Shown here in pieces: positions 1-64,000 of a DNA stretch of 64,000 nt; within the stretch, counting starts at the first letter, position 1, and every line of letters starts with the position of its first letter. Source of the DNA: Oleiphilaceae bacterium. Its GTDB lineage: Bacteria > Pseudomonadota > Gammaproteobacteria > Pseudomonadales > Oleiphilaceae. Made by a program: the position numbers and the translations under genes. The notes beneath the pieces are model-generated. The model had not been told where the DNA came from, searched no databases, and saw only the letters and a list, made by a program, of their open reading frames with translations. The stretch lies in NCBI GenBank assembly GCA_965230795.1, contig OZ246020.1, forward strand, positions 1,554,585-1,618,584, read 5' to 3'.

Positions 1-326
1 GGTTAAACATCTCTACCATTTCCTGTAGCGCTTTGCCGGCAATGACGTGCGCAAAAATCCACTCGAATAGAAGCGTCATAATCAGCCACAGCACTCCGAT
101 GGCAATAGCGACAGGGGAACGCTGTCTGTTGGCGACCATCCAATCAAGACTCAGTCGAGTGATGACTACAATCACCATACTCAAGACGATACCGCTAAGA
201 GGTAGTGCCAGTGATTCTCCCAGATATGGAGTGACTATGAACTCCCTAAGCGCCCCGTTCAGCACCGCGAACACGGCAATCAGTAACCAGATTCCACAGG
301 CCCGCAAGGCAATCGTCCAGCCATAG
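1..326 (-). CDS. hypothetical integral membrane protein, N-terminal part (gene continues past window start)
   Basis: Reverse strand reads ATG at 326-324 -> MSYGWTIALRACGIWLLIAVFAVLNGALREFIVTPYLGESLALPLSGIVLSMVIVVITRL..., hydrophobic TM segments. No stop before position 1. It lies 2 nt downstream of the response-regulator stop, so it is likely the last gene of that operon. The plus-strand ORF 33..326 is its shadow. Confidence 0.4.
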
Positions 327-327
327 C

Positions 328-1020
328 TCATCGGCTAATCTCGAACTTGTAACCGACGCCATAAATGGAGTGAATCAGCTCCTGATCGCTCACGACAGAG
401 TGAATTTTCTGGCGCAGTTTTTTAATGTGGCTGTCGATGGTCCGATCACTGACCACACGATGCTCGCTGTAGATCTGTTGCATCAGTTGTTCCCGATTAA
501 ACAGCCGGCCCGGTTCGCGGGCAAGGGTCGCCAGCAAACGAAACTCGACGGCAGTGAGATCGAGTGCTTGACCTTGCCACCGGGCCTCATATTTGGATTC
601 ATCCAACGATAGAGGCCCTGATTTCGATTCTGTTTGGCGCGCTGCGGAGTGTGTCGAAACGCGACGCAGAATTGCCTGAACCCGCGCGACCACCTCCCGA
701 TAGCTGAAGGGTTTGCAGACGTAATCATCGGCGCCGGCTTCCAGCCCGAGCAGTCGGTCAATTTCTTCTACTCGTGCCGTGGCCATGATGATAGGGATAT
801 CAGAAAAAGTTCTGACTTCACGGCACACGGCCATGCCGTCTTTGCCGGGAAGCATCAGATCCAGAATCATGAGGTCGACAGGGGTCTGTCTGATCCAATC
901 CGCCACCTCCAGACCATTGCCGATAATATGCGTTTGAAAGCCGGCCTGCTTCAGATAGTCGCTCATCAGCTCGGCCAGTTTGGGTTCGTCTTCGACGATT
1001 AGAATGTGTTGTTCCGTCAC
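328..1020 (-). CDS. OmpR-family two-component response regulator (BaeR/CusR/CpxR-like)
   Basis: N-terminal receiver (LIVEDEPKLAELMSDYL...DLMILDLMLPGKDG...DDYVCKPF) and C-terminal winged-helix trans_reg_C (LTAVEFRLLATLAREPGRLFNREQLMQQIY). It follows the kinase gene on the same strand. Confidence 0.9.
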   Translation of the reverse strand: MTEQHILIVEDEPKLAELMSDYLKQAGFQTHIIGNGLEVADWIRQTPVDLMILDLMLPGKDGMAVCREVRTFSDIPIIMATARVEEIDRLLGLEAGADDYVCKPFSYREVVARVQAILRRVSTHSAARQTESKSGPLSLDESKYEARWQGQALDLTAVEFRLLATLAREPGRLFNREQLMQQIYSEHRVVSDRTIDSHIKKLRQKIHSVVSDQELIHSIYGVGYKFEISR

Positions 1021-1094
1021 GAGGAAAGGGTCCGCTTATGAAGTGTCCGGGTCTGTCATTGGTTCCGGCATTGATTCCCTGAAAAAGTGTAGCG

Positions 1095-2822
1095 CTAAAC
1101 CCTGGATAACGGCAGTTCAATATGAATCGCGAGGCCTCCGAGCGAAGACGGCGCAGCATGTATGGTGCCGCCATGGGCGAGGACAATCTGTTTACAAATA
1201 CCCAGCCCCAAACCCGAGCCACCACTTTTACGATTGCGTGAGGCGTCGACCCGAAACAGCGGATCAAAAAGTTTTTCCAGATACCGGCTGGCAACACCCG
1301 GCGCTGAATCATCAATCATTACATGGATTTTTTCCTGATCAGCATCGACCCGGATCCGGATTTGACCGGGTGCATCGGTGTACTTGATGGCATTGGTGAG
1401 CAGATTTCTGATCAGTTGCTTCAATCGGTGAGGGTCCGCCCACACCGGTATCGCCTGACTAGCACTTTCCAGCGTCACGGTGAGTCCCTGGTCAGAGGCC
1501 ACGCTTTCAAAATGGTGGACTTCATGCTCCAGCAAGGCCCGCAGATCAAGCTCGGTCTTCTGATATTGAAGTGCGCCGAGTTCAGCGCTGCTGAATTCAT
1601 ACAGGTCATTGATCAAATGATGCAGATGTTTGATCTCGTCATGGGCAGACTGCAGGTTTTCGGTGCTGGCCGGACGCACACCATCGATCATGGCTTCGAG
1701 CTCGCCACTCGCCACTGACAGCGGTGTTCTGAGTTCATGGGAAATATCAGCAAACCATCGCCTGCGCGTACTTTCGTTTTCTTCCAGTGTTTTAGCCAGT
1801 TCATTGAAGTCGCGACTCAGCTGTCCCAGTTCATCGCTGGATGTCACCTTGAGCCGATGGGAAAATTCACCTTTGGCAACTTGTCGTGTGGCGGTTGCCA
1901 GATGTTTGATACGCCTCAACAAAAGGTAACTCAGGGGAAGGGCCAGGGCGGCAGACAGCAGTAACATCACCAGACTGATGCTGAGAAAGCCGGTTTGCAG
2001 CTCTTCCGCCAGAGCCAGATCAAAATCCTCACTGAGACGATCCGGTGGCGTGAAGGCAAACCAGCCAATTACTGTGTCGCCCTGATCCAGCGTGATGGGG
2101 GTCAGGCGGGTGTCATCATTGTCTGGATCAAACTCACCGACCACCGCCTGCTTCAGCAAATTCAGCACCGCAATGGGAGCCCGGGGTTCAAAAGCGGATG
2201 CATTGTCTGTCGGTTCCGGTCTCGGAGGGCCAAAACCGGGCCTTGCAGAAAAGGGAGACTGTTCTCGCAAGCCTCGTGGTGGCGGGCGTCGGGCCTCACC
2301 TTCGGAAAAACGCCGGGGAGGGGGCGGGCGTCGTGATTCGTCATGGGGTCGAAAGCTGCCTGGAGGTGGCTGCCCCACAGGCGCCGCATTCCGGGCCAGC
2401 CAGTCAATCAGTCGAGGATTGTTTTTGAGAAAGTCCCAGCTACCGTGGTTTTGATAGCCTACGGCCAGCTGCTCAATAATCTGCAAATGCGCCTGGTGTT
2501 CCCGCGTGTTGACGTATTTGAGCAGGCCCTTGTCGACGGTCCACTGAGTGAGCGCGTACATGCCTAGTACCAAGGCAGCGCAACTGCACAAAATAATGAG
2601 AAAGAGTTTGGACTGAATACGCACGCCCGATTTCCAACCGTTTGCCCTGAATGTGTTCGCACTATACGAGACTTCGTTCGCAAATTCATGGCTGCGCTGC
2701 AGCTTCCTCATTTGCTGCACATTTCCACCACAATTGCTGCCCATTTGCCTCGTAGCATTCCCTTCCAGCCACCGGATTGCATCGTGATGATGTGCTGATC
2801 CGGATTTTCGAGACAGCCTCAA
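1095..2822 (-). CDS. sensor histidine kinase (BaeS/CusS-like) with Pro/Arg-rich periplasmic domain
   Basis: Two TM segments; HAMP; HisKA H-box ISHELRTPLSV; HATPase_c G-boxes (DDSAPGV, GGSGLGLGICKQIV). The periplasmic loop carries a low-complexity RRPPPPRRFSEGEARRPPPRGL...PRPEP segment. The true start is probably internal, near MRKLQRSH at about 2708; the long-ORF start is not trusted. Confidence 0.85.
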   Translation of the reverse strand: MRLSRKSGSAHHHDAIRWLEGNATRQMGSNCGGNVQQMRKLQRSHEFANEVSYSANTFRANGWKSGVRIQSKLFLIILCSCAALVLGMYALTQWTVDKGLLKYVNTREHQAHLQIIEQLAVGYQNHGSWDFLKNNPRLIDWLARNAAPVGQPPPGSFRPHDESRRPPPPRRFSEGEARRPPPRGLREQSPFSARPGFGPPRPEPTDNASAFEPRAPIAVLNLLKQAVVGEFDPDNDDTRLTPITLDQGDTVIGWFAFTPPDRLSEDFDLALAEELQTGFLSISLVMLLLSAALALPLSYLLLRRIKHLATATRQVAKGEFSHRLKVTSSDELGQLSRDFNELAKTLEENESTRRRWFADISHELRTPLSVASGELEAMIDGVRPASTENLQSAHDEIKHLHHLINDLYEFSSAELGALQYQKTELDLRALLEHEVHHFESVASDQGLTVTLESASQAIPVWADPHRLKQLIRNLLTNAIKYTDAPGQIRIRVDADQEKIHVMIDDSAPGVASRYLEKLFDPLFRVDASRNRKSGGSGLGLGICKQIVLAHGGTIHAAPSSLGGLAIHIELPLSRV

Positions 2823-2858
2823 GGGGCAACTATCTTTGGTAAATAAGGGGAGTCGATC

Positions 2859-4457
2859 ATGATCACACCACGCGGTTTTTCGCTACTGATTCATGCTACC
2901 AGCCTGGCTTGGTTGATATGCGTCTCAGGCTTGGTCTTTTCCATATCCGGGTGCTCGTCGGGCAGCAGCAATAGCAGCGACAGCGACACACTTGTCGAAT
3001 CCGACGACTCCGGTATGGAGACCGATCCAGATGAGGAGCCCAGTGCTTTGGATCTGGCGCTTCAGGAGATCATTGATGATTTTGGCCTGGCGACGCCGGT
3101 CGCGACCGATCATCTGCCCAGTATTGAAGAGGCGCTTCCGCAACTGGGTATGAAGCTGTTCTATAGCAAGAGTCTGGGGGGCGATTTTGATGCGGCTTGT
3201 GTCAGCTGCCATCACCCGGCATTGGGTGGCGCTGATGGCCTGTCGTTGCCTGTCGGTGTGGATGCATTGAATCCTGATCTGTTGGGCCCCGGGCGTGTGA
3301 ATGAAGAGGGCATCCCGCTGGTACCACGCAATTCACCCACGGTCTTCAACGCCGGTTTGTGGGACACCGGCCTGTTCTGGGACTCAAGGGTTGAGAGTAT
3401 TGGCAAGGAGCCCGCTACGAACGGAGCCGTGTCGGGCATTCGCACCCCGGACAGCGAGTTTCTTGTCGCAGATCCTGATGCCGGTGCCAATCTGGCAGCC
3501 GCGCAGGCCCGTTTTCCGGTCACTTCAGAAACTGAGATGCAGACAGATCGTTTCGAGATCGGTTCGGATAATGACACGGTGCGCGCGCATCTGGCCGCAC
3601 GGATTGGTGATTACGGTGTCGGAGAAGGCGAGTTGGATGAGAACAATTGGCTGGAGGCGTTTCAGGAGGCCTTTGGTGTCTCGGCGGATGCAGAATCCCT
3701 GGTGACCTTTGATGCCATTGCGCAGGCTATCGGTGAATATGAGCGCTCCATGGTGTTTATTGACAGCCCATGGCGGCAGTATCTGGAGGGGGATCTGGAT
3801 GCGCTCAGCGAGGATGCCAAAGCAGGAGCCCTGCTGTTTTTTACTCCGGTGGCCCAGGGTGGAGCAGGTTGCGGAGCCTGCCATAACGGGCCGCTGTTCA
3901 GCGATGGACAGCACCATACACTTGCCTTTCCCCAGGCCGGACCCGGGGCAGGGGATGCCGACAACGATGATTTTGCCCGCGAGCGTGAAACCGGGAACTC
4001 GGATGACCGCTATCGTTTCCGTACTCCTTCGTTGCTGAATATCGCCCAGACAGCTCCCTATGGGCATGCGGGGGTATATGAATCGCTGACTGAGGTGGTG
4101 CGACACTATGTGAATCCGGGACGGGCCGTCAATGACTTTTTTAACTCCGGAGGTTTGTGTGGCAATGCCCAATTTGCCGATGTCGATGATTGCGAGTCAC
4201 TGTACCCGGACAATGAAGCCAACTCGGCTAAAGCGCTTGCCAAACTCCAGCAGGAAATCGATGCCGGTACCACGCGCTTCCAGCCGCCGCGATTGAACAA
4301 TACTGAAGTCGAGCAAGTAGTCGCCTTTCTTGAAGCCCTGAGCGACCCCTGCGTGCCTGACAGGGATTGCCTCGCGCCCTGGATACCCGACACTGCCGAC
4401 ACCGGCCCCGATGGTCAACAGCTGAATGCTGTGAATTCGGTTGGGGATTTTTTGTAG
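2859..4457 (+). CDS. di-haem cytochrome c peroxidase / MauG-family lipoprotein
   Basis: Lipoprotein signal (LVFSISGCSS). Two c-type haem motifs, CVSCHHP and CGACHNG. The overall CCP/MauG fold signature is present (PxxFNxxxxWDGR-like NSPTVFNAGLWDTGLFWDSR; RTPSLLNIAQTAPYGHAG). 532 aa with an N-terminal acidic extension. Confidence 0.8.
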   Translation: MITPRGFSLLIHATSLAWLICVSGLVFSISGCSSGSSNSSDSDTLVESDDSGMETDPDEEPSALDLALQEIIDDFGLATPVATDHLPSIEEALPQLGMKLFYSKSLGGDFDAACVSCHHPALGGADGLSLPVGVDALNPDLLGPGRVNEEGIPLVPRNSPTVFNAGLWDTGLFWDSRVESIGKEPATNGAVSGIRTPDSEFLVADPDAGANLAAAQARFPVTSETEMQTDRFEIGSDNDTVRAHLAARIGDYGVGEGELDENNWLEAFQEAFGVSADAESLVTFDAIAQAIGEYERSMVFIDSPWRQYLEGDLDALSEDAKAGALLFFTPVAQGGAGCGACHNGPLFSDGQHHTLAFPQAGPGAGDADNDDFARERETGNSDDRYRFRTPSLLNIAQTAPYGHAGVYESLTEVVRHYVNPGRAVNDFFNSGGLCGNAQFADVDDCESLYPDNEANSAKALAKLQQEIDAGTTRFQPPRLNNTEVEQVVAFLEALSDPCVPDRDCLAPWIPDTADTGPDGQQLNAVNSVGDFL

Positions 4458-4461
4458 CGCA

Positions 4462-4484
4462 AGACCAGGGATGGTCTTTTTTTA
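4462..4484 (+). terminator. rho-independent terminator after the peroxidase gene
   Basis: Perfect stem AGACCA-ggga-TGGTCT followed by a T7 run (4462-4484), immediately after the stop at 4457. Confidence 0.6.
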
Positions 4485-4845
4485 TGAATACTGGCACAGC
4501 GCCGAATCCGGTGCTTCCTGCAATGACGTTGTCTCAGCTAGTTTATTGACCGGTTGTGACGACGTATCGCGGGGCTCTCTCATACTTGCCCTCAGTACTC
4601 TTCCTCGTTTTGTCTTACATGCAAGCTGGCCTTCTTCCCCGAACTGATCCGTTGTCGATTGCACACCGCTTGGGTCCATTGACTCAGTCTGCATTGTGTA
4701 TTTTTCCTTCCTGCTTTCACTGCTGCCTGCTCCGTTTGAAATAGTAATGAATCGTTACTGATCTATGAAATGCAGATGTAACGAAACATTGCTTTTGTCT
4801 TTTGTTGATTTCATAAAAACTATAAATATCAATTAGTTAAAAAGT

Positions 4846-4861
4846 TGGCACGCCCCTCGCT
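4846..4861 (+). promoter_or_regulatory. candidate sigma54 (-24/-12) promoter upstream of the RiPP precursor gene
   Basis: TGGCACGccccTCGCT: GG at 4847-4848 and GC at 4859-4860 with exact GG-N10-GC spacing. It lies about 95 bp upstream of the ATG at 4957, in an AT-rich intergenic region. An NtrC-family activator is encoded 4 kb downstream. Confidence 0.45.
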
Positions 4862-4956
4862 ATGTCTTAGGTGTATTTAGCAAATCGCTGTCGAAATCGT
4901 CCGATTCCGGGCAGCGGAACATTCAAACCTTTTGGTTAACTATAGAGAGAACGAGT

Positions 4957-5376
4957 ATGAAAAATGCAACTCTTAAAAACACTTTGACTGCCGCTATCGG
5001 TTCATTCGTTGTTACGGGTCTGGCAACTTCCGCCGCTGTTCAGGCCGACTCAAACCCATTTGCCGCGACAGAGCTTAGCAGCGGCTACATGCTGCTGGCC
5101 GAGGGCTCCTGTGGAGAGGGTAAATGTGGTGCCAATGCCACCCTGACCGAGAAAAAATCTGAAGGCGCCTGTGGCGAAGGCAAGTGTGGTGGCGATAGCC
5201 ACTCCAACAAAACCGCGGAAGGTGCCTGTGGTGAGGGCAAATGTGGCGGTGATGAAAAGGCAGCCAGCAAAACCTCTGAAGGCGCGTGTGGTGAAGGAAA
5301 ATGTGGCGGCGATGCGAAACCCGCAGGCAAAACCTCTGAAGGTGCCTGTGGCGAAGGCAAGTGTGGCCACGCCTAA
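4957..5376 (+). CDS. secreted Cys-rich RiPP precursor with five tandem EG[AS]CGEGKCG repeats (bufferin BUF_EGKCG / HvfA-like)
   Basis: Good RBS (agagagaacgagtATG). Sec signal MKNATLKNTLTAAIGSFVVTGLATSAAVQA. Core is 5 x (K)TSEGACGEGKCGGDxxxxxK with 10 Cys, all in an EGxCG context. It is encoded by drifting ~60-nt tandem DNA repeats and followed by DUF692-DUF2063-DoxX. Confidence 0.8.
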   Translation: MKNATLKNTLTAAIGSFVVTGLATSAAVQADSNPFAATELSSGYMLLAEGSCGEGKCGANATLTEKKSEGACGEGKCGGDSHSNKTAEGACGEGKCGGDEKAASKTSEGACGEGKCGGDAKPAGKTSEGACGEGKCGHA

Positions 5377-5480
5377 TCCTCCTTCAACGAATCATGTGGC
5401 GGGTTGCCGCCACATGCGACCCACACATTCGAGGACGCTGCAAGAGTGTCCTGCCATCAGGTTTTTAACCGGAGAATACA

Positions 5481-6386
5481 ATGACTCAATCACGTGATCA
5501 GGCGCATGAATTTACACCGTCAATCAAAGGTGCGGGCCTGGGTTTACGTCGTTCCTTATTGAATCAGCTTTCGAGTGAAGATGTCGCCTCCAGTTCATCA
5601 GATGTGTTGGACTTTTTTGAAGTGGCGCCGGAAAACTGGATCGGTGTCGGCGGACGTTTGGGTCGCCAGCTAAAGGAAATTAGCGAGAAAAAGACAGTGA
5701 TTGCCCATGGATTGTCCTTGTCTGTTGGTGGCATGTCACCCTTGAATATCGAGTTGGTCAAGGACATTAAGCACTTTCTCAATGAACACAATATGCCAGT
5801 TTACAGCGAGCATCTGAGCTACTCGGCGGATGACGGCAACTTGTACGATCTGCTGCCACTGCCATTCACCGGGGAAGCGGTGAAGCACGTATCGGCACGA
5901 ATCCGACAGGTTCAGGACATGCTTGAACGCCGCATCGCCATCGAAAACATTTCTTACTATCTGGATTTGTCCAAAACGGTTGCTGGCCACACCATGACCG
6001 AAGTGGAGTTTATCAATGCGGTCTTGCAGGAGGCTGACTGCGATCTCTTGCTCGACGTCAACAACGTCTATGTGAACAGCCAGAACCATGGCTATGATCC
6101 CTTGCAGTTCCTGGCGCAGCTCAATGCCAAACATGTCTCCTACATTCATGTGGCCGGGCACTATCAGGAAGACGATGGTTTTATCATCGATACCCATGGT
6201 GCCGAGGTGATTGACCCGGTGTGGTCACTGCTGGCGACCGCCTATGAACACTTTGGTGTACTGCCGACCTTGCTGGAACGCGATTTCAATTTGCCGGCCC
6301 TGGCCGATCTGAAAAGCGAACTGGCGATCATCAAAGATCTTCAGGCAGCAGCCTCCGTGCATCAGCAGAAGGGGGTTGCCGCATGA
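5481..6386 (+). CDS. DUF692-family multinuclear non-heme iron oxidase (MNIO; BufB/HvfB/MbnB-like)
   Basis: TIM-barrel DUF692 signature blocks (GLGLRRSL, DFFEVAPENWIGVGG, AHGLSLSVGG, PVYSEHLSYS, HVAGHYQEDDGFIIDTHG). Sits directly downstream of the precursor gene. Confidence 0.9.
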   Translation: MTQSRDQAHEFTPSIKGAGLGLRRSLLNQLSSEDVASSSSDVLDFFEVAPENWIGVGGRLGRQLKEISEKKTVIAHGLSLSVGGMSPLNIELVKDIKHFLNEHNMPVYSEHLSYSADDGNLYDLLPLPFTGEAVKHVSARIRQVQDMLERRIAIENISYYLDLSKTVAGHTMTEVEFINAVLQEADCDLLLDVNNVYVNSQNHGYDPLQFLAQLNAKHVSYIHVAGHYQEDDGFIIDTHGAEVIDPVWSLLATAYEHFGVLPTLLERDFNLPALADLKSELAIIKDLQAAASVHQQKGVAA

Positions 6387-7144
6387 GCGCCTTGAGTTTA
6401 AACCAGTACCAGGAAGATCTGGCACTGTACCTGCGAGACCCTGAAAACAAGGCAATGCCACAACATTTGGATGAGCGACGCGCAGGTGTGTATCGCGATC
6501 TCGTGTTTAACAACATCGAAAGTCAGCTTGCGTCAGCATTTCCGGTGATTCACAGTCTCTACGACAGCGAATCATGGCAAGTTCTGGTTCGTGAATTTTT
6601 GCGAGACTTCCGGGCGCAAACCCCGTATTTCACCCAGCTATCGAAGGAGTTTGTGAGCTTTCTGGCAACCCGGACTGAAGAGGAAACGAATACTGAAAAA
6701 CAGCCGGCCTTCCTGCTGGAACTCGCGCACTACGAGCGTGTGGAAATCGATCTTTTCATGCGCAATGAATCCTATGAACGCAAGGAGCTGGATGATCATG
6801 CCTTAGTGAATGAAGCGCTGGGACTGGTGTCTACCGTCCAGCTTCTGGCCTATGCCTACCCGGTGCACCGCATTGCTCCTGACTATCAACCGCAACAAGC
6901 GCCGGAGTCGCCGACCATGTTGTTGTTATTTCAGGATGAAGAGGGCGAGGTGCGCTTTTTTGAGTTGCAGACTTTGGCCTACGAGCTGGTTTCTGCATTG
7001 GCGGAGGGTAAGCCGGCGACAGGCTTTGCACTTCTTCGGGCTTTGGCAGAACGCTTTCAGCTTCCCTTTACGCCGGCATTTCAGCAGCAGGGCCTGCAAT
7101 TGCTGGCTCAACTTAACCGTTTGAAAGTATTGCGAATTCAGTAA
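6383..7144 (+). CDS. DUF2063-family partner protein of the MNIO (BufC/HvfC-like, precursor recognition)
   Basis: Start overlaps the DUF692 stop (ATGA), indicating translational coupling. The N-terminus (YQEDLALYLRDPENKAMPQHLDERRAGVYRDLVFNNIESQLASAFP) is typical of the DUF2063 putative DNA-binding-like domain found next to DUF692 genes. Confidence 0.8.
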   Translation: MSALSLNQYQEDLALYLRDPENKAMPQHLDERRAGVYRDLVFNNIESQLASAFPVIHSLYDSESWQVLVREFLRDFRAQTPYFTQLSKEFVSFLATRTEEETNTEKQPAFLLELAHYERVEIDLFMRNESYERKELDDHALVNEALGLVSTVQLLAYAYPVHRIAPDYQPQQAPESPTMLLLFQDEEGEVRFFELQTLAYELVSALAEGKPATGFALLRALAERFQLPFTPAFQQQGLQLLAQLNRLKVLRIQ

Positions 7145-7179
7145 CAGGATTCGTCCCACTTATTCTCAGGACTATAATC

Positions 7180-7782
7180 ATGATCACAGCAATTAATCGA
7201 CTACAGGATCTTTTTGATCATTCCAAACGCCTGGATTTTCTGGCACCTCTGCTATTGCGCATTTATCTGGTTCCTGTTTTCTGGATGGCAGGCATTCAGA
7301 AGCTCAGCCATTTTGACAACACCGTAGCCTGGTTCGGGAATGAGGATTGGGGGCTGGGCTTACCCTTTCCGTGGCTGATGGCCGCGCTGGCTGTGGCCGC
7401 TGAGCTTGGCGGTGCCGTGTTGCTGGCCATCGGTCTGGCGACGCGCTGGGTATCGATTCCCATGATGTTCACCATGTTTGTCGCGGCGGTGTCAGTGCAT
7501 TGGCAGAACGGCTGGCTGGCAATCTCTACCGGCTCCGGCGTCTTCGCAACAGAACGGACGGTGGGTGCCATTGAGCGCCTGGAACGTGCCAGAACGATCC
7601 TGCAACAGCATGGCAATTATGAATGGCTAACGGAGCACGGATCCATTGCAATTTTGAATAACGGTATCGAGTTTGCCGCCACCTATTTCATCATGTTGCT
7701 GGCGCTCCTGTTTATTGGTGCGGGACGTTATGTGAGTGCGGATTACTGGATCGCAAAGCGCTTTCGTCGCGCCGTCAACTAG
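7180..7782 (+). CDS. DoxX-family membrane protein
   Basis: Four predicted TM helices. The DoxX-like N-terminus (LAPLLLRIYLVPVFWMAGIQKL) is conserved as the fourth gene of DUF692/DUF2063 operons. Confidence 0.8.
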   Translation: MITAINRLQDLFDHSKRLDFLAPLLLRIYLVPVFWMAGIQKLSHFDNTVAWFGNEDWGLGLPFPWLMAALAVAAELGGAVLLAIGLATRWVSIPMMFTMFVAAVSVHWQNGWLAISTGSGVFATERTVGAIERLERARTILQQHGNYEWLTEHGSIAILNNGIEFAATYFIMLLALLFIGAGRYVSADYWIAKRFRRAVN

Positions 7783-7802
7783 AACATATCAGAGCTAAGG
7801 AC

Positions 7803-9164
7803 GTGCCAGCGATGTCAACTCGTGTTTTCTGCTTGAGGCAGTATACTCTTGATGGCGAACTGATAAACGAACATAAGGCTGATATGACAGCAGACACTTC
7901 TCAAACGGGCGAAGTCCTTTCCAATCTGGATCAGGAAAAAGCCATTGCCTCGCTGGCTGCACTGAGTTATCGGACAGGCGAGCTGGATGACTATTTAAAG
8001 CAGATATGTCAGGCCGTGTTGGATGTGCTGGGCGATGGGGCCGCGGCGGTCACCCTGTATCGCAATGGCAAGAAGAATGTCATTGCCCGGGTGCCGCACA
8101 GTCCAAAAGTCGGAATGCCTCTGGATGTGCATGGCCATCTGTCTACCTTCGTGGTGGAGAGCGGTAAACCGCTGCGGGTGTCCGATGCGATCGCACACCC
8201 GGAATATGGCAATCCACCTGAAGGCTTTTGTTCCTATCTGGGCATTCCATTAAAACTGCCAGACGGCAAAGTGGTAGGCACGCTCTGTTACTTCGATAAA
8301 TCAAAGCGTGATTATGGTACGAAAGATGAGCAGATCGCCAGCCTGTTTGCCGAGCGAATCGCCGTCGCCCTGGATAATTACGAGCTGTATTTGCAGTTGA
8401 AACATCACTCGGAAAATCTGGAAGCGCTTGTTGAAGAGCGCACCCGGGCCTTGATGGCAACGCAGCGGGAACTCATGCAGAAAGAGAAGCTGGCAGCGAT
8501 CGGTGAATTTGCCAGTCATCTGACCCATGAGATTCGTAATCCGCTGGCGACCATCAAATTGGCTCTTGAGTATTTTGAGCGTTTGGAGGATGCGCGCTCG
8601 GCAAAGCGCGCCAGTTTGGCATGTTCGGAAATTTCACGTCTGGAGCGCATGTTAAGTCAGGTACTCAGCTATGCGCGGCCAACCGAATTACATAGCACGG
8701 TCATCAATCTGAGCGAGTTCCTGGATGAGTTTATCGCCACCAACGATGCCATGCTGGCGGAAAAGGATCTGCGCTTTGTCGTTGAAAAAGATGCCAGCCC
8801 TCAGGTCAAAGTGGATGTTGATAAGTTTGCGCAAGTCTTGTTGAATCTGGCATGCAATGCGGTTGAAGCGGCGGGAGCGAAACAGTCGATTACCTGGCGT
8901 CTGGCCGGCACCAAAACGCATGCAGTGCTGAGTATTCATAACGGTGGCGACACCATACCCGAAGACAAGCTCGCTACGATTACCGACGCCTTTGTCAGTT
9001 CCAAAACCAAAGGCACCGGGCTGGGTCTGGCGATTGTGAAAAACCTGGTGGAAACACATCAGGGAGAGCTGGAAATCTGTTCCTCAGAAGCGTCCGGAAC
9101 ACTCGTTACCTTGCGGCTGCCCCGTTGGACCGGAGATCTCAGCCATGAAGAGGGAGCGCGCTGA
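7803..9164 (+). CDS. GAF-domain sensor histidine kinase
   Basis: N-terminal GAF-like region (ALSYRTGELDDYLKQICQAVLDVLGD...). HisKA H-box HLTHEIRNPLATI. HATPase_c (NLACNAVEA, GTGLGLAIVKNLVETHQGEL). No TM segments, so it is cytoplasmic. The start may be the internal ATG near 7885. Confidence 0.85.
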   Translation: MPAMSTRVFCLRQYTLDGELINEHKADMTADTSQTGEVLSNLDQEKAIASLAALSYRTGELDDYLKQICQAVLDVLGDGAAAVTLYRNGKKNVIARVPHSPKVGMPLDVHGHLSTFVVESGKPLRVSDAIAHPEYGNPPEGFCSYLGIPLKLPDGKVVGTLCYFDKSKRDYGTKDEQIASLFAERIAVALDNYELYLQLKHHSENLEALVEERTRALMATQRELMQKEKLAAIGEFASHLTHEIRNPLATIKLALEYFERLEDARSAKRASLACSEISRLERMLSQVLSYARPTELHSTVINLSEFLDEFIATNDAMLAEKDLRFVVEKDASPQVKVDVDKFAQVLLNLACNAVEAAGAKQSITWRLAGTKTHAVLSIHNGGDTIPEDKLATITDAFVSSKTKGTGLGLAIVKNLVETHQGELEICSSEASGTLVTLRLPRWTGDLSHEEGAR

Positions 9165-10526
9165 ATGAATGCTCGCATCTTGCTGGTTGAAGATGAACAG
9201 GCGCTCGCCCAGATGCTATCGATGCATTTTGAGGATGAAGGCCATGAGGTCTTTCATGCCAGCAATCTGGCTGAAGCTCGGGAGTTGGCGGAGCAGCAGC
9301 CAGACTTGATTTTGATGGATCAGGGGCTGCCTGATGGCAAGGGCTATGACCTGTTGTGTGAATTACAGGAGCAGGGAAGCGGTGCCCTGATGATTATGAT
9401 GACGGCGGAGCATGATCTTGAATTGGCAATCGCCGCCATCAAGGCCGGCGCCTTTAACTTCATCCACAAGCCGATAAAAACTGATGAACTCAACCACACG
9501 GTTATTAAAGCTCTTGAGCATCAAAAGCTGTCCCGTCAGGTCGAGGTGCTGAGCGCAAAGGATGATCCTGTTATTAATGAACCACGCTTGCTGGGTAAAA
9601 GTCAGGCCATGCTTGATATCAGCAAGGAAATCGCACTGGTGGCAGACAGTAACACCCGAGTATTGATAACAGGCGAAAGCGGGACCGGTAAGGAACTGAT
9701 TGCCCACGCCATTCATCACCATAGCCAACGGCCAGGGCCGTTTATGGCCATCAACTGTGCGGCCCTGGTGGATAATTTGCTGGAAAGCGAGCTGTTTGGT
9801 CACGAACGCGGCGCCTTTACCGGTGCGACCGACCGCAAGCCCGGCAAGTTTGAACTGGCTGAGAACGGAACCCTGTTTCTGGATGAGGTGGGCGAGATGG
9901 CGCTGCCTCTGCAGGCCAAGTTATTGCGCGTTTTGCAGGAAGGCAACTTTGAGCGGGTAGGAGGGAGTCAGCAGTTGTTCACCAATGCCAGGGTCATTGC
10001 CGCAACCAACCGAAACCTGCCGCAGGAAATCGAAAAAGGGCATTTTCGGGAAGATTTGTATTATCGGCTGAATGCCATGGAGATAAAGCTGCCACCACTT
10101 CGCCAGCGCAGTGAAGATATTCCCAGTCTGGTAGAGGGTTTGCTTGAACGCATCTGTCGGGCCGAAGGCAAAGGGCTGATGCAAATTACCCCTGCGGCGC
10201 TGAGCTTGCTTTTGCAATACAGCTGGCCGGGAAATATCCGAGAGTTGCACAATGTGCTCACCCAGGCCGTCATCCGTGCGCGTAGTCATTTTATTGGTCC
10301 GGGTGAACTGACTATTAAAGGTGATGAGTCGTGCCCGGACGAGGCATTTGTCTCGGAAAACAATGACCCCCTAAGCTTGGCCGACATGGAGGCCCGGCAT
10401 ATTCAGCATGTGCTGAATCACTGTCACGGCAACAAAGCGCAAACGGCCAAGCTACTGGATATTTCTCGACCGGCTCTGGATCGCAAAGTGGATAAGTATG
10501 GACTGGTGGTGGAAAAGGGCTTGTGA
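9165..10526 (+). CDS. sigma54-dependent response regulator (NtrC family)
   Basis: Receiver domain ([14 protein letters not shown]...[14 protein letters not shown]). Sigma54 AAA+ domain ([39 protein letters not shown] motif, arginine finger region). C-terminal Fis-type HTH ([20 protein letters not shown]). The start codon abuts the kinase stop. Confidence 0.9.
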
Positions 10527-10604
10527 CGCCAGTTCCGATTCAAGCGCCCCGAGTCAAAGCTCCGACTAAAGGCCCCATGAACGTTCTGGCAGAACAGGAC
10601 ATAC

Positions 10605-11372
10605 TCACGATGATTTTTTGCCGCTGCGTGGTTTTTTCACTGCGTCTCGGGGCTTTTTCACCACATACAGGGGCAACGAATCAAACAGTGATTTAATGCC
10701 TTCAGACCAGGCCAGACGCAAACGCGCGAAGTCCGGATCATTCTCGTCGACGCGGTAGGTTTCTTTCACCTTGTAGGCATCGTTGCGATAGATCAGGGCA
10801 TCGAGTGGCAAGCCCACCGAGAGGTTACTGCGCAAGGTTGAGTCCATGGAGATCAGTGCACACTGCAGACCTTTTTCCAGGCTGGTGTCGCTGCCCAGTA
10901 CCCGATCCAGAATGGGTTTGCCATACTTGCTTTCACCAATCTGGAAATAGGGAGTGTCGGTTCCGGCCTCAATAAAATTGCCTTCGGGATAGACATGAAA
11001 CAGGCGCACGGCTTCACCTTTGATCTGTCCCGAGACCAGGACATTGCAGCTGAAGTTTACACCCTGGGATTGGCCACTGTCGCGTTTGATGACCTCGCGG
11101 ATGGTATGACCCACCAACGCCGCGACATCAAACAAGCTGGTGGCGTTCATAACATGCCGCTCCGCCTGAGCAATCTGCTGCTCCATCAGGCTGATCACAC
11201 TCTGCGTGGTCGCCAGGTTGCCCGCCGTCTGAATAAAAATGACGCGCTCATCTTCTTTCTCGAAACGATGCAGCTTTTTAAAACTGGCAATATGATCAAC
11301 GCCCGCATTGGTGCGTGAATCCGAGGCCAGTACCAGCCCGTCTGTCAATTTGATGGCAACGCAATAGGTCAT
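10605..11372 (-). CDS. proteasome-type protease, Anbu-like (ancestral beta subunit family)
   Basis: N-terminal MTYCVAIKLTDGLVLASDSRTNAGVD with Thr directly after Met (Ntn-hydrolase nucleophile). Length 255 aa; pattern resembles bacterial Anbu/proteasome beta-like proteins. No HslU or other partner lies adjacent. Confidence 0.55.
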   Translation of the reverse strand: MTYCVAIKLTDGLVLASDSRTNAGVDHIASFKKLHRFEKEDERVIFIQTAGNLATTQSVISLMEQQIAQAERHVMNATSLFDVAALVGHTIREVIKRDSGQSQGVNFSCNVLVSGQIKGEAVRLFHVYPEGNFIEAGTDTPYFQIGESKYGKPILDRVLGSDTSLEKGLQCALISMDSTLRSNLSVGLPLDALIYRNDAYKVKETYRVDENDPDFARLRLAWSEGIKSLFDSLPLYVVKKPRDAVKKPRSGKKSS

Positions 11373-11658
11373 GTTTGAGCCTGCATATTGAAGGACGGTT
11401 TTCCATCCTTATAGCGAATCTGATGTCTGTCTACGGCTGAAGGCTTAAAAGGCGTCGTTGAACAGAATAGCTGGAAACCGAAAATCGATCCCGTCCGCTT
11501 AATATAGCCGTTTGCCGTGGTTGCGGGAAGTGATGCTAGCCAGTTTAGCGGGGACGTAAATCATAGGCCGCGTAGCGTAAATACAGCTTTTGCCAAACAG
11601 GGGATTGAGCATCTTCCGCCATCGCGATATCAACAATTTCTGCTAGCATCACGGATAG

Positions 11659-12345
11659 CTATTTCAGATTGGGGGCGGGGGAGAAGGCTGTATGCATTGG
11701 CCAGGGAGAGATCTTACCGGCTTCTGCAATACTCCCTGATAGCTTCAGTTTTTCGATTTCGAAATGCACCACGGGGGCAACGTCGGCATAGGTTCGAATG
11801 CGATTCGACTTGATCATGCCCAACAGCCTGGCAACATGATTGGAACCACTTATCCAATGGACTTTTTGAGGGTGATTTTCCAGGTAGCTACCTAAGGGTT
11901 CTTGATGGCTGGCGCCATCGACATCACCAATCAGTCCATCGCCCAGGCTTTCCAGGGATTCCAGTCCACTGTAGGTCCACGAATCATTGCGATTGACAAA
12001 AAAAGCCTCGTAAGGCGCCACCAGTGCGGTGTCCGGAAAGATGAAGGACGGTGCGTTCTCCCGGGCTACGGGTAGCAAGCCATGAAGCTTGCCTTCACGC
12101 ACCAGGTCCAGAGCGCGCGCGTAGGAGGAAATGGGCTGAAACTCCACCGAGTAACCCTCAGGTTCGAAAATCTCGCGAGTGAGTTCCACCATAATACCTT
12201 CAATACCATCCTGTTCCACATTGCAGATGAAAGGGCAGTATTCGTAGGTACCGAAGGTCAGTGTTTCTCCCCGGGTGCCACTGGAAAAGGCTAAAAGGGT
12301 GATGAGAAAAAACAGCGCCGCGGATTGAGATGACTTGGTTTCCAT
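11659..12345 (-). CDS. periplasmic solute-binding protein (family 3 / transporter substrate-binding domain-like)
   Basis: Signal peptide (LFFLITLLAFSSGTRG). Approximately 200-aa mature domain with the alpha/beta pattern typical of type 2 periplasmic binding proteins. Family assignment is weak. Confidence 0.45.
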   Translation of the reverse strand: METKSSQSAALFFLITLLAFSSGTRGETLTFGTYEYCPFICNVEQDGIEGIMVELTREIFEPEGYSVEFQPISSYARALDLVREGKLHGLLPVARENAPSFIFPDTALVAPYEAFFVNRNDSWTYSGLESLESLGDGLIGDVDGASHQEPLGSYLENHPQKVHWISGSNHVARLLGMIKSNRIRTYADVAPVVHFEIEKLKLSGSIAEAGKISPWPMHTAFSPAPNLK

Positions 12346-12476
12346 GATGGATCCGTTCGCCTTTCGAGACGATGAAGTATGGCGTCAACAATGCAGCTCA
12401 GTATAGGTTATCAAACAGTCGCCCGCATAGGTCCAAAGTGTTCAGGCCCGAAATACTTAACCTTCCGGGCAGATGT

Positions 12477-13418
12477 CTACGAAGCAAGGGATGTAATTAC
12501 CTGATGATACCAGGGAATACCGATGATCACGTTGAAGGGGAAGGTGATGCCCAGAGAGAGCAGCATAGCGAGCCCGATGTCCGCGTTGGGGATGGCGGTG
12601 CGGATCGCTGCCGGCGCAGCGATGTAGGAAGCACTCGCCGCCAGCGTTGCCAGAATCAGAATCGATCCCTGCGGTAAATCCATGGCGAAGCCGAGCAGGG
12701 CGCCGAGCATGGCCATGGTTGGTGGCGCGATAATGGCAAATACCAGTAGTCGCCACTTTTCCCATGGAATCGGACGCAGGGTTTCGGCGGCCGTCAGCCC
12801 CATTTCGAGAAGGAACAGAGCCAGCACCGCCTTGAAGGCACCGGTCAGTAATTCAGTGACACCCGCGCCGTCCTGGGGGCCATACATCCAGCCGATAATG
12901 ACACCGCCGACCAGCAGAATCACGCCGCGGTTGGTCAGGGTTTCATGCCACAATGCACTGGGTCGCTCAGAGCTGCTCGATGCAGAAAAGCGGCGATAAA
13001 GCATCAATGCGACCAGAATGGCCGGTAGTTCAAGCATCACCAAATAAAGCGTTGTTTGCGGTCCGAACAGGAGTGAGCGGGACTCCACATAGCTCAGCAC
13101 CACCGCGAAAGTCCCGGCGCTGACCGAACCATAGTGCGCAGCAATACTGGCGCTATTGGCCATGGAGAGTCCAGTGGCATAGCGCAGCACCGGGATCAGC
13201 AGTAGCGGCAGTACCGCACCGAGCAGGGCGACGGCCAGTAACTCGCCCGCCAGGGACCAGGACAGACTGCCATGCAGGGCCATTCCGCCTTTCAGACCGA
13301 TGGTAAGCATCAGCAACAGGCTGAGCGTGTCATAGGCCGCTTTCGGAATTTCCAGATCTGATTTCACCAGACCGGCGAGCAGGCCCAGCAGAAAAAACAT
13401 GACAACTATATCCGGCAC
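12477..13418 (-). CDS. polytopic membrane permease (DUF897 / sodium-dependent bicarbonate transporter SbtA-like)
   Basis: 313 aa with about 10 TM helices. The N-terminus (MPDIVVMFFLLGLLAGLVKSDLEIPKAAYDTLSLLLMLTIGLKGG) resembles SbtA-like permeases. It lies downstream of pycAB. Function assignment is tentative. Confidence 0.45.
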   Translation of the reverse strand: MPDIVVMFFLLGLLAGLVKSDLEIPKAAYDTLSLLLMLTIGLKGGMALHGSLSWSLAGELLAVALLGAVLPLLLIPVLRYATGLSMANSASIAAHYGSVSAGTFAVVLSYVESRSLLFGPQTTLYLVMLELPAILVALMLYRRFSASSSSERPSALWHETLTNRGVILLVGGVIIGWMYGPQDGAGVTELLTGAFKAVLALFLLEMGLTAAETLRPIPWEKWRLLVFAIIAPPTMAMLGALLGFAMDLPQGSILILATLAASASYIAAPAAIRTAIPNADIGLAMLLSLGITFPFNVIIGIPWYHQVITSLAS

Positions 13419-13479
13419 AGAATGCCCTCCTGTGTGCAGCGATGATTCACGTGATAACGGTGTCTGAATTCAGACCGTA

Positions 13480-15273
13480 TCAGCCTATTTCCATCAGGAC
13501 TTCTCCTGGCGTCACCCGGTCGCCTTTTTTGACATGAATGGCCTTCACTTCGCCCGCAATGCCGGCATGGATTTCTGTTTCCATTTTCATGGCTTCCGCA
13601 ATCATGACAGCCTGACCGGCTTCTACGGTATCGCCTTCCTCGACCAAGACCTCAACCACGTTGCCGGGCATAGCGGCACTGACATGTCCCGGATCGCTGG
13701 CCCGTTTGCGGCCCTGTTTGGCTTCCGGTTCGTATTCGTTCAGCGATTCAAACACCACTTCTTCCGGCATGCCGTCCAGTGACACGTATAGCTTGCGTTT
13801 GCCGCCGCCAAAATCACCGACACCGGTGATCGCCACTTCGTAGGTTTCGCCGCGTACATCGACGGTAAATTCCGTGGCCATGCCAGTGGATGCGGGTTTA
13901 CCTTCGGGTGTCGGAGGTAGCAGTGGTTCCGGTTGCAGAGTGCCTTCGGCGCGTTGCTTGAGATAGTCGCGCGCCAGATCCGGGAACATGGCGAAGGTCA
14001 GCACATCTTCATCGCCGGTGGCGAGGGAACCTATGTCTTCGCGCAGCTTGTCCAGCTCCGGTTTCAGTGCATCGGCGGGACGTGCGTCGCTGACGGCCTC
14101 ATTGCCGATGGCCTGTTTGCGCAGCGCCTCGTTGATTTCTCCATGAGGTTTGCCGTAGCCACCCTGCAGGTAGCGCTTCACTTCATTAGTGATGGTCTTG
14201 TAGCGTTCACCTGCGAGCACGTTGTATACCGCCTGTGTGCCGACAATCTGTGATGTCGGCGTGACCAGCGGCGGGTAGCCCAGGTCCTTGCGCACAGCAG
14301 GGATCTCGTCGAAGACCTGCTGGATCTTGTCGAGTGCATTCTGCTCCTTGAGCTGATTTGCCAGGTTGGACATCATGCCGCCCGGTACCTGGTTAATCTG
14401 TACCGAAACGTTTTCGCCGGTGAATTCGCTCTCAAACTGGTGATATTTTTTACGAACTTCGCGGAAGTAATCAGCAATCTCCGACAGCAACTCCAGATCC
14501 AGACCCGTGTCCCACTCTGTTCCACGGAAGGCCGCCACCTGGGATTCGGTGGAGGGGTGACTGGTGCCGCCGGAGAATGAAGAAATCGCCGTATCAATGC
14601 GATCGGCTCCCGCTTCAACTGCTTTCATTTGGCATTGCGGCGACAGCCCGGCAGTACTATGACTATGGATGACCAACGGCAGGTCGACCGCATCTTTGAT
14701 GGCTTTGGTCAGTTCATAGGCCGCATAGGGTGTCAGCAATCCGGCCATGTCTTTGATGGCAATGGAATCGGCGCCCATGTCACGCATGTCTTTGGCCTGT
14801 TGTACAAAGAGTTCTGCGGTGTGCACGGGGCTGGTGGTATAACAGATAGTGCCCTGGGCATGCTTGCCGGACTCTTTCACTGCCTTCATGGCAACTTCGA
14901 TATTGCGCAGATCGTTGAGGGCGTCGAATACGCGGAACACGTCGATGCCGTTTTCGGCAGCTTTGGCGACGAAGGCCCTGACGACGTCATCCGCATAATG
15001 GCGATATCCCAGCAGGTTCTGCCCCCGCAATAGCATTTGCAGGCGCGTGTTGGGCAGGGCGGCGCGCAGTTGTCGCAGGCGCTCCCAGGGGTCTTCCTTT
15101 AGGAAGCGCACACAGGCATCGAAGGTCGCGCCTCCCCAGACCTCCATGGACCAATAGCCCACCTTGTCCATCATTTCACAGATGGGAAGCATGTCTTCGG
15201 TACGCATGCGCGTGGCGATCAGTGACTGGTGTGCGTCGCGCAGGGTGAGGTCAGTGACTTGCAGTTTCTTCAT
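13480..15273 (-). CDS. pycB: pyruvate carboxylase subunit B / oxaloacetate decarboxylase alpha-like carboxyltransferase with biotinyl domain
   Basis: N-terminal HMGL-like TIM barrel (DLTLRDAHQSLIATRM...EVWGGATFD). C-terminal biotinyl-lipoyl domain with the AMKMETEI motif. Confidence 0.9.
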   Translation of the reverse strand: MKKLQVTDLTLRDAHQSLIATRMRTEDMLPICEMMDKVGYWSMEVWGGATFDACVRFLKEDPWERLRQLRAALPNTRLQMLLRGQNLLGYRHYADDVVRAFVAKAAENGIDVFRVFDALNDLRNIEVAMKAVKESGKHAQGTICYTTSPVHTAELFVQQAKDMRDMGADSIAIKDMAGLLTPYAAYELTKAIKDAVDLPLVIHSHSTAGLSPQCQMKAVEAGADRIDTAISSFSGGTSHPSTESQVAAFRGTEWDTGLDLELLSEIADYFREVRKKYHQFESEFTGENVSVQINQVPGGMMSNLANQLKEQNALDKIQQVFDEIPAVRKDLGYPPLVTPTSQIVGTQAVYNVLAGERYKTITNEVKRYLQGGYGKPHGEINEALRKQAIGNEAVSDARPADALKPELDKLREDIGSLATGDEDVLTFAMFPDLARDYLKQRAEGTLQPEPLLPPTPEGKPASTGMATEFTVDVRGETYEVAITGVGDFGGGKRKLYVSLDGMPEEVVFESLNEYEPEAKQGRKRASDPGHVSAAMPGNVVEVLVEEGDTVEAGQAVMIAEAMKMETEIHAGIAGEVKAIHVKKGDRVTPGEVLMEIG

Positions 15274-15288
15274 GGTTATCTCTCCTGT

Positions 15289-16701
15289 TTACCAGCCAGC
15301 ATGCGCGGCAATGGCTGTGGCCAGAACCAGTGCAATTTCAGTGGGATGACGTTTGTCGGAATAGCGAAGCAGTTCGGGGTGTTCCGGAACAAAACTGGTG
15401 TTGAATTCGCCTTTCTGGAAATCCGGATGCGCCAGAATTTCCTGATAGTAATTGGCAGTGGTTTGAATGCCGTGCAGGCGCATATCGTCGAGGGCGCGTC
15501 GCCCCCGGGCAATTGCATCGTCCCAATTCAGGGCCCAGACGATCAGCTTCAGGCACATTGAGTCATAGTAGGGCGGGATGTCGTAGCCGGTGAAGATCGC
15601 CGTATCGACGCGCACGCCCGGGCCGCCCGGCGCATAGTAGTGAGTGACCCTTCCAAAGCTGGGAAGAAAATCGTTCTTCGGGTCTTCAGCGTTGATGCGG
15701 AACTGCAAGGCATAGCCCCGGTACTGGATGTCTTCCTGTCGATAACGCAAGGCTTCACCGGCAGCAATGCGCAATTGCTCCTGAACAATGTCAACACCGG
15801 TAATCTGTTCGGTGATGGTGTGCTCGACCTGGACTCGGGTGTTCATTTCCATGAAATAGACTTCGTTACCGGTGAGCAAAAACTCCACCGTACCGGCATT
15901 CTCATAGTCCACGGCTTTGGCGGCACGCACGGCCAGATCACCGATGTACTGGCGTTGTTCCGGTGTCAGCTGCGGGCTGGGTGCGATCTCGATCAGTTTC
16001 TGGTTGCGACGCTGAATGGAGCAGTCGCGCTCGTAGAGATGGATCACATTACCGTGTGAGTCGCCGAGAATCTGGGCTTCGATGTGGCGTGGGTTAACGA
16101 TGCACTTTTCCATGAACACTTCGGCGGAGCCAAAGGCCTTGCTGGCTTCGGAAATAACCCGGGGATAGAGCTGTTTGAGTTCTTCGGCGGAATCACAGCG
16201 GCGAATACCCCGGCCACCGCCGCCCGAGGTGGCTTTGAGCATCACCGGATAGCCAATCTCTTCAGCCAGGGCCAGAGCTTCCTCAACATTTTCCAGATTG
16301 TCATCAGAGCCCGGCGTCACCGGTACACCGGCTGCACGCATGCTTTTGCGGGCCTCGGTTTTGTCGCCCATTTTGCGAATTACTTCGGATTTGGGACCGA
16401 TAAAGACAATGCCTTTCTGTTCACAGAGTTCGGCAAAGTCAGCGTTCTCCGAGAGAAAGCCATAACCGGGATGGATCGCGTCACAGCCGAATTGCTTGGC
16501 CAGACTGACAATGCGCTGGTGGTCCAGATAGGCCAGTGGATCTTCCCCCAGAGAGTGGGATTCATCGGCGCGTTTGACGTGCAGACCGTAGCGGTCCGGT
16601 TCGGTGTAGATGGCGACGGAACGGATATTGGCCTCGGCACAGGCGCGAATAATCCGGACCGCAATTTCACCACGGTTGGCTATGAGTACCTTTTTGAGCA
16701 T
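15289..16701 (-). CDS. pycA: pyruvate carboxylase subunit A (biotin carboxylase)
   Basis: MLKKVLIANRGEIAVRIIRAC...; ATP-grasp and biotin-carboxylase C-terminal blocks (EMNTRVQVEHTITE). Adjacent to pycB on the same strand. Confidence 0.9.
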   Translation of the reverse strand: MLKKVLIANRGEIAVRIIRACAEANIRSVAIYTEPDRYGLHVKRADESHSLGEDPLAYLDHQRIVSLAKQFGCDAIHPGYGFLSENADFAELCEQKGIVFIGPKSEVIRKMGDKTEARKSMRAAGVPVTPGSDDNLENVEEALALAEEIGYPVMLKATSGGGGRGIRRCDSAEELKQLYPRVISEASKAFGSAEVFMEKCIVNPRHIEAQILGDSHGNVIHLYERDCSIQRRNQKLIEIAPSPQLTPEQRQYIGDLAVRAAKAVDYENAGTVEFLLTGNEVYFMEMNTRVQVEHTITEQITGVDIVQEQLRIAAGEALRYRQEDIQYRGYALQFRINAEDPKNDFLPSFGRVTHYYAPGGPGVRVDTAIFTGYDIPPYYDSMCLKLIVWALNWDDAIARGRRALDDMRLHGIQTTANYYQEILAHPDFQKGEFNTSFVPEHPELLRYSDKRHPTEIALVLATAIAAHAGW

Positions 16702-16815
16702 GGATGCGTCCTCCCAACGTCGCTGCAGGGAAGATAGATCAGCATCGATATAATTAAAAATTAATACATTTTATATATACTATAAACAATTACTTATGAT
16801 TCGAGCGTATCACTC

Positions 16816-17781
16816 ATGCCATTAACCGTACAAAAATTGATTCGCCGCCTGACCCTGCGCCAGCTACAGGTATTTCAGGCGGTGTACCAGCAGCAGGGTT
16901 ACGGGAGGGCTGCGGACCTGCTGGGGCTAACGCAGCCTGCCGTGAGTGCCCAGATTAAGCAATTGGAACAAGCCCTGGGTTTGAAGCTGTTTGAGATAGT
17001 CGGTCGCAAGGTTTACTGCACTGCGGCTGGTGAAATGGTGGCAGACAGTGTGGCCATCATTTTTGAGCAGCTACGAGTGTTGCAGAATGATATTCATGCC
17101 CTGGAAGGACAGATTTCCGGCGATCTCAGAATCGCTGCCGTGAATACGGCCCAGTATGTTGTGCCGTATCTGCTCAAGCCCTTCCGTGAGCGCTATCCGG
17201 AAGTGAACATCAGCCTGCACGTGGTCAATCGTGCCAAGGCGATTCAGCGACTCAACGAAAATAAAGATGACCTGGTTGTTATGGGGATCGTGCCGACGGA
17301 ACGACCGCTCACCTCCATCCCTTTTCTGGACAATGAACTGGTGCCGGTGGTCGCGCCCGAGCATACGCTGGCGAAACAGCAGGCGAGTCAGGAGCGCGTG
17401 ACCCTGGCTGACTTTCTTGCCGCCGATGTACTGGTCCGGGAGCCCGGTTCCGGTAGCCGGCTGGCACTGGAACAGCACTGTCATCAGGTGCGCCATACCT
17501 TGCTGCCAGCCATGGAAATCGGCTCCAATGATGCCTTGAAGCATGCCGTGATCGCGGGCCTTGGCGTTGCGGTATTGCCGCGTCTCGGTATTCTGCCGGA
17601 GCTGCGCACTGGTGCGTTGACGGTATTGGATATCGAGGGCTTTCCGCTGCGGCGTTCCTGGTGTCTGGTGTATCCCTCCGGAAAAAGCCCCAGTCCGGCC
17701 AGTCAGCGATTTATCGACTATGTGCAAAGCCATCTTAAGGAGATCAAAAACAGCTTTTCAGAACGGCAGCAGATGGGCTAA
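16816..17781 (+). CDS. LysR-family transcriptional regulator (divergent from pycAB; PycR-like)
   Basis: N-terminal HTH (LRQLQVFQAVYQQQGYGRAADLLGLTQPAVSAQIKQLEQALGLKLF) plus a LysR substrate-binding domain. Divergent AT-rich promoter region at 16702-16815. Confidence 0.9.
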   Translation: MPLTVQKLIRRLTLRQLQVFQAVYQQQGYGRAADLLGLTQPAVSAQIKQLEQALGLKLFEIVGRKVYCTAAGEMVADSVAIIFEQLRVLQNDIHALEGQISGDLRIAAVNTAQYVVPYLLKPFRERYPEVNISLHVVNRAKAIQRLNENKDDLVVMGIVPTERPLTSIPFLDNELVPVVAPEHTLAKQQASQERVTLADFLAADVLVREPGSGSRLALEQHCHQVRHTLLPAMEIGSNDALKHAVIAGLGVAVLPRLGILPELRTGALTVLDIEGFPLRRSWCLVYPSGKSPSPASQRFIDYVQSHLKEIKNSFSERQQMG

Positions 17782-17833
17782 ATTCTGTGATTCCGAAAAC
17801 CCCATAGCTGATCGTTTAGTTAGCGAGACCCAC

Positions 17834-18577
17834 ATGGAACTCTATTCGCTCGAAACCTCTCCCGAGTATATCCACCTGCAGACTGAAATGATCTGGTTGC
17901 AGCAAAGCCTGCATTCCCAGGGCAAGCGTCTGATGATTATTTTCGAAGGGCGTGACACGGCCGGGAAGGGCGGTGCGATCATGCGTTTCGTTCGCTTCCT
18001 GAACCCGCGACACTATCGCGTAGTCGCCTTGTCCAAACCCACCGAGGAAGAGGTCAGACAGTGGTATTTCCAACGTTATATCAGTCACTTGCCTGCTCCC
18101 GGACACATGGCCTTGTTTGATCGCAGCTGGTACAACCGTGCCGTAGTAGAGCCGGTGATGGGTTTTTGCAGTGAGCAGCAGTACCAGCTCTTTTTAAAGC
18201 AGGTGGTGCAGTTGGAGGAAATGCTGACGGAAGATGGCCTGCCCATTGTGAAGTTCTGGTTTTCCATCGATTTCAAAGAGCAGGAGAGCCGATTGCGGGA
18301 GCGCCAGAGTAATCCGCTCAAACAATGGAAACTGAGCACCGTGGATGCTCAGGCGCAGGCGCGTTTCCACGATTTCACCTCTTACAAGGACGCTATGTTT
18401 CAGCACACCTCTACAGACTTCGCTCCCTGGGTGATCGTTAAAGGTGAGGATCGGGATCGTGCGCGGCTGGAGTCCATGCGCTATGTTTTGAACCTGATGG
18501 ATTACGAACGCAAGGGTGAAACCGGCGAAAGGCTGGAGCCGGATGCAGAGGTGTTATCCGTATTCAAAGCGGGATGA
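17834..18577 (+). CDS. ppk2: polyphosphate kinase 2 (PPK2) family protein
   Basis: Walker A GRDTAGKGG, plus the PPK2 lid/Walker B region (LFDRSWYNRAVVEPVMGF). The long-ORF start at 17720 overlaps lysR, so the start was placed at the MELYSLE ATG. Confidence 0.8.
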   Translation: MELYSLETSPEYIHLQTEMIWLQQSLHSQGKRLMIIFEGRDTAGKGGAIMRFVRFLNPRHYRVVALSKPTEEEVRQWYFQRYISHLPAPGHMALFDRSWYNRAVVEPVMGFCSEQQYQLFLKQVVQLEEMLTEDGLPIVKFWFSIDFKEQESRLRERQSNPLKQWKLSTVDAQAQARFHDFTSYKDAMFQHTSTDFAPWVIVKGEDRDRARLESMRYVLNLMDYERKGETGERLEPDAEVLSVFKAG

Positions 18578-18606
18578 TCCGGATGGGTAGATGGCAGTGA
18601 TGCGCG

Positions 18607-19392
18607 ATGACACAGCGAAAGCAGGATAAGATCGGTGCGCCTGAACTAATGCTCAGCTATCGGCCGGGTATTCTGGCCATGCTGGGTCCCATGGCCGATC
18701 TTGACGCGCACCGTCATCATGCCTTGCAGGTCGTATTTCCGCTTTCTCCAATGAGCAGTCTTGAGGTGAATGGCGAAGCGCGGGTCCTGTCTGAAGCCAT
18801 GCTGATTCTCCCCGATACAGCCCATTGTTTTCGCAGTGACCGGGCCGGAGTATTGTTGATCAACGCGGAATCTCAGGCCGCGAGTGAGTTGCTGGAAGGC
18901 TTGGATTCAGGGTCATCGAATTGTTCTGAGGATGCCTCACCAATCTATTGCATTGAATTGCCTGACCGCTTGCATGAGGCCCTGTCCATCGACTCCTTTA
19001 TTGAAAACTTTCTGAGCGCCTATGTTCCCAAGGCCTGCCTCCATTACCACGGTGATGCGCAGTTCGAGGCGCTTTTCGCCACCATTCAGCGGCGTATTGA
19101 AAGTGGACAGCTGATGGAAATTGATCTGGACTGGGCCTGTGCGCAGGTGCATGTATCCCCCGGTCGTTTTATGCACCGTTTTAAGGAACTGACGGGGATT
19201 CCCTGGCGACCCTTTTTGCTTTGGTCCCGACTGCTGTCCGCGGTGTTGCAGTTAAAACATGGGGGGGCACTGACCGAGGTGGCGATGGCAGCCGGCTTTG
19301 CGGACAGCGCGCATTTTTCCCGCACCTTTAAAGCCAATTTCGGCATCACACCCTCAAAGGTGATGCAATACAGCAGGTTTATTCAAGCCTGA
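18607..19392 (+). CDS. AraC-family transcriptional regulator
   Basis: C-terminal double HTH (ACAQVHVSPGRFMHRFKELTGIPWRPFLLWSRLL...SAHFSRTFKANFGITPSKV). Confidence 0.8.
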   Translation: MTQRKQDKIGAPELMLSYRPGILAMLGPMADLDAHRHHALQVVFPLSPMSSLEVNGEARVLSEAMLILPDTAHCFRSDRAGVLLINAESQAASELLEGLDSGSSNCSEDASPIYCIELPDRLHEALSIDSFIENFLSAYVPKACLHYHGDAQFEALFATIQRRIESGQLMEIDLDWACAQVHVSPGRFMHRFKELTGIPWRPFLLWSRLLSAVLQLKHGGALTEVAMAAGFADSAHFSRTFKANFGITPSKVMQYSRFIQA

Positions 19393-19443
19393 CGCAGGTA
19401 TAGTCATATACGCTTCTATCACTGCGAAACAAAGGAGCAAATT

Positions 19444-20196
19444 ATGATGACTGACAAGCATACTCTGCAAGCGACAACCATTCTGGACTACCAGAATCCA
19501 GCCATTCAGGCACTGATCGATTCGCGCAGCTGGCGGGAGCTTGATCCCTATGAGCGGATTGGCGAGGCTTATGACTTTGTGCGCAACGAGATTGTCTTTG
19601 GTTACAACCGCTCGGATGATCTGCCTGCCAGTGAAGTGCTGAAAGATGGCTATGGTCAATGCAATACCAAAGGCAGTCTGTTGATGGCGCTGTTGCGAGC
19701 GCTGGAGATTCCCTGCCGCTTTCATGGCTTTACCATTTTTAATGCCCTGCAAAAGGGAGCGATTCCCGGCTATGTGTTCTGGTTGGCGCCGAAGCGTATT
19801 TTACACAGCTGGGTAGAGATCGAGTGGCAGGGAGAATGGTTGAATCTCGAGGGCTTTATTCTGGATCAGCGCTACCTGAGCTCGGTGCAGCAGCGATTTG
19901 GCAATCGTGATCGAGCCTTTTCCGGCTATGGGATTGCCACCACCTGCTTACAGCAGCCCGAAGTGGAGTGGCAAGGCAAGAACACTTATATCCAGAAGGA
20001 AGGTATTGCTGATGATTTCGGGATCTATGATTCGCCCGATACCTTCTATCGCGAGCACGGTACAAATCTTAGGGGAATTAAACGGCTGGTCTATCGCTAT
20101 CTGATTCGTCATGTGATGAACTGGAATGTGGCGCGTATTCGTAAACAGGTGCCGGAGAGTGGGTCGTCGGGCACAGGTCTCTGTCAGGGTTCCTGA
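19444..20196 (+). CDS. transglutaminase-like cysteine peptidase superfamily protein
   Basis: Cys-containing core GYGQCNTKGSLLMALLRALEIPCRFHGF with downstream His/Asp region. Strong RBS (aaaggagcaaattATG). Confidence 0.7.
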   Translation: MMTDKHTLQATTILDYQNPAIQALIDSRSWRELDPYERIGEAYDFVRNEIVFGYNRSDDLPASEVLKDGYGQCNTKGSLLMALLRALEIPCRFHGFTIFNALQKGAIPGYVFWLAPKRILHSWVEIEWQGEWLNLEGFILDQRYLSSVQQRFGNRDRAFSGYGIATTCLQQPEVEWQGKNTYIQKEGIADDFGIYDSPDTFYREHGTNLRGIKRLVYRYLIRHVMNWNVARIRKQVPESGSSGTGLCQGS

Positions 20197-20272
20197 CGGT
20201 GACAAAACCAGCACGGAACGGGGATCGGCGACTACACTGAATGCGAAGACATAATTGCCAAGGAGCCGCCCG

Positions 20273-20869
20273 GTGCTGACGGAACTGATCAACGACTACC
20301 TCAAACTGCTGTTTATCATGACGCCGTTTTTTGTCCTGTCATCGTTTATCACCATGACGGTGGGGATGGGGGAAACCGCCCGTCGGGGTATCGCCGTCAA
20401 GGTGACCATTGCGGTCTTGCTCGCCTGTTTCGCCATGTTCTTCTTCGGCAAATACATTTTTGAGCTCTTTGGTATTACCCTGGATGCCTTTCGTATTGGT
20501 GCTGGATCCATGCTGTTTCTCAGTGCGGTGTCACTGGTGAATGGCAGTCGGAAAGTCTCGGTGGATAGTGATAATGAAGACATTGCCGTGGTGCCGCTGG
20601 CGATCCCCATTACCGTTGGTCCCGGCGCTATTGGTGTGATGATGGTGATGGGGGCCGAGCCCCGGGAAACCATGTCGTTGCTGGTGTTCTGTATTGCACT
20701 CACCGCCGCCGCCTTCAGTATTGGCGGCATGCTCTGGTCATCCAACTGGCTACAGCGCTATTTGAGCCCACAAAGCCTGTCGGTGATGCAGAAGATCACC
20801 GGGCTCTTTGTCGCTGCCATCGCCGCGCAGATTATCTTTACCGGCATTCGGAATTTTATGCTGCCATAA
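20273..20869 (+). CDS. MarC-family (UPF0056) integral membrane protein
   Basis: Six TM helices. N-terminus LTELINDYLKLLFIMTPFFVLSSF is typical of MarC. Start set at the GTG at 20273, which lies 7 nt after an AAGGAG RBS; the listed 20255 start is TTG. Confidence 0.8.
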   Translation: MLTELINDYLKLLFIMTPFFVLSSFITMTVGMGETARRGIAVKVTIAVLLACFAMFFFGKYIFELFGITLDAFRIGAGSMLFLSAVSLVNGSRKVSVDSDNEDIAVVPLAIPITVGPGAIGVMMVMGAEPRETMSLLVFCIALTAAAFSIGGMLWSSNWLQRYLSPQSLSVMQKITGLFVAAIAAQIIFTGIRNFMLP

Positions 20870-20890
20870 AAGAAAAAATGAAAAACGACT

Positions 20891-23210
20891 TTAAGCCACC
20901 TTGGTCGTACCTCGTTTCTCAGCAGCCTTCTCAATCACCTCGATACGTGCCGGGATGAATTTGTGCCAGGGGGTGCCGGCGAGAAAATCCCGACGCTGGT
21001 TGTCGGTAAATTCATTGGGCGCAAGCCCCAATTGAATGGCTTCGCCATGCTCGTCGGTGTATTGGATACCAGTGCCGTTGGGTAGGGAAACGTGTCCGGG
21101 TTGCATCATGTCGTTCACTTCGATACACACCTCGCCGCTGGCGCGTTCCGTGCTCAGGCGGACAATGTCGCCTGTTTCACTTCCCAGCTTCTCGGCATCT
21201 GCCGGGCTGATCCGCAGGGCTGCATACAGGCCTTTCTTGTGCCAGCGGGGATTGCGCACCGCGGTATTGGCAGTTTCGCTGCGGCGTTCGCCGGCGGACA
21301 AAATAAAGGGGTAGTCGGAGTCGTCCTGATCCAGTCCTTTTTGCAGGCTGTCCAGCTCGGGAATGAGCTCCGGAATATGCAGATTGATGCGCTGGCCGGG
21401 TTGTCGAATGGCCTGCCAGCTTTCTTCAAAATTGCTGCGGGCATAGACCACGCCCGAGGGTGAATTCAAAATCGATTTGAATAGTTTATTGGCTGCTAAT
21501 GGCAATGGGCCGCCAAAACCGGCGCGCTTCGCCGCCTCGGGCGAGGCCTGAATATACATCAGACACAGTCCCCATATGACTGCGGCATTCTCCATGCCTT
21601 GCGGCAGAGTGGGGCCCAATGTGCGGTAAAGCATCACGCTGACATACTTCATGAGTTTGGAAGAGACGGCTGCCTGCGCCATAAACGCGGCGGTAAAGGC
21701 TGGTAAGCCGGCTTTCGCCGCCAGTCGCAAGACACGATAATCCTTGTCACTGAGCTCATCCATGGCTTCGAGCAGACGCGCATTGATTTCCGCCTCCGTT
21801 AAGGTTCCCGCTTTGGGTGGAAACAGTGGATGACGCAGGTGAAAGGCGTTGTCCGGGAATTCCAGATTGAAGAAAGTCGCTTCGGCTTTTTCGAACTGGC
21901 TGGAGCAGGGCAAAACGTAGTCTGCCTCACGCGCGGTTTCCGTCATGGCGACATCGAATACCAGTGAGAAATCCAGTGCACGCATGGCTTCTCGCATACG
22001 TTGGCTGTCGGCAAGGGAATGGAGAGGGTTGCCGCTGTCTACAATCATGGCTCGAAAACGATCGGGGTGATCAGTCAGGATTTCATCGGGAATGACATTG
22101 CAGGGAATCAGACCAATGATAATTTTGGAGCCGGTAACAGGTGAGGTTTTCGAGCGGCTACCGCCACTGCCGCGTTTACCGGTTTCACCTTTGCTGGCTT
22201 TGCCCAGTGACAGGAAGGGTACAAACGCATTGCTGGTGCCGGGTTTGCCGTAGTTGCCGGTGGTCAGCCAGATCAGGCGTTGCAGGTAACTGCCCAGTGT
22301 GGAGTGTCGTGACATTTGCAGGCCCAGGTCTTCAAATACGCTGACCGATGAGGCTTTGGCAATGCGCTCTGCTGCCTTCACCAGTTGAGCAGTGGCGATG
22401 CCGCAAACTTCGGCATAGTGTTCCACATCAATATCACGGAAATGCGCTTCGATGTCTTCAAAGCCTCGGGTATGCTGCGCCATCCAGTCGTGGTCGACCC
22501 AGTCGTTCTGGATCAATATGGCAATCAGTGCTGCCAGCAGCCAGGCGTCGGTGCCGGGTTTCAGTTGCAGGTGGATGTCGGCTTTTTTTGCGGTCTCGCT
22601 GCGGCGCGGATCAATGACAATCATGCTGCGTTGGGGATCTTTCTCGATCTCGCGGATCACGGCACGGGCTCTGGCAAAGCCATGGGATTGCCATGGATTC
22701 TTGCCGAGAAACACGGAGACTTCGGCGTGCTCAAAATCACCGTGAGCACCCGCGGCGAGCATTTTACCGCCCACCCAGAACTCACCGGTTTTTTCCTGGG
22801 CCAGGGCGTTGGAACGATAACGTACGCCCAGTGCTTTCAGTAGCGCGTCGGTATAAGCACCACCAAGGTGATTGCCCTGACCGCCACCGCCATAAAACAG
22901 AATTCGCTCGCCGCCATGTTTGGCCTTCACGGCCTGAAGTTTTTCCGCAACCTCGCGGATGGCTGTGTCCCAGCTCACCGCTTCATAGCTGCCATCGGCC
23001 TTTCGACGCATGGGGGAGCTCAGTCTATCGGCACCATTCTGGTAGTAGTCAATGCGTTGCGCTTTTTCGCAGACATAGCCTTGCGATATCGGGTGCGCCT
23101 TGTCGCCCACTACCTTGTTGATATGGCCGTTTTTGGTTTGCACCTTGAGGCCACAATTGATTGAGCAGAGCATGCAGGCGGTGTGTTGCCATTCGTTGGT
23201 GGTTGCCATG
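20891..23210 (-). CDS. molybdopterin-dependent oxidoreductase (molybdopterin-oxidoreductase Fe4S4 domain at N-terminus)
   Basis: Start placed at MATTNEWQHTACMLCSINCGL (ATG 23210, GGAGG RBS), with a CxxCxxxC Fe-S motif followed by molybdopterin-binding domains. The upstream 86 codons of the long ORF have no RBS and carry odd composition. Confidence 0.85.
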
Positions 23211-23263
23211 ACGAGCCTCCGTGATGGGCTGGGGTAGGGAGATGAAACGGGGACAGATCCGTA

Positions 23264-23275
23264 TATGATGATCAT
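23264..23275. promoter_or_regulatory. 12-bp perfect palindrome CATAATATTATG in the tetR/Mo-oxidoreductase divergent intergenic region (candidate TetR operator)
   Basis: Perfect dyad between divergent starts at 23210 (-) and 23340 (+). Confidence 0.35.
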
Positions 23276-23339
23276 AATATTATGGGTATAATATGAGTCA
23301 AGTATTATCGCATTTTGAATCTCTGGAAAAGGCTGTTCC

Positions 23340-23945
23340 ATGAAAGACAAGCAGCAAAAGAACATACCAGGTGAGCGCAAGCAGGCGGTCGGCACTCGTC
23401 TGACCAAAGCGGCTGCAAGGCAATTGCGTGAGCATGGTCCATCGGGTATTTCGGTCAAGTCGGTCATGGCCCAGGAGGGTATGACGGTCGGGGGCTTCTA
23501 TGCGCATTTTGAAAACAAGGAGGCTTTGGTGATTGCAGCCCTGGAAGAGGCCTTTGCCGAAACCCACAGGCGAGCGCCAACAGAGCCCATTGATCTGAAC
23601 TACCTCAAGGGCTTTCTCAGGAACTATCTCAGTGAGGCCCATCGGGATCATCCCGGTTTTAGTTGTCCTATTGCCAGTTTGGCGACGGATATGCCCCGGG
23701 AGAGTGAGGCGGTGCGGCGTGTGTATCAAAGTGGCCTGCAATCTCTGATCGCCGCACTGTCCAAGGCCTTGCCATTTGACAAGCCGGAGAAGGCGGAGCG
23801 TCTGGCAATGAGCATGGCGGCCACTGCGATTGGAGGGCTGCAACTGGCGCGAGCGGTACCCGATTCTGACTATTCAAAACAGATTCTGGATGACTGTTTG
23901 AATTCCTTGTTTAGCCTGCTCGACAGGGCTATAGGCGATGAGTGA
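23340..23945 (+). CDS. TetR-family transcriptional regulator
   Basis: N-terminal TetR HTH (GTRLTKAAARQLREHGPSGISVKSVMAQEGMTVGGFYAHFENKEAL). Confidence 0.85.
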   Translation: MKDKQQKNIPGERKQAVGTRLTKAAARQLREHGPSGISVKSVMAQEGMTVGGFYAHFENKEALVIAALEEAFAETHRRAPTEPIDLNYLKGFLRNYLSEAHRDHPGFSCPIASLATDMPRESEAVRRVYQSGLQSLIAALSKALPFDKPEKAERLAMSMAATAIGGLQLARAVPDSDYSKQILDDCLNSLFSLLDRAIGDE

Positions 23946-24078
23946 GCTCTGGATCTGCCGAGTGTGATGCTTTTCTCATCACGATGGCTTATCCCCCATT
24001 TGTAGGAGATCTTTTCTGATTTCAGCGGCGTAGCATGTAAAGCCTCAATGCCCCCAAACAAATATAAGGAAGAGGCCC

Positions 24079-25740
24079 ATGCCAACTCAAACCCAAAGGG
24101 ACGCTCAGCGTTCCCGTTCCTCGTTCGTTTCACGTTCTTTGCGCTCGCTGGGCCTCTGTGCTTTGGCGGGCAGCGTGCTCGGTGCCAGCATGTCAGCAAG
24201 CGCTGCACCGGTCGATGCCAGTCATATGACGATTAATGGTGTCTCGCTTCAGTCGTTACTGGATTCAGAAGGACAGGTGCCGACGCCCGCCAGTGTGAAA
24301 CAGAAGTTTCGCTATACCGGTTATGGTCAGACCTGTAGCGATGCCGAGTGGTACATCAAGCTAGACGGTGCCAGCGAATGGGAAAATTTTGATGGCACCA
24401 AGTACGCAGAAAAGGTCATCCATCGCGCCGGTACGCATCAGCTCAAACTGACTGTGGATGGGTATAACAACTGGTTTACCTTCTGCTTTCATGCGGGGGA
24501 ATATTCCGAGACGGTGGTTGATTTGAAAGTCAGCACTCCCGGATATACCCAGACGCAGTATCCCATTATGGTGGTTCCCGGCGTACTGGCCTTTGACAAT
24601 ATCAATCTGCTGTTCGTGAACAACGAGTACTTCTTTGGCGTGGCAGATGCCATTGGCGAGAACTCGGACCAGCAGGTGCATACCTTTGCCCTGAATCCCT
24701 GGGAAGACACCGTTCCCCGCGGAGAAGATCTGGCTGGCCAGATTATCGAAACCATTATTAACTCGGCGCAGGAAGATCATGTTCCTTTTGACAAGGTGAA
24801 TCTGCTTGCGCATAGCCATGGTTCCACGACTGCAAGGGTTGCCATCAACTGGCTGAAGCAGCAGGGGCTGGATAATGTCGCGTCACTGACGACTGTGGCA
24901 GGCCCGCATTACGGCACGCCCACTGCGGATGGCGCCAAGTACGCCATGAATAACTGGGGCTGGACCGGCGACTTGCTGACGATGACGCTGATTCCCGGCT
25001 TTGAGCTTTTGGGCGATATTCTCTCCATTGTCAGCGGTAACCCGGAATACTATGGCGAAGGAGACTTGATGTCGGTGCTGCTCGACTTTACTCAGGAAGG
25101 GATGTACGAGTTTAACCAGGATTACCCCAGTTATGGTTTGCCCCAGGGCGGCAAGTATTACTCCAATGAAATTGCTGATGCGTCGGTGACGACGGATACC
25201 TTCTACGAAGCTTATGGACGCGGCGTCTATGAGGACTGGATTGGCGGAGCCCAGCAGAGCTATGACGTGGTGCAGGCAGATGGCACGGTTGTGACGCAGA
25301 ATCTGGTGATTGGCAATGGTCTCGGGCAGCAAGCAGATATTAACGCTAACGATGCGGTGCAATACTATTCCTTCGGTGGAACAGGTTCCTGGAATACCAT
25401 GCCCATCGCAGCATTGGGAGGTTTCCCCGGCGACTTGCTTGATCCGGTGCTGGCCATATTCAACTCCTTCTATGGCGTGCTTTACAACAACAATCTGAGC
25501 ATTCCTGAGGCGTCGGATTTTCCAGCGGGCTCGCCTGAGTTCATTCCCCATGATGCGTTTATTCCCGAATCCAGCTCGCGCTTTGGTCGATACATTGCCA
25601 CCCATTACTGGAATCACGTGGATGAGCAGAATGCCTTGATGGGTCTGGTGCCCAGTGAAGATCCTGAAGGTAATGCGGTAGCGAGCCCCATCAGTGTTTA
25701 TCGCACCCATGCCAACCGTTTGCAGAAGGCGGGCTTGTAA
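24079..25740 (+). CDS. secreted triacylglycerol lipase (alpha/beta hydrolase, GxSxG)
   Basis: RBS aggaag. Signal peptide (LGLCALAGSVLGASMSASAAP). Nucleophile elbow LLAHSHGS. Followed by a lipase-foldase gene. Confidence 0.8.
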   Translation: MPTQTQRDAQRSRSSFVSRSLRSLGLCALAGSVLGASMSASAAPVDASHMTINGVSLQSLLDSEGQVPTPASVKQKFRYTGYGQTCSDAEWYIKLDGASEWENFDGTKYAEKVIHRAGTHQLKLTVDGYNNWFTFCFHAGEYSETVVDLKVSTPGYTQTQYPIMVVPGVLAFDNINLLFVNNEYFFGVADAIGENSDQQVHTFALNPWEDTVPRGEDLAGQIIETIINSAQEDHVPFDKVNLLAHSHGSTTARVAINWLKQQGLDNVASLTTVAGPHYGTPTADGAKYAMNNWGWTGDLLTMTLIPGFELLGDILSIVSGNPEYYGEGDLMSVLLDFTQEGMYEFNQDYPSYGLPQGGKYYSNEIADASVTTDTFYEAYGRGVYEDWIGGAQQSYDVVQADGTVVTQNLVIGNGLGQQADINANDAVQYYSFGGTGSWNTMPIAALGGFPGDLLDPVLAIFNSFYGVLYNNNLSIPEASDFPAGSPEFIPHDAFIPESSSRFGRYIATHYWNHVDEQNALMGLVPSEDPEGNAVASPISVYRTHANRLQKAGL

Positions 25741-25829
25741 GGTTCCGGTCCTGAGGGATGTCGGCGAGCGTTCCTTGCGCTCGTCGGCGTCATCTATCTG
25801 GCAGTCGCATTAGCAGGAAGACAATCAGC

Positions 25830-26954
25830 ATGACCAAAAAGTGGAATATCGTAGCGATGACCGTCACGGCGAGCCTGGTACTTGCCTTGCTGTGGCAGAA
25901 CGAGCGTGAACGCGCGGCTGAATCTGCAAGGCCATCGGATTCATTGATTCCGGGAGCAATGGCGCCATCGGCCTTGAACTCGGGAGGTGCAGCGGATTCA
26001 GATGTTGTAGCGACCGAGGCTCCTGTTGAGGATGTGCCCTACCAGGGCCCCGCGGACGAGCTGGTTCAGCCGATTCAGATGAGTATGCAGCAGTACTTGA
26101 TGCAGTCAGCTTACGGCGCATTCCCAGCTAGTTTGCAAGGCTCGAGTATTCCGGCCTTGTTCGTGGATGCTTCCGGACAATTGCGAGTGGATAAGACGCT
26201 GTCGCACTTTTTCGAGTATTTTCTCTCTGCTGCTCGGGAAGAAGGACAGGCGCAAGTGCAGGCGCGCATTGAGGAATATCTGGTGCTGGCGCTGCCAGAC
26301 ACAGCCCAGGCGCAGGCATTGGCGTTGATGGATCGATATCTTGATTATCGCTCCCGGCTCAAAGGTTTTGTGCCTTCGGAGCTGGCACAGAATGATGACA
26401 ATCGCTATCTGGCGGAATTGGAGGCGAGTCTTGAAGGTCGTCGGGTCTTGCGTCGAGAGGTGCTTGGAGAGTCTGTCGCGCAGGCGATGTTTGATGAGCA
26501 TGAGCGCTATGAGCACTACAACCTGAACAAGGTGCGGGTGCAACTGGATGACTCGCTGAGTGCTGACCGGCGCGACCGGGAGCTGGCGCAGCTGGAAGAG
26601 TCATTGCCCGCGCACATTCGTGACCGGATTCGTTATCAGCGCGAGAAGGAGAACGTTGAGCGGGAGATTCAGGCTCTGAAGATGCAGGGAAACCGGGATG
26701 ATGAGATCTATGCCCTAAGACGGGATTTTTACGGCGAAACCGTGGCGAAGCGCTGGGCCTTTATGGAGGCACAATCATCCCAATGGCAGGCCCGTGTGTC
26801 CGCCTTTCATCAAAGCAAGGCATCGATCCTTGCCAGCGTCATGTTGACGGAAGAGCAGAAAACTCAACAGATCAATGAACTCAGGGACCGGGAGTTCACC
26901 GAGGAAGAGAAGCTGAAAATGGCCTGGCAAAGTTTGCAGGCCTCTGCCAACTGA
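25830..26954 (+). CDS. lipase-specific foldase / lipase chaperone (Lif family)
   Basis: N-terminal TM anchor (MTKKWNIVAMTVTASLVLALLW), then a long helical domain (RYLDYRSRLKGFVP...LRDREFTEEEKL) typical of Lif. The start was taken at the internal MTKKW ATG, which has an aggaag RBS. Confidence 0.75.
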   Translation: MTKKWNIVAMTVTASLVLALLWQNERERAAESARPSDSLIPGAMAPSALNSGGAADSDVVATEAPVEDVPYQGPADELVQPIQMSMQQYLMQSAYGAFPASLQGSSIPALFVDASGQLRVDKTLSHFFEYFLSAAREEGQAQVQARIEEYLVLALPDTAQAQALALMDRYLDYRSRLKGFVPSELAQNDDNRYLAELEASLEGRRVLRREVLGESVAQAMFDEHERYEHYNLNKVRVQLDDSLSADRRDRELAQLEESLPAHIRDRIRYQREKENVEREIQALKMQGNRDDEIYALRRDFYGETVAKRWAFMEAQSSQWQARVSAFHQSKASILASVMLTEEQKTQQINELRDREFTEEEKLKMAWQSLQASAN

Positions 26955-26959
26955 TTCAC

Positions 26960-27701
26960 TTAGCCTGTGCCGGAGAACAGGCTGCGATAGAGAATCAGCA
27001 GTGCCGCCAGAGAGGAGACGCTGAGTACTGCGGGGCGTATGACCGCCGCTGGCAGGCGTCGATTCAAGTGCCCCGACAGCCAGTAACCCAGTGCAATGCT
27101 GGGTATCAGACTGGCACCCAGAACAAATTCTTCAGGTCCGAATTTGTCTGCCGAATACAGTGCGGTTAACGACAGGATGCCGCCGGGAACAAAGATGGCG
27201 GAAAGCGTGCCCGGCAATCGCGGGCCGCTGACTTTTTGGAACACCAGTGACAGGGGTGGTCCGCCGATGGCAGTAATGGTTCCCATAAACCCGGACAAGG
27301 CTGCGGCCGTGCCGATGTAGGGTGGTCGCGGATCCGGAAATTCCCGCAGCAGGCTGATGCCGACGCTGACCAGTACCAATGTCCCCAGAAACACTCCCAG
27401 CCCCTTTGGCGAGATCCATTCGATCACCAATGCCGCGGCGAAGGTCCCGACGGCGAGCCCTGGAAGCGCCCAGAGAATATCCCGTTTGATGACGGCTTTA
27501 TGATCGCGGAAGACGATCATCAGTGGCAGCAGCATGCCGATCATGATCAGGGGGGCAGGGATAAAACCCGGATAAATCAGATACAAAAGCGGTACGCCAA
27601 ACACGCCGATGCCATAGCCGATGATGCCCTGAACCGTTGAAGCAAGAACAATGACGAGGCTGGCGAGAAGCCAGTCGCTTGCTGAAATCGGAAAGTCCAT
27701 T
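26960..27701 (-). CDS. TauE/SafE-family sulfite/anion exporter membrane protein
   Basis: MDFPISASDWLLASLVIVLASTVQGIIGYGIGVFGVPLL... About 8 TM helices; the duplicated 4-TM repeat pattern of TauE/SafE is present. Confidence 0.75.
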
Positions 27702-27825
27702 CTCGGTGGTGGGGCCTTTTTGTCAGAGTGGTTTGAAAGTTGAGAAGACCTGGGTGAATATACCGGACAGATCAGTCGAGATATTTCCGGACTCTCACAC
27801 AATTTTCACTAATGGTGCCAGCACA

Positions 27826-28536
27826 ATGACGGATCAGCAATCGCTTCCAAAATTTAAACAAACCTACGAAAGAGCCGTGGAGAGAAAGGGGGGGAAGCAG
27901 GCGCTGGAAAAGTTATTACGCACGCCCGATTCGCCGGACGACATTCGCGCTATCCCCGAAGATCGCTTTCTGTCCACCATGACCAAGTGTATTAACCAGG
28001 CGGGATTCAGTTGGAAGGTAATCGAGCAGAAGTGGCCAGAGTTCGAAGAAGCCTTTTTTGGTTTTAAGGTGGATACCCTGAGTTTGTTATCGGATGAGCA
28101 GTGGGAAGCCTATACCCAGGATCGGCGTGTTGTACGCAGCTGGCAGAAGATCAAGGCGCTGAAGGAAAATGTTGCCTGGCTCTACGAAGAAAAGACGGCA
28201 AGGGATGGTATCGCCGAGTTGATTGCGGCCTGGCCGGATGAGGATTACGTGGGCTTGCTGGCTTATCTCAAGAAGCATGGTTCACGCCTGGGTGGAAACA
28301 GCGGTCAGCGTTTTCTGCGCTACATGGGCAAGGACAGTTTTGTGTTGTCAAAGGATGTGGTGACCTGTCTGATCGGCTGTGGTCTGGATCTCAAACCTGA
28401 ACCTTCCAGCAAGCGGGAAATGGAGCTGATTCAGGCTACCTTTAACGCCTGGAAGCAGGAGAGTGGCCGCCCCTTTGTTCAGCTTAGTCAGATAGCGGCC
28501 TTTTCCGTTGGGGATAATGTGGTGGGTTTGGTCTAG
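27826..28536 (+). CDS. DNA-3-methyladenine glycosylase I (Tag)-like protein
   Basis: Core CINQAGFSWKVIEQKWPEFEEAFFGFKVDTLS...GGNSGQRFLRYMGKDSFVL...VVTCL resembles the Tag HhH glycosylase. Start set at MTDQQSL. Confidence 0.6.
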   Translation: MTDQQSLPKFKQTYERAVERKGGKQALEKLLRTPDSPDDIRAIPEDRFLSTMTKCINQAGFSWKVIEQKWPEFEEAFFGFKVDTLSLLSDEQWEAYTQDRRVVRSWQKIKALKENVAWLYEEKTARDGIAELIAAWPDEDYVGLLAYLKKHGSRLGGNSGQRFLRYMGKDSFVLSKDVVTCLIGCGLDLKPEPSSKREMELIQATFNAWKQESGRPFVQLSQIAAFSVGDNVVGLV

Positions 28537-28561
28537 TGATAGCCGGACCTGCTCGGTTATT

Positions 28562-28600
28562 CAGATGGCATTGGATTCTGACTACTTCCTGAGCTATCCA
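28562..28600. repeat. left copy of imperfect ~38-bp direct repeat (displaced 3' end of hxlR); left boundary of island 1
   Basis: AGATGGCATTGGATTCtGACtAcTTCCTGAGCT matches 43883-43920 at about 33 of 37 positions. The right copy encodes the C-terminus ...[12 protein letters not shown] of hxlR, whereas this copy has stops. A GC drop and AT-rich tracts begin here. Confidence 0.6.
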
Positions 28601-28890
28601 GGGGTATCAAGTGTCGAGCTGAATAATTCTGTGTGACTTGTATCGGCTTTTTTTGTTTTGATTGCTTTCCTTTCTGTTTTTTTTGCTAACTTAATTGCGC
28701 TGCTCGCAGCTTTCCAGGGATGAATTGCCTGTCTGAAAACACGGATGTACTTGATCTTGATTTGTTATTTTTAGTTTTCATCGTATTCGGTCATTTTTTA
28801 TAGCGGGTGCTCCCCTTTTATATGTCCAGTAGAATGCGCTCATTAAAAATTACATGTAAAATGTTGAAATATTACATGTAATAAAATATA

Positions 28891-29556
28891 GTGGTTTCCA
28901 TGAAAGCAAAATCATCTGCACATTATCAGCGTGAATATCGCAAACGCCTGCGAGAGCAGGGTTTGGTTAAAAAGGAGGTGTGGATACTTCCGGAAAACGC
29001 GAAGCGCCTTTCTGCCTACGAGAAAGTGCTTCGGTCGCGTGTTTCGGGGGAGTCTGCCCAGTTTGATTTTCAATTAGGAGTGAGTGGAATGAGCAATGAT
29101 TCAGATAGTGTCTTGAAAGCCTGGACGACTGAGGGCTTGTTGGATGCCTTGGGTAAGGAGTCCTTGGTTAGCAGTGGCCAGGCAAGGATAGAATTAATTG
29201 ATGGGTTGGAGTCAACGCTGCTGATCGAGATGAAAGAGTATGGAGACCTTCCTGTATTTCTGACGGTTTCCGGTGAGCAGATTATTGTTGAGGCTGTCAT
29301 GTGGTCAGTGGATGAAGTGACCGATGTGGCCGCATTTAACGATGCGATTCTGCGGACTCATAAATTTTTTCCTTTATCCACAATCAGTTTGGACAAGGTC
29401 GGTGAAGAAGGAGATTACTATCACATGTTCGGGGCGTTGAGCTCGACATCTCTGCTCTCCAACGTGGTGTTTGAAATTGAAGTTTTGGCAAGCAACGTAA
29501 TTCAGGCAACAGAAGCTTATAGTGAGTTTTTGTCCGTCCCTGTGGCCGCTAACTGA
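28891..29556 (+). CDS. hypothetical protein, first gene of the PspA-flotillin cluster (possibly DUF2170/YjfI-like)
   Basis: 221 aa, acidic, no TM. It directly precedes a PspA-like gene, as yjfI precedes yjfJ in E. coli. The basic N-terminus (HYQREYRKRLREQGLVKKEV) could bind nucleic acid. Confidence 0.45.
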   Translation: MVSMKAKSSAHYQREYRKRLREQGLVKKEVWILPENAKRLSAYEKVLRSRVSGESAQFDFQLGVSGMSNDSDSVLKAWTTEGLLDALGKESLVSSGQARIELIDGLESTLLIEMKEYGDLPVFLTVSGEQIIVEAVMWSVDEVTDVAAFNDAILRTHKFFPLSTISLDKVGEEGDYYHMFGALSSTSLLSNVVFEIEVLASNVIQATEAYSEFLSVPVAAN

Positions 29557-29574
29557 TAGCGAAGGAGTGATTAA

Positions 29575-30267
29575 ATGAATATATGGGCGAAAATGATGAC
29601 TGCGCTTCGTGGAGGTGTTAACGAGGCGGGTGAGGCTCTGGTGGACAGTCAGGCCCTAAGGATTCTGGACCAGGAAGTTCGTGAGGCTTCGCAGGCTTTA
29701 CAGGATTCCAAGAACAGCTTGGCTGAGATTATGGCTCGTCAAAAGGTCGCCGAAGAGAAGTGTGCGTCCTTTAAAAAACAGATCAAAGAACACGAGGGTT
29801 ATGCTATCAAAGCGCTCGAGAAGGCGGACGAGAGGCTGGCTCGTGAAGTGGCAGAAAAAATTGCTGATTTGGAAAGCCAGTGTAGTCAAGAGCAGGAGTC
29901 TGCTGATGGCTTTGCTGCAAGTGCAGAGAAGATGCGAATGGCCATCAAGCAAACAGAGCGTAACCTTAAGCGTTTGAAGCAACAGGTTGATACGGTCAAA
30001 GCCACTGAGAATGTTCAGCGGGCGCAGGCAGCAGTGGCTGAGCGTCACAGTGGCTCGCACTCAAAAATGAGGACAGCAATGGATTCACTTGATCGGATCA
30101 AAGATAAACAAGCGCTGAAGGCAGCGCAGATGGCTGCGGCGAGTGAGTTGGCAGAACAGACCTCCGACGTCTCGCTGCAGGCGAAACTTGAAGAAGCTGG
30201 CATCGCTGGAAGTGGCAGTAGTGCCGACGATATTCTGGAGCGCTTGAAGAGCAAAGCTTCTAAATAA
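29575..30267 (+). CDS. PspA/IM30-family protein (ESCRT-III superfamily)
   Basis: MNIWAKMMTALRGGVNEAGEALVDSQALRILDQEVREASQALQDSKNSLAEIMARQKVAEEK... An all-helical coiled-coil of 230 aa typical of PspA/YjfJ. Confidence 0.8.
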   Translation: MNIWAKMMTALRGGVNEAGEALVDSQALRILDQEVREASQALQDSKNSLAEIMARQKVAEEKCASFKKQIKEHEGYAIKALEKADERLAREVAEKIADLESQCSQEQESADGFAASAEKMRMAIKQTERNLKRLKQQVDTVKATENVQRAQAAVAERHSGSHSKMRTAMDSLDRIKDKQALKAAQMAAASELAEQTSDVSLQAKLEEAGIAGSGSSADDILERLKSKASK

Positions 30268-30298
30268 AACGTGAAAAATCAATAAGGAGGAGTCGGGA

Positions 30299-30988
30299 AT
30301 GTTTGCGATATTTTTGATGGATGACATGGATCCGTTTTACCAGAACATTGCGTCATTTCCGACTGTAATTTTTACCTTTCTATTATTGCTCGTCGTGCTT
30401 TACTGGTTGGTGGCAGTTTTGGGATTGATAGACATCGATGTGCTCGATTTTGATATACCTGAAGCAGATGGAATGGACATCAATCCAGATACGGGCTTGA
30501 CTAATGCCAACGTGCTGGCCGGGCTCATGCTGCGTTTTGGACTTCATGGTGTTCCGGTAACGATTATTCTGTCGTTCATCGCGTTATTTGGCTGGTTTGT
30601 TTGTTACTACGCAGTTCATTTTCTCATGGGGATCATTCCGGAGGGCTTGCTCGCTTTTCTGGCGGGTATCCCGGTTTTTTTTGCATCCCTTTATGTTTCA
30701 GTAATGGTAACGGCATTAGTAATCAAACCGCTGCGGCCACTTTTCAGCAAGGCGTCTCAAGACACCTTGAAAAGGGTACTGGGTCAGACGGCGATCGTTC
30801 GTACCTCGCGTGTTGACAATAATTTTGGGGAAGCAATTCTCGAGGATGGTGGCGCTGGTTTACTTCTCAAAGTGAGAACGATTGGCGAGACAACTTTCTC
30901 AAGGGGAGACAGGGTTGTGCTGCTTGAATATGACAAAGAAAAAAATACTTACCGTGTAATTTCTGAAGAAGAATTTGCCGGTAGCTAA
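30299..30988 (+). CDS. NfeD-like membrane protein (YqiJ/YuaF-like, flotillin partner)
   Basis: Four or five TM helices, then a C-terminal OB-fold NfeD domain (GQTAIVRTSRVDNNFGEAILEDGGAGLLLKVRTIGETTFSRGDRVVLLEYDKEKNTYRV). It immediately precedes the flotillin gene. Confidence 0.7.
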   Translation: MFAIFLMDDMDPFYQNIASFPTVIFTFLLLLVVLYWLVAVLGLIDIDVLDFDIPEADGMDINPDTGLTNANVLAGLMLRFGLHGVPVTIILSFIALFGWFVCYYAVHFLMGIIPEGLLAFLAGIPVFFASLYVSVMVTALVIKPLRPLFSKASQDTLKRVLGQTAIVRTSRVDNNFGEAILEDGGAGLLLKVRTIGETTFSRGDRVVLLEYDKEKNTYRVISEEEFAGS

Positions 30989-31025
30989 CAATCAAAAAAT
31001 TTAATCTGGTAATGGAGTAACCGTT

Positions 31026-32975
31026 ATGACCGAGAGTTTGCCGTTGTTGATGCCTATTCTATTTGGCGTCGGAATTTTCTTTATCATTTTGATGGGGTTG
31101 GCCGCGCTCTTCAAAGCTTTCTATATCAAGGTAGAGCAGGGCACAGCCCTTATCGTAAACGACATGTCGTCGAAACCGAAAGTGCATTTCACCGGCGCAC
31201 TGGTATATCCGATCATTTACAAAAAAGAGTTGATGCGCATTTCGCTTATCACTCTGGAAATAGATCGTCGAGGCAAAGATGGTTTGATCTGCGCAGACAA
31301 TATGCGAGCGGATATCACTGTCGCATTCTATCTGCGGGTGAATGAAACCGCTGAGGACGTTTTAAAGGTTGCCAAATCAATCGGTTCAAGTCGTGCTTCC
31401 GATAAAGACGCGGTCAATGAGCTTTTTAACGCGAAGTTTTCTGAAGCCTTGAAGTCGGTTGGTAAGCAGGTTGAATTTGTCCAGCTGTTTGAAAACAGGC
31501 AAAAGCTGAGAGATTCAATTGTTGAGTGTATTGGCAACGATCTGAATGGTTATGTTCTTGAGGATGTGGCCATTGATTATCTGGAGCAAACACCCAAGTC
31601 CGCTCTGGATCCTCACAATATTCTTGATGCGGAAGGTATTCGCAAGATTACAGAGCTCACCGCCACACAAAATGTACAAACCAACAATTATGAGCGAGAT
31701 GAAGAACTCGCCATCAAGAAAAAGAACGTTGAGACAGTGGAAGCGATGTTATCACTGGAGCGTCAGCAGGCAGATGCGGAAGCCAAACAGGAGCGTGAGA
31801 TCGCTACGTTGCGTGCGCGCGAAGAAGCTGAAACCAAGAAAGTCCAGGAGGAGCAGCGCAAGATTGCAGAGGAAACCACAATCAAGGTGGAGCAGGAGTT
31901 GCAAGTTGCTGCAGAGAACCAGAAGCGGGAAATCGAAGTTGCGGAACAGAATCGTCTTCGCGCCGTCGCGATTGAAGAAGAAAAAGTGGTTCGTGCTAGA
32001 GATCTGGAAGTCGTCGACAGGGAGCGTCAGGTTGAGCTGGACAAAATCGCCGCTGAAAAAGCCCTGGAGGTTGAAAAGAAAGAAATTGCCAACGTTATCC
32101 GTGAGCGAGTTGCAGTAGACAAAACGGTTGCGGTTGAAGAGGAGCGTATAAAAGAAGTACGTGAAGTCTCAGAGGCAGATCGACAGAAGCAAACGCAGGT
32201 GCTGGCTGCGGAGGCTGCGGCTGAAGAAGATAAAGTCAAGCAAGTAAAAGCCGCAGAGGCAGAGGAAATCGCGGCGAAACACAAAGCAGTCGAGATCACG
32301 ACGATTGCTCAGGCGGAGCTCGAGGAAGCAGCCAAAAAAGCGGATGCGAAGAAGAAATTGGCCGAGGGTACACAGGCAGAAAGGGCCGCGCCAGGCTTGG
32401 CTGAAGCAAAAGTACAGGAAGCGAAAGCGGCTGCCCTGGAGAAAGAAGGACGTGCTGAAGCGGAAGTTATAAGAGCCAAAGGTGATGCAGAGGCGGATGC
32501 CTTGTCTGGTACAGGTAAGGCGCAGGCAGATGTGACCGCAGCACAGGGTGACGCTGAAGCACAAGCGGCCAGACAGTTAGGTCTCGCAAACGCAGAAGTT
32601 ACTCGTGAGCAGTTTAAAGCGGAAGCCGATGGTTTGGTTGAAAAGTTTGAGGCCATGAACACGATGAGTGAGGATGCTCGAGAGCACGAAGAGTACCGAA
32701 TGGGACTGGAGACTGCGCTGAAAGAGGCATTGGCATCTATCGAGGCTGGTAAAGATATCGCTAAAGAAAATGCCGAAGTGCTTGCCGTGGCCCTGCAGAA
32801 GGCGAAGATTGATATCGTTGGTGGTGAAGATCACTTCTTCGATAATTTCGCCAAGTCACTTTCAATTGGTAAGGCGGTAGATGGTCTGGCCGGTAAGAGT
32901 GATACGATTCAGTCACTGATCGATAGGGTGATTAGCGGCAAGAAGCCGACGGTTGTGGACGCAGAAAACGACTAG
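31026..32975 (+). CDS. flotillin-like SPFH/band-7 protein (FloT/YqiK-like) with long EA-rich coiled-coil
   Basis: N-terminal TM hairpin; SPFH domain (QGTALIVNDMSSKPKVHFTGALVYPIIYKKELMRISLITLEIDRRGKDGLICADNMRADITVAFYLRV). Extended flotillin E/A repeats follow (AEAKQEREIATLRAREEAETKK...). Confidence 0.85.
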   Translation: MTESLPLLMPILFGVGIFFIILMGLAALFKAFYIKVEQGTALIVNDMSSKPKVHFTGALVYPIIYKKELMRISLITLEIDRRGKDGLICADNMRADITVAFYLRVNETAEDVLKVAKSIGSSRASDKDAVNELFNAKFSEALKSVGKQVEFVQLFENRQKLRDSIVECIGNDLNGYVLEDVAIDYLEQTPKSALDPHNILDAEGIRKITELTATQNVQTNNYERDEELAIKKKNVETVEAMLSLERQQADAEAKQEREIATLRAREEAETKKVQEEQRKIAEETTIKVEQELQVAAENQKREIEVAEQNRLRAVAIEEEKVVRARDLEVVDRERQVELDKIAAEKALEVEKKEIANVIRERVAVDKTVAVEEERIKEVREVSEADRQKQTQVLAAEAAAEEDKVKQVKAAEAEEIAAKHKAVEITTIAQAELEEAAKKADAKKKLAEGTQAERAAPGLAEAKVQEAKAAALEKEGRAEAEVIRAKGDAEADALSGTGKAQADVTAAQGDAEAQAARQLGLANAEVTREQFKAEADGLVEKFEAMNTMSEDAREHEEYRMGLETALKEALASIEAGKDIAKENAEVLAVALQKAKIDIVGGEDHFFDNFAKSLSIGKAVDGLAGKSDTIQSLIDRVISGKKPTVVDAEND

Positions 32976-33065
32976 GGGTAATCCTCCTGAACTGTCCGAA
33001 TGGCAAGTTGGGTGTCTTTGAGATTCTCGACTTGTTTCCACCATCGTTAAAAAAGGAAAAAGTTC

Positions 33066-36000
33066 ATGGAACAGCATGATCTGTCGGCTGACAATGGAGC
33101 CAATTTAGTTGATCAAGCCGTTGCAGAAGGTGGTGCTTACGAAGTAATCCGCAAGCGCCTGGTTCAACAAAGCAAGCAGTTGTCAGATGTTACCTCTGCG
33201 TTAAATGCCGGTCGCCTGAATGAGTTCGGCAGTTCGGACATGGAAGTGATCGGTCGAGTACGGGTGCGTACCGAGAATAACTGCATCGCCAGGGATATTG
33301 TTCAGGTGGGGCCTCACCTGCTGTTCGGATATAACGTTTTCATCGGATTGAAAAAAGAAACTGCGGTTAGTGATGTATTTGCTCTTTTTGATGTCAAACA
33401 GACGGAGCAGGGTTTTGATCTCGAATCTGTCGACTTGGATAATTCTTTCCTGGCACATCCGGGGTTCGTCAACGACTTTGATGAACTGTATCGCTATTAC
33501 AAAAATACGCGCTTAATCCAGTTGCGGGTCAAGGACGGAAAGCTGCTCGCGGGTTTCCAGATTGGTGAGCGTCTCAGTGATGTGCGGGTTTTTCGCTGGG
33601 CTTTGTCTCCTGATGGCCAGGTTGAATATATTGACAATCGTGGTGAAAGGGATCTTGAGTTACCTTCACCCTACGATTTTGAATGGACGTTTACAACAAG
33701 GGATGACAGCGTTCAGGGGCGCCATCCCCATATTAATGTGCTCGATACGGTTTTTGTTGAGACCACTGATGGCGATTTGACCATTAAGGTAGAAAATAAC
33801 ACGGAAAATGGTCTAGGGATTTATAGCGAGCCTGTGGAAGACAAAACCCAATCTTTGGATGATGCCCAGATTGCCTATGCGAGCGTAGGCGGATTGATAC
33901 TTCTGAAGATAAGACCCTATCGGGAGGAGGCTTGGCGTTATCTTATTTTTAACACTGTCACTCAGGAAGTCGTGCGACAGGATGCGATTGGTGAATCATG
34001 CGTCCAGTTACCTGAGGATCACGGCATCATTTTCCCAGGCGGTTATTATTTGCAGTCGGGTGAGAAGAAGGCGTTTGATGATGGTGTGACGGGGCTTAAA
34101 TTCAAAAGAGTGCTGCGGTCTCCCAACGGCGAGGACGTGTTATACGTCTTTTACCAACCGGAAGAGGGTATGGTCGGTCTTTTCGCCTACAACCTGATCG
34201 AAAAGCAATTACAGAATCCGGTTTATGGACACGGCTATGCCTTGGCAGAGGACGGTAGCCTGGTTATTTTTCAAGCTGAGGAAGAACCAACCAGAGTGCA
34301 TCCCATGCAGATCTGGAAAACCCCGTATGAGAGTGTGGAGCATGCGAGTAAAGCTCCTCCAAGTCAGACGTTTTTCGGGCGTATCGGTAACGCAGAGCTG
34401 GTTCGTGGAATCTCCGATCTCTACAGTATTTGTCGTCTGGTCGACAATCAGTCAGTGTCGCTGCGGCAATACGAAGAGCTAAGCAGAGCGGCGAAAAAAA
34501 TCTTCGATGATCATTACTGGTTGGAGGAGGCTGAGACCAGTAAGATCGCTTCATGTGTCAGGGATATATGTGCTACTTCGGAGCTGGTCATTGATGAGTT
34601 TGAGAAGGTTGAGAGCATTCGGGAACAGTCTGCCAAAACCATGTCTGAAGCTTTTCACGATCAGGAGACGCTGCTCGCCGAAGCGCGGCCCGATAACTGG
34701 GAGCTTGCAGAAGAGTATGTGGATGCGTTGAGCAAAGTGCGTAAACAGCGCGGTCATTTGGTGGGTATCAAATCGCTGCGCTACATCGATGTTGCGCGCA
34801 TCGAGGCGATGGAGAATGAGCTGACAGAGAGGGAGCATGAGCTCACGCAGGCGACGGTTGAGTTTCTGTCTGATGAAAAAGCCCTTAATCCCTATCATGA
34901 AAAAATTGCGGGTCTCCAGGCCGATATTGATAAATCCGAGACCAAGGCTGAGTTGTCCCCGTTAATCGAGGCCGTTGAAAAAACTGCCGCGGGTCTGGAT
35001 CTGCTCTCGGAAATCATGGGGGCACTTAAGGTAGATGATGCGACTGTTCGAACTCGCATCATTGATGCTGTCACTGAGGTTTACGCAAAGCTAAACCAAA
35101 CTAAAGCCGCTGCAACGCGGAAGAGCAAATCTCTTGGTTCGTCGGAAGCGGTTGCCCAGTTTTCTGCTCAGTTCAAACTTTTTTCACAGACCATTGCCAA
35201 TGCACTTGGGGTTTCCAACACTCCTGAAAAGTGCGATGAACAGTTATCGCGCCTGTTAATTCAACTAGAGGAATTTGAAAGTCAATTCAGTGATCATGAC
35301 CAGTTTCTCGCGGACATCATGGAGAAGCGGGAAGAGGTCTATGAATCCTTCGAATCCCATAAACAGCAACTCTTGGATGAGCGACAGCGCAAGGCTCAGA
35401 CCCTGGCCGATGCGGCAAACCGTATTCTGGGCAACATAGAAAAGCGCTCGCTGAAGTTCACCGAGAAAGACGATTTAAATACCTATTTCGCTTCAGATGC
35501 CCTGGTTATCAAAGTGCGCGAGCTGGTTTCTGAATTGCGGAATTTGGACAATGCAGTCAAAGCTGACGATTTGGAATCTCGTTTCAAGGCGATCAAAGAA
35601 CAGTCACTACGATCCCTGCGCGACAAAACAGAGATCTATGAGGCGGGTGGAAATGTCATCAAGTTGGGGCCTAGACATCGCTTTTCCGTGAATACCCAAG
35701 ACCTGGATCTTACCATCATTCCACGTAATGGGATTCTCAATATCCACCTGACCGGTACGGATTATTTTGAAGCTATTCATTATTCAGAACTGATGCAGCT
35801 CAAAGACTATTGGGACATGTCGCTCGAGTCTGAAACATCAGCAGTGTATCGTAGTGAGTACCTGGCATATCGTGTCATAGAGGCAGCACAGAACAACCAG
35901 CAGGGATTGAGCATGCCAGCTTTGATGCAGTCTATCAAAGATGATGAGTTTTCGGGCCTGGTGAAGGACTTTGCTGCCCCGCGCTATAAGGAAGGCTACG

Positions 36001-38468
36001 AAAAAGGCATTCACGATTATGATGCGACCTTGATACTAAAAGCCTTGCTGCCTTCTTTGCATATGGCAGAGCTGTTGAAGTATGACTCGACAAGCAGAGC
36101 CGTGGCACAGGTTTTCTGGTCCCACACGACTCGAGCTATAAAGGATAACAAAGATCGAAGAGTCCATGACCAATCCGCAGATGTCTGGTTGAAAACAGCC
36201 GTGACGTGGCCAGTCCGTGCCCGAGCTGCTATGCAGCTGAATAGCAGTCTGTCCAGTCGTAAAGCTGTAGATCTGTTGGCTCAGGAGATTCTTGATTACC
36301 TCAAGTCGTTTTTAGAAAAACATCCAATCGAAATTCCGAATCATACTATTAGACAGGCTGCTTACTATCTGGTTGACGAGTATGGTCGGGACGACTTTGC
36401 GTTCGTTACAAGTCAGTATGGTTTGGATTTGGTAGAAGAGCTGAAGCGCAGCACGAATGACTTAGCCTGGAATACCTTTGTAGCTTCTCTGCGTGAACTG
36501 GATTCAAACCCTGCCGAAAAGTGGAAAGTCGCTGAGGCTTGGCTGCAGGCGATGGTCGATTCGTTGCCACAAGACAACGAAACTCAGGCTAAGAAAGGTC
36601 GTTATCTTGCCGAGGCGATAGCTCTTCTTGTTGAGCCTGATAGCGTTCCGCGCCGGACCAGCAATGTGGAGCTTGAACTGCTTGTCGAAGGCTTGCTTGG
36701 CGAGCATGCTCGCATATCCAAACAGCGTATGGCTGTCGGAGTTGACGATTTTCTGTCCCGGATGAAACATCATTGTGAGGAAGTAATACCGGCCTATCAG
36801 CACTATCTTCGTACCCGTCAGGAGGTCATCTCAAAAGAGAGAGAGGCTTTGAGGCTGGAAGAGTTCAAAGCGCGGCCACTAAGTTCATTTGTACGCAACC
36901 GCTTGATCAATGAATCCTATCTTCCCTTGATCGGCGATAATCTGGCTAAACAAATGGGAACGGTCGGAGAAAACAAACGATCCGATTTGATGGGTCTGCT
37001 AATGATGATTTCGCCACCAGGTTATGGCAAAACGACATTGATGGAGTATGTCGCCAATCGCCTGGGCTTGATTTTCATGAAGATCAATTGCCCTTCCTTG
37101 GGGCATGATGTGTTGTCTCTGGACCCCCAGCAGGCTCCGAACGCAACGGCAAGACAAGAGCTCGAAAAGCTCAACCTGGCGCTGGAGATGGGAAATAATG
37201 TGATGCTTTATCTGGATGATATTCAGCATACTCATCCAGAATTTCTGCAGAAATTTATCTCCCTGTGTGATGGCACCAGACGTATTGAAGGTGTCTGGAA
37301 AGGGAAAACCAAAACCTATGATATGCGCGGACGCAAGTTCTGTGTGGTAATGGCAGGTAATCCCTACACGGAATCTGGTGAAGCCTTCAAAGTACCCGAC
37401 ATGCTGGCAAACCGGGCAGATATCTACAACCTTGGCGATATTCTAGGCGGCATGGATGAACAGTTTGCGCTCAGTTATGTGGAGAATGCTCTGACTTCAA
37501 ATGCTGTATTGGCGCCTCTTGCAGTCAGGGAAATGGGGGATGTTTACAAACTGATTGATATGGCAAAGGGCAAAGAAATTGCAACCACTGATCTGAGCCA
37601 CCAATACAGCGGTGCTGAAATTAGTGAAATCACAGAAGTTTTGAAAAAGATGTTTGTGATTCAGGACGTGGTTCTCAAGATCAATAAACAATACATAGCA
37701 TCCGCTGCTCAAAACGATAAGTACCGGACTGAACCCAGCTTCAAGTTACAGGGCAGCTATCGCAATATGAACAAAATGAGTGAGAAGCTTTCGGCTGTCA
37801 TGAACGATGCAGAGCTTATGCAGATGATTGAAGATCATTATCTAGGGGAAGCCCAGCTGCTGACTTCAGGCGCAGAAGATAATCTTTTGAAGCTTGCTGA
37901 ATTGCGCGGAAATATGACAGATGAGCAGTCAGCCCGCTGGCAAGAAATCAAACGTGATTTTCTTCGTGATAAAGCTATGGGAGGCGATAGCGCTGATGTG
38001 GGAGCAAAAGTCGTCGCTCAGCTCGTAGACATCGTAAGTGGACTGCGAGATCTCAAGGCTGTCGCGCAAGAGGCGGTTGAACGTGGTGACACAAAAGACG
38101 CGGAACAGGTGAATGAGACTCCGCGGCAGGACATGCTAACCCTGGAGCAGCTTTCTCGAGAAATGGACAAACTGGTTGGTGCTCTAAAGAGCCACCGACC
38201 AAACGTGGAAGTGGTAAACCAGCCGGTACCCGGCATCGACAAGATTCTTTCTGTATTGGCAGATTCCATTGAGCATAGTTTGATGCCCGTTGTTAAGAGC
38301 ATGGACAAGAAGCTCGATATTGATTTGCGAACGCATTACAAGTTGAGAGATGTGTCTGAACAGCTGAGGAATCTTGAGCATGCTATAGGGCTTGAGGATC
38401 ACAAGTCCGGAACAAGTTCTCTGCGCACGGATACGGAAGATTCGGATCTCCAAAGCCGGGAAGAATAG
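33066..38468 (+). CDS. giant (1800 aa) multidomain protein with AAA+ ATPase of the AAA_5 (MoxR/dynein/McrB-like) type near the C-terminal third
   Basis: RBS aaaaggaaaaagttcATG. Walker A MMISPPGYGKTTLMEYV; Walker B VMLYLDDIQHTHPEF; sensor/arginine region FCVVMAGNPYTESGEAFKVPDMLANRADIYNL. The N-terminal ~450 aa are a beta-rich globular region, followed by about 700 aa of helical and coiled-coil sequence. No TM segments. Confidence 0.7.
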   Translation: MEQHDLSADNGANLVDQAVAEGGAYEVIRKRLVQQSKQLSDVTSALNAGRLNEFGSSDMEVIGRVRVRTENNCIARDIVQVGPHLLFGYNVFIGLKKETAVSDVFALFDVKQTEQGFDLESVDLDNSFLAHPGFVNDFDELYRYYKNTRLIQLRVKDGKLLAGFQIGERLSDVRVFRWALSPDGQVEYIDNRGERDLELPSPYDFEWTFTTRDDSVQGRHPHINVLDTVFVETTDGDLTIKVENNTENGLGIYSEPVEDKTQSLDDAQIAYASVGGLILLKIRPYREEAWRYLIFNTVTQEVVRQDAIGESCVQLPEDHGIIFPGGYYLQSGEKKAFDDGVTGLKFKRVLRSPNGEDVLYVFYQPEEGMVGLFAYNLIEKQLQNPVYGHGYALAEDGSLVIFQAEEEPTRVHPMQIWKTPYESVEHASKAPPSQTFFGRIGNAELVRGISDLYSICRLVDNQSVSLRQYEELSRAAKKIFDDHYWLEEAETSKIASCVRDICATSELVIDEFEKVESIREQSAKTMSEAFHDQETLLAEARPDNWELAEEYVDALSKVRKQRGHLVGIKSLRYIDVARIEAMENELTEREHELTQATVEFLSDEKALNPYHEKIAGLQADIDKSETKAELSPLIEAVEKTAAGLDLLSEIMGALKVDDATVRTRIIDAVTEVYAKLNQTKAAATRKSKSLGSSEAVAQFSAQFKLFSQTIANALGVSNTPEKCDEQLSRLLIQLEEFESQFSDHDQFLADIMEKREEVYESFESHKQQLLDERQRKAQTLADAANRILGNIEKRSLKFTEKDDLNTYFASDALVIKVRELVSELRNLDNAVKADDLESRFKAIKEQSLRSLRDKTEIYEAGGNVIKLGPRHRFSVNTQDLDLTIIPRNGILNIHLTGTDYFEAIHYSELMQLKDYWDMSLESETSAVYRSEYLAYRVIEAAQNNQQGLSMPALMQSIKDDEFSGLVKDFAAPRYKEGYEKGIHDYDATLILKALLPSLHMAELLKYDSTSRAVAQVFWSHTTRAIKDNKDRRVHDQSADVWLKTAVTWPVRARAAMQLNSSLSSRKAVDLLAQEILDYLKSFLEKHPIEIPNHTIRQAAYYLVDEYGRDDFAFVTSQYGLDLVEELKRSTNDLAWNTFVASLRELDSNPAEKWKVAEAWLQAMVDSLPQDNETQAKKGRYLAEAIALLVEPDSVPRRTSNVELELLVEGLLGEHARISKQRMAVGVDDFLSRMKHHCEEVIPAYQHYLRTRQEVISKEREALRLEEFKARPLSSFVRNRLINESYLPLIGDNLAKQMGTVGENKRSDLMGLLMMISPPGYGKTTLMEYVANRLGLIFMKINCPSLGHDVLSLDPQQAPNATARQELEKLNLALEMGNNVMLYLDDIQHTHPEFLQKFISLCDGTRRIEGVWKGKTKTYDMRGRKFCVVMAGNPYTESGEAFKVPDMLANRADIYNLGDILGGMDEQFALSYVENALTSNAVLAPLAVREMGDVYKLIDMAKGKEIATTDLSHQYSGAEISEITEVLKKMFVIQDVVLKINKQYIASAAQNDKYRTEPSFKLQGSYRNMNKMSEKLSAVMNDAELMQMIEDHYLGEAQLLTSGAEDNLLKLAELRGNMTDEQSARWQEIKRDFLRDKAMGGDSADVGAKVVAQLVDIVSGLRDLKAVAQEAVERGDTKDAEQVNETPRQDMLTLEQLSREMDKLVGALKSHRPNVEVVNQPVPGIDKILSVLADSIEHSLMPVVKSMDKKLDIDLRTHYKLRDVSEQLRNLEHAIGLEDHKSGTSSLRTDTEDSDLQSREE

Positions 38469-38479
38469 GGCATTCCAGA

Positions 38480-39073
38480 ATGTTCCCCGGTCTTTGGCTC
38501 AAATTCAGGCTGCTCATTTGTTTGTTAGCGGTCATGATTGGGGTTCATGCGGTGAATATGACGCTGGACGGACAGCTTATTCAATACGGGATTATTCCAA
38601 GGTCAGAGGAACATTGGTTTCATGTGTTCATCTCACCTTTCATTCATGTTGATCACGTTCATTTGCTTAACAATTTGTTCGGGCTGGCAATATTCAGCGT
38701 TCTTTGCCTAATGCGTTCGGTAGGACTGTATATCCTCTGCAGTATTTTTGTTATCACCTCAACAGGTTTATTGGTGTGGTTGTTCGCTCGCAGCGCCATT
38801 CACCTTGGTGCTAGTGGTTGGATATTTGGTTTATGGAGTTTTGCCATTGCGATTGCCTGGTTTGATCGGAAATTGATAAACATTGTTTCCAGTTTTCTGG
38901 TGGTCTTTTTATATGGGGGGATGATTTACGGCGTATTGCCTAGTGATCCAAATGTTTCTTTTGAAGCTCATCTTTTTGGCGCTTTGTCAGGTGCGTTGTT
39001 TGCATTTTTTTATTCAGTGTATGTGAAAGCCACGCGGCGTTCTCAATCACGGTCTTCAGTGGCGGGGAACTGA
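38480..39073 (+). CDS. rhomboid-family intramembrane serine protease
   Basis: Six TM helices; catalytic GxSG (IHLGASGWIFGL) in TM4 and His (AHLFGALSGALFAFF) in TM6. Confidence 0.75.
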   Translation: MFPGLWLKFRLLICLLAVMIGVHAVNMTLDGQLIQYGIIPRSEEHWFHVFISPFIHVDHVHLLNNLFGLAIFSVLCLMRSVGLYILCSIFVITSTGLLVWLFARSAIHLGASGWIFGLWSFAIAIAWFDRKLINIVSSFLVVFLYGGMIYGVLPSDPNVSFEAHLFGALSGALFAFFYSVYVKATRRSQSRSSVAGN

Positions 39074-39075
39074 AA

Positions 39076-39924
39076 GTGCTTGCTTGGCTGATTGAAAAGA
39101 TAAAAGACTATTCCTCGTTCACCGATTCCAAGGTGATCATTCAGTGGCAGGCTGGATGGTCTGACTTTTTGAGTGAAACGGTAACGTTTTATCGAACGCT
39201 AGACTCCGAGGACAAGAGAGTGTTCGAGGAACGCGCTCGACTGTTTCTGGAAACCACGACTATTGAAGCTGGACAGTTTGAAGTGAGTGATGAAGATCGC
39301 TTGCTGGTTGCGTCGAGTGCGGTGATTCCTGTTTGGGGTTTTCCGGATTGGCATTACTTTAATGTCAGTAAGGTGTTTCTATTGCCTGCATCGTTTAACG
39401 AGCGTTTCGAATGTGGTCAGCCCGATTCTGTGATCACCGGAATGGTGGGTAGCGGCCCTATGTCGGGAAAGCTTGCTCTGAGCCGTGCTGCTTTGCATCA
39501 GGGTTTCAAGAATGACGAGGACAAGCACAACGTGGGCATTCATGAGTTTGTGCATCTGGTGGACATGGCCGATGGCGATTGCGATGGGTTCCCGGAGCGG
39601 CTTAAGAAATATGCCTACTCGATTCCATGGTTTGAGCTTGTAGAGAAGAAAATTAGCGGGATCGAGACGCGTCGTAGCAATATTCGCGACTATGGTGCTA
39701 CCAACAAAGCAGAGTTTTTGGCCGTCGCATCAGAGTACTTTTTTGAACGGCCCGAAATGATGCAGAAAAAGCATCCTGAGCTTTATCAGGCACTGTCCGA
39801 TTTCTACCAACAGGATGTAATGCGAATTGCTTTGGATATCAGGCCCAGAAAGAAGGCTACTTGTCCATGTGGGAGCGGTAAGAAATATAAACACTGTTGC
39901 ATGAAAAAAATTCAGCGCAAGTAA
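39076..39924 (+). CDS. MtfA-like zinc metallopeptidase (peptidase M90) fused to C-terminal SEC-C zinc-binding motif
   Basis: HExxH (GIHEFVHLVDMADGDCDGFPE) and an MtfA-type C-terminal block (AEFLAVASEYFFERPE...LYQALSDFYQQD). The final residues CPCGSGKKYKHCCMKK are a canonical SEC-C motif. GTG start directly after the rhomboid stop. Confidence 0.8.
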   Translation: MLAWLIEKIKDYSSFTDSKVIIQWQAGWSDFLSETVTFYRTLDSEDKRVFEERARLFLETTTIEAGQFEVSDEDRLLVASSAVIPVWGFPDWHYFNVSKVFLLPASFNERFECGQPDSVITGMVGSGPMSGKLALSRAALHQGFKNDEDKHNVGIHEFVHLVDMADGDCDGFPERLKKYAYSIPWFELVEKKISGIETRRSNIRDYGATNKAEFLAVASEYFFERPEMMQKKHPELYQALSDFYQQDVMRIALDIRPRKKATCPCGSGKKYKHCCMKKIQRK

Positions 39925-39956
39925 TGGTGGCAACAAATACTCTAAAGGAGACGGTG

Positions 39957-40502
39957 ATGAAATGTCCCCAATGCAAAGGTTATGAGCTTGAGCCGAAAGA
40001 ACTGGAGCCAGGTCTGATTGTTGGTGCCTGTTCGAAATGTAATGGTACCTTGGTATCACTGATGAACTATCGCTATTGGGCGGATCAGCAGGGCAGTCAC
40101 GCGTTAGCTGAGCCGCTCGAAAACGATGACGTATCGGAAGCTGAAGATAATGCAAAGGCTCAGGTCTGTCCCAAATGTGCCAAGTTGATGACAAAGTTTC
40201 AGATCGGTGCGGAATCTTCGAACCGCTTGGACCTTTGTACGGGATGTGATGAGGCATGGCTCGATAAGGGTGAATGGAAGTTATTGAAGCAACTGGATCT
40301 GGCAGATAAATTGCCCTCAATTTTTACCGACGCCTGGCAACGTAATATCCGGTTGGCGAGGCAGGAAAAACTGCACAAGCGACGATACGAAAAATTGTTG
40401 GGAACTGATGACTTCACAAAACTGAATGAATTCAAACAATGGCTCGAACTGCATCCTGAAAGAGAACAAATTAAGCAGTATTTGATAACGAAACTGGATT
40501 AG
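39957..40502 (+). CDS. double zinc-ribbon protein
   Basis: CPQCKG...CSKCNG and CPKCAK...CTGCDE pairs, each CxxC-N17-18-CxxC, with a helical C-terminus. Start at the ATG 6 nt after AAGGAG. Confidence 0.55.
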   Translation: MKCPQCKGYELEPKELEPGLIVGACSKCNGTLVSLMNYRYWADQQGSHALAEPLENDDVSEAEDNAKAQVCPKCAKLMTKFQIGAESSNRLDLCTGCDEAWLDKGEWKLLKQLDLADKLPSIFTDAWQRNIRLARQEKLHKRRYEKLLGTDDFTKLNEFKQWLELHPEREQIKQYLITKLD

Positions 40503-40524
40503 CGGATTAAACAGGCAAAGCGAA

Positions 40525-40821
40525 ATGATTGAACTCAGAGAGTGGGTGTCTGCCATCATTTTCTGTACGGGCGTTGCAGGTATCTGTGTGCTTGTTGCCA
40601 ACGAACTGACTTGGTCACTTGTTTGGGCTAGCGTACTGTGCTTTGTATTGGCTTATTTGATCTGGCCAAGCAAAAGGAAAGGGCAGCGGCATGATGACAA
40701 TCGGTTGGCTGACATACTCGAAATACTGATTGAGTTTCCCATGGAGCTTTTTAGTTGGTTGATTCGCTTTTTGGGACGTCTTCTCGGCAGCAAAGGCGAA
40801 GGTATCGATATTGACATTTAA
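40525..40821 (+). CDS. small two-TM membrane protein
   Basis: 98 aa with two hydrophobic helices, between the zinc-ribbon and PLD genes on the same strand. Confidence 0.35.
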   Translation: MIELREWVSAIIFCTGVAGICVLVANELTWSLVWASVLCFVLAYLIWPSKRKGQRHDDNRLADILEILIEFPMELFSWLIRFLGRLLGSKGEGIDIDI

Positions 40822-40838
40822 AAGGATCATTCTGCGTT

Positions 40839-41537
40839 TTGAGTAAACATACGAGAATTGAAGAGTTCCTTTGCGTTTCGTTTGAAGATTTCAAGCTCTC
40901 CCAGGGCGAGAAATATTCGTTGAGAGAGCTTTTGGATAACTTGGGAGACAATGAGCTGTTGTCGTTTGCCCGTAATAAGGCCTTTGATTTATATCGGGAG
41001 TACCATATTGCCGAGTCTGGGGATTCTCTGCAGGGTCTCAACTGGTTGGAGAAAGTTATCAAAACGATCGATAACGTCAGGCTAAACAGCATCGAGTCCA
41101 ACTCTTACGCGTATTTTAGTCCAGGTCCTGAATGCGCCAGGCAGATCATCAACTGCTTGCATGGCGCAAGAGAAACCATTGATATATGCGTGTTTACGAT
41201 CTCCGACAATCATATTACTGACGCGATTCTATCAGCACACGAGACTGGGAAGAGTGTTCGCATCGTGAGTGATAATGATAAAGCAAAAGATAGTGGCTCC
41301 GATATTTACTATCTGGCTGAAAAAGGTGTGCCGGTCCGGCTAGATAAAAGTCCCTACCATATGCATCATAAGTTCGCGATTTTTGACCAAAATCTGCTGA
41401 TCAATGGCAGCTTTAATTGGACTCGAAGTGCCACCATGAAGAACGAAGAAAATATAACCGTTCTGCATGATTCAGGCTTGATCGGCTCTTTTTTATCTTC
41501 CTTTGAGGAATTGTGGTCAGAGTCGAAAGATATATAG
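40839..41537 (+). CDS. phospholipase D-like (single HKD motif, Nuc/endonuclease-type) protein
   Basis: HMHHKFAIFDQNLLINGSFNWTRSA is a canonical HxK(x)4D(x)6GSxN motif present in one copy (dimeric Nuc-like). The listed start is TTG; the real start is uncertain. Confidence 0.7.
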   Translation: MSKHTRIEEFLCVSFEDFKLSQGEKYSLRELLDNLGDNELLSFARNKAFDLYREYHIAESGDSLQGLNWLEKVIKTIDNVRLNSIESNSYAYFSPGPECARQIINCLHGARETIDICVFTISDNHITDAILSAHETGKSVRIVSDNDKAKDSGSDIYYLAEKGVPVRLDKSPYHMHHKFAIFDQNLLINGSFNWTRSATMKNEENITVLHDSGLIGSFLSSFEELWSESKDI

Positions 41538-41561
41538 ATCGACCTGTACAAGGGAGCGTAT

Positions 41562-41831
41562 ATGAAAACCAAATTGACTCTAATTGTTTTATTGGTCGCG
41601 TTACTATCTGGATGCGACAAAATAAACCGGGCTAGCCGCACTATGGATACAGTGCTTGGTGGTGATTTCAAAGTCTACGTGTTGGGGATCGATAAACCAT
41701 TTGTCGTCAACAATGGAAAAGTAACGTCGATACCGGAAAAGGGTTACTACGTTTTTTACCCGGTGATCGATGGTAGGGAACGCTTGGTACAATCCCCCAT
41801 TCAGATTACGACCATTGTAAAAATGGACTAA
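41562..41831 (+). CDS. small lipoprotein
   Basis: Lipobox LLVALLSGCDK; 89 aa. Confidence 0.5.
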   Translation: MKTKLTLIVLLVALLSGCDKINRASRTMDTVLGGDFKVYVLGIDKPFVVNNGKVTSIPEKGYYVFYPVIDGRERLVQSPIQITTIVKMD

Positions 41832-41893
41832 TGTAAGTCACCGGGAACGTGTATGATCTTGTCGTATGTCTTGCTCAAAAGAGAATTCCTAAA

Positions 41894-42484
41894 TTATGGG
41901 TTCATCTCTTTTTGACTGGTTTTATATTGTTCTACCGGAATGATCCGGTACCCGTCTGCAATGTCTTTAATCAATACACCCATGTTGCTAATTTTCTTCA
42001 TGCTGTAAATGTATGCGATCAGAAGCACCAGAGCCAATATGCATAGCCCCGCAATGGAAATGACTATCCACAGTTCAATTTTGGAAACTAGCGGAGATAT
42101 CGTTTCTTCTTTTATCTGAGCTAGTGAGTTTTGCAGTATCTTTGCAGCGGGTTTTTCAGTCTCTCTGATTGTGTTGGGAAGATTGTGTATTGTTGCATTG
42201 AGCTGCTTGCTGATGGCACCAACTTTATCCGCAAGTTCATTGATCAGTAAAAGTTGTTCGGGTGAACGGTCTCCCAGGTCTGCGGATATAGTGTTCAATG
42301 CTGTAGCAAGTTCATTGGTCGCTTTCCTGAGAATCACTCCGGATTCTTTGAGTTCCTTTATCTCGATATGGATCGATACGTATTTAGCTTCATCGTTTCC
42401 TTCGATCATGTTGCCATTACTTTCCGCTATAGAGCTGATGGATACAAAAGTCAGCGCTACCAGCATCAGGTGTTTCTTGATCAT
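41894..42484 (-). CDS. hypothetical exported protein with C-terminal TM anchor
   Basis: Signal peptide, helical periplasmic region, and a C-terminal TM (ELWIVISIAGLCILALVLLIAYIY). Confidence 0.4.
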   Translation of the reverse strand: MIKKHLMLVALTFVSISSIAESNGNMIEGNDEAKYVSIHIEIKELKESGVILRKATNELATALNTISADLGDRSPEQLLLINELADKVGAISKQLNATIHNLPNTIRETEKPAAKILQNSLAQIKEETISPLVSKIELWIVISIAGLCILALVLLIAYIYSMKKISNMGVLIKDIADGYRIIPVEQYKTSQKEMNP

Positions 42485-42501
42485 TGAGAATGCTCCGTTG
42501 T

Positions 42502-43662
42502 TTACGCTGGATTGAAAGAGCGGGAATCATCGACCGTTATTGTGCCTAGTGCTGGCGTGGAAAGGTCTAAACCTTCGCTGATTGAGGCGGCATAAACCGC
42601 TTCGTTCACTTTATAGACTGATCCCATTAAGTGTTTCCGTATTTTGGCCGTAACTTTGGTGTTGGGGATGCGCTCTAGGTAAATCCAAAGCGTATATTCG
42701 AGAGCGAAATCTCCCGCATTGGTCATTGCCCATTCGAAGCCTCGACTGGAGTTAACAGTTATGTCGGGCTTCTCCTTGCTGGCCTTCTGGGCCTGAGTGA
42801 ACATACGATCAACTCGCGAGGTGAATGCCATTAGTTGCTTACTTCTTTCTTCTTTGCTTTGACCTTCAAATGTTGGGTAGCCGATTTTGTATTTGAGAGC
42901 CTGGCGAATACCATCTGTACTGGCAATGCGACTCAAGTTGTCGATCTTATTGCGAATAAACTGGTTGTTACGTATCAGCGTTCTGTGATTGTTTCTTACG
43001 TCATACAGAATGACATAGATAAGTGTCACTTTGCTGATAACGTATTCGTCGGGATGGCCATCAACAAGAACGACATCGCCATCTACCAGCATTTCGGTAT
43101 TGAGAATAATGAGCCCGCTAATGATATCTGGTGCCCAAATGCTGCTGGTAAAGGCGAGAAAAGCGAAGACGATACCGAAAATTCCGGTTGTTTCCAGCAT
43201 GCTGTCAGCACCCCATATTTTTATCAGGGTGTATATCGTCGTAAGTACGATGACCATCAATAGAATGATGTCGACCAGACGACTGCTGTAACTGTCCAAA
43301 TACATGGTAGTGCCATCAAGGCTTTTTTCTATTCCGAAGCGTTTGCGCGACAGGTAGCAGCAAAGGCTATAAGCGAACAAACCGCCATACACTGTCATCA
43401 GGCTGAGGCCCACACGGATGAAGTAATGCTCGTAGCTTTTGTTCAGGCCCAGAAAAGTGAGATCGATGGCGTGGAGAATTAATACCAGAATATTAAGAGC
43501 TCTGAAGATACTGACTTTGGTCTCGTTTTCCTTGTCAGGATCGATGAGTCTCACGATAGGGCGAGCGCAAACCAGCAAGCCAATATTCAGGAGAAATACT
43601 GTGAGGTGCAGCAGCCATTGAGTATGACTCAGAGAAGGCAGAAAATCGGTAAGTGTATCCAA
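42502..43662 (-). CDS. MscS-family mechanosensitive channel
   Basis: N-terminal TM helices plus the MscS pore/beta domain (GIVFAFLAFTSSIWAPDIISGLIILNTEMLVDGDVVLVDGHPDEYVISKVTLIYVILYDVRNNHRTLIRNNQFIRN). Confidence 0.8.
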   Translation of the reverse strand: MDTLTDFLPSLSHTQWLLHLTVFLLNIGLLVCARPIVRLIDPDKENETKVSIFRALNILVLILHAIDLTFLGLNKSYEHYFIRVGLSLMTVYGGLFAYSLCCYLSRKRFGIEKSLDGTTMYLDSYSSRLVDIILLMVIVLTTIYTLIKIWGADSMLETTGIFGIVFAFLAFTSSIWAPDIISGLIILNTEMLVDGDVVLVDGHPDEYVISKVTLIYVILYDVRNNHRTLIRNNQFIRNKIDNLSRIASTDGIRQALKYKIGYPTFEGQSKEERSKQLMAFTSRVDRMFTQAQKASKEKPDITVNSSRGFEWAMTNAGDFALEYTLWIYLERIPNTKVTAKIRKHLMGSVYKVNEAVYAASISEGLDLSTPALGTITVDDSRSFNPA

Positions 43663-43880
43663 AACTTCAAAGCTCCTTGTTTTTGTAAATCACAGTATTC
43701 CTTTTGGAAGCTGGGCGCAGTAGTGAGTAAGGTCCTGCATGTCCCGCTGTCTTTATCATTACCCGTTTACTCTTGCATCGTTGAGACATAGCGCTTTTAA
43801 AAGTCGATAAACAAGGTGATATCGAAGGCTGGTTTTGGTTTATCTAAATTAGACAAAAACGCTAGACCACAAAAATTATC

Positions 43881-44237
43881 TTAGATGGCATTGGATTCCG
43901 ACCATTCCCTGAGCTGCTCCAAAATGTCGAGGGCGGAGCGACCGAAGTCGCTTAATTCGTAGGTGACGGCCACAGGTCGCTCGTTGATGACTTTTCGAAT
44001 CACCATGTTTCTGGCTTCCAGTTCTTTCAGACGCTGATCAATCATTTTCTTGCTGGCGCCGCCCAGCATGCGGGTCAGATCATTGAATCGCACCGGTCCG
44101 TCTTTGAGGTGATAGATGATGGAGCCGGTCCACTTACCGCCGATAATGCGCATACCACGCTCGACCGAGCAGGGTTCCATGCAGGCGTTCAAAACTTTTT
44201 TTCGTCCTTTACTATCTGTTTCTACTCGAGATTTCAA
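43881..44237 (-). CDS. HxlR-family transcriptional regulator
   Basis: [36 protein letters not shown]...; winged-helix HxlR signature. Divergent from mdaB. Confidence 0.85.
43883..43920. repeat. right copy of ~38-bp direct repeat (functional 3' end of hxlR); right boundary of island 1
   Basis: See 28562-28600. It lies inside the last 13 codons of hxlR. Confidence 0.6.
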
Positions 44238-44254
44238 CGAAATTCCCTCATAAG

Positions 44255-44267
44255 TAACCAGGTTACC
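44255..44267. promoter_or_regulatory. 13-bp perfect palindrome GTAACCaGGTTAC in the hxlR-mdaB divergent region (candidate HxlR operator)
   Basis: Inverted repeat with a 1-nt spacer. A second GGTAACC...GGTTGAC half-site pair lies about 35 bp downstream. Confidence 0.35.
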
Positions 44268-44358
44268 AAAAGTATACTAATTGATTTAGATCTACAGGTA
44301 ACCAAAATATACCACTGGTTGACGAGATATTCCATGTTCAATAATCGAGGACAATCTA

Positions 44359-44942
44359 TGAGTAACATTCTGATCATCAACGCCCACCATCACTATCCCT
44401 TTTCCGAAGGCAAGCTGAATGCGGCGCTCGTTAATACGGCGCAGGAACTGTTGAAAGCCTCGGGGCACTCGACGCGGTTGGTGACGATTGATGAGGGCTG
44501 GCAAGTGGAACAGGAGCTGGAAAATCATCGCTGGGCGGATGTGGTGCTGTTGCAGACGCCGGTGAACTGGATGGGGGTTCCGTGGACCTTCAAGAAGTAC
44601 ATGGATGAAGTCTATACCGCAGGGATGGATGGGACGCTGTGCCACGGTGATGGCCGTAACTCGGATTCGCCCAAACAAAATTACGGCACCGGTGGCACCT
44701 TGAAGGGTAAGAAGTACATGTTGTCACTGACCTTTAACGCGCCGGAAGAAGCATTTAACGATCCACAGGAATATCTGTTTCAGGGTAAGAGTGTGGATGA
44801 TCTGTTTTTTCCCATGCATATGAATTTCCGCTTTTTCAATATGGAAGCGCTGGAGACTTTCGTCTGCTACGACGTGATGAAAAACGCGGATACGGAAAAC
44901 GACATGAAGCGTTTTGCTGGTCACCTTCAAGCGCACTTTTAA
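44359..44942 (+). CDS. mdaB: MdaB-type NAD(P)H:quinone oxidoreductase (flavodoxin-like fold)
   Basis: [24 protein letters not shown]...[27 protein letters not shown]...[22 protein letters not shown] aligns along its length with E. coli MdaB. The ATG at 44359 has a gagg RBS; the upstream ORF extension is rejected. Confidence 0.85.
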
Positions 44943-45026
44943 TTCCAGAAGGGATAGCGGCTCAGCATCTGTGAGCCGGATTGAGAGCAAGTCTGAATAA
45001 CATTTGAAGACCAACAGGACATTTAG

Positions 45027-45583
45027 ATGTTTACCTACCATGGTTTGAATTCTGCCCCGGAGCAATCCCGACCACTTGTCGAGCAGTCACTAAAAGGCTT
45101 CGGGATGTTGCCCAATCTGCACAGGATTCTGGCGGAAGCACCGGCCACCTATCAGGCCTATATCACAACATTTGAGCTGTTTATGAAGCAGACAACACTC
45201 AGCCCATTGGAGCAGCAGGTGGTATTCATGACTGCCAATTTTGAAAACAACTGCCATTACTGTGTGCCAGGACATACCGGATGATGCACGCGGGTAAGAT
45301 GCCGGAAGCCGTCATTGAAGCACTTCGGGAGGGGACACCAATATCGGACGAGAAATTACAGGCTCTGCATGATTTTGCCAAAGCCCTGCTGGACCAACGT
45401 GGTCATATCGGAGATGACAAGCTTCAAGCATTCTTAGATGCCGGCTACAGCAAGCGACAGGCTTTGGAAGTATTGACCGGTCTGGCCGCGAAACTCATTT
45501 CCAGCTTCACCAATGCCCTGGCGCATACGAAGCCGGACCAGGTATTTCAGCAATATGCCTGCACGCATCCGAGTGAGCGATAA
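45027..45583 (+). pseudogene. AhpD-like carboxymuconolactone decarboxylase family gene interrupted by a frameshift near 45280
   Basis: Two abutting ORFs (45027-45284 ending ...NCHYCVPGHTG*, and 45281-45583 starting MMHAGKMPEAVIEALREG) together reconstitute one AhpD-fold protein with its Cys-x-x-Cys/His motif. They are 1 nt out of frame. Confidence 0.55.
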
Positions 45584-46002
45584 CAGATCATCTGTTGGCA
45601 GGCAACGAGAAGAGTAGGGTGATGAGCGATACAACACCAATGCGATGGGCTGGAAGCTGGTATCCCAATTATTGTACCGCAAATTGCAATGGCGACCAGT
45701 TATCGGAAGCGCTGCAATCCAACGCCCACTTTTTCTATGATCGGAGGGTAGTCGATATTGATGACGAGCTGCCGAAACGGGGGTGAAGGACAAGCGGGGA
45801 TGTGGGCATCCATATCCTTGAGATAAGTACTGCTTGAACTATTTGTACGGTAACTGTGGTAACACCAGGAAACTTGAACTTGATCAAAACAGAATTTCTT
45901 TCACTTTTGTAACATAAGGCCCGCTTGCAGTTGGCTCCGCTATTCGGTGTCTAAAGGACGAGCAATAACAATAACCAGGATGACCGAATGTAAGGGGAGA
46001 TT

Positions 46003-46845
46003 ATGCGGTTCCTATTCCTTTCTTTTTTTATGCCTTTCTTTTTTGCTCTGACTGCCTGTAGCGGTGGTGGAGGCGGGAGCTCAGACAACAGTAATGCAGT
46101 GAAAACTGATACCGCTGTGCGCTTCCAGGGGCCGGCAAATGAACCGGCATTGATCCAGCAAAATTTTACATACAACGATATGCCCGTAGAGCTGAACTCT
46201 CGCACGCTGGGCTTTATTTATGATCAGGAAAGAAGGTCTTTGAGTTTTGAAGCGGATAAATCGGGTACGGTTGCCATTGTCCTGTCGAGCGACGCGGAAG
46301 ACTTGGATCTGGAAATCACGTCGTTTGATCTACAGAAATACAGCTATTCCTTCACTTCCGATGAAGCAGTGGTGTTTGAGGCAAAAGCGGGCACTGTATA
46401 CAGCATCGTGATTACATCATTTAATGGCGGGGGTAATTATTCGCTAAAGGTCGTACAAGGTAATCGAGAATCGTTAGGTTTGCGCGACAACGAGTTATAT
46501 GTACTTGCTTCGGGTAATGGAGAAGAGTCCTGTATATACGGTGATGGAAGAAGAGAAGTCTACCCATTCATTGCAACCTACGACTATATCTTCAATTTAG
46601 AAACGGGAGCGCTAAGGTTCTATTCAGAAGTATTGGACTATGATGTCGAACCGGAAGGCACCTTCGAGTATTACGGGTGGAGTGAGTATCCGGAATCTTT
46701 GCAGGGTTACAGGCTATATCAATACGCCGCTGAGCAGGGGTTTCATGGGCAGGAATTCTGGGTTTACTCTTATGATGGAGCAGTGCCGGAGGAGACAGTA
46801 GAGTGCATGGGTGAGGCATCATTTTCCGCCGACACCTTGCTCTGA
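46003..46845 (+). CDS. hypothetical lipoprotein (Gly-rich linker, beta-rich domain)
   Basis: Lipobox FFALTACSGGGGGSS; 280 aa; no recognisable catalytic motif. Confidence 0.45.
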   Translation: MRFLFLSFFMPFFFALTACSGGGGGSSDNSNAVKTDTAVRFQGPANEPALIQQNFTYNDMPVELNSRTLGFIYDQERRSLSFEADKSGTVAIVLSSDAEDLDLEITSFDLQKYSYSFTSDEAVVFEAKAGTVYSIVITSFNGGGNYSLKVVQGNRESLGLRDNELYVLASGNGEESCIYGDGRREVYPFIATYDYIFNLETGALRFYSEVLDYDVEPEGTFEYYGWSEYPESLQGYRLYQYAAEQGFHGQEFWVYSYDGAVPEETVECMGEASFSADTLL

Positions 46846-46930
46846 CAATCCGTCGATAATCAAGCCTAGCCGGGAGGTTGTGCAAAGTAGCTAGTTCGTT
46901 GCTTCGATTGCTACCATCCACTCTTGCGAC

Positions 46931-46984
46931 AAGCCCCGAACGGTATACGAGGCTTATTTTGTTCTTGGTAGCAAGGGGCGGATT
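46931..46984 (-). repeat. att-like repeat copy A: 35-nt tRNA 3'-flank plus 19 nt of tRNA-Met 3' end (CCA-acceptor-T stem)
   Basis: Matches 47171-47224 at 53 of 54 positions, then diverges. Confidence 0.55.
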
Positions 46985-47205
46985 ACTCGGGTCTGTGACC
47001 ATCGCCCTTCGGGCCATCGTCACTGCGTTCCGATGTTGTCTCGCAGTCTTTAAAATCAAGACTGCTCGGCTCGAACACTCCGGCCGAGAATCGTAGATTT
47101 TCGTCGTTCGACTGCACGTAAAGCTTTGCTTTGCTTTACAGGCGTTTGTCTAACCCTTCGTCGGTTCTCATCCGCATGCAAAAACAAAAAAGCCCCGTAC
47201 GGTAT

Positions 47206-47251
47206 ACGAGGCTTATTTTGTTCTTGGTAGCAAGGGGCGGATTCGAACCGC
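47206..47251 (-). repeat. att repeat copy B: 46-nt 3' fragment of tRNA-Met(CAU), running from anticodon loop to CCA, followed on the minus strand by a hairpin plus T-run terminator
   Basis: Reverse complement CTCATAATGCTGGGGTCGGCGGTTCGAATCCGCCCCTTGCTACCA contains anticodon loop CUCAUAA, T-arm GGCGG-TTCGAAT-CCGCC, and an acceptor 3' strand with A73-CCA. No matching 5' half is adjacent. It is identical to 54309-54354. Confidence 0.7.
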
Positions 47252-47578
47252 CGACCCCAGCATTATGAGTTTTAATTTGAAAACATAACTTTTTGATATT
47301 TATAGTTTTAGGTTGTGGCGATCGTACCAACTAACTGGAACTTACAGCAACGAGCTGCAGCGCTAACCCGCAAAATTCACGCATGAATTTGGGAATCCTC
47401 TTGGTTCTATAATTAAGATATCGAGTTATTCCTTGATATAAATCCTAGAAGCTTTTTTCTGTTGTTTTGACACCTGAGAAAATCATCTTTTTTGAAGTGT
47501 GCCAATTACTTGGTTGGTCTATCCATTGATCGGTCATATCCATACTTCGCTCTCGACTAGGGCATTGTAAACGAAGTG

Positions 47579-48082
47579 CTAAAACCGATAACTCATTGCC
47601 ACCTGGATACCATCTTCTTTAGGAGCGACTCTGACTTTTTTAGAGTTGATCTTTTTCCCTGTAATCTTTTCGATCGCCCATGAAGTTATAGCCATTCCAT
47701 GCCAATAGACCATGTTCTTTTGGAAACGCTCACGTTTGGAGTATTTAGGCTTCTTGAGCTCCCAGGCATTGTATTGGGCCATACTTAAAAACGATGTTCC
47801 CATTATTATGCTCTGTGTTTCGTTCTCGCCCGCGGCAAAGGCGAGAGGAGAGAGTAGGGTGCATACCCAACCGTAACCCTCTGGATGAGAGGCTGCCGAG
47901 GCAGCGTTGGCGGCTATGATCCCCTCCATTAGCGTGAACCCCAGTATGGCTTGTGGCAGGGAGAGTTCTTGCTTTTCTTGTCCGTTCGCCCAAGACGATG
48001 AACCAAAGAAAATCACCACAATAAGAAAAATATGTTTCATACAGACCTCATGAGAGTGTGAGACCCGGTGTTGCGGCCTCAC
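47579..48082 (-). CDS. hypothetical secreted protein
   Basis: Signal peptide (IFLIVVIFFGSSSWANG); 167 aa. Confidence 0.4.
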   Translation of the reverse strand: MRPQHRVSHSHEVCMKHIFLIVVIFFGSSSWANGQEKQELSLPQAILGFTLMEGIIAANAASAASHPEGYGWVCTLLSPLAFAAGENETQSIIMGTSFLSMAQYNAWELKKPKYSKRERFQKNMVYWHGMAITSWAIEKITGKKINSKKVRVAPKEDGIQVAMSYRF

Positions 48083-48094
48083 AATTAGATGTTT

Positions 48095-48790
48095 TCAAGA
48101 AGGGAGACGGGATTTGTGCTTCAGCCGCTCAAGGACAGCTTGTGCATCATGTTTTCCAGAGCGTATACCGGCCGATTTGACGCGTTGGTCCAAATCTTCT
48201 CCTTCGAGAGATTGGTCCACAGCGAGTAGCGCGTTGTTCAATGTTTGGTTTCGATGCTGTCGCTCTTGAATCGAACGAAGAGATTCATTGAGTTCAGTCA
48301 AAGCGCCATTTAAGCCCACCTGGCTTTTGCCATAGTTAAAACCAGATAATCGTTGCATCTCATTTGCCTTCAAAAGAACAAGATGTTGCTGATGGTTCCG
48401 GGTGACTCTGACCGCGTTCTTCAGATCTTTCTCTGTCCGATCTTCTAGAGCGTGAAGCTGCGAAAGTCGGTTTCTCATACTGCCAAGCGCGTCTTCGTCT
48501 TCAGCGATTTGCTCTGCCAAGGCATGGGCGAGCTCTGTGTCTTTCTCCAGCGCTTCCAGAGTTTGGGATTCGCGTCTTACGATTTCTGCCTCCTTTTCCT
48601 CTATTGAATCTTGTACGAGCGATATATCCGCTTTAATAGATGCCAGGTAATGTTTGCTCTGTTTGATCAGCGCTAAGGTCTCCCGTATTTCCTGCTCGAA
48701 GATCGGTATATCATTTCGGTTAATGAGCTCACGGACGGGCTCTTCCACTTTAGTTCGCATTAACAGTCTGAGTTTTGAATAGGTCGTCAT
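48095..48790 (-). CDS. PspA/IM30-family protein (second paralog, island-borne)
   Basis: 231-aa helical protein. The N-terminus (MTTYSKLRLLMRTKVEEPVRELINRNDIPIFEQEIRETLALIKQ) and overall heptad pattern match PspA/LiaH. Confidence 0.7.
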   Translation of the reverse strand: MTTYSKLRLLMRTKVEEPVRELINRNDIPIFEQEIRETLALIKQSKHYLASIKADISLVQDSIEEKEAEIVRRESQTLEALEKDTELAHALAEQIAEDEDALGSMRNRLSQLHALEDRTEKDLKNAVRVTRNHQQHLVLLKANEMQRLSGFNYGKSQVGLNGALTELNESLRSIQERQHRNQTLNNALLAVDQSLEGEDLDQRVKSAGIRSGKHDAQAVLERLKHKSRLPS

Positions 48791-48793
48791 GGT

Positions 48794-49063
48794 TTACTCC
48801 GAATACTCTTTCATTAGTTGTTGGGCTTTAGCATCTGAGATGCGGTTAATGAGTCTCTCGCTCTCGTGCTGATCACGCATGGTCTTTGATAGGGTGATTG
48901 TGCTGCTGACAAGGAACAGTGCACACAAGGAAAAATAGGCCTTGACGATAAAGTCGATCGGGCTCAGAACTATACCGCCCAGCATCGCGCATAAAGCGAT
49001 AGCGAAAGATGCTTTGACGAAGAACAGCCATCCGGCTGAATTGCTTTGGATTTGTTCGTTCAT
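48794..49063 (-). CDS. YiaA/YiaB-like two-helix membrane protein
   Basis: MNEQIQSNSAGWLFFVKASFAIALCAMLGGIVLSPIDFIVKAYFSLCALFLVSSTITLSKTMRDQHE has two TM helices with the YiaAB-type pattern. It lies 4 nt downstream of pspA-like. The start was chosen at the internal MNEQ. Confidence 0.5.
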   Translation of the reverse strand: MNEQIQSNSAGWLFFVKASFAIALCAMLGGIVLSPIDFIVKAYFSLCALFLVSSTITLSKTMRDQHESERLINRISDAKAQQLMKEYSE

Positions 49064-49197
49064 GGTTGTGTTGTCTCCTCTAATTGACAGGTTTAAGGTA
49101 TTTATATGCAGGACGTAATCCAACAAAAAGGAAAAATGGAGCGCTAGAAGCTACAATAGGTATTGAAATACGATACCTATGAGGCGATGAAGACAAT

Positions 49198-49947
49198 ATG
49201 GCGCAAACGACGACGATGCTCCGGGCATTAAAGCGTCTTCTTAAGCGACACGGCTACCGGTATTCAGATGTAGCGAATACGCTCAAAATCAGTGAATCAC
49301 GCGTGAAATACCTTTTTTCTCAGGAAGACTTTTCACTTAGACGCATAGACGCGATCTGTCAGATGATGGGGATAGAAATGAGTGATGTATTTGCCGAGAT
49401 GAGAGAGTCGGAACAGATCAAGTCACTCACTATGGAACAAGAAAGAGAACTAGTTTCAGACACGTCCCTATTGCTTGTGGCGAATAGTGTCCTGAATCTA
49501 TGGAGCTTCGAAGACATTGTTGGCACCTACAATTTTGAAGAAGCAGAGTTGATTCAGCATCTAGCGAAACTAGACCGTCTTAAGCTGATTCATTTGTTGC
49601 CAAAGAATCGAATCAAGCTACTTGTGGGACGCAATTTTAGTTGGATAAAGAATGGACCTATCAATCAGTTCTTTGAGGAGCAAGTGAGAAAAGAGTTCTT
49701 TGATTCGCGTTTCAACGGGCCGGGAGAGAAACGCATGTTTTTGGTAGGGATGCTTTCCAGAGAATCGAATGCCATTTTTCAGAGGAAATTGAACAACCTC
49801 TCTGATGAATTTCATTCGTTGCACTATGAGGATGAAAAGCTACCCGTATCCGAACGTTTTGGAACCAGTGTTGTTGTGGGTATGAGGCTATGGGAGCCTG
49901 CGGAATTTGAAGCGCGAAGGAAAAATAAAGATGTTCGTGAATTCTGA
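49198..49947 (+). CDS. HTH (XRE/Cro-like) domain transcriptional regulator
   Basis: N-terminal HTH (LKRHGYRYSDVANTLKISESRVKYLFSQEDFSLRRIDAICQMMGI) plus a 170-aa C-terminal domain. Divergent from the pspA-like operon. Confidence 0.5.
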   Translation: MAQTTTMLRALKRLLKRHGYRYSDVANTLKISESRVKYLFSQEDFSLRRIDAICQMMGIEMSDVFAEMRESEQIKSLTMEQERELVSDTSLLLVANSVLNLWSFEDIVGTYNFEEAELIQHLAKLDRLKLIHLLPKNRIKLLVGRNFSWIKNGPINQFFEEQVRKEFFDSRFNGPGEKRMFLVGMLSRESNAIFQRKLNNLSDEFHSLHYEDEKLPVSERFGTSVVVGMRLWEPAEFEARRKNKDVREF

Positions 49948-50153
49948 CTCAATAGTTGCGCAAGATCTGTTGGTACATGTCGTGACTATAAATTTGTAGA
50001 AGCTTTTTTAGTCAGCAGTTGAAAGACTTTGAGCGAGTAATTTGACCGTTTGGTTTTTCCATTTTGAACTCCGACACAAGAGCGAAAACGCGAAAGTGCT
50101 AATCTTCTTCATGATATTTTTGTCGGAAAACTGAAGCGGGAGTTTAGCAAAAC

Positions 50154-50915
50154 GTGAACAAGGGAATCGCAAATCTGATAAGGATCATTGTTTTTTTGGT
50201 GTTTGCCTGGGGATCAACGTTGGCCTATGCGTCAAGCGAAAAGGGTGCAGACTCTGAGACGGAAACCGATCGAGCTGAAGCATTGGCTAACAAAAAAGCC
50301 TCGCTGGAAAAGCAGTACGGAGCGCACGCAAATAAGGTTTCCAAAGAGTTTGTTTTGGAGCGTGATCAGGAGGGCATGAAAGGTTATTGCCGAACGAACA
50401 CGAAGTCTGGCTTTAAATACTGCAAAATTGAGGCATTGTTGGAGACAACGGTAGACGAATTGATGGGCATCAACACCGATCCTGAAGGCCTTAAGGAATG
50501 GATGACTACCGTGGCGTATTCTAATCAGATCGAGAGGCTGAGCGATACCAACTATGTGAATCATCTCCGCTATGATGTTCCATGGCCATTCCAAGACAGA
50601 GAGTCGGCGACCCGTTCCATTATCAAAGGATTCGGTAATGGAGGAAAAAGAATCGAATTCAAAACAGTCAAAAATGCCATCGATGTTTTGCCGAATAACG
50701 TGGAAATGGAGTTGGTCATCGGCTACTGGCAGTTTGAGCCAGTAGATCAAGGAGTGGTCAATGTTGAATATGCAACAATGGTAAATCCTGGGGGAAATCT
50801 AGAACCGATTTTCTACAATCTCGAGGCATTGAATATTGCCTGGGAGACCATGAAAGGGTTGAAGCGAGTGATTGACAGCGGAAAGTATAAGAATCAGAGA
50901 TTGGTTCGAAAGTAA
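50154..50915 (+). CDS. exported START/SRPBCC-like lipid-binding domain protein
   Basis: Signal peptide, then about 200 aa with a START-like pattern (YCRTNTKSGFKYCKIEALLETTVDELMGINTDPEGLKEWMTT...RYDVPWPFQDRESATRS). GTG start. Confidence 0.4.
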   Translation: MNKGIANLIRIIVFLVFAWGSTLAYASSEKGADSETETDRAEALANKKASLEKQYGAHANKVSKEFVLERDQEGMKGYCRTNTKSGFKYCKIEALLETTVDELMGINTDPEGLKEWMTTVAYSNQIERLSDTNYVNHLRYDVPWPFQDRESATRSIIKGFGNGGKRIEFKTVKNAIDVLPNNVEMELVIGYWQFEPVDQGVVNVEYATMVNPGGNLEPIFYNLEALNIAWETMKGLKRVIDSGKYKNQRLVRK

Positions 50916-51018
50916 TTTGTTTTTTGAACGTTTGTAATGACCTAGAGAACATACACACAACCGTATAGCACATTCAATAGTTTTACTCTGCACGCATTGC
51001 AGTTGAGGCTTCCATTAA

Positions 51019-51603
51019 TTAAAGATCTTCGATATTTTTTCTTAACTCAATCAGCTGATCAAATAGTTCCTCTCTGAGACATAGAGCTTTTGACTTTAGA
51101 TCTTGCAATTCTTTTGTGTTCTCAAGGTCAACCGGATTAATCGGCGCGAGGGCTTTCCGAATGTGTTCAAATTTGTCAATGACGGGAGGTGAAAAATAGA
51201 CTCTTACATACGCACCATATTTGCTAATACCAGCACTTAAAGCACGGGCGTCGGCCGCCAGCTTTTGAATTTGCGATTCCGAGCGGTCAGGCGAATTCTT
51301 GATTAGAATAATTTTCTCACAATGATCTATAAACTGGGAAATTGTGGCGATTAGTTCAGAGGAAGATTCGATTTTTTTGTCAAAATATTTACTGCTTTGT
51401 TCGCTCTCAAATTTGAGTTGCCAATATTGGTAGTTTAAAACACCTAGTACCATCCCCGTGAATAGAACTAGGATTGATTTTTCGATCAACATTTTGCCGA
51501 TTTCGTAAAATCTTTCATCTGATTCGGAAAGCAGATCCGCAAACCTGTAAATTTGCGTTTTTATTCTAGAAAATTGAGCGTTTACCCTGTCAAATAGTGT
51601 CAT
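51019..51603 (-). CDS. hypothetical protein
   Basis: 194-aa ORF with one TM helix; no recognisable motif. Confidence 0.35.
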   Translation of the reverse strand: MTLFDRVNAQFSRIKTQIYRFADLLSESDERFYEIGKMLIEKSILVLFTGMVLGVLNYQYWQLKFESEQSSKYFDKKIESSSELIATISQFIDHCEKIILIKNSPDRSESQIQKLAADARALSAGISKYGAYVRVYFSPPVIDKFEHIRKALAPINPVDLENTKELQDLKSKALCLREELFDQLIELRKNIEDL

Positions 51604-51773
51604 ACTGGTTTCTCAATTCTGTTTTGTTTGACCATCAAAAAATGATGACATTAGTGTTTTTCATTTAATCCAGTTATCCAAGAATATACAGATATACCGT
51701 GACCTCCCCCCGAAAAATAGAACCATGACATGGATGAGATTTCCGGTTACTTTAGCCAAAAGGAAATCTCAAT

Positions 51774-52040
51774 ATGAAGAAAAAGCGTTACACAGAAGAA
51801 CAGATCATTGGTGCGATCAAAGAGCATGAGTCGGGCGTAAAAGTTGACGACATATGCCGCCGTATGAATATCTCCACGGGCACGTTTTACAACTGGCGGT
51901 CCAAGTATGCCGGCCTGGAAGTGAACGAAGCCAAGCGATTAAAAGAGCTGGAAACGGAGAATAACAAGCTCAAGAAACTGCTCGCGGAGAAGCTCTTAGA
52001 GAACGAGGCCATGAAAGATGTGCTCTCAAAAAAGTGGTAA
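51774..52040 (+). CDS. IS3-family transposase OrfA (HTH, leucine zipper)
   Basis: MKKKRYTEEQIIGAIKEHESGVKV...FYNWRSKYAGLEVNEAKRLKELETENNKLKKLLAEK. Confidence 0.85.
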   Translation: MKKKRYTEEQIIGAIKEHESGVKVDDICRRMNISTGTFYNWRSKYAGLEVNEAKRLKELETENNKLKKLLAEKLLENEAMKDVLSKKW

Positions 52041-52852
52041 AGCCTGCGAGCCGTAAAGGCATTGCGACTCATCTGGTCTCGGTACATCGACTGAGCGAGC
52101 GGCGCGCTTGTTGGCTTGCGAGTATTAGCCGAACAGCCTATCGCTATAACCCGATACCGCGGACGGATCAAGCGCTCAGAGCACGTTTGATTGAGCTTGC
52201 AGGCAAACATCAGGGACTCGGTTATGAGATGCTGCATGGCATGCTCAGGAACGAAGGACTCGTCATCAACGAGAAGCGCACCTATCGGCTTTACAAGGAG
52301 GAAAACCTTCAGCTACGTATCCGCAAGAGAAAGAAGCTGAAACGACCACGACAGCCTATCATGGTTCCGATTTACCCTAATGTCCGCTGGTCGATGGATT
52401 TTGTTTCAGACCAGCTTAGCAACGGGCGAAGGTTTCGCGTGCTGAATGTAAAAGACGATTATTCAAAGGAACTCATTGGTCAGCTGACAGCGTACTCGAT
52501 TTCTGGCCAGCAGGTTGCCAGGTTCCTTGATCAGCTCATCGACCAACGTGCAGCACCGGACCAAATCACGTGTGATAACGGGACCGAGTTTACCTGCAAG
52601 GCGATGTTCTTCTGGCAGAAAGAATCAGGGGTAAAGCTGGCATTTATCCAGCCAGGAAAGCCAACACAAAATGCGTTTGTAGAAAGCTTGAACGGAAAAT
52701 TTAGAAACGAGTGTCTCAACAGGCATTGGTTTCGGAGCTTGGACGAAGCGAAAGAAATCATCGATGAGTGGCGACACCATTACAACCATGAGCGACCACA
52801 TAGCGCTCTAAATTTTATGCCTCCGGCAGTGTTTGCAGCGAGGGCAGCATGA
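52034..52852 (+). CDS. IS3-family transposase OrfB (DDE integrase core), expressed by -1 frameshift from orfA
   Basis: rve domain (WSMDFVSDQL...ITCDNGTEFTC...YNHERPHSAL). In the -1 frame relative to orfA, downstream of AAAAAAG. Confidence 0.85.
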   Translation: MVKPASRKGIATHLVSVHRLSERRACWLASISRTAYRYNPIPRTDQALRARLIELAGKHQGLGYEMLHGMLRNEGLVINEKRTYRLYKEENLQLRIRKRKKLKRPRQPIMVPIYPNVRWSMDFVSDQLSNGRRFRVLNVKDDYSKELIGQLTAYSISGQQVARFLDQLIDQRAAPDQITCDNGTEFTCKAMFFWQKESGVKLAFIQPGKPTQNAFVESLNGKFRNECLNRHWFRSLDEAKEIIDEWRHHYNHERPHSALNFMPPAVFAARAA

Positions 52853-52930
52853 TGGAAATTTCATCCAAAGCGTGGTTCTAAACAGGGGTGGAGGTCAAGT
52901 GGTGCCCAAGTAAAGCGGGAAGTCGAAATA

Positions 52931-53292
52931 TGAAGCATTCTAATTTAGCTCCCAGAATACTTCGGGTTCGCGATGCCAGAAATTACTGTGGGATGTGCGA
53001 GCGATTGTTTAATCGGCTAATTAGGCCCTATCTCACTGAAATTGTGATCGGAATTCAGGGCGTTGGTTTTGATCGTATTGAATTGGATTGCGTACTGGAG
53101 GATTATATTCAGCGGTACGGTCGCCCTCCTAAAGCGAGACTTGAGGAGAACGACAAATGCAGAAAAGAAAACAAGCAATTGCTGGCCTATACAAAAGGAA
53201 AGGTGTCTGGCACATCGACAAAACGATTGGTGGAGTCAGAATTTGCGAAAGCGCTAGAACGAGTAAAAAGGAAGAGGCCGAACGTTTCTTAG
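52931..53292 (+). CDS. putative AlpA/excisionase-like small DNA-binding protein (overlaps integrase start; extent uncertain)
   Basis: LRVRDARNYCGMCERLFNRLIRPYLTEIVIGIQGVGFDRIELDCVLEDYI resembles AlpA/Xis-type HTH proteins and sits immediately upstream of int. The 3' 135 nt overlap int in another frame. Confidence 0.35.
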
Positions 53293-54281
53293 CAAAACGG
53301 ATGGAAGAGCATCGTCTGGCAAGCGTTTATGGTGTGCGTCCCAAGCGGGTGTTCAGGCAGGCTGCGACATACTATTTGAATGAGCATGCTCACAAGAAGA
53401 GTATTGATCGTGATGCCCAAGACTTGAAGTTGCTTGATCCTTGGATAGGTGAACTTGAACTTCCGAAAATCCATGATGGAACGCTTAAAGCATTCATCGA
53501 CGAAAGGAAAAAGCAGGGAGTAAAGTCTCTTACCGTTAGGCGAAGTCTAGCCGTGGTTCGAAGGATACTAAACCTAGCTGCGATGAAGTGGAGAGACGAA
53601 TACGGTTTGACTTGGTTGGAAGCTCCGCCGATGCTGACTTTTCCTGATTGGGGGGATAGGAGAGAGCCTCACCCGATCACATGGGAAGAGCAAACATTAT
53701 TCTTCGAAGCTCTGCCAGAGCATCTTCGTGAGATGTGTTTGTATAAGGTGAACACTGGCTGCAGGGAGCAAGAAGTGTGTCAGCTTCGTTGGGATTGGGA
53801 GTTTGAGATTCCAGAGTTAAACACATCTGTGTTCGTGCTTCCGGGCTCGTTAACTAAGAATAACAAGGAGCGTGTTGTGGTTCTTAACTCGGTCGCTCGG
53901 GCCGTCATTAATCGACAGCGAGGTAAACATCCGGACCGGGTGTTTACCTATAAGGGAAGGCCCACCAATTCCATGAAGAATTCAAGTTGGAAACGAATTC
54001 GGAGTGAGCTGGGTTTGGAGGCGGTGAGATTACACGATCTTCGCCATACGGCAGGTCGCCGGTTAAGGGCGGCAGGGGTTTCTCTGGAGACCCGTAAAGA
54101 TATATTGGGACATGAGGGTGGCAATATCACCACGCACTATTCGATGCCTGAAATTCAGGAGTTGATTGATGCGGTGGAGAAGATTGCATTTGAGCCAAAG
54201 CACTCAACGCCATCCCTTCGAGTAATTCGTATCGGGGGAATGTCCCGCAAAACTCCCGCAAGGGAAATAAAAAAGGCCTAG
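53157..54281 (+). CDS. int: tyrosine site-specific integrase (phage/P4-type)
   Basis: N-terminal arm-binding-like GLYKRKGVWHID. Catalytic region (HDLRHTAGRRLRAAGVSLETRKDILGHEGGNITTHYS) with the R...HxxR...Y arrangement. Its 3' end lies 27 bp from the tRNA-Met att repeat. Confidence 0.9.
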   Translation: MQKRKQAIAGLYKRKGVWHIDKTIGGVRICESARTSKKEEAERFLAKRMEEHRLASVYGVRPKRVFRQAATYYLNEHAHKKSIDRDAQDLKLLDPWIGELELPKIHDGTLKAFIDERKKQGVKSLTVRRSLAVVRRILNLAAMKWRDEYGLTWLEAPPMLTFPDWGDRREPHPITWEEQTLFFEALPEHLREMCLYKVNTGCREQEVCQLRWDWEFEIPELNTSVFVLPGSLTKNNKERVVVLNSVARAVINRQRGKHPDRVFTYKGRPTNSMKNSSWKRIRSELGLEAVRLHDLRHTAGRRLRAAGVSLETRKDILGHEGGNITTHYSMPEIQELIDAVEKIAFEPKHSTPSLRVIRIGGMSRKTPAREIKKA

Positions 54282-54308
54282 CCGAATGGGCTAAGCCTTT
54301 GAATCTCG

Positions 54309-54354
54309 TGGTAGCAAGGGGCGGATTCGAACCGCCGACCCCAGCATTATGAGT
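54309..54354 (-). repeat. att repeat copy C: 46-nt tRNA-Met(CAU) 3' fragment identical to 47206-47251
   Basis: Exact 46-nt identity with copy B; flanks differ on both sides; adjacent to the int 3' end. Confidence 0.7.
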
Positions 54355-54548
54355 AACACGGGTCTACGTAAGTAGTTGATTTATATAAAGCGGGATGCCG
54401 CGAACCATACCAACTATCAACAACTAACGATAACCGCACATAACAAAATCACGCAGAATTAACGCAAGAGGTTTTAGCGCGAAGCATCGTTACAGGCGAA
54501 TGCAGTGCCGCGGAATGAGTTAAGCATCAGAGCCATGTTAGGTTTTAT

Positions 54549-55022
54549 TTAAGTCGCCCAGAAAATTTCTTGTAGATCTATATCTAAATCCGCATCCCTC
54601 GGTCGATCATTTACTGTTCCAGTAAATATAATCTTAGAGCCTACTTTCAGTTGATGAAGCAGTTTTAAGACCTGAGGCTCTTTGACATGTAAATCTATAA
54701 CCGTGTCGTCGGATATGACCTTTATTTTGTGATCAGACAAAGGGCTCTGTTCTTCGTATATAGCAGCCTTCCATGTAACGTTTTTTCCATTAAATTTTGC
54801 TGGTTCTCTGACGTTCTTTCTAATCAACTCAGGACTTAGCTCACTAAACTTAACTTGGCTAATATCCTTCAAGAGAATATGTTCTCCTATAACAAAGTGA
54901 CGAATTTCAGATATAGACGAAATCAAGCTTCCAGTACCAATGATAATGCCTGCAATCAATGCCACGGCCGCGATCGGTTTTATATTTAGCAACCGATTTA
55001 CCATCTGTTCCTTTTTATCCAT
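54549..55022 (-). CDS. hypothetical membrane-anchored protein
   Basis: N-terminal TM (IAAVALIAGIIIGTGSLIS), 157 aa. Confidence 0.4.
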   Translation of the reverse strand: MDKKEQMVNRLLNIKPIAAVALIAGIIIGTGSLISSISEIRHFVIGEHILLKDISQVKFSELSPELIRKNVREPAKFNGKNVTWKAAIYEEQSPLSDHKIKVISDDTVIDLHVKEPQVLKLLHQLKVGSKIIFTGTVNDRPRDADLDIDLQEIFWAT

Positions 55023-55137
55023 AAGTAAAATCCCTCTTAGTCTGTTATCGAAACCAATAACTCCTAGCTTATAGGAGCATCATAAAAAGCCCGGAGCGTA
55101 GGCGATTCCTGTGCAGCCAATTGTTAGATTGCATATC

Positions 55138-55255
55138 TGACCTCCATCCCGGTTTAGAACCACGCTTTGGATGAAATTTCCATCAAGCTGCCTTGGCTGC
55201 GAACACAGCCGGAGGCAAAAAATTAGAGAGCTGTGCGGACCCGCATGCAGGGTGT
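55138..55255 (-). mobile_element. remnant of the right end (about 118 bp) of an IS3-family element related to the IS at 51700-52897
   Basis: TGACCTCCATCCCGGTTTAGAACCACGCTTTGGATGAAATTTCCATCAAGCTGCC...CCGGAGGCAAAAAATTAGAG is about 85% identical to the reverse complement of 52780-52897 (IRR plus the orfB 3' end), truncated. Confidence 0.6.
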
Positions 55256-55292
55256 TGTGGGGACCGGGGGCTAGATACCCCCGGTTACCCGA

Positions 55293-56162
55293 TTAACACG
55301 GCAGCAGAGCCGCCAAACCGGAAAGGAATGGCGTGAAAACAGTAATGTGTGAAGATATATTTTGCATGAAGTCCTTGTATACTTCCGAAAAATTACCATT
55401 CTCATGCGCAACTGCCAACGCCTGCGTATTATCTATAAGCTTTTGCGAATCTTCATCTCGAAGCCCAGCAGATTTAATAGCCTGGATCATTTCACTGAAA
55501 ATTTCAGGTTCATTGTAAGACTGACTAACTGTAGCAGTAGCATTATCTGAATTGATATTAATGCTTGATCCTGAGACCCCTGATACGTTGATCGTTTGCT
55601 GTTTATCACCCATGATTTCGATTCCATTTTCTAGTTTGTATAGATTGCTAGACTTGAGTAAGTTTAATGTAACTCTTATTGCCGCCAGAACTTTCTCTTG
55701 CTTTTTAAAAAGATGATACATTTGGTCGACAGACCAAAGCCTAACGTCATTCTTTTTACAAACTTCTACGGCTATGTCAGGTATTTGTTCATCGTAATTG
55801 CCAAATACCCAAGTACCATCAAATCCTTCAACTACAGAAGTCAACGTGGGGAACCTGCTGAAGTCATAGTTTATTTCAGCCAATGTTCCTTCCATATAGA
55901 TAGCCATATCACGCCCTGTACTATATAGGGCTTCAACTTTGTATCTTTCCGTATGCGGAACTCTAGATATAAATCTGAAATCTTCCTGATTCTTGAGGTG
56001 ACTCCAGAACTTGTTGTGCTCTGAAAACTCCTTAGAAAACGACAGCAATCTGGCTATATATGAAGACACTTCTTCAAAGTCTTTTCTGATTTCCAATTCA
56101 TGCCTCAAATTTCGTATTAGTGTTAACAGTGTGTTTAACGGACCCTTCGGTCCGCTAAACAC
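55293..56162 (-). CDS. hypothetical protein (start uncertain; N-terminal codons overlap a palindromic repeat)
   Basis: 289-aa ORF with no recognisable motif. The first ~12 codons are encoded by the 42-bp repeat element, so the true start is probably downstream. Confidence 0.35.
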   Translation of the reverse strand: MFSGPKGPLNTLLTLIRNLRHELEIRKDFEEVSSYIARLLSFSKEFSEHNKFWSHLKNQEDFRFISRVPHTERYKVEALYSTGRDMAIYMEGTLAEINYDFSRFPTLTSVVEGFDGTWVFGNYDEQIPDIAVEVCKKNDVRLWSVDQMYHLFKKQEKVLAAIRVTLNLLKSSNLYKLENGIEIMGDKQQTINVSGVSGSSININSDNATATVSQSYNEPEIFSEMIQAIKSAGLRDEDSQKLIDNTQALAVAHENGNFSEVYKDFMQNISSHITVFTPFLSGLAALLPC

Positions 56163-56165
56163 TTT
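56124..56165. repeat. 42-bp palindromic repeat element, copy 1 (14-bp stem, CTTC loop)
   Basis: TAACAGTGTGTTTAACGGACCCTTCGGTCCGCTAAACACTTT is identical to 58262-58303. The stem GTGTTTAACGGACC/GGTCCGCTAAACAC has one mismatch and is followed here by a T5 run. Confidence 0.6.
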
Positions 56166-57352
56166 TTAGGAGCTGCTTGGCTTCTGATATGAACACTTTT
56201 ACATTCCACAAAAGCTTTACACCTTTCCAGTAAGTTGTAGTCAAATAACTCAGGTTTTCCTGAACTTCCCTTTAAGAGGGTGATTAGCTCCCGGAAGTCT
56301 AACAAATTGAAAAAGGCACCGGTTGATTGAATGGCATCAATGAGCAGGTTCTCTACTTCACTCCAGTCACCTGAGTGATGCAACTCTGTTACCAATACAA
56401 TGCAGTGGGGAGCGTTTTCCCTCTCGATATTAAGCTCGTTTCCTTCCGCATCAAAGATTGCATCCCCTCTGGCAATAGCTTTGTAAGCTCCGACCAGCTG
56501 ACCAATGGCTTTCTTAGCCTGTTTTTGAACACCAAGCACTCTCCTTTCTAGGCTTCTATCTAAACCCATCCTTAGTATAGATAAGTCCTTAGCTTCAATC
56601 AGAAAGCTGCCATATTGGTAAAAAGCAAGCACATCTGTAAGCTCTCGTGTCTTTTCCCCTATTTTTACCTGTGGGCTCTTGTATAAGGTTAATGGAAAAA
56701 CAGATTCAAGTGATGCCCATATAGCCCTTTCAAAGATTTCACCTTCTTCTGGCTCATTTAGAACTACAGAATGACTTTCTCGAAAGCCAATGAAAGTATT
56801 ATTGTTAATTCTCCAAGGCTCGATGCTTAAAGATATTGTTGAGAATGGAATTTCTACAGCATTAGGGCACGTTCTTGTTTTGTCAGTAGAATAATCAAAA
56901 CAGTCTAATGACAAGGAGCATGCGTTATCAAAACTGCCCACGTACAATGCTTCTATATCACCGAGTAATTTTTTTGCTCTATCTGAATCACTATCTGTGA
57001 CTGAGACGTTACTCCAGGCAACACATACATCCATTTCATTAAAAAGAAAAACTGGCGAGGATCTCGCTTCCAGAAACTGCTCTATAGCTTGATGCTCCTC
57101 TTCATGTCGCACTGCACCAGATATGAATAATGCAGCATCAGGAATATCAAAAATTCGAATTCCTGAACACAGGTAGGAGTCTTTCAAACCAAATATAATT
57201 TCTGCACTACATCCTTCCAAGAGGGCCTTTATTGATGGTGTTGGTGCTTTTATTAATATTGCTATCTCTCTCCCATCATTTGCAGGAACAACCCATAGAG
57301 AGGCCGCCTCTGAACGCATTTCTTTATGAACTCTTTCACTTGGCATATGCAT
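56135..57352 (-). CDS. hypothetical protein (405 aa)
   Basis: Long ORF with lower-GC codon usage consistent with island cargo; no recognisable catalytic motif. Confidence 0.4.
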   Translation of the reverse strand: MHMPSERVHKEMRSEAASLWVVPANDGREIAILIKAPTPSIKALLEGCSAEIIFGLKDSYLCSGIRIFDIPDAALFISGAVRHEEEHQAIEQFLEARSSPVFLFNEMDVCVAWSNVSVTDSDSDRAKKLLGDIEALYVGSFDNACSLSLDCFDYSTDKTRTCPNAVEIPFSTISLSIEPWRINNNTFIGFRESHSVVLNEPEEGEIFERAIWASLESVFPLTLYKSPQVKIGEKTRELTDVLAFYQYGSFLIEAKDLSILRMGLDRSLERRVLGVQKQAKKAIGQLVGAYKAIARGDAIFDAEGNELNIERENAPHCIVLVTELHHSGDWSEVENLLIDAIQSTGAFFNLLDFRELITLLKGSSGKPELFDYNLLERCKAFVECKSVHIRSQAAPKKCLADRRVR

Positions 57353-57431
57353 GCAACTGATGGGCTCCTAACGCCCGCATTTGCGGCTAGCTTGAAGCGC
57401 AGCGTAAAGCCAGTCAGACAACATGCGTTTG

Positions 57432-58241
57432 TTAGGCATTTTCTATCTTATTTCTCGGAATAAATCTTAATTCGATATCAGCAGGACACCGATCAGTTTT
57501 CTTCTTCATCATGTGCTTAACTTTTGAAAGTTCTGCCTCATCAAAATAGTAAACCACTGCGAGAATTAGCTTGAATTTTGACTCAAAGAATCTATCGGCA
57601 ATGACTGCCTGATACAAAATCCTATCTAGAATCATCATTAAGGAATGCGGGGTTCTGAGAGCCTTAACCTCCAAGAAGGTAAATTTACCGGAAGGTGCTT
57701 GTAAAAATGCGTCAAAGTTTGCTTCAGTTTCGCCAATACCAACATTATTTTCTGCTTCAACTTTTAGTTCCGCTGCAATTTTATTTATAACTGCACTTTC
57801 TATATTCTTGAGCTCTTCTCGGAATTCACGATGTGATTGCTGGCGTGTCTCTCTTTCAGAGTCATCTGGGCTACGACTTTCTTGTTGAGGTCTAGAATTG
57901 TTTTCTGTAGTAGTTTCACCAAGGGATTCGGAAACTTCTTTTTCAAGCTTTTCCTCTTGCTCTTCAGGCGAGAGGGTTCTTAAAAAAGATTTGTCATCTT
58001 TGAAGTCGCCTGGTGCGTAGAGTTTTCCATGATGATTAGTCACTAATTTATAAAAAGTAATCAGCACTAAAATCGGGAAAACCACAATAAAAATAATTAT
58101 TGGCCATCTCTCAGCCACAGTAAGCTTATCTGCTGCTGAATCCAATAACAGGCTAGCAAAGCCATAAATCAGAGATATGAATAATGCAATGATTCCCAGC
58201 GGGTTTCTTGCAAAATCCTTAGCTCCTTTTAGAAAATCCAT
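57432..58241 (-). CDS. hypothetical membrane protein (two N-terminal TM helices, acidic/charged C-terminal domain)
   Basis: LGIIALFISLIYGFASLLL and WPIIIFIVVFPILVLITFY TM segments, then a charged helical region. Confidence 0.4.
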   Translation of the reverse strand: MDFLKGAKDFARNPLGIIALFISLIYGFASLLLDSAADKLTVAERWPIIIFIVVFPILVLITFYKLVTNHHGKLYAPGDFKDDKSFLRTLSPEEQEEKLEKEVSESLGETTTENNSRPQQESRSPDDSERETRQQSHREFREELKNIESAVINKIAAELKVEAENNVGIGETEANFDAFLQAPSGKFTFLEVKALRTPHSLMMILDRILYQAVIADRFFESKFKLILAVVYYFDEAELSKVKHMMKKKTDRCPADIELRFIPRNKIENA

Positions 58242-58261
58242 ACTTTAATCCTAGTGATGCC

Positions 58262-58303
58262 TAACAGTGTGTTTAACGGACCCTTCGGTCCGCTAAACAC
58301 TTT
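58262..58303. repeat. 42-bp palindromic repeat element, copy 2
   Basis: Identical to 56124-56165; lies just upstream of the minus-strand gene start at 58241. Confidence 0.6.
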
Positions 58304-58561
58304 ATCTACGTTTTTCTCAGTTTAAGTTATTCTCAATATTATCAGGTGTTTATCCAAGCCGGTGAAACATTCATCATTGGAAAAGGCGGACCCTTTTAAA
58401 AAGATGTAGTACAAACAAAGCTACTGACGCAAATGCGATACGAAATACTGCCTGCTTCTCGATTAGGTGCGTTTTGTCACAGTGTTTGGGTGACCTATGC
58501 AAAGGACTTCCATCTATCAGCTTGATAGGGTGGAGAACCACAAATCAAATGGAGATTGATC

Positions 58562-58759
58562 ATGGAACACGGAAAGCTCGCACTCACTCGAAAACCCAAT
58601 CAAACCGTTTCTCTTCAATACAAAGACGAGACCGGCACCCTTCAAGAAATCACTGTTGCTATTAGCGATGTTCGCGGTAACCAGATCCGCATGGATATTG
58701 ATGCTCCGAAATCTGTGACGATTTTGCGCGGAGAGTTGCTAGAGCGTCAGCTGACTTAA
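58562..58759 (+). CDS. CsrA-family RNA-binding protein homolog (island-encoded)
   Basis: MEHGKLALTRKPNQTVSL...ITVAISDVRGNQIRMDIDAPKSVTILRGEL parallels CsrA ([48 protein letters not shown]). GGAGA RBS 6 nt upstream. Confidence 0.6.
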   Translation: MEHGKLALTRKPNQTVSLQYKDETGTLQEITVAISDVRGNQIRMDIDAPKSVTILRGELLERQLT

Positions 58760-58937
58760 CACTTTAGTCAACGCAAGAAAAATTGCCCTAAAATTAAGTG
58801 CTTATCCGTGAAGAGGTATTCACTTTTACGGCACGGATCGTGCCTCTTGTGCTCTCGCAGGGAAAATTGCCGTAGGATGCTGGCCTGACCATCTTTGTTT
58901 TCCTTGTACCAATAATTAAAAACAGGGAGTACAAAAG

Positions 58938-59612
58938 ATGAAAAAAACCTTCATAGCGCTTGCGCTAATTCTTCAAGCCTCGTTTTCTCATGCGATCATA
59001 ATTGATGGGAAGGAATGGCGGCACTTAATGCCCGACCCAACGTTTACGATACCTGGTGCCTACGGCTTTACTTGGAATGACTATGACGAATCGTTCAGCT
59101 CTGTAACCGGTCACTGTGAAGCAAACGATTGTATTGTTCGGGGCATTGATTACACCGGCTGGATATGGGCATCAATAGCGGAAGTAGATGCATTCATAAC
59201 AACTTTCTATCCTGAAGGTGGATACTTCAGCGATACCGTTAGTTATGTTAATGCACCAGATGCTTCATTTCATGCCCTGCAAGCCGAAGATGTTGTCGGA
59301 AATACTTTCGAGTCAACATACGCCGGTGATGGGTTGCCGGACAAAGGACTTTTTATTAGTTCCGGACTTACTCGAGACACGAGCCCTACAGACTCAAACG
59401 TTGGTGGACGAGTGCAGGTGAGCGCATATTTTCATCCTCTAGATGGAACTGCGCATTCACAAAAACAATACGGGTATGTACCGAAAGACATGCCAGTAGA
59501 TTCTATCGGAGCATGGTTTTACAAGCCGGTAGACGTACCTGAACCGGGTATGGTTTCTTTGTTCTTGTTAGGTTTGCTTGCCACTCGATCTATTCGAAAA
59601 AGAATGGTCTAG
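58938..59612 (+). CDS. PEP-CTERM sorting-domain secreted protein
   Basis: Signal peptide (ALALILQASFSHA). The C-terminus VPEPGMVSLFLLGLLATRSIRKR is a PEP motif plus TM plus basic tail, the exosortase recognition signal. Confidence 0.7.
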   Translation: MKKTFIALALILQASFSHAIIIDGKEWRHLMPDPTFTIPGAYGFTWNDYDESFSSVTGHCEANDCIVRGIDYTGWIWASIAEVDAFITTFYPEGGYFSDTVSYVNAPDASFHALQAEDVVGNTFESTYAGDGLPDKGLFISSGLTRDTSPTDSNVGGRVQVSAYFHPLDGTAHSQKQYGYVPKDMPVDSIGAWFYKPVDVPEPGMVSLFLLGLLATRSIRKRMV

Positions 59613-59728
59613 GGAATTGTTAACCCTTTGTATCGAACCATTTCCAGGTCAGGCTAATGGGAAGGGGTTGGTGCAGAGGGAAGAGCGAGTAGAAAGGCGG
59701 GTGATCGGTCGGTTGTCCGCCTTTTGCG

Positions 59729-60187
59729 TTAGAGCGCTTTACGGACAACGGCATAGAGCCATACTAACGGTAATAGAACCAGACATCCGGCGAGAACCAG
59801 CAGAGAAAGCATTGTCAGAGCGATATCGTTGCCTCGTCGATATCGAGCCCTACGTTCCCATTCATAAGCCTTCCTGCAGTGATCTCGGCCATCTAATGGT
59901 CTAAAGGTTTCATTGATGATCTTCTCGAGAACAAGCCAATATGGATTCGCCTTTGTCATCGCGAAATAGCCAACCCGGGCGCTGATTGTTGCCTGGTAAT
60001 GACCTCCCACCAATGCGTTTCCTAAACGGTCCAGATTAAGCAGAATCATAACCAATGACTCAGACGAAAAAACGGCGAGCAGAGCCCGCCACAGGTTGTT
60101 TTTGTACATGCCCATTACCTCACTAAGAGTAGAAATTAACGGTTTCGATATCGCTAGTTGCGCCAGTGAACTCTGGATTAAAGCCAA
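59729..60187 (-). CDS. hypothetical small protein with C-terminal TM (phage tail-region associated)
   Basis: 152 aa with a C-terminal hydrophobic helix (LTMLSLLVLAGCLVLLPLVWLYAVV); directly downstream of the J-like gene. Confidence 0.35.
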   Translation of the reverse strand: MALIQSSLAQLAISKPLISTLSEVMGMYKNNLWRALLAVFSSESLVMILLNLDRLGNALVGGHYQATISARVGYFAMTKANPYWLVLEKIINETFRPLDGRDHCRKAYEWERRARYRRGNDIALTMLSLLVLAGCLVLLPLVWLYAVVRKAL

Positions 60188-63053
60188 TGTCGTTTTGGGT
60201 AAATATGTAAACGGTTAAATCGTCGCCAGACAGGTACAAAGGCGCGCCTATTTGGGAACGCTTGACCGTGCGGTTACCACTGCCTCCAGAACTAGTTCCA
60301 GTGATAAATAGCTTTTCAAAGGGATGGTTGGATGTCGTGTCGCCTTCAAACGCGATAGTTAACGTGCTTGCCTGGTTCGTATAGATTCCTGCGAGAGTGG
60401 CACCTCCAACCGATGTATTGGACAGAGTGCCATTTGCACCGTCTGAGTGTGATGCGGTAGTTGCGCCAACTCTGTCATTCCCACCAGAGGTCCACTCAGC
60501 AAGCGTCACGCTGACAGAATCTGATGTTGCCTGGGAAAGCCTCAGATAGATTCCGCCATTTCCACCAGGTGATAGTTGTGAGCCAAAGAGCGAACCAACG
60601 TCATATACCAATCTCCACCGATCTCCCAGCACATCTTGTTGGCCGCTGCTATTTTGCGTGATGCTCTGCCAAGGGTCTGAGGTATTCCAGCGATACTCGA
60701 CGCCCTCAATAATGTTGGGATCCAGCATGCTGGTAAATGCCAGGTAAAGCTGTGTTGCGCCATCCCCAATCGCATAACACTGAGCCAGGGTGGCACCAAA
60801 GATACTTGTCGCGGATAGAGTCCCTTGAGGCGGTGACTTGTCGTCATTTGTATCATCACCAAGGAAGGTGACATAGTTGTTTGTTGTAAACGCGCCATGG
60901 AATTTCGATGTGAAAATCCCAGATCTGGTGATCGTATCGCTAACAATATCGACAAGCTGCAACGTTCCGCCTGGTGTAGCGGAAACTGTGGCGATCGCCG
61001 CATTTACGCTGTAGTTTCGGCTGTCATCCCTTGCTTTGACGAAAAAAATGGCCTCTGATGCCGGCGTAAATCCAAGGTAGTATTTGCTGTGGCTGACCAA
61101 TCCGGAGTGCAGTTTGACGGCGTCTTCCCAGGTTGCGTCAGTATTGTCCGCATAGCGCACTTCGAACCCAGCCAAATCCAAAGGCTCGTTTTCATAGGTC
61201 CATTCGAGCACGCCATTGTTGAACGTCAGTGAGGAAACGTCGGGTGGTGCAGCAGCTTTTCCTTCGATCAGCACATTGGATTCAGTAATCCAGTCCGAGA
61301 CCCATCCAATGTTATTGACGCCGCGCACTCTGAAATCATAGGTATCCGGTACGATATCTTCGTAGCGATATTCGCTGGAAGGAAAGCCGCCATCCAGAAC
61401 GATCCAGTTTGAATCTGCAGAGAGCTTGTATTGAATCTCGTATTCCTGGAGACGATCAGCCGGTTCTGTAAATGAAATGATGGCCCTGGTCTTGATCGCA
61501 TTACCGTTGTTTGTGCTGTAGAGCTCTTCGGTAATCGACAAGGTAAGAGGCGGGACCGGACTGGGATTGGGCAAGTTAACTGCCGGTGGTGGTGTTACTT
61601 CCTTGGCTTCGCCCAGGGACCAATCGTATATCGCACTGGCGTCTTCCTGGAGCTGAACGGCAATGCCGCCTTCCAGGCTCAGACCAACGTCCAGAACAAT
61701 GTATGTTTTATTTCCCAAGGGGCCGATATCGAGGTTGATTCGCTGTCCTGCCTGCAGTTTCCATGCTCGGAATTTAAAGCTAGCCACCATTGAAAGACCA
61801 TACCGACTGCGCTCAATCTCGATCTTGGCCAGTCGCTGGCATTGATAAGGGGAATCGACGAAATTGAGATCAAGGTTGCGGCTCAGTGTTTCCTTATCGT
61901 CAGTTACATAAGTGGAGACAGAGAACTCCGGGAACTCCGTTCGCTCGAAGCTGGTACCATCGATGTAGACGCCACGAATGGTGTTGATACGACCGTGTTT
62001 TGATGACGAGGGGCTAAATGATATGCCGCCAATGAGATCTGACTCAGTGAACGAATCGACCGGAGTGGTGTATTTAGCCGGGATGATTCGCCACATGCCC
62101 TGGCTACAATTGATCAGTGCGCCTCCGGATTTCCTCAGCTCTTCCAGGTGTTCAAGTGGCGCCCGGTCGATTGATAGCACTCCGGCCACGGTAAATCGTT
62201 TTTCATCGGGACTTGAGGCGACAGTAGGGACGGTTTCGTCATCGTAGTCTGCCGAATCTTCAAAGCTCTGCATGTTGATTTCCGCGTCAGGGATATTCAT
62301 GCCATCGACATGGCGCATGTAATCCAGCACACACAGGCTGTAATTATCGGTATAGCCGGTGCTGTCGTCCCTTGGATCGTAGATATCGTCTTTGCCATCA
62401 AGCTCGACAGTGATTTGAGGAATACCACTGCGATACTCGTCTCGATCATATTTGAGGCGTAAGTAAAGATAGGTGCAGCCGGTGAGGGCATGGTCGACGG
62501 TCCAGCTGGCGGGAGCGTAATCAGTAATCTCGGTCGGTGCAGAGGTACCTCCATTAACCACGCCAACAGCGTAAAGGAGGCTCGGTTTATTCGCAGTGAA
62601 TACCTGGACAGGCTTACCGATAGAAGCACCTGCTACCGATTCACCGTTGAAATAGATGTTGTGTATCTCCCGGCAGGGATGGTTTGCCAGTAAGACAATC
62701 AGGTGGAGAAATTTGTCGTTGCTTCCACTGCTCTCAAGATAAACGACTGTACCGCCTTTCTTCACATGACCATACACAATCTCTCGACTTGCAATCGTGT
62801 TCCTGGCTGTTTGAAGTCGATCCTCAAAGACCGGGCTTGTTTGATCCGGTTTGTACTTCTCTCTCCAATACCCGAGATCATATTTATTGGATTGACCAAG
62901 GGTTATGAGTCCGAGACCGCCTTTAAATGCGTCTTCGACCAGGCCTCCGATGGCATCCAGAGGATTGTGGAAGATACTGTCAACGGTATCGCTAACCCAA
63001 TCTACTGCGTCCTCGACAATGTCCTTCACATCGTCAATTGGATTCCAGCCCAT
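60123..63053 (-). CDS. phage tail host-specificity protein (lambda J-like central tail fibre), 976 aa
   Basis: Region YSLCVLDYMRHVDGMNIPDAEIN parallels lambda J (NMAWCLWDMLTHPRYGMG). FN3-like beta repeats; large size; tail-gene context on the same strand. Confidence 0.6.
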   Translation of the reverse strand: MGWNPIDDVKDIVEDAVDWVSDTVDSIFHNPLDAIGGLVEDAFKGGLGLITLGQSNKYDLGYWREKYKPDQTSPVFEDRLQTARNTIASREIVYGHVKKGGTVVYLESSGSNDKFLHLIVLLANHPCREIHNIYFNGESVAGASIGKPVQVFTANKPSLLYAVGVVNGGTSAPTEITDYAPASWTVDHALTGCTYLYLRLKYDRDEYRSGIPQITVELDGKDDIYDPRDDSTGYTDNYSLCVLDYMRHVDGMNIPDAEINMQSFEDSADYDDETVPTVASSPDEKRFTVAGVLSIDRAPLEHLEELRKSGGALINCSQGMWRIIPAKYTTPVDSFTESDLIGGISFSPSSSKHGRINTIRGVYIDGTSFERTEFPEFSVSTYVTDDKETLSRNLDLNFVDSPYQCQRLAKIEIERSRYGLSMVASFKFRAWKLQAGQRINLDIGPLGNKTYIVLDVGLSLEGGIAVQLQEDASAIYDWSLGEAKEVTPPPAVNLPNPSPVPPLTLSITEELYSTNNGNAIKTRAIISFTEPADRLQEYEIQYKLSADSNWIVLDGGFPSSEYRYEDIVPDTYDFRVRGVNNIGWVSDWITESNVLIEGKAAAPPDVSSLTFNNGVLEWTYENEPLDLAGFEVRYADNTDATWEDAVKLHSGLVSHSKYYLGFTPASEAIFFVKARDDSRNYSVNAAIATVSATPGGTLQLVDIVSDTITRSGIFTSKFHGAFTTNNYVTFLGDDTNDDKSPPQGTLSATSIFGATLAQCYAIGDGATQLYLAFTSMLDPNIIEGVEYRWNTSDPWQSITQNSSGQQDVLGDRWRLVYDVGSLFGSQLSPGGNGGIYLRLSQATSDSVSVTLAEWTSGGNDRVGATTASHSDGANGTLSNTSVGGATLAGIYTNQASTLTIAFEGDTTSNHPFEKLFITGTSSGGSGNRTVKRSQIGAPLYLSGDDLTVYIFTQNDIGFNPEFTGATSDIETVNFYS

Positions 63054-63631
63054 TACTTGTTTACCTCAAACCATTTAGCTGCCGGCCAAATCACTTCCTT
63101 GTTGGCAATCGATTCCACAAAGTCGAATCCTTTGTCGGATGGGTAACTCACTTGCTGGTCCTGCTTCGTGTAGCGTCTTACCTTTGGCCGGTTCCAAAGC
63201 ACTAGGCGATCATTCAATGTCAGGCTGATTGAAGACGTTCTTCCGTAGGTGATATCGAGTGACGCAATGAGTCCATCAAAGTGGAGAATAGGATCGCCTA
63301 TGATGTTGTCACTCTCATCCAGAATGGCGATGTAAACCAATCCTCGCCGGTTCAGATAGTTCTCGCCTAGAATGGCTGCTACAAGCGTCTGATTGACCCC
63401 GGACAGGGAAATAGAAATTGATGCAGGGTCGAGCTGTGTTGATTCCTGAACCGCTCCAACACGTCCCAGATTTCCAAGACCTACGAAGGTTTTTGAATCA
63501 ACCACATAGTTTTTGAGAGCACCATTGAATGCGATCGTACCGCTATCCATTTGGATCTCGACCATATACATAAATCGGACGGTAGGATCAGATAGCGCTG
63601 CGAGCGTATCGGCATGAATCGTTCTAGACAT
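63053..63631 (-). CDS. putative phage tail/baseplate-associated protein
   Basis: 192-aa ORF whose stop overlaps the J-like gene start (ATGA-type coupling). Confidence 0.4.
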   Translation of the reverse strand: MSRTIHADTLAALSDPTVRFMYMVEIQMDSGTIAFNGALKNYVVDSKTFVGLGNLGRVGAVQESTQLDPASISISLSGVNQTLVAAILGENYLNRRGLVYIAILDESDNIIGDPILHFDGLIASLDITYGRTSSISLTLNDRLVLWNRPKVRRYTKQDQQVSYPSDKGFDFVESIANKEVIWPAAKWFEVNK

Positions 63632-64000
63632 TCAGGGCCTCAATACAATCGAAGGTCACGCTATAAACGTTTGCTTGGGACAGCTGAAATTGCGCTTGGG
63701 AGTCGTTCACGAGGCGCATCACACAGGCAGGACGATTAACCGTTAAAGGGTCAGAATTCGGCGGAGAGTCATTGAGATTTGGTGAAAAGATGAGCGTGCA
63801 GTTTCCTGAGCCATCTGTCACAGCATCCTCAGATAGCATTTTGAGCTCATCATTCACACCGAACCAGTCGCCAGCCTGAAGAACGGTTGAATTGATTCCC
63901 CAGCCATCGGTGACCAGAGTTCCACCGGTTTGACTGGCACCATTTACAGATCCGACCGGCGTGAGTGAGGATGCGGAGTCAGTCGGTGACAAATAGAAAC
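63624..64000 (-). CDS. phage tail-region protein, C-terminal part (gene start beyond window end)
   Basis: ORF open to the window edge on the minus strand, overlapping the downstream gene start by 8 nt. Confidence 0.3.
   Translation of the reverse strand, partial: FYLSPTDSASSLTPVGSVNGASQTGGTLVTDGWGINSTVLQAGDWFGVNDELKMLSEDAVTDGSGNCTLIFSPNLNDSPPNSDPLTVNRPACVMRLVNDSQAQFQLSQANVYSVTFDCIEALNV

Follow-up and report, generated by a model that had tools for sequence, protein, structure and literature searches.

A bac/Psp-type stress module between imperfect direct repeats of the hxlR 3' end in an Oleiphilaceae bacterium

Introduction

Islands that tyrosine recombinases insert at the 3' ends of genes are bordered by att repeats that restore the gene end, as in the tRNA and tmRNA islands and SGI1 at trmE; further examples at protein-coding genes are the MGIs at yicC and SCCmec at rlmH/orfX. 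Segments flanked by att sites but without a recombination module of their own include CIMEs (cis-mobilisable elements) and psi-SCC-type remnants, and the term CIME presupposes a cognate element that bears an integrase and recombines at the same att. We know of no 3'-end island that targets hxlR.

Here we describe a block beside hxlR in a 64,000-nt stretch of the genome of an Oleiphilaceae bacterium (the window, in which all positions are given). Like 3'-end islands, the block has one repeat that forms the functional gene end and another that is displaced and non-coding, leaving the target gene intact, and it combines an exact repeat core and diverged arms with compositionally foreign DNA between the copies. 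Unlike these islands, it holds no integrase, excisionase, phage, conjugation or IS genes, has no second instance of its hxlR att, carries a single conserved stress operon as cargo, and has module homologues in relatives that lack flanking repeats. It shares with CIMEs the att-like direct repeats and the lack of its own recombinase, but no cognate integrase-bearing element was found for it in the window, whose sole integrase has a tRNA-Met att of unrelated sequence.

The cargo can be compared with bacABCDEF ("biofilm-associated cluster"), a Psp-like six-gene operon of Pseudomonas aeruginosa (PA3732-PA3727) (PMC2587700; PMC10948618). As that operon is outlined in these sources, the module resembles it and E. 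coli yjfIJ in starting with a DUF2170/YjfI-family BacA, followed by PspA/IM30 and then by conserved uncharacterised genes, bacC-F being likened from the operon description. Compared with the same outline, the module extends further, through M90 peptidase, Zn-ribbon and PLD genes, and is paired with an MscS-like channel; its upstream signal is a twin TTACATGTAA palindrome, whereas a sigma-54 site is proposed for the P. aeruginosa operon.

Direct repeats at the end of hxlR

The repeat copies and the features that flank the block are as follows.

27826..28536, plus strand: tag-like gene (3-methyladenine DNA glycosylase I family) that closes the high-GC left flank (Pfam Adenine_glyco, E = 7.7e-10; GC3 0.62)
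28557..28595, unstranded: repeat copy A, displaced non-coding duplicate of the hxlR 3' end (minus-strand reading)
28596..28844, unstranded: AT-rich lineage-specific spacer (no homologous relative, no ORF)
43663..43875, unstranded: lineage-specific spacer, presumed MscS-like promoter region (no homology in relatives)
43876..43915, unstranded: repeat copy B, last 12 codons, stop and 5 nt downstream of intact hxlR (alignment, translation)
43881..44237, minus strand: hxlR, HxlR-family regulator of 118 aa, intact (Pfam PF01638, E = 1.1e-24; GC3 0.61)
44359..45583, plus strand: Flavodoxin_2 (NAD(P)H quinone reductase-like) and frameshifted CMD/AhpD-like genes, conserved hxlR partners

An earlier note had reported a 38-bp repeat of the hxlR 3' end at a distance of 15.3 kb, and the pair lies where that note placed it, with 15,320 bp from the start of copy A to the start of copy B. 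Ungapped alignment of 28561-28595 with 43881-43915 showed 30 identical positions out of 35 and an exact core of 16 nt, AGATGGCATTGGATTC. With one 1-nt gap allowed, 28557-28595 and 43876-43915 are identical in 34 of 40 columns, reaching TTAT past the stop codon, and an extra 4 nt (TGGA) can be added past a second indel. The figure of about 33 matches in 37 given earlier was essentially right but slightly optimistic.

A 22-nt version of the repeat, searched with up to 3 mismatches, occurs at only two sites in the window, copies A and B, and had no match in 100 dinucleotide-preserving shuffles of the window. The local-alignment score of the repeat was 170 against a null of 119.6 ± 5.8 (null maximum, 137; z of about 8.8), and similarity to hxlR ends with the repeat, the 98 nt upstream of copy A giving p = 0.14-0.53. 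The repeat is statistically robust and sharp-edged. It is also specific to the hxlR 3' end: the core is missing from 57 related loci and from IMG/VR, where the earlier note's proposed search for it as an attachment site yielded no second occurrence, and the hxlR orthologues of L031-L033 have no match to the repeat even at 7 mismatches in 33. When the 120 best HxlR homologues were compared, none of the other 119 ended in SESNAI, and copies A and B therefore have a specific common origin. That the similarity arose by chance, or reflects a common motif of regulation or termination (the note itself had named a common regulatory motif), is effectively refuted; nothing but the short length of the repeat speaks for it, and the shuffles, the z value, the absence of the motif from the related loci and IMG/VR, and the codon alignment of the match to the stop codon all speak against it.

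On the minus strand, copy A reads LRK*SESNAI*, so its frame is closed, as had been claimed for the distal copy. The mismatches number five. The pair closest to the core is silent (Ser TCG/TCA, stop TAA/TGA), and E>K and W>stop result from the remaining three. The silent differences beside the core are a weak hint that the copies may have diverged as two functional alleles.

Genes between the repeats

Copies A and B enclose a self-contained Psp (membrane-stress) module of bacABCDEF-like type, which has a conserved putative operator of its own.

28845..28890, plus strand: conserved module regulatory region; two perfect TTACATGTAA palindromes (28850, 28874) and a pair of sigma-70-like hexamers
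28891..29556, plus strand: bacA-like gene, DUF2170/YjfI family (Pfam DUF2170, PF09938, 1e-50)
29575..30267, plus strand: PspA/IM30 family gene, bacB-like (Pfam PspA_IM30, PF04012, 3.6e-48)
30299..32975, plus strand: two conserved genes, 229 aa and 649 aa, without Pfam or NCBIfam match
33066..38468, plus strand: DUF3686 / DUF7902 / AAA+ ATPase of 1800 aa (Pfam DUF3686, 1.4e-206; DUF7902; AAA)
38480..41537, plus strand: rhomboid protease, M90 peptidase with SEC-C motif, Zn-ribbon, 98-aa ORF and PLD-family (NucT/DrmC-like) genes (Pfam, NCBIfam, PADLOC)
41562..41831, plus strand: small putative lipoprotein, 89 aa (ORF; 76.6% nt conservation in L034/L035)
41894..43662, minus strand: 196-aa signal/TM protein and 386-aa MscS-like mechanosensitive channel, right end of the module (translations, named homologues)

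The hallmark of bac/Psp operons, a BacA (DUF2170/YjfI) gene followed directly by a PspA/IM30 gene, is present, and BacA passed the NCBIfam equivalog NF050185 with 303.5 bits (cut-off, 300). Upstream of the bacA-like gene lies a promoter-like site (28864-28892), and the twin TTACATGTAA palindrome also precedes bacA in 13 related loci. The 229-aa and 649-aa genes are kept at 54-85% amino acid identity in all related loci; where the 649-aa gene lies, pQBR103 has an annotated SPFH-domain protein, and from this shared position a link to SPFH proteins may be suspected. The gene order from rhomboid to PLD is the same in L034 and L036, and the MscS-like part adjoins the PLD end in L034, L035 and L036. 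The channel gene is convergent with the upstream operon, and its homologues are named mechanosensitive ion channel or bear PF00924. No anti-phage defence system was matched by the PADLOC system models, which gave weak domain-level matches only (PLD to DrmC at 2e-9, plus coiled-coil and SEC-C). In its cargo, a conserved chromosomal stress operon, the block does not resemble an island.

Scans with Pfam, NCBIfam and PADLOC of called ORFs of at least 89 aa revealed no integrase, transposase, conjugation or phage genes between the repeats, in agreement with the earlier note on the integrase; the small ORFs at 41562-41831 and 40525-40821 gave no informative match or fell outside the scans. There are no terminal inverted repeats between copies A and B, and the gene beside copy B, on the attR side, is the MscS-like channel.

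Composition and related loci

GC3 ranges from 0.455 to 0.527 in the module genes and from 0.57 to 0.69 in the left-flank genes, and it steps by about 0.11 at both repeat copies, from approximately 0.62 (tag, hxlR) to approximately 0.50 (module). Because this step is sharp at both copies, the repeat-bound DNA reads as an inserted block. The nearest homologues of the module lie on contigs of 0.40-0.46 GC with GC3 of 0.31-0.44, and those of tag and hxlR on contigs of 0.51-0.53 GC; the block was apparently acquired from a lower-GC relative.

The gene order of the module, including the MscS-like end, is conserved across L034-L055. Its homology limits, at about 28845 and 43643, are the same here and in the relatives, but the DNA on either side is different in each of them. 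The megaplasmid pQBR103 bears a related YjfI-PspA-...-DUF3686 module, so modules of this kind do travel. In the one relative rebuilt with both flanks (L038+L034), no direct repeat longer than 14 nt was found around the module.

On the left, the homologues of tag are named 3-methyladenine DNA glycosylase, TauE-tag synteny is kept in L001, L002 and L027, and homology to relatives stops at about 28526. On the right, hxlR homologues are 118 aa long and 80-90% identical, and the synteny of hxlR, flavodoxin and CMD is common to L031, L033 and L058, where the gene downstream of hxlR varies; these three genes occur together in relatives without the module, and the DNA downstream of hxlR showed no integrase in three other genomes. 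An empty tag-hxlR site was not found, since the collections searched held no relative above 83% amino acid identity: the five closest tag-bearing relatives (tag identity at most 83%, best 82-83%) have other neighbours, and the closest MAG has tag (L001) and hxlR (L031) on separate contigs, again with other neighbours. With no empty site at hand, we infer the mechanism of insertion.

Origin of the block

The explanation that we consider fairly probable is horizontal gain of the module with a single Campbell-type recombination at the hxlR 3' end that left copies A and B. The source of the bac/Psp module would have been a relative of lower GC, in the Oleiphilaceae or close to them, and the module would have entered by one reciprocal exchange across a sequence of about 40 bp at the extreme end of hxlR. 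The incoming DNA would have borne a near-identical copy of that sequence, so that hxlR was left whole (copy B); the second copy produced by the exchange would have ended up 15.3 kb away beside tag, later gaining stop codons (copy A). We infer an insertion rather than another rearrangement, one that would be old and catalysed by a site-specific, tyrosine-type recombinase since lost or encoded elsewhere. The earlier reading of an element footprint in the hxlR 3' end is partly supported, by the specific duplication, the GC3 steps, the same module boundaries in other contexts and the varying gene downstream of hxlR. Its likening to tRNA-targeting islands ("exactly as") was an interpretation: the block has no recombinase, its att has no second occurrence, and L038+L034 has no flanking repeat. 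Today the block is resident in the chromosome and immobile, an ordinary old insertion footprint and no demonstrably mobile element.

The repeats could also have arisen without recombinase or att, if linear DNA from a relative whose module was already next to hxlR came in by homology-facilitated illegitimate recombination. Homologous recombination within hxlR or flavodoxin would have anchored the fragment, and its far end would have been joined illegitimately at a point about 40 nt into the resident gene; the stub of that gene would be copy A, and copy B would be donor-derived. Such an event needs no integrase, and none is present; silent changes close to the core are as expected if two functional alleles had diverged, an illegitimate junction would account for the sharp inner edge of copy A, and the compositional signs of foreign origin apply equally. 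However, the MscS-like module end adjoins hxlR in none of the relatives sampled, the GC3 of hxlR, flavodoxin and CMD is host-like and not module-like, and a perfect 16-nt core with diverged arms is more like an att-type crossover region, and we regard this route as unlikely. An origin without any insertion, in which the module was always here and copy A is all that remains of an additional hxlR (a segmental duplication or paralogue) otherwise deleted, is improbable. The stop codons and indel in copy A are as expected of a decaying pseudogene and the region is prone to rearrangement, but at least two events would be needed, one of them a deletion that ended just at the module boundary, no residual hxlR similarity extends past about 40 nt, and both the GC3 step located exactly at the two copies and the low-GC genomes of the nearest module relatives would be left unexplained.

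Rather unlikely, too, is that the module is a discrete integrase-less cassette that relocates between genomes with the hxlR 3' end as its attachment site and a recombinase encoded elsewhere; if true, this would imply a family of CIME-like islands whose target, a protein-coding gene, had not been recognised before. As a specific source of mobilisation in trans, the earlier note had named the integrase at 53157, an intact tyrosine recombinase (53157-54281) that lies in the same window, 9 kb from the block. This proposal is very improbable. The integrase sits inside its own 7.08-kb island (47271-54305), abutting one of the tRNA-Met att sites that bracket it (49-nt repeats of the tRNA-Met 3' half, 98% identical, at 47222-47270 and 54306-54354), and alignment of this att with either hxlR repeat copy scored 6-8 (shuffled sequences: median 6, 90th percentile 8), without significant similarity.

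If the module did enter by Campbell-type recombination at hxlR, a complete Psp-like envelope-stress operon, of the type known as bacABCDEF in P. aeruginosa, can move as a unit with its own operator between marine gammaproteobacteria, such an operon can land without inactivating its target gene, and hxlR joins the protein-coding genes whose 3' end can host an insertion. The locus reveals no new mechanism, and its value lies mainly in the annotation of this genome and the evolutionary history of the bac/Psp module.

The neighbouring tRNA-Met island is an internal example of a canonical island. Like the hxlR block, it is an insertion with direct repeats of a gene's 3' part, but it differs in having its own tyrosine integrase by the att, 49-nt repeats that are nearly identical, and an IS3-type transposase. 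Its GC3 of approximately 0.37-0.57 (mostly 0.47-0.54) is below that of the left flank and overlaps that of the module. The DNA to the right of hxlR (46-59 kb) is likewise low-GC island material, which places hxlR in a generally plastic region.

Duplication of the hxlR 3' end

Direct reading of both sites, a repeat finder (family D5), alignment and shuffling all confirmed the direct repeat described in the earlier note, whose two copies lie 15,320 bp apart, start to start. Copy A lies beside tag, a 3-methyladenine DNA glycosylase I-like gene (27826-28536, plus strand), and copy B comprises the last 12 codons and stop codon of hxlR, an intact 118-aa HxlR-family gene (43881-44237, minus strand; Pfam 1.1e-24). 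Ungapped, 28561-28595 and 43881-43915 were identical at 30 of 35 positions and shared an exact 16-nt core, AGATGGCATTGGATTC; with one 1-nt gap, local alignment paired 28557-28595 with 43876-43915 (34 of 40 columns identical) and reached the TTAT past the stop codon. Chance similarity of the two copies was excluded: a 22-nt version of the repeat, with up to three mismatches allowed, occurred at just these two sites in the window and in none of 100 dinucleotide-preserving shuffles, and the hxlR end gave a best local score of 170 against the rest of the window, compared with a null of 119.6 ± 5.8 (maximum 137). The similarity has a sharp edge upstream of copy A, where the adjoining 98 nt (in gene orientation) resembled hxlR at the level of shuffled sequence (p = 0.14-0.53). 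The possibility that copy A is the end of a longer, now eroded hxlR pseudogene was rejected, as the extra matches seen in a permissive alignment were not significant on shuffling.

Copy A translates as LRK*SESNAI*, set against the ten corresponding protein letters of copy B (not shown). Of the five mismatches, the two closest to the core leave the protein unchanged (Ser TCG/TCA; stop TAA/TGA), and the remaining three produce E>K and W>stop. This pattern is a weak hint that, before one copy was stranded, the two had diverged as 3' ends of separate functional alleles.

The HxlR family to which the window protein belongs is highly conserved, with 80-90% amino acid identity across many marine gammaproteobacteria; among the 120 best homologues, the C-terminal SESNAI was found in the window's own HxlR only. 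In nucleotide comparisons, hxlR 3' ends from three related loci (L031, L032, and L033) did not match the repeat even with seven mismatches allowed in 33, and the 16-nt core was not found in any of 57 fetched related loci. IMG/VR, searched for phage or prophage attachment sites with this core, gave no matches. As judged from these comparisons, the repeat is a specific duplication of this hxlR end and not a generic hxlR similarity. A dif-like XerCD/IMEX site was also considered, and the core appears unlike the gammaproteobacterial dif consensus.

Gene content between the copies

Every gene between 28891 and 41831 runs on the plus strand, and two minus-strand genes come after them, in this order:

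First gene, plus strand: BacA/DUF2170 protein (NCBIfam BacA equivalog, 303.5 bits against a cut-off of 300)
Second gene, plus strand: PspA/IM30 protein
Next two genes, plus strand: conserved unknowns of 229 aa and 649 aa
Next, plus strand: 1800-aa DUF3686/DUF7902/AAA+ ATPase
Next, plus strand: rhomboid protease
Next, plus strand: M90 peptidase with SEC-C motif
Next, plus strand: Zn-ribbon protein
Next, plus strand: 98-aa ORF
Next, plus strand: PLD-family protein
Last plus-strand gene, to 41831: small lipoprotein-like ORF
Next, minus strand: 196-aa signal/TM protein
Beside hxlR, minus strand: 386-aa MscS-like mechanosensitive channel

The first genes correspond to bacABCDEF, the Psp-like operon of P. 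aeruginosa (PMC2587700; PMC10948618). The last ORF had been suspected of being a divergent integrase from its place beside hxlR, and proved to be an MscS-like channel by its own sequence and its homologues. Pfam and NCBIfam scans of the called ORFs revealed no integrase, transposase, phage or conjugation gene between the copies, which bears out the earlier observation that no integrase lies there, and the repeat finder detected no terminal inverted repeats of the 15.3-kb block. The cargo was also considered as a defence system and rejected, since PADLOC gave domain-level matches only.

Immediately upstream of bacA are twin perfect palindromes (TTACATGTAA; 28850-28883) whose starts are 24 bp apart, and 13 related loci (range L039-L055) have the pair upstream of their own bacA. 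The palindromes are probably the operator of the bac/Psp-like operon and differ from the sigma-54 site proposed for the P. aeruginosa operon.

Composition and context in relatives

GC3 was 0.57-0.69 in all 22 genes left of the repeat (0.62 in tag), 0.455-0.527 in all 13 module genes, and 0.61 in hxlR, so that the compositional step coincides with both repeat copies; flavodoxin_2 and CMD, beyond hxlR, had values of 0.54 and 0.56-0.57. The closest module homologues were on contigs of 0.40-0.46 GC (GC3 0.31-0.44), and the closest tag and hxlR homologues on contigs of 0.51-0.53 GC (GC3 0.56-0.64). This pattern fits transfer of the block from a lineage of lower GC, followed by partial amelioration.

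The source genome, one Oleiphilaceae-like chromosome of 4.27 Mb, had no other representative of its species and no close relative in the collections searched. No exact-protein records of the window PspA and Tag were found, the closest homologues being 83% identical for Tag and 82% for the MscS-like protein. Module order, including the MscS-like end, is conserved in relatives, and nucleotide homology with them begins approximately 45 nt upstream of bacA (~28845) and stops at the MscS-like start (~43643); the limits of homology are those of the module in the window. The module flanks differed in essentially every relative, none of which had hxlR or tag beside the module. L038 and L034, which overlap by 5,446 nt with one mismatch, were merged to reconstruct the module of one relative with 10 kb of flank at either end, and no direct repeat longer than 14 nt was found around that module. 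In L034, the closest module-bearing relative, an Integrase_1/Phage_int_SAM_1 pair (3643-4897 of that locus) lies approximately 5 kb past the MscS-like end.

L031, L033, and L058 share hxlR-flavodoxin_2-CMD as a conserved unit, with variable genes downstream of hxlR; no integrase was found downstream of hxlR in three other genomes inspected. An empty site, with tag followed by hxlR, was not found by a contig scan, a protein search with Tag and context look-ups. The five closest tag contexts (L001-L004 and L027) had other neighbours, the convergent gene just after tag in L027 not being hxlR, and in the closest MAG tag and hxlR were on separate contigs (L001 and L031). With amino acid identities of at most 83%, these relatives are too distant for the missing empty site to count against an insertion. 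In six loci of the distant alphaproteobacteria Roseibium/Labrenzia (L010, L014, L015, L017, L020, and L022), an HxlR-family gene with 35-37% identity lies downstream of the tag homologue at a distance of 2-6 kb and in opposite orientation; this proximity is probably coincidental because HxlR paralogues are common.

A related YjfI-PspA-...-SPFH-DUF3686 module is carried by pQBR103, a megaplasmid of Pseudomonas fluorescens SBW25 (L061; NC_009444.1, 84437-97641), indicating that such modules can ride on mobile replicons. Its genes (YjfI, PspA, rhomboid, DUF2491, DUF350, DUF1190, a glutathionylspermidine-synthase-like protein, an SPFH protein, and a DUF3686 ATPase) make it a hybrid, in which the yjfI-M-type gene set of E. 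coli is combined with the bac-type set.

The neighbouring integrase island

The earlier note had suggested, as one of two possibilities, that the block is mobilised in trans, for example by the integrase at 53157. This gene (53157-54281) encodes a tyrosine recombinase (Pfam Phage_integrase, 2.2e-18) and stops 25 nt from a 49-nt tRNA-Met 3'-half fragment (54306-54354), which recurs with 98% identity at 47222-47270, both on the minus strand. Because it adjoins this repeated fragment, the integrase belongs to its own 7.08-kb island, bracketed by the two long tRNA-Met copies. The hxlR repeat resembled this tRNA-Met attachment site at chance level, and mobilisation of the block by the integrase is unsupported.

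A third, shorter tRNA-Met fragment with the same downstream hairpin lies at 46966-46984 (minus strand), and searches of the window with Rfam and ARAGORN gave no hits, so that no intact tRNA is present there. The fragment regions span 46931-47270 and 54274-54354, and the island between them (47271-54305) also holds an IS3-type transposase (52034-52852), an HTH protein, a YiaAB protein, and a second, divergent PspA paralogue (48095-48790). The integrase and the tRNA-Met fragment next to it lie between the arms of an 87-nt inverted repeat with 91% complementarity (52811-52897 and 55138-55224). The overlap of one arm with the end of the IS3-type transposase points to a second IS copy, truncated and in inverted orientation.

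Proposed mode of insertion

The junctions combine an intact gene end on one side and a displaced copy on the other with a perfect core, diverged arms and sharp edges, a topology expected if a circular incoming molecule joined the chromosome through one reciprocal crossover. Recombinase-mediated, att-type integration, by a recombinase since lost or encoded elsewhere, is considered the most likely route, with recombination of linear DNA, homologous on one side and illegitimate on the other, as its main rival. A history of duplication and deletion without insertion is less likely because it leaves both the compositional step and the coincidence of boundaries unexplained.

The interpretation in the earlier note is partly supported: the specific hxlR-end duplication, the GC3 step and the module limits favour the proposed insertion, and the block is best read as a horizontally acquired bac/Psp-like stress module, in an old and now immobile insertion at the hxlR 3' end. 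The footprint is of a well-known kind, with an unusual target gene, hxlR, and no recombinase.

Other features right of hxlR

Compared with its intact L031 orthologue of 185 aa, the CMD/AhpD-like gene that follows flavodoxin_2 (45027-45583) has a frameshift at approximately 45279, just after the CxxC-like motif CHYCVPGH, and is either a pseudogene or split by a sequencing error. Further right, a perfect 42-nt direct repeat (56124-56165 and 58262-58303) containing the hairpin GGACCCTTCGGTCC brackets two very low-GC genes (GC3 0.32-0.34), and may represent a terminator that was duplicated or mark both ends of a further small insertion.

Follow-up and report, generated by a model that had tools for sequence, protein, structure and literature searches.

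Proteins of the PspA/Vipp1 type, which belong to the ESCRT-III superfamily, and proteins of the flotillin/SPFH type form large membrane-bound assemblies for which no remodelling ATPase has been established; bacteria are considered to lack a Vps4-like ATPase (PMC7619361). The closest described counterpart of the locus reported here is the Pseudomonas aeruginosa bacABCDEF "biofilm-associated cluster", in which BacE (PA3728, PA14_16190) has the same domain architecture as our ATPase; we draw this likeness through the descriptions of PA3728 in PMC8855297 and PMC10948618, not through its own sequence. The bacA-F genes are co-transcribed, and BacB-F are raised 6-13-fold in a bacA mutant (PMC10948618). 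The P. aeruginosa operon has been connected with biofilm formation and virulence, and it is recurrently mutated in cystic-fibrosis isolates; deletion of its flotillin gene (paFlo3, PA14_16180) gives a mild biofilm phenotype only (PMC13086221). In some Proteobacteria the operon has been noted to include a PLD-family gene (PMC11237479).

We analysed a 64,000-nucleotide stretch of an Oleiphilaceae bacterium contig (OZ246020.1; hereafter the window), which carries an operon with the order of the P. aeruginosa cluster: genes for a CesT-like BacA, a PspA-like BacB, a short NfeD-type BacC, an SPFH protein (BacD/PaFlo3) and the ATPase (Table 1). The BacA-like product matches the NCBIfam equivalog "biofilm formation regulator BacA" (303.5 bits, cut-off 300). 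For the 229-residue protein in the bacC position, Pfam and PDB searches did not confirm NfeD/YqiJ homology, and its assignment is taken from PMC13086221 and PMC11237479. The flotillin-like protein gave no match in a whole-length Pfam scan, and only a scan in pieces found Band_7 in the N-terminal part (32.5 bits, cut-off 23.6) and a weak Flot match (16.3 bits); as its one anchor is N-terminal, its bulk can face the cytoplasm. The operon differs from that of P. aeruginosa in having additional M90/SEC-C peptidase and zinc-ribbon genes. It differs also at its promoter, which is sigma70-like with two TTACATGTAA palindromes; upstream of the bacA-like gene we did not find the sigma54 -24/-12 consensus that is proposed for P. 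aeruginosa. The TTACATGTAA palindrome is operator-like and conserved. The G+C content of the operon region is below that of the first 28 kb of the window.

Table 1. Genes of the operon, and parts of the ATPase, by position in the window.
Feature	Position	Strand	Basis or remark
bacA-like gene (DUF2170/CesT-like), basic N-terminal extension	28900..29556	+	Pfam DUF2170, NCBIfam
pspA/IM30 homologue, bacB-like	29575..30267	+	Pfam PspA_IM30 164.5 bits
Multi-TM protein with soluble C-terminal domain, bacC / short NfeD / YqiJ position	30299..30988	+	TM 14-51, 72-145
SPFH/flotillin-like protein, bacD / PaFlo3-like	31026..32975	+	N-terminal TM 1-37
BacE-type ATPase gene (DUF3686-DUF7902-AAA+)	33066..38468	+	1800 aa, ATG start; ORF and Pfam
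N-terminal long helix, residues 7-54	33084..33227	+	AF2 model m166b29e77b77, H7-21 and H23-54
Beta-propeller-like domain, residues ~59-420, DUF3686 core	33240..34325	+	AF2, Foldseek
Helical rod, residues ~436-855, spectrin-repeat-like	34371..35630	+	
DUF7902, residues 605-688, inside rod	34878..35129	+	Pfam
Small beta subdomain and globular helical middle domain, residues ~880-1260	35703..36845	+	
G-[IV]-H-D-x-D motif, residues 981-986, middle domain	36006..36023	+	Homologue alignment
AAA+ alpha/beta core, residues ~1306-1465	36981..37460	+	
Walker A SPPGYGKT, residues 1316-1323	37011..37034	+	Present in 80/80 loci
Walker B LYLDDIQH, residues 1381-1388, DD variant	37206..37229	+	Present in 80/80 loci
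Predicted pre-sensor-1 beta-hairpin, residues 1407-1418	37284..37319	+	AF2 strands
Sensor-1 MAGNP (1429-1433) through conserved PDMLANRAD	37350..37421	+	R1450 candidate arginine finger
Lid helices (~1466-1560) and invariant LQGSYR (1561-1566)	37461..37763	+	AF2; R1566 candidate sensor-2
Variable C-terminal helical tail, residues ~1641-1800	37986..38465	+	Low pLDDT, lowest conservation
Rhomboid-family membrane protease gene	38480..39073	+	Pfam Rhomboid 68 bits; 11 bp after ATPase stop
M90 (MtfA-like) peptidase with SEC-C motif	39076..39924	+	Pfam
Zinc-ribbon protein	39897..40502	+	Pfam
PLD/HKD-superfamily protein, last gene of co-directional run	40839..41537	+	Pfam PLDc_2 97.6 bits

The reading frame given for the ATPase in an earlier note on this DNA is intact over all 1800 codons, and the strong start context described there is borne out by an AGGA 9 nt 5′ of the ATG and by homologues that align from residue 1; the 90-bp gap to the flotillin gene (upstream stop at 32975) and the lack of transmembrane segments (highest 19-residue Kyte-Doolittle mean 1.17, threshold 1.6) likewise hold. 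The same note had seen no obvious motif in the N-terminal ~450 residues. This was wrong: Pfam PF12458 (DUF3686) covers residues 39-484 with 686.7 bits (cut-off 25; E 1e-206), over profile positions 2-448 of 448. Further Pfam matches are to DUF7902 (96 bits), AAA (30 bits) and AAA_5 (25 bits); no NCBIfam model matches the protein. Judged by its sequence, the ATPase is thus a member of a known, functionally uncharacterised family (DUF3686, BacE/PA3728) and no orphan. There are more than 6370 homologues, thousands of them full-length, the best 120 of which all have the same architecture; the order DUF3686-DUF7902-AAA+ is common to 26/26 diverse homologues, and the family forms 450-934 clusters at 50% identity, with almost no cross-matches to other AAA+ proteins. 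Five Pseudomonas-genus loci (L014, L019, L020, L026 and L030) have the same gene order and are 54-56% identical over the C-terminal 940 residues, and these loci, together with the published descriptions, suggest that the protein is a soluble orthologue, of ~200 kDa, of the BacE/PA3728 type.

When PDB sequences were searched with the ATPase sequence alone and with two profiles of the family, the only matches were below significance and lay in the Walker A region, to Rix7, RuvB and p97; none fell on the propeller, rod or middle domain. The earlier account was to be contradicted by a match along the whole protein to a characterised family, McrB-like proteins being the example; we looked for such a match, and that account stands in this respect because neither a solved structure nor a characterised family covers the full length of the ATPase. 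An McrB-like restriction GTPase was rejected as a candidate, neither an McrC partner nor a match to a defence model having been found.

Many database records name such proteins "DNA repair ATPase", and Pfam describes DUF3686 as "ATPase involved in DNA repair". These names are all that speaks for a role in repair, which we regard as highly improbable: there is no match to SMC, Rad50, RecN or another DNA-binding domain in Pfam or NCBIfam; the sole P-loop is that of the C-terminal AAA+ module; and the conserved neighbours all encode membrane-associated proteins. The split head of SMC/Rad50/RecN proteins, in which an N-terminal Walker A and a C-terminal signature and Walker B flank a coiled coil, is absent, as is any SMC_N match. 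We found no literature on a repair role, nor any on DUF3686/PF12458 or on YqiK with YqiJ and the ATPase, and we rejected the label as carried over without domain support.

The N-terminal region had been described beforehand as beta-rich and possibly a propeller, and the structural model agrees: ~28 strands (DSSP) in 7 groups of 4, with pLDDT mostly 85-94, which Foldseek matches with probability ~1.0, at low TM, to WD40, prolyl-oligopeptidase and trilobed-protease propellers. We therefore describe this domain, with the confidence that a model allows, as seven-blade propeller-like. Residues ~480-1150 had been taken as helical and coiled-coil; AlphaFold gives a long-helix rod for ~436-855 only, and ~880-1260 are confidently modelled as a compact globular helical domain of no assigned family, in which G981, H983, D984 and D986 are invariant across the 26 homologues (32-55% identity). 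This loosens the proposed likeness to dynein, midasin and SMC proteins. What remains of it is a very large soluble polypeptide with an AAA_5-type module and, as in dynein and midasin, long helical extensions; however, those two have six concatenated AAA modules whereas this ATPase has one, it lacks SMC/ABC heads, and we found no significant sequence or structure match to dynein or midasin beyond the generic AAA+ core. The C-terminal tail is missing in 29/65 loci, and its presence correlates with that of BacA and PspA (odds ratio 5.7, Fisher p 0.002, statistics that ignore phylogeny).

Walker A, Walker B and the sensor region were intact as first read, and they prove to be conserved: Walker A, Walker B, the sensor-1 strand and the Arg motif (LANRAD, 1447-1452) are all invariant in the 26 homologues, as are N1432, R1450 and D1452 and the motifs PPGYGKT, DDIQH, GNPYTE, NRAD and LQGSYR. 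The sensor-1 Asn, arginine-finger and sensor-2 roles of N1432, R1450 and R1566, all of them invariant, are assigned by position, and pLDDT is low over the R1450 segment when the protein is modelled as a monomer. The view that the ATPase is probably active stands less firmly. Its motifs are intact, but Walker B reads LYLDD and not the canonical hhhhDE, with D1384 and D1385 invariant and D1385 at the position of the catalytic Glu; and no aromatic residue is present at the pore-loop-1 position, where the loop reads NCPSLGHDV. Since the Walker B position keeps an acidic residue, activity is possible but non-canonical; with DD in place of DE, rapid hydrolysis cannot be taken for granted.

The AAA_5 match holds (25-28.6 bits, cut-off 22, profile positions 2-125 of 139; 25/26 homologues matched). 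It suggests a partial resemblance to MoxR/AAA_5 remodellers such as CbbQ, NorQ and RavA, in the AAA_5 match over the whole core and in a predicted pre-sensor-1 hairpin. In the AF2 model this hairpin (strands E547-551 and E554-558, residues 1407-1411 and 1414-1418) comes after the Walker B helix and ahead of the sensor-1 strand, and the stretch NP-x-x-E-x-G...P-x-x-L-x-N-R may resemble the MoxR sensor-1/Arg region. MoxR/AAA_5 proteins are, however, of roughly 250-500 residues; the ATPase differs from them also in its DD Walker B, in a match to AAA_3 (MoxR proper) that lies below cut-off (13.5 against 27 bits), in the segment after beta-2 (1346-1359), which is modelled as a loop with no evident helix-2 insert hairpin, and in having no VWA partner gene, none of the nine neighbouring proteins scanned with Pfam containing a VWA domain.

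These features bear on whether the module works as a motor at all. It could instead be a nucleotide-dependent switch or scaffold, in which ATP binding sets oligomerisation and tethers flotillin/PspA platforms and hydrolysis is slow or regulatory, as in STAND-type NTPases. The invariant DD Walker B and the lack of an aromatic pore loop would suit such a protein, as would AAA_22 matches (26-28 bits) in 26/26 homologues and modules of the protein-interaction type (propeller, spectrin-like rod, helical domain) that together make up ~1300 residues. Yet the invariant sensor-1 Asn, R1450 and sensor-2-like GSYR are what is expected of a hydrolysing AAA+ ring, the AAA_5 match spans the whole core, and the predicted pre-sensor-1 hairpin is typical of remodelling AAA+ clades; we consider the switch unlikely, if well worth keeping in mind.

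The partners of the ATPase are suggested by its gene neighbourhood, which we surveyed in 80 related loci (65 with enough upstream sequence; 72 used for downstream and operon gene counts). In all 65 the ATPase gene follows immediately on an NfeD-like gene and then a flotillin-like gene, and when the 69 informative loci are counted, 68 have the flotillin-like gene immediately upstream. BacA and PspA are present in 39 of the 65, divergently oriented in five of those. Among distant loci the NfeD/SPFH-upstream position holds in three of four informative ones; beside homologues of 33-38% identity a Band_7 gene again adjoins, with a convergent PspA gene immediately downstream at one locus. Thus the linkage, kept in distant and reordered loci, survives rearrangement, and the physical link to PspA and flotillin genes that the earlier note had pointed out is supported. 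The exception is a single homologue that stands alone, with no flotillin gene beside it, in an assembly whose neighbouring genes are of Bacteroidota type. Downstream genes vary more: the rhomboid gene occurs in 14/72 loci, the zinc-ribbon gene in 7/72 and the PLD/HKD gene in 16/72, and no M90/SEC-C peptidase gene stands beside the ATPase gene in any of the 80.

An AAA+ gene beside that of an ESCRT-III-superfamily PspA recalls Vps4 and ESCRT-III of archaea and eukaryotes, where remodelling of a membrane-bound polymer is likewise plausible. A bacterial counterpart of Vps4, a hexameric unfoldase that threads and disassembles PspA polymers specifically, would fit the shared operon here and in 39/65 loci, the convergent PspA gene at a distant locus and the tracking of the C-terminal tail with BacA and PspA (uncorrected for phylogeny, as given above), and would supply the equivalent that reviews find missing from bacteria (PMC7619361). 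Against it, the N-terminal parts have no MIT domain or other supporting Pfam match; PF00004 aligns at profile positions 2-72 only, the half from Walker A to Walker B; an aromatic-hydrophobic pore loop is lacking, and one conserved Arg stands in place of a classical SRH. The linkage to flotillin is also the tighter one: PspA is absent from 26 of the 65 loci, flotillin from none. We think a dedicated Vps4 counterpart distinctly unlikely.

Less likely still, by a good way, is a role in conflict or in defence against phages, with the ATPase acting as sensor or motor of such a module and the PLD-family protein as its effector nuclease. The PLD/HKD gene has weak PADLOC matches to DrmC, MkoC and DpdK, a WYL-domain gene adjoins one distant homologue, and the lowered G+C of the region could be read in this sense; but PADLOC models match none of the ATPase, flotillin, NfeD-like and BacA-like proteins, the PLD gene has the limited occurrence noted above, and the order of the module is kept across many genera like that of a housekeeping stress operon. 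A scan found no tRNA marking an island, and we saw no mobile-element signature.

Our analysis establishes the identity, architecture, motif conservation and gene linkage of the ATPase. We propose, at about an even chance, that it is the energy-consuming component of a flotillin/PspA membrane-stress scaffold on the cytoplasmic face, which it would remodel or organise; what we infer is its binding to partners, its oligomerisation and which way the remodelling runs. The ATPase gene holds the fixed third place in an nfeD-flotillin-ATPase module, which in the window forms part of an operon with bacA (CesT-like) and pspA. Its propeller-like head, spectrin-like rod or middle domain may dock on an oligomeric flotillin (SPFH) assembly and, where PspA is present, on this ESCRT-III-superfamily protein also; the AAA+ module, which probably forms a ring, would then draw on the binding and hydrolysis of nucleotide to build, open or take apart these assemblies. 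A threading mechanism is not favoured because an aromatic pore loop is lacking. Against the proposal as a whole count the DD Walker B, the pore loop without an aromatic residue, the homologue that stands without a flotillin gene and the mild biofilm phenotype of the paFlo3 deletion. An SPFH oligomer paired at the inner membrane with an AAA+ enzyme recalls HflK/C-FtsH, where an SPFH cage encloses an AAA+ protease, and SPFH operons typically include NfeD-type partner genes; in contrast FtsH is a membrane-anchored classical AAA protease, whereas the present ATPase is predicted to be soluble, has no protease domain, is of another AAA+ type and carries the propeller, rod and middle domain.

A bolder form of this proposal, which we offer as speculation with the chances against it, is that BacE-type ATPases are the missing bacterial energy source for ESCRT-III/SPFH remodelling: an AAA+ ring of its own lineage might open or dismantle flotillin cages and PspA polymers in envelope repair, with the conserved middle domain, which carries the invariant G-[IV]-H-D-x-D, adding a further activity that is metal-dependent or senses a ligand.

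In principle, the gene described here takes us no further than the comparative-genomics proposal of 2024. The BacE-type family, being large, having a strongly conserved ATPase core and being locked to flotillin/NfeD and often to PspA, is an obvious candidate for the remodeller of such assemblies, and the domain boundaries, the DD Walker B, the missing pore-loop aromatic, the HD-x-D motif and the operator-like palindrome described here offer handles on it.

The earlier finding of a giant ATPase gene directly downstream of a flotillin gene is real, and its sequence-level description is correct. The reading frame is uninterrupted, as had been claimed (see table), with AGGA 9 nt 5′ of its ATG, and the alignment with 93 homologues begins at residue 1. 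Both Walker motifs were located, and the proposed absence of TM segments was borne out: none was predicted, and no 19-residue Kyte-Doolittle window averages above the maximum of 1.17, showing a protein that is predicted to be cytoplasmic. The gap of 90 bp also stands, the stop of the flotillin-like gene being at 32975.

Pfam matches, and >6370 homologues in a search of 5.8 billion proteins, show that the protein is no orphan. PF12458 (DUF3686) matches residues 39-484 (686.7 bits, E 1.4e-206), PF25472 (DUF7902) residues 605-688, and AAA, AAA_22 and AAA_5 matches start at about residue 1310. The best 120 of the >6370 matches (64-100% identity) all have the DUF3686-DUF7902-AAA architecture, as do 26/26 members of 32-55% identity; Pseudomaricurvus and Teredinibacter are the closest named genera among the matches listed. 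Since every defining feature of the DUF3686/BacE family that we tested was found, the protein belongs to that family; it does not belong to the Vps4, SMC or McrB families, whose defining features were looked for and not found. Searched against 1.84 billion representatives clustered at 50% identity, the C-terminal 940 residues had no more than 1305 matches at E<=1e-3, of which 450 reached E<=1e-30. The ATPase module is thus too divergent for much AAA+ cross-matching, and the family appears to be a self-contained, mid-sized lineage. Homologues are named ‘DNA repair ATPase’, ‘AAA family ATPase’ or ‘MoxR-like ATPase’ in their sources. That the protein is a DNA-repair enzyme, as the first name implies, is almost certainly wrong, as no domain supporting it was detected in Pfam and NCBIfam scans of the ATPase or Pfam scans of 26 homologues.

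Features of the ATPase, its gene run and the upstream promoter region (nt, window; aa, ATPase residues)
Feature	Position	Strand	Detail
TTACATGTAA, copy 1	28850-28859 nt		palindrome
TTACATGTAA, copy 2	28872-28881 nt		palindrome
Sigma70-like promoter	28864-28892 nt		TTGAAA-17-TATAGT
Run gene 1, bacA-like	28900-29556 nt		DUF2170; NCBIfam ‘biofilm formation regulator BacA’ 303.5 bits vs cut-off 300
Run gene 2, pspA
Run gene 3			multi-TM, 229 aa
Run gene 4			SPFH/flotillin-like
Run gene 5, ATPase	33066-38468 nt	+	ATG start, 1800 codons, uninterrupted
Run gene 6			Rhomboid
Run gene 7	39076-39924 nt		M90 (MtfA-like) metallopeptidase, C-terminal SEC-C motif
Run gene 8			Zn-ribbon protein
Run gene 9			98-aa ORF
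Run gene 10			PLD/HKD protein
N-terminal helix	7-54 aa		AlphaFold2
All-beta domain	~59-420 aa		AlphaFold2; ~28 strands, seven groups of four
AAA+ core	~1306-1465 aa, lid to ~1560		AlphaFold2
Walker A	1316-1323 aa		SPPGYGKT
Walker B	1381-1388 aa		LYLDDIQH
MAGNP	1429-1433 aa
LANRAD	1447-1452 aa
C-terminal helical tail	~1641-1800 aa (37986-38465 nt)		poorly conserved

Two AlphaFold2 models, each from 94-sequence alignments, covered residues 1-900 (pLDDT 83.7) and 861-1800 (pLDDT 76.9). The all-beta domain resembles WD40, prolyl-oligopeptidase and trilobed-protease propellers (Foldseek probability ~1.0, with E only 1e-6 to 1e-3 and low TM-scores); as modelled it is propeller-like, yet distant from every solved propeller. 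The best-conserved part is the AAA+ core with its lid (40 invariant columns among 26 diverse homologues). Although PF00004 scores highest there (31 bits), its alignment covers only profile positions 2-72; AAA_5 (28.6 bits, cut-off 22) spans positions 2-125 of 139, the whole core, and RuvB_N and AAA_3 fall under cut-off. The protein matches AAA_5, but of the MoxR hallmarks neither an AAA_3 match above cut-off nor a partner gene with a VWA domain was found. From their positions, the invariant N1432, R1450 and R1566 (the last in LQGSYR) would be sensor-1, the arginine finger and sensor-2. Walker B carries an invariant DD instead of DE, so that the protein looks to be AAA+ with a non-canonical Walker B, and the conserved loop at the pore loop 1 position (NCPSLGHDV...DP) has no aromatic residue. 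The DD and the non-aromatic loop both qualify the suggestion that the ATPase is probably active.

The ATPase gene takes fifth place in a run of genes that all point the same way and are separated by short gaps or overlap. The flotillin-like protein has a single N-terminal TM segment; its whole-length Pfam scan detected no SPFH match, but when scanned in parts, its N-terminal 235 residues gave Band_7 (32.5 bits, cut-off 23.6), in keeping with the flotillin identity first proposed, and its C-terminal part a weak Flot match. The M90/SEC-C gene sits between those for the rhomboid and the Zn-ribbon protein, 2 bp from one neighbour and overlapping the other; it looks lineage-specific, as no homologue adjoins the ATPase gene in 80 related loci. 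From the operon onward G+C falls, at ~28000, from ~0.53-0.57 (1-28 kb) to ~0.40-0.50 (28-64 kb); no tRNA genes were found anywhere in the 64-kb window. Just 5′ of the operon, ORF 27679-28536 has only a partial match to methyladenine glycosylase (Adenine_glyco, profile positions 34-103 of 177); it may be degenerate or have a wrongly assigned start.

The region's best sigma70-like promoter lies just before the bacA-like gene and is overlapped by both copies of TTACATGTAA (2 matches in the window, 0.03 expected); no sigma54 -24/-12 consensus was found upstream of this gene in the window. The 10-mer lies directly 5′ of the bacA-like ORF in 11/80 related loci, from several families (two copies in six), and the pair is probably the operon operator. 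The bacA-like protein probably starts at ATG 28900, at or a few bases from the predicted transcription start, and therefore its mRNA may be leaderless. A basic N-terminal segment, YQREYRKRLREQGLVKKEVWILPENAKRL, precedes DUF2170 and looks like a ribbon-helix-helix DNA-binding element; together with a weak NCBIfam match to plasmid repression protein UrfF, this would fit BacA as operon repressor (cf. PMC10948618).

The operon appears to be the ‘biofilm-associated cluster’ of P. aeruginosa. The name bac was given to PA3732-PA3729 in 2008; the PspA-like PA3731, induced by osmotic shock, is required for biofilm, swarming, rhamnolipids and virulence (PMC2587700). In 2024 RT-PCR extended the operon to bacABCDEF, BacE being PA14_16190, and a bacA mutant showed BacB-F up 6-13-fold (PMC10948618). 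PaFlo3, an SPFH protein with mild deletion phenotypes, is PA14_16180, and a short NfeD is PA14_16160 (PMC13086221). Among genes that mutate recurrently in CF isolates, PA3728 is given as an ATPase (PMC8190622), and a role in membrane dynamics has been put forward (PMC11237479). The ATPase family is already in Pfam, its operon placement is known by comparative genomics and bacE is named in P. aeruginosa; our literature search found no paper with tests on the ATPase itself.

Our comparison took in 80 loci of GTDB species representatives, whose ATPases share 46-67% identity across the C-terminal 940 residues; Gamma- and Betaproteobacteria predominate, and Zetaproteobacteria and Acidobacteriota contribute single MAGs. 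Homologues of the 229-aa and flotillin-like proteins lie immediately 5′ of the ATPase in all 65 loci with enough upstream sequence, and BacA+PspA in 39 of these (divergently oriented in 5). Downstream genes vary (Rhomboid 14/72, PLD 16/72, Zn-ribbon 7/72). Among metagenomic homologues of 33-38% identity, three loci have Band_7/flotillin directly 5′, one of them with a convergent PspA just 3′. From these counts, the flotillin/NfeD linkage is near-universal and persists through rearrangement, whereas that to PspA/BacA is frequent yet facultative. The only informative locus without flotillin linkage (GCA_031454105.1, L084 8001-12830) holds a full-length member of 39% identity with no flotillin, NfeD or PspA nearby; its neighbours are Bacteroidota-type, among them a TonB-dependent receptor that carries CarboxypepD_reg. 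BacA+PspA occur in 28/36 loci with the ATPase tail versus 11/29 without (odds ratio 5.7, Fisher p 0.002), only a lead as the statistic ignores phylogeny. Xanthomonadales and Enterobacterales tend to be without the tail and without BacA+PspA alike.

SPFH/flotillin and PspA proteins form large homo-oligomeric assemblies at the cytoplasmic membrane face. Because of this, and because the ~200-kDa ATPase joins protein-binding modules to a conserved AAA+ core, it would most simply be a nucleotide-driven remodeller or organiser of both partners' assemblies. Rapid threading in the manner of Vps4 or Clp is disfavoured by the non-aromatic pore loop and the DD Walker B; both features would be compatible with a mechanism like that of MoxR, pulling on a segment of a partner, or with switch-like action. 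As a rival reading, a switch or scaffold is rather unlikely and a PspA-specific Vps4 analogue improbable. That the ATPase belongs to a defence module seems very improbable. A Vps4-like ATPase was described as apparently absent in bacteria in a 2025 review (PMC7619361). The significant question touched is what powers bacterial ESCRT-III/flotillin remodelling, for which this ATPase has been flagged earlier by others as a candidate.

Follow-up and report, generated by a model that had tools for sequence, protein, structure and literature searches.

An M90-family zinc peptidase with a SecA-type SEC-C tail as a candidate modular accessory of a bac-type PspA/flotillin/AAA+ operon in an Oleiphilaceae bacterium

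The peptidase gene considered here lies within a run of eleven same-strand genes at 28891–41537 of the window, i.e., the 64,000-nucleotide stretch of Oleiphilaceae DNA that was analysed. Intergenic gaps within this run were 2–90 nt, and no convincing terminator was found inside it; terminator counts equalled those of shuffled controls. The first gene (28891–29556, forward strand, as for all genes described below) encodes a BacA-like DUF2170 (CesT/Tir-like) protein that scored 303.5 bits in the NCBIfam model NF050185 (biofilm formation regulator BacA; cutoff 300) and matched Pfam DUF2170 with E=1.1e-50. The N-terminus of this protein is extended by a basic stretch, and the promoter -35 element is flanked by two TTACATGTAA palindromes. 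The next four genes encode an ESCRT-III-type PspA/IM30 (BacB/YjfJ-like) protein (29575–30267; Pfam PspA_IM30, E=3.6e-48), a multi-TM protein that ends in a soluble domain according to a TM scan (30299–30988), a BacD-like protein comprising an N-terminal TM segment, an SPFH/flotillin-like domain and a long coiled coil (31026–32975), and a BacE-like ATPase of 1800 aa with a DUF3686–DUF7902–classical AAA architecture (33066–38468; Pfam E=1.4e-206, 1.4e-27 and 8e-7, respectively). The flotillin assignment of the 31026–32975 product came from a weak match of an 11-orthologue profile to human flotillin-1 (9bq2, E=0.012), which was co-linear over residues 38–243 versus 9–226; the match to NCBIfam FloT was also weak (E=0.13). 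Single-sequence PDB searches with the 229-aa and 649-aa operon proteins returned no match, and Pfam searches were empty up to E=10. The multi-TM protein had no family match in Pfam, NCBIfam or PDB, and its position and architecture fit those of a putative YqiJ/YuaF (NfeD-like) partner, following the published operon description (PMC11237479).

Judged from its sequence, the 28891–41537 region appears to be a homologue of Pseudomonas aeruginosa bacABCDEF, that is, an operon of the CesT/Tir–PspA–flotillin–AAA+–PLD type. This operon type has already been described (PMC11237479, PMC10948618), with PLD mentioned as a member (PMC11237479). Our literature search returned no match for DUF3686 and nothing useful for PA3727 (P. 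aeruginosa BacF). The GC content was lower in the operon region, and an integrase and an IS element were located 11–13 kb downstream.

Downstream of the ATPase gene, the operon contained a set of smaller genes. The first encodes a minimal six-TM rhomboid protease of 197 aa (38480–39073), which matched Pfam Rhomboid (PF01694) with E=1.1e-18. Its catalytic motifs (H61/N65 of the TM2 HxxxN motif, S112 in GASG and H164 in AHLFG) were in register with those of Haemophilus influenzae GlpG (2nr9), and the enzyme is thus predicted to be catalytically intact. The hydropathy scan showed five hydrophobic peaks, two of which overlapped; the count of six TM segments was assigned because the alignment was co-linear with the six-TM core of GlpG. 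Immediately afterwards (39071–39078), the rhomboid stop codon TGA (39071–39073) is followed by the dinucleotide AA and the GTG start codon of the peptidase gene at 39076. The 2-nt spacing reported by the first-pass annotation was therefore borne out, and tight junctions recurred in relatives, with an 8-nt gap or overlaps of 4 to 17 nt, suggesting that the two genes are translationally coupled. On its other side, the peptidase gene is separated by 32 nt from a gene for a double Zn-ribbon protein of 181 aa (39957–40502; Pfam Zn_ribbon_TFIIB, E=1.2e-7). This recurrent operon accessory aligned over residues 3–115 with the N-terminal Zn-ribbons of a Zn-ribbon–rhomboid fusion protein from locus L081 (E=2e-7). 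A small 2-TM protein of 98 aa (40525–40821), which had no family match and was kept in L004, L088 and L089, and a PLD/HKD-superfamily (NucT-like) protein (40839–41537; Pfam PLDc_2, E=6.9e-28), an optional operon member, complete the operon.

The peptidase gene itself (39076–39924) is an open reading frame of 282 codons for amino acids with a GTG start. Its product matched Pfam Peptidase_M90 (PF06167) with E=8e-59 and 199.6 bits (cutoff 26.2) over nearly the full length of the profile (product residues 25–245 versus profile positions 16–243 of 243), and this catalytic domain (39148–39810) was also supported by Foldseek. In PDB sequence searches, the product matched the MtfA structures 9srw (E=5.8e-10) and 3dl1/3khi (E=2.3e-9). 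The zinc site was in register with that of MtfA: the HEFVH motif (39541–39555; H156, E157 and H160) aligned with the MtfA HEXXH, and EFLA (39712–39723; E213 to A216), the gluzincin EXXA motif providing the third zinc ligand E213, aligned with the MtfA ECFA, which corresponds to the described 211-EXXA-214 motif (PMC13482132). Among 89 homologues, H156, E157 and E213 were invariant, and H160 was nearly so. The zincin domain noticed in the first pass thus stood, and alignment to the MtfA structures confirmed the homology of its HExxH region to M90. Its description as MtfA-type held at the family level (M90) and failed at the level of orthology, since the product scored only 51.5 bits in the corresponding MtfA equivalog model, far below its cutoff of 400. 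No TM segment was predicted in the product, and the enzyme is therefore presumed to be cytoplasmic. Overall, the gene product is best described as a soluble M90-family gluzincin peptidase with intact catalytic residues and predicted activity.

The predicted structure agreed with this assignment. An AlphaFold2 (AF2) model based on an 89-sequence alignment (pLDDT 69, pTM 0.59) was consulted for fold matching only; another based on a 20-sequence alignment was set aside (pLDDT 52). The best Foldseek matches were Klebsiella MtfA (3khi and 3dl1; E about 2e-6, probability 1.00, TM 0.46–0.61), followed by anthrax lethal factor, and the model thus predicts an MtfA/lethal-factor-like fold. The pLDDT fell below 50 over residues 150–185 around the catalytic helix, and therefore the geometry of the C-terminal tail relative to the cleft could not be read from the model.

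The C-terminal tail was identified as a SEC-C zinc knuckle, CPCGSGKKYKHCC (39862–39900; residues 263–275), with C263, C265, C274 and C275 as ligands. Pfam SEC-C (PF02810) matched residues 262–277 with E=1.4e-7 and 31.6 bits (cutoff 20.4), and the zinc-binding peptide of SecA (1ozb) was matched at E=2.8e-4, which bore out the SecA-like tail recognised earlier. Eleven of the 13 core residues were identical with those of the SecA zinc-binding domain, including the conserved S267 and Y271, the equivalents of SecA S889 and Y893, and a basic linker (RPRKKA) directly preceded the knuckle. In a six-frame translation, the CPCGSGKKYKHCC-type motif was unique in the window, except for two poor CxC...CH matches. 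The SEC-C motif has been defined as CXCX8C[C/H] with a conserved serine and tyrosine, and the SecA tail binds SecB and ribosomes and is required for phospholipid co-purification (10.1101/613315).

The possibility that the fusion arose from a missed stop codon was refuted, because the exact 282-aa product is already present in public protein collections and an in-frame SEC-C tail was found in 30 of the 32 orthologues extracted from related loci. Of the two exceptions, L092 was ended by a contig edge, and L014 had no tail. Both Pfam domains were present in about 90% of the 120 best database matches and in 39 of the 150 best representatives of 50%-identity clusters. The M90–SEC-C fusion is thus genuine and common in databases; it represents a large, automatically annotated and uncharacterised subfamily, of which the ancestral state is a stand-alone gene. 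Our literature search found nothing joining MtfA with SEC-C. The initial impression that SEC-C was otherwise limited to SecA and YchJ did not hold, given the size of this subfamily and the presence of the tail on methionine aminopeptidases (10.1101/613315). SEC-C is a promiscuous tail.

The distribution of the operon genes was examined in 56 dereplicated related operons and in 80 metagenomic loci. The five-gene core was kept in most of the metagenomic loci. Rhomboid genes occurred in 24 of the 56 operons (about 43%), PLD genes in 21 and Zn-ribbon genes in 11; M90/SEC-C genes were found in only six, five of which also had a rhomboid gene. The layout with M90 inside the operon was kept in relatives at 65%–83% identity (L003, L004, L006, L081–86, L088–93, L111, L133 and L150). 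Stand-alone orthologues (L001, L002 and L087) with unrelated neighbours and no rhomboid nested within the operon-linked clade, and operon-linked and stand-alone M90/SEC-C orthologues were interleaved in the tree. The M90/SEC-C protein is therefore able to function without the operon. The neighbours of the stand-alone genes (CheW-response regulator, N-acetylglutamate synthase, LOG, M48, FKBP and metallo-beta-lactamase) had no shared theme that we could see. A scenario in which the operon was inserted beside a resident M90 gene was rejected because the embedded M90 gene is flanked by accessories that also recur in operons lacking M90.

The first-pass annotation had proposed that the two adjacent proteases form a two-step regulated proteolysis module. 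As a dedicated cascade, the rhomboid would cut a membrane-anchored factor and the M90 peptidase would finish the fragment, with a signalling output. The catalytic residues are intact in both enzymes, and the 2-nt junction, its tight or overlapping counterparts in relatives and the presence of a rhomboid gene in five of the six M90-bearing operons of the unbiased sample are consistent with such a pair. However, a rhomboid gene was also found in 19 of the 50 operons lacking M90, usually with a PLD gene directly downstream of it and in some cases between pspA and the NfeD-like gene, and M90 directly followed the ATPase gene without a rhomboid in L006/L093, L085/86, L091 and L092. The order of the two genes was reversed in L111, a 2-TM gene lay between them in L004, and no rhomboid accompanied the stand-alone orthologues. 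Co-occurrence was not significant (Fisher p=0.07, for loci that are not phylogenetically independent), and no anti-sigma or transcription-factor substrate gene was found nearby. Thus, the operon counts and the interleaved orthologues from unrelated contexts do not support an obligate rhomboid-to-M90 cascade; each protease occurs without the other, and the proposed dedicated pair is improbable. The operon core does not require the M90/SEC-C protein, and the pairing of this protein with the rhomboid is not obligate. The two proteases are probably independent modular accessories of the bac-type operon, with a looser cooperation within it being possible. Another explanation, a housekeeping peptidase (e.g., a ribosome- or SecB-associated aminopeptidase analogous to the SEC-C-tailed methionine aminopeptidases) that has no functional tie to the operon and owes its position to neutral gene-order drift, would agree with the ancestral and most widespread stand-alone state in heterogeneous contexts, with the interleaved tree and with the SEC-C tail of methionine aminopeptidases, which suggests ribosome tethering (10.1101/613315). 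This explanation is nevertheless unlikely, as the M90 gene is embedded among the operon accessories rather than placed at the edge, with gaps of only 2 nt and 32 nt, and its layout persists, on many independent contigs, among relatives as distant as about 65% identity.

A regulatory role comparable to that of MtfA would require the protein to bind (titrate) or clip a regulator, such as the BacA-like negative regulator, thereby tuning expression rather than performing bulk proteolysis. Escherichia coli MtfA is an anti-repressor whose catalytic-cleft face is wedged onto the DNA-binding domains of Mlc (PMC13482132), and P. aeruginosa BacA negatively controls the bac operon (PMC10948618); the basic extension of the BacA-like protein and the TTACATGTAA palindromes flanking the -35 element would be compatible with regulation of this type. 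We consider this role rather doubtful, however: the enzyme is not an MtfA orthologue by the equivalog score given above, a scan of the neighbouring genes showed no Mlc/ROK regulator, M90 is absent from most bac-type operons, and the strict conservation of all catalytic residues argues for catalysis. It is far less probable still that the cluster in its entirety serves as an anti-phage or abortive-infection defence island, with the peptidase as an effector or activator protease. The PLD gene gave weak PADLOC matches to DrmC, DpdK and Mko-type PLDs, the SEC-C tail resembles the tails of defence E2 proteins, and the lowered GC content and the downstream integrase and IS element could be read in the same direction. 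In contrast, PADLOC models matched no core gene and only the SEC-C tail and the PLD domain, and the operon is homologous to the chromosomal bac operon of P. aeruginosa, which has been linked to biofilm and envelope stress.

Our results slightly favour the interpretation that the M90/SEC-C protein works as a cytoplasmic peptidase tethered through its tail, and that one lineage has taken it up as a modular accessory of an operon for membrane-protein quality control and remodelling. Under this tethered-accessory interpretation, one group of marine Gammaproteobacteria would have drawn an ancestrally stand-alone M90/SEC-C gene into its bac-type operon, where the gene would have taken its place with the rhomboid gene upstream and the Zn-ribbon, 2-TM and PLD genes downstream. 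The SEC-C tail may dock the peptidase on a partner surface, and at the membrane the enzyme would shorten or break down peptides and tails that are exposed to the cytoplasm. Such peptides could be supplied by clipping by the rhomboid and by extraction of damaged or surplus membrane proteins by the AAA+ ATPase, presumably at membrane patches organised by flotillin and PspA. A more ambitious extension of this model is that the optional rhomboid, M90/SEC-C and Zn-ribbon genes turn the bac-type operon into an SPFH-scaffolded proteolytic hub, in which a flotillin cage would gather clients, the rhomboid would clip them, the AAA+ ATPase would extract them, the docked M90 peptidase would degrade the pieces set free and the ESCRT-III-like PspA would seal the membrane, as a split modular analogue of FtsH–HflKC–YqgP or STOML2–PARL–YME1L. 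This extension is speculative and, in our estimation, rather unlikely to hold.

Experiments in P. aeruginosa have tied the bac/PspA–flotillin–AAA+ operon to biofilm formation and virulence. Within its subfamily, the M90/SEC-C protein is unremarkable, and the operon-level result is the more useful one. The presence of a rhomboid in about 43% of the sampled operons and of a SEC-C-tailed zinc peptidase in one lineage hints that the bac-type system handles membrane-protein turnover, and the natural operon variants with and without these accessories provide material for genetics. Furthermore, M90 is the second peptidase class with a SecA-type tail, after methionine aminopeptidase, which bears on the docking partner of the tail.

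Compared with P. aeruginosa bacABCDEF (the 'biofilm-associated cluster', equivalent to the CesT/Tir–PspA–Band7/flotillin–AAA+(beta-propeller)–YqiJ–PLD operon of Ravi et al. 2024), the operon described here has the BacA equivalog, PspA, putative NfeD-like, flotillin-like (weak match), DUF3686/AAA ATPase and PLD genes in the same order on one strand. It differs in that the rhomboid, peptidase and free Zn-ribbon genes are inserted between the ATPase and PLD genes, and the published descriptions consulted make no mention of these three genes. In addition, a sigma-54 promoter has been proposed for bacA, whereas no sigma-54 consensus was found upstream of the bacA-like gene here, where the match count equalled that expected by chance. 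The activities brought together in this operon, those of a rhomboid, an AAA+ ATPase, a zinc metallopeptidase and a putative SPFH scaffold, recall known quality-control hubs: the YqgP–FtsH system of Bacillus subtilis, in which the rhomboid YqgP serves FtsH, an AAA+ zinc protease, as an adaptor (PMC7231995), and the mitochondrial STOML2–PARL–YME1L complex, an SPFH–rhomboid–AAA protease assembly termed SPY (PMC10818064). Unlike in these systems, the ATPase (DUF3686–AAA) and the metallopeptidase (M90) are separate and unrelated polypeptides instead of being fused in the manner of FtsH and its M41 domain, and the genes for the proteases are optional.

At the protein level, the peptidase shares with MtfA (YeeI, Mlc titration factor A; 3dl1, 3khi and 9srw) the M90 family and fold, the HEXXH on the central helix, the EXXA glutamate and the C-terminal SEYFF(E) block. 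However, its identity to the solved MtfA structures was only about 22%–23% in structural alignments, and the match to the NCBIfam equivalog NF011939 was limited to residues 147–250. The SEC-C tail and two nearly invariant cysteines (C113 and C169) are absent from MtfA. No Mlc context was found here; the gene lies in a PspA/flotillin operon. For E. coli MtfA, the established role is protein binding, not proteolysis (PMC13482132). The tail, in turn, resembles the SEC-C of SecA, which also occurs in YecA, YchJ and some methionine aminopeptidases, in its CXCX8C[C/H] pattern, its conserved serine, tyrosine and basic residues, and its location at the extreme C-terminus behind a flexible basic linker, whereas its carrier here is a zinc peptidase instead of a translocation ATPase.

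The gene at 39076-39924 (+) comprised an uninterrupted ORF of 282 aa with a GTG start codon, encoding a Peptidase_M90 domain (residues 25-245; profile positions 16-243 of 243; 199.6 bits; Pfam E = 8e-59) and a SEC-C motif (residues 262-277; 31.6 bits vs. a threshold of 20.4; Pfam E = 1.4e-7). Among PDB sequences, the top match was E. coli MtfA (9srw, E = 5.8e-10), and the best matches included Klebsiella MtfA (3dl1/3khi, E = 2.3e-9), the SecA zinc-binding peptide (1ozb, E = 2.8e-4) and a YchJ C-terminal peptide; an AF2 model (pLDDT 69) had the two Klebsiella MtfA structures as its leading matches, followed by anthrax lethal factor. The zinc site was complete, with H156-E157-F-V-H160 and with E213 in EFLA, which aligned with the EXXA motif described in MtfA (PMC13482132). 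The tail, CPCGSGKKYKHCC, contained cysteines C263, C265, C274 and C275 and kept the Ser and Tyr conserved in SecA. By sequence, the gluzincin site is intact, as is the SecA-type knuckle, which sits on a basic linker. No TM segment was predicted, and the protein appears soluble. Two nearly invariant cysteines were also found outside the knuckle, C113 (39406-39417) and C169 (39574-39588), within the conserved blocks FECGQPDS and DGDCDGFPE, respectively. Whereas the latter block contains a cysteine, the aligned MtfA segment (NGDRASGVP) does not; these residues may form an additional, subfamily-specific metal or redox site.

The ORF immediately upstream (38480-39073) encoded a minimal rhomboid (Pfam E = 1.1e-18), in which H61/N65, S112 (GASG) and H164 (AHLFG) were in register with H. 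influenzae GlpG. Its TGA stop (39071-73) was separated from the GTG by two bases (AA), and a purine run (GGGGAA) lay just upstream; in relatives, the junctions were 8-nt gaps or 4- to 17-nt overlaps. The first-pass annotation, which had described an M90 peptidase with an HEFVH motif and a SEC-C tail starting 2 nt past the rhomboid stop, was confirmed in every particular.

The exact product was found in public collections, and a search against 5.8 billion proteins returned 6760 matches. Both PF06167 and PF02810 occurred in nearly all of the best 120 (63%-82% identity), and the motif remained in some of those listed without SEC-C (e.g., CSCGSG in the database relative P0018). In a library of representatives at 50% identity, 3463 relatives were found at E < 1e-3, of which 170 reached E < 1e-30; 39 of the best 150 ended in CPCGSGxK[YF]KxCC. 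The tail was in frame in 30 of 32 orthologues from related loci. Therefore, the fusion is neither a missed-stop artefact nor rare, and it defines a large subfamily. Source databases label its members "M90 family metallopeptidase" or "MtfA"; MtfA orthology was rejected for the protein studied here (NCBIfam equivalog, 51.5 bits vs. a cutoff of 400). The literature search found no paper treating M90 and SEC-C jointly, and methionine aminopeptidase is another peptidase class with a SecA-like domain (10.1101/613315).

The gene lay in a run of 11 genes on one strand (28891 to 41831), spaced 2-90 nt apart. Upstream were genes for a DUF2170 (BacA-like) protein (28891-29556), PspA/IM30 (29575-30267), a 229-aa multi-TM protein (30299-30988), a 649-aa protein with a TM segment, a flotillin-like domain and a coiled coil (31026-32975), an 1800-aa DUF3686-DUF7902-AAA ATPase (33066-38468) and the rhomboid. 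Downstream were genes for a double Zn-ribbon protein (39957-40502), a 98-aa 2-TM protein (40525-40821), a PLD/HKD protein (40839-41537) and a small lipoprotein-like ORF (41562-41831), all on the + strand. The DUF2170 gene scored above the cutoff of the NCBIfam equivalog for BacA, a P. aeruginosa regulator of biofilm formation (303.5 bits vs. 300), and the profile of the 649-aa protein matched human flotillin-1 co-linearly but weakly (E = 0.012). This is the operon type described by Ravi et al., combining CesT/Tir (DUF2170), PspA, a Band-7/flotillin protein, a YqiJ/YuaF-like TM protein, a novel AAA+ ATPase with a beta-propeller and coiled-coil N-terminus and sometimes PLD (PMC11237479), and the bacABCDEF operon of P. 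aeruginosa, shown to be an operon by RT-PCR (PMC10948618). DUF3686 carries the Pfam description "ATPase involved in DNA repair"; no DNA-repair context was found among its neighbours (PspA, the flotillin-like protein, rhomboid and PLD), the literature search found no mention of DUF3686, and the name is probably misleading.

Immediately 5′ of the bacA-like gene (28850-28892), the palindrome TTACATGTAA occurred twice (28850-28859 and 28872-28881), flanking the −35 element of a sigma-70-like promoter (TTGAAA, 17 nt, TATAGT); the pair looks like a putative operator. No sigma-54 site was found there. The BacA-like protein had a basic N-terminal extension of ~50 aa with weak matches to small plasmid repressors (UrfF, RepC). 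This would be consistent with negative autoregulation, as reported for BacA in P. aeruginosa (PMC10948618). The GC content fell from ~54% to ~47% at ~28 kb, exactly at the operon start, and stayed low through to the window end. Just beyond the operon lay a convergent gene pair (41894-43662, −) encoding a coiled-coil protein of 196 aa, whose TM segment is C-terminal, and a multi-TM protein of 386 aa that weakly matched the MscS beta-domain; the pair and the lipoprotein-like ORF were conserved beside the operon in the related locus L089. A second PspA/IM30-family gene (48095-48790, −; Pfam E = 1.3e-9), followed by a 167-aa ORF (47579-48082, −), lay ~6 kb downstream of the operon end, and an IS3-type transposase (rve/rve_3; 52034-52852, +) and a phage-type integrase (53157-54281, +) were also present. 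Flanks varied among related genomes (e.g., DUF885 upstream in L085).

A metagenome scan with the ATPase C-terminus yielded 80 loci, leaving 56 operons after dereplication and a requirement of at least 3 kb downstream, a sample biased toward relatives of the window ATPase because exact peptide patterns were used and the top 80 loci kept. The rhomboid occurred in 24 of the 56 (21 just after the ATPase, three between pspA and the NfeD-like gene), PLD in 21, the Zn-ribbon gene in 11, M90/SEC-C in six and none of these in 23; rhomboid then PLD was the commonest accessory pattern (12/56). Only three of the 16 true orthologues in reference genomes were in the operon (L003, L004 and L006, the last without a rhomboid). 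The remainder adjoined unrelated genes (CheW-response regulator, N-acetylglutamate synthase, LOG, M48, FKBP and metallo-beta-lactamase) with no common theme. Contigs of five database relatives showed the operon with a rhomboid (L081, L082, L083/84), without one (L085/86) or no operon whatever (L087). The deep branches of a neighbour-joining tree were all stand-alone, and the stand-alone L001, L002 and L087 nested among operon-linked orthologues. Thus, M90/SEC-C is a lineage-restricted guest of the operon, repeatedly lost or relocated, and the rhomboid is a general accessory. In more distant metagenomic operons (L155-L158, L166), the rhomboid lay between pspA and the NfeD-like gene instead of after the ATPase, indicating independent or rearranged recruitment. 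A 347-aa protein in L081 (13584-14627), encoded downstream of PLD in a syntenic operon with a BrnT/BrnA toxin-antitoxin insert, carried two Zn-ribbons at its N-terminus, fused to a rhomboid domain; these ribbons aligned with the free Zn-ribbon protein (E = 2e-7), a Rosetta-stone hint that the Zn-ribbon accessory may be linked to rhomboid function.

The first-pass annotation had also proposed a two-step regulated proteolysis module. The adjacency held, with tight junctions conserved and a rhomboid in five of the six M90-bearing operons; however, the association was not significant (Fisher p = 0.07; 56 operons, phylogenetically non-independent loci), the order was reversed in L111 and interrupted by a 2-TM gene in L004, and M90 occurred without a rhomboid in L006 and L085/86. 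A strict rhomboid-to-M90 cascade is therefore quite unlikely. That the protein is a housekeeping peptidase functionally unrelated to the operon would suit its stand-alone orthologues, and we consider this unlikely. In the sense of embedding, the gene belongs to the operon, since its gaps are small (2 nt and 32 nt), its neighbours (rhomboid upstream; Zn-ribbon, 2-TM and PLD downstream) recur in M90-less operons, and the arrangement is kept on many independent contigs down to ~65% identity. The established role of MtfA is binding Mlc near the cleft, and its substrate is not known (PMC13482132); a similar regulator-binding role here, possibly aimed at BacA, seems rather improbable. A defence function for the cluster is highly improbable.

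We lean modestly toward a general picture in which the SEC-C tail would dock the peptidase at the membrane or translation interface, or else on a partner from the operon; membrane proteins within flotillin/PspA patches would be processed by the rhomboid and the AAA+ ATPase, and the docked peptidase would dispose of the resulting cytoplasmic peptides or tails. The protein is a new member of a subfamily that already exists in automatic annotation, and the operon type is published. Specialists would find no great surprise. The main texts of PMC11237479 and PMC10948618 mention no rhomboid or peptidase in this operon; the frequent rhomboid and the lineage-specific M90/SEC-C and Zn-ribbon accessories appear undescribed in the literature searched, and their value is a testable lead on the function of the bac/PspA-flotillin-AAA+ system. 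Among known systems, the metal-binding domain of SecA binds both SecB and ribosomes, and phospholipid co-purification depends on it (10.1101/613315); the rhomboid YqgP serves as adaptor to FtsH, an AAA+ zinc protease (PMC7231995); and PARL and YME1L are organised by a stomatin-like SPFH protein in the SPY complex (PMC10818064).
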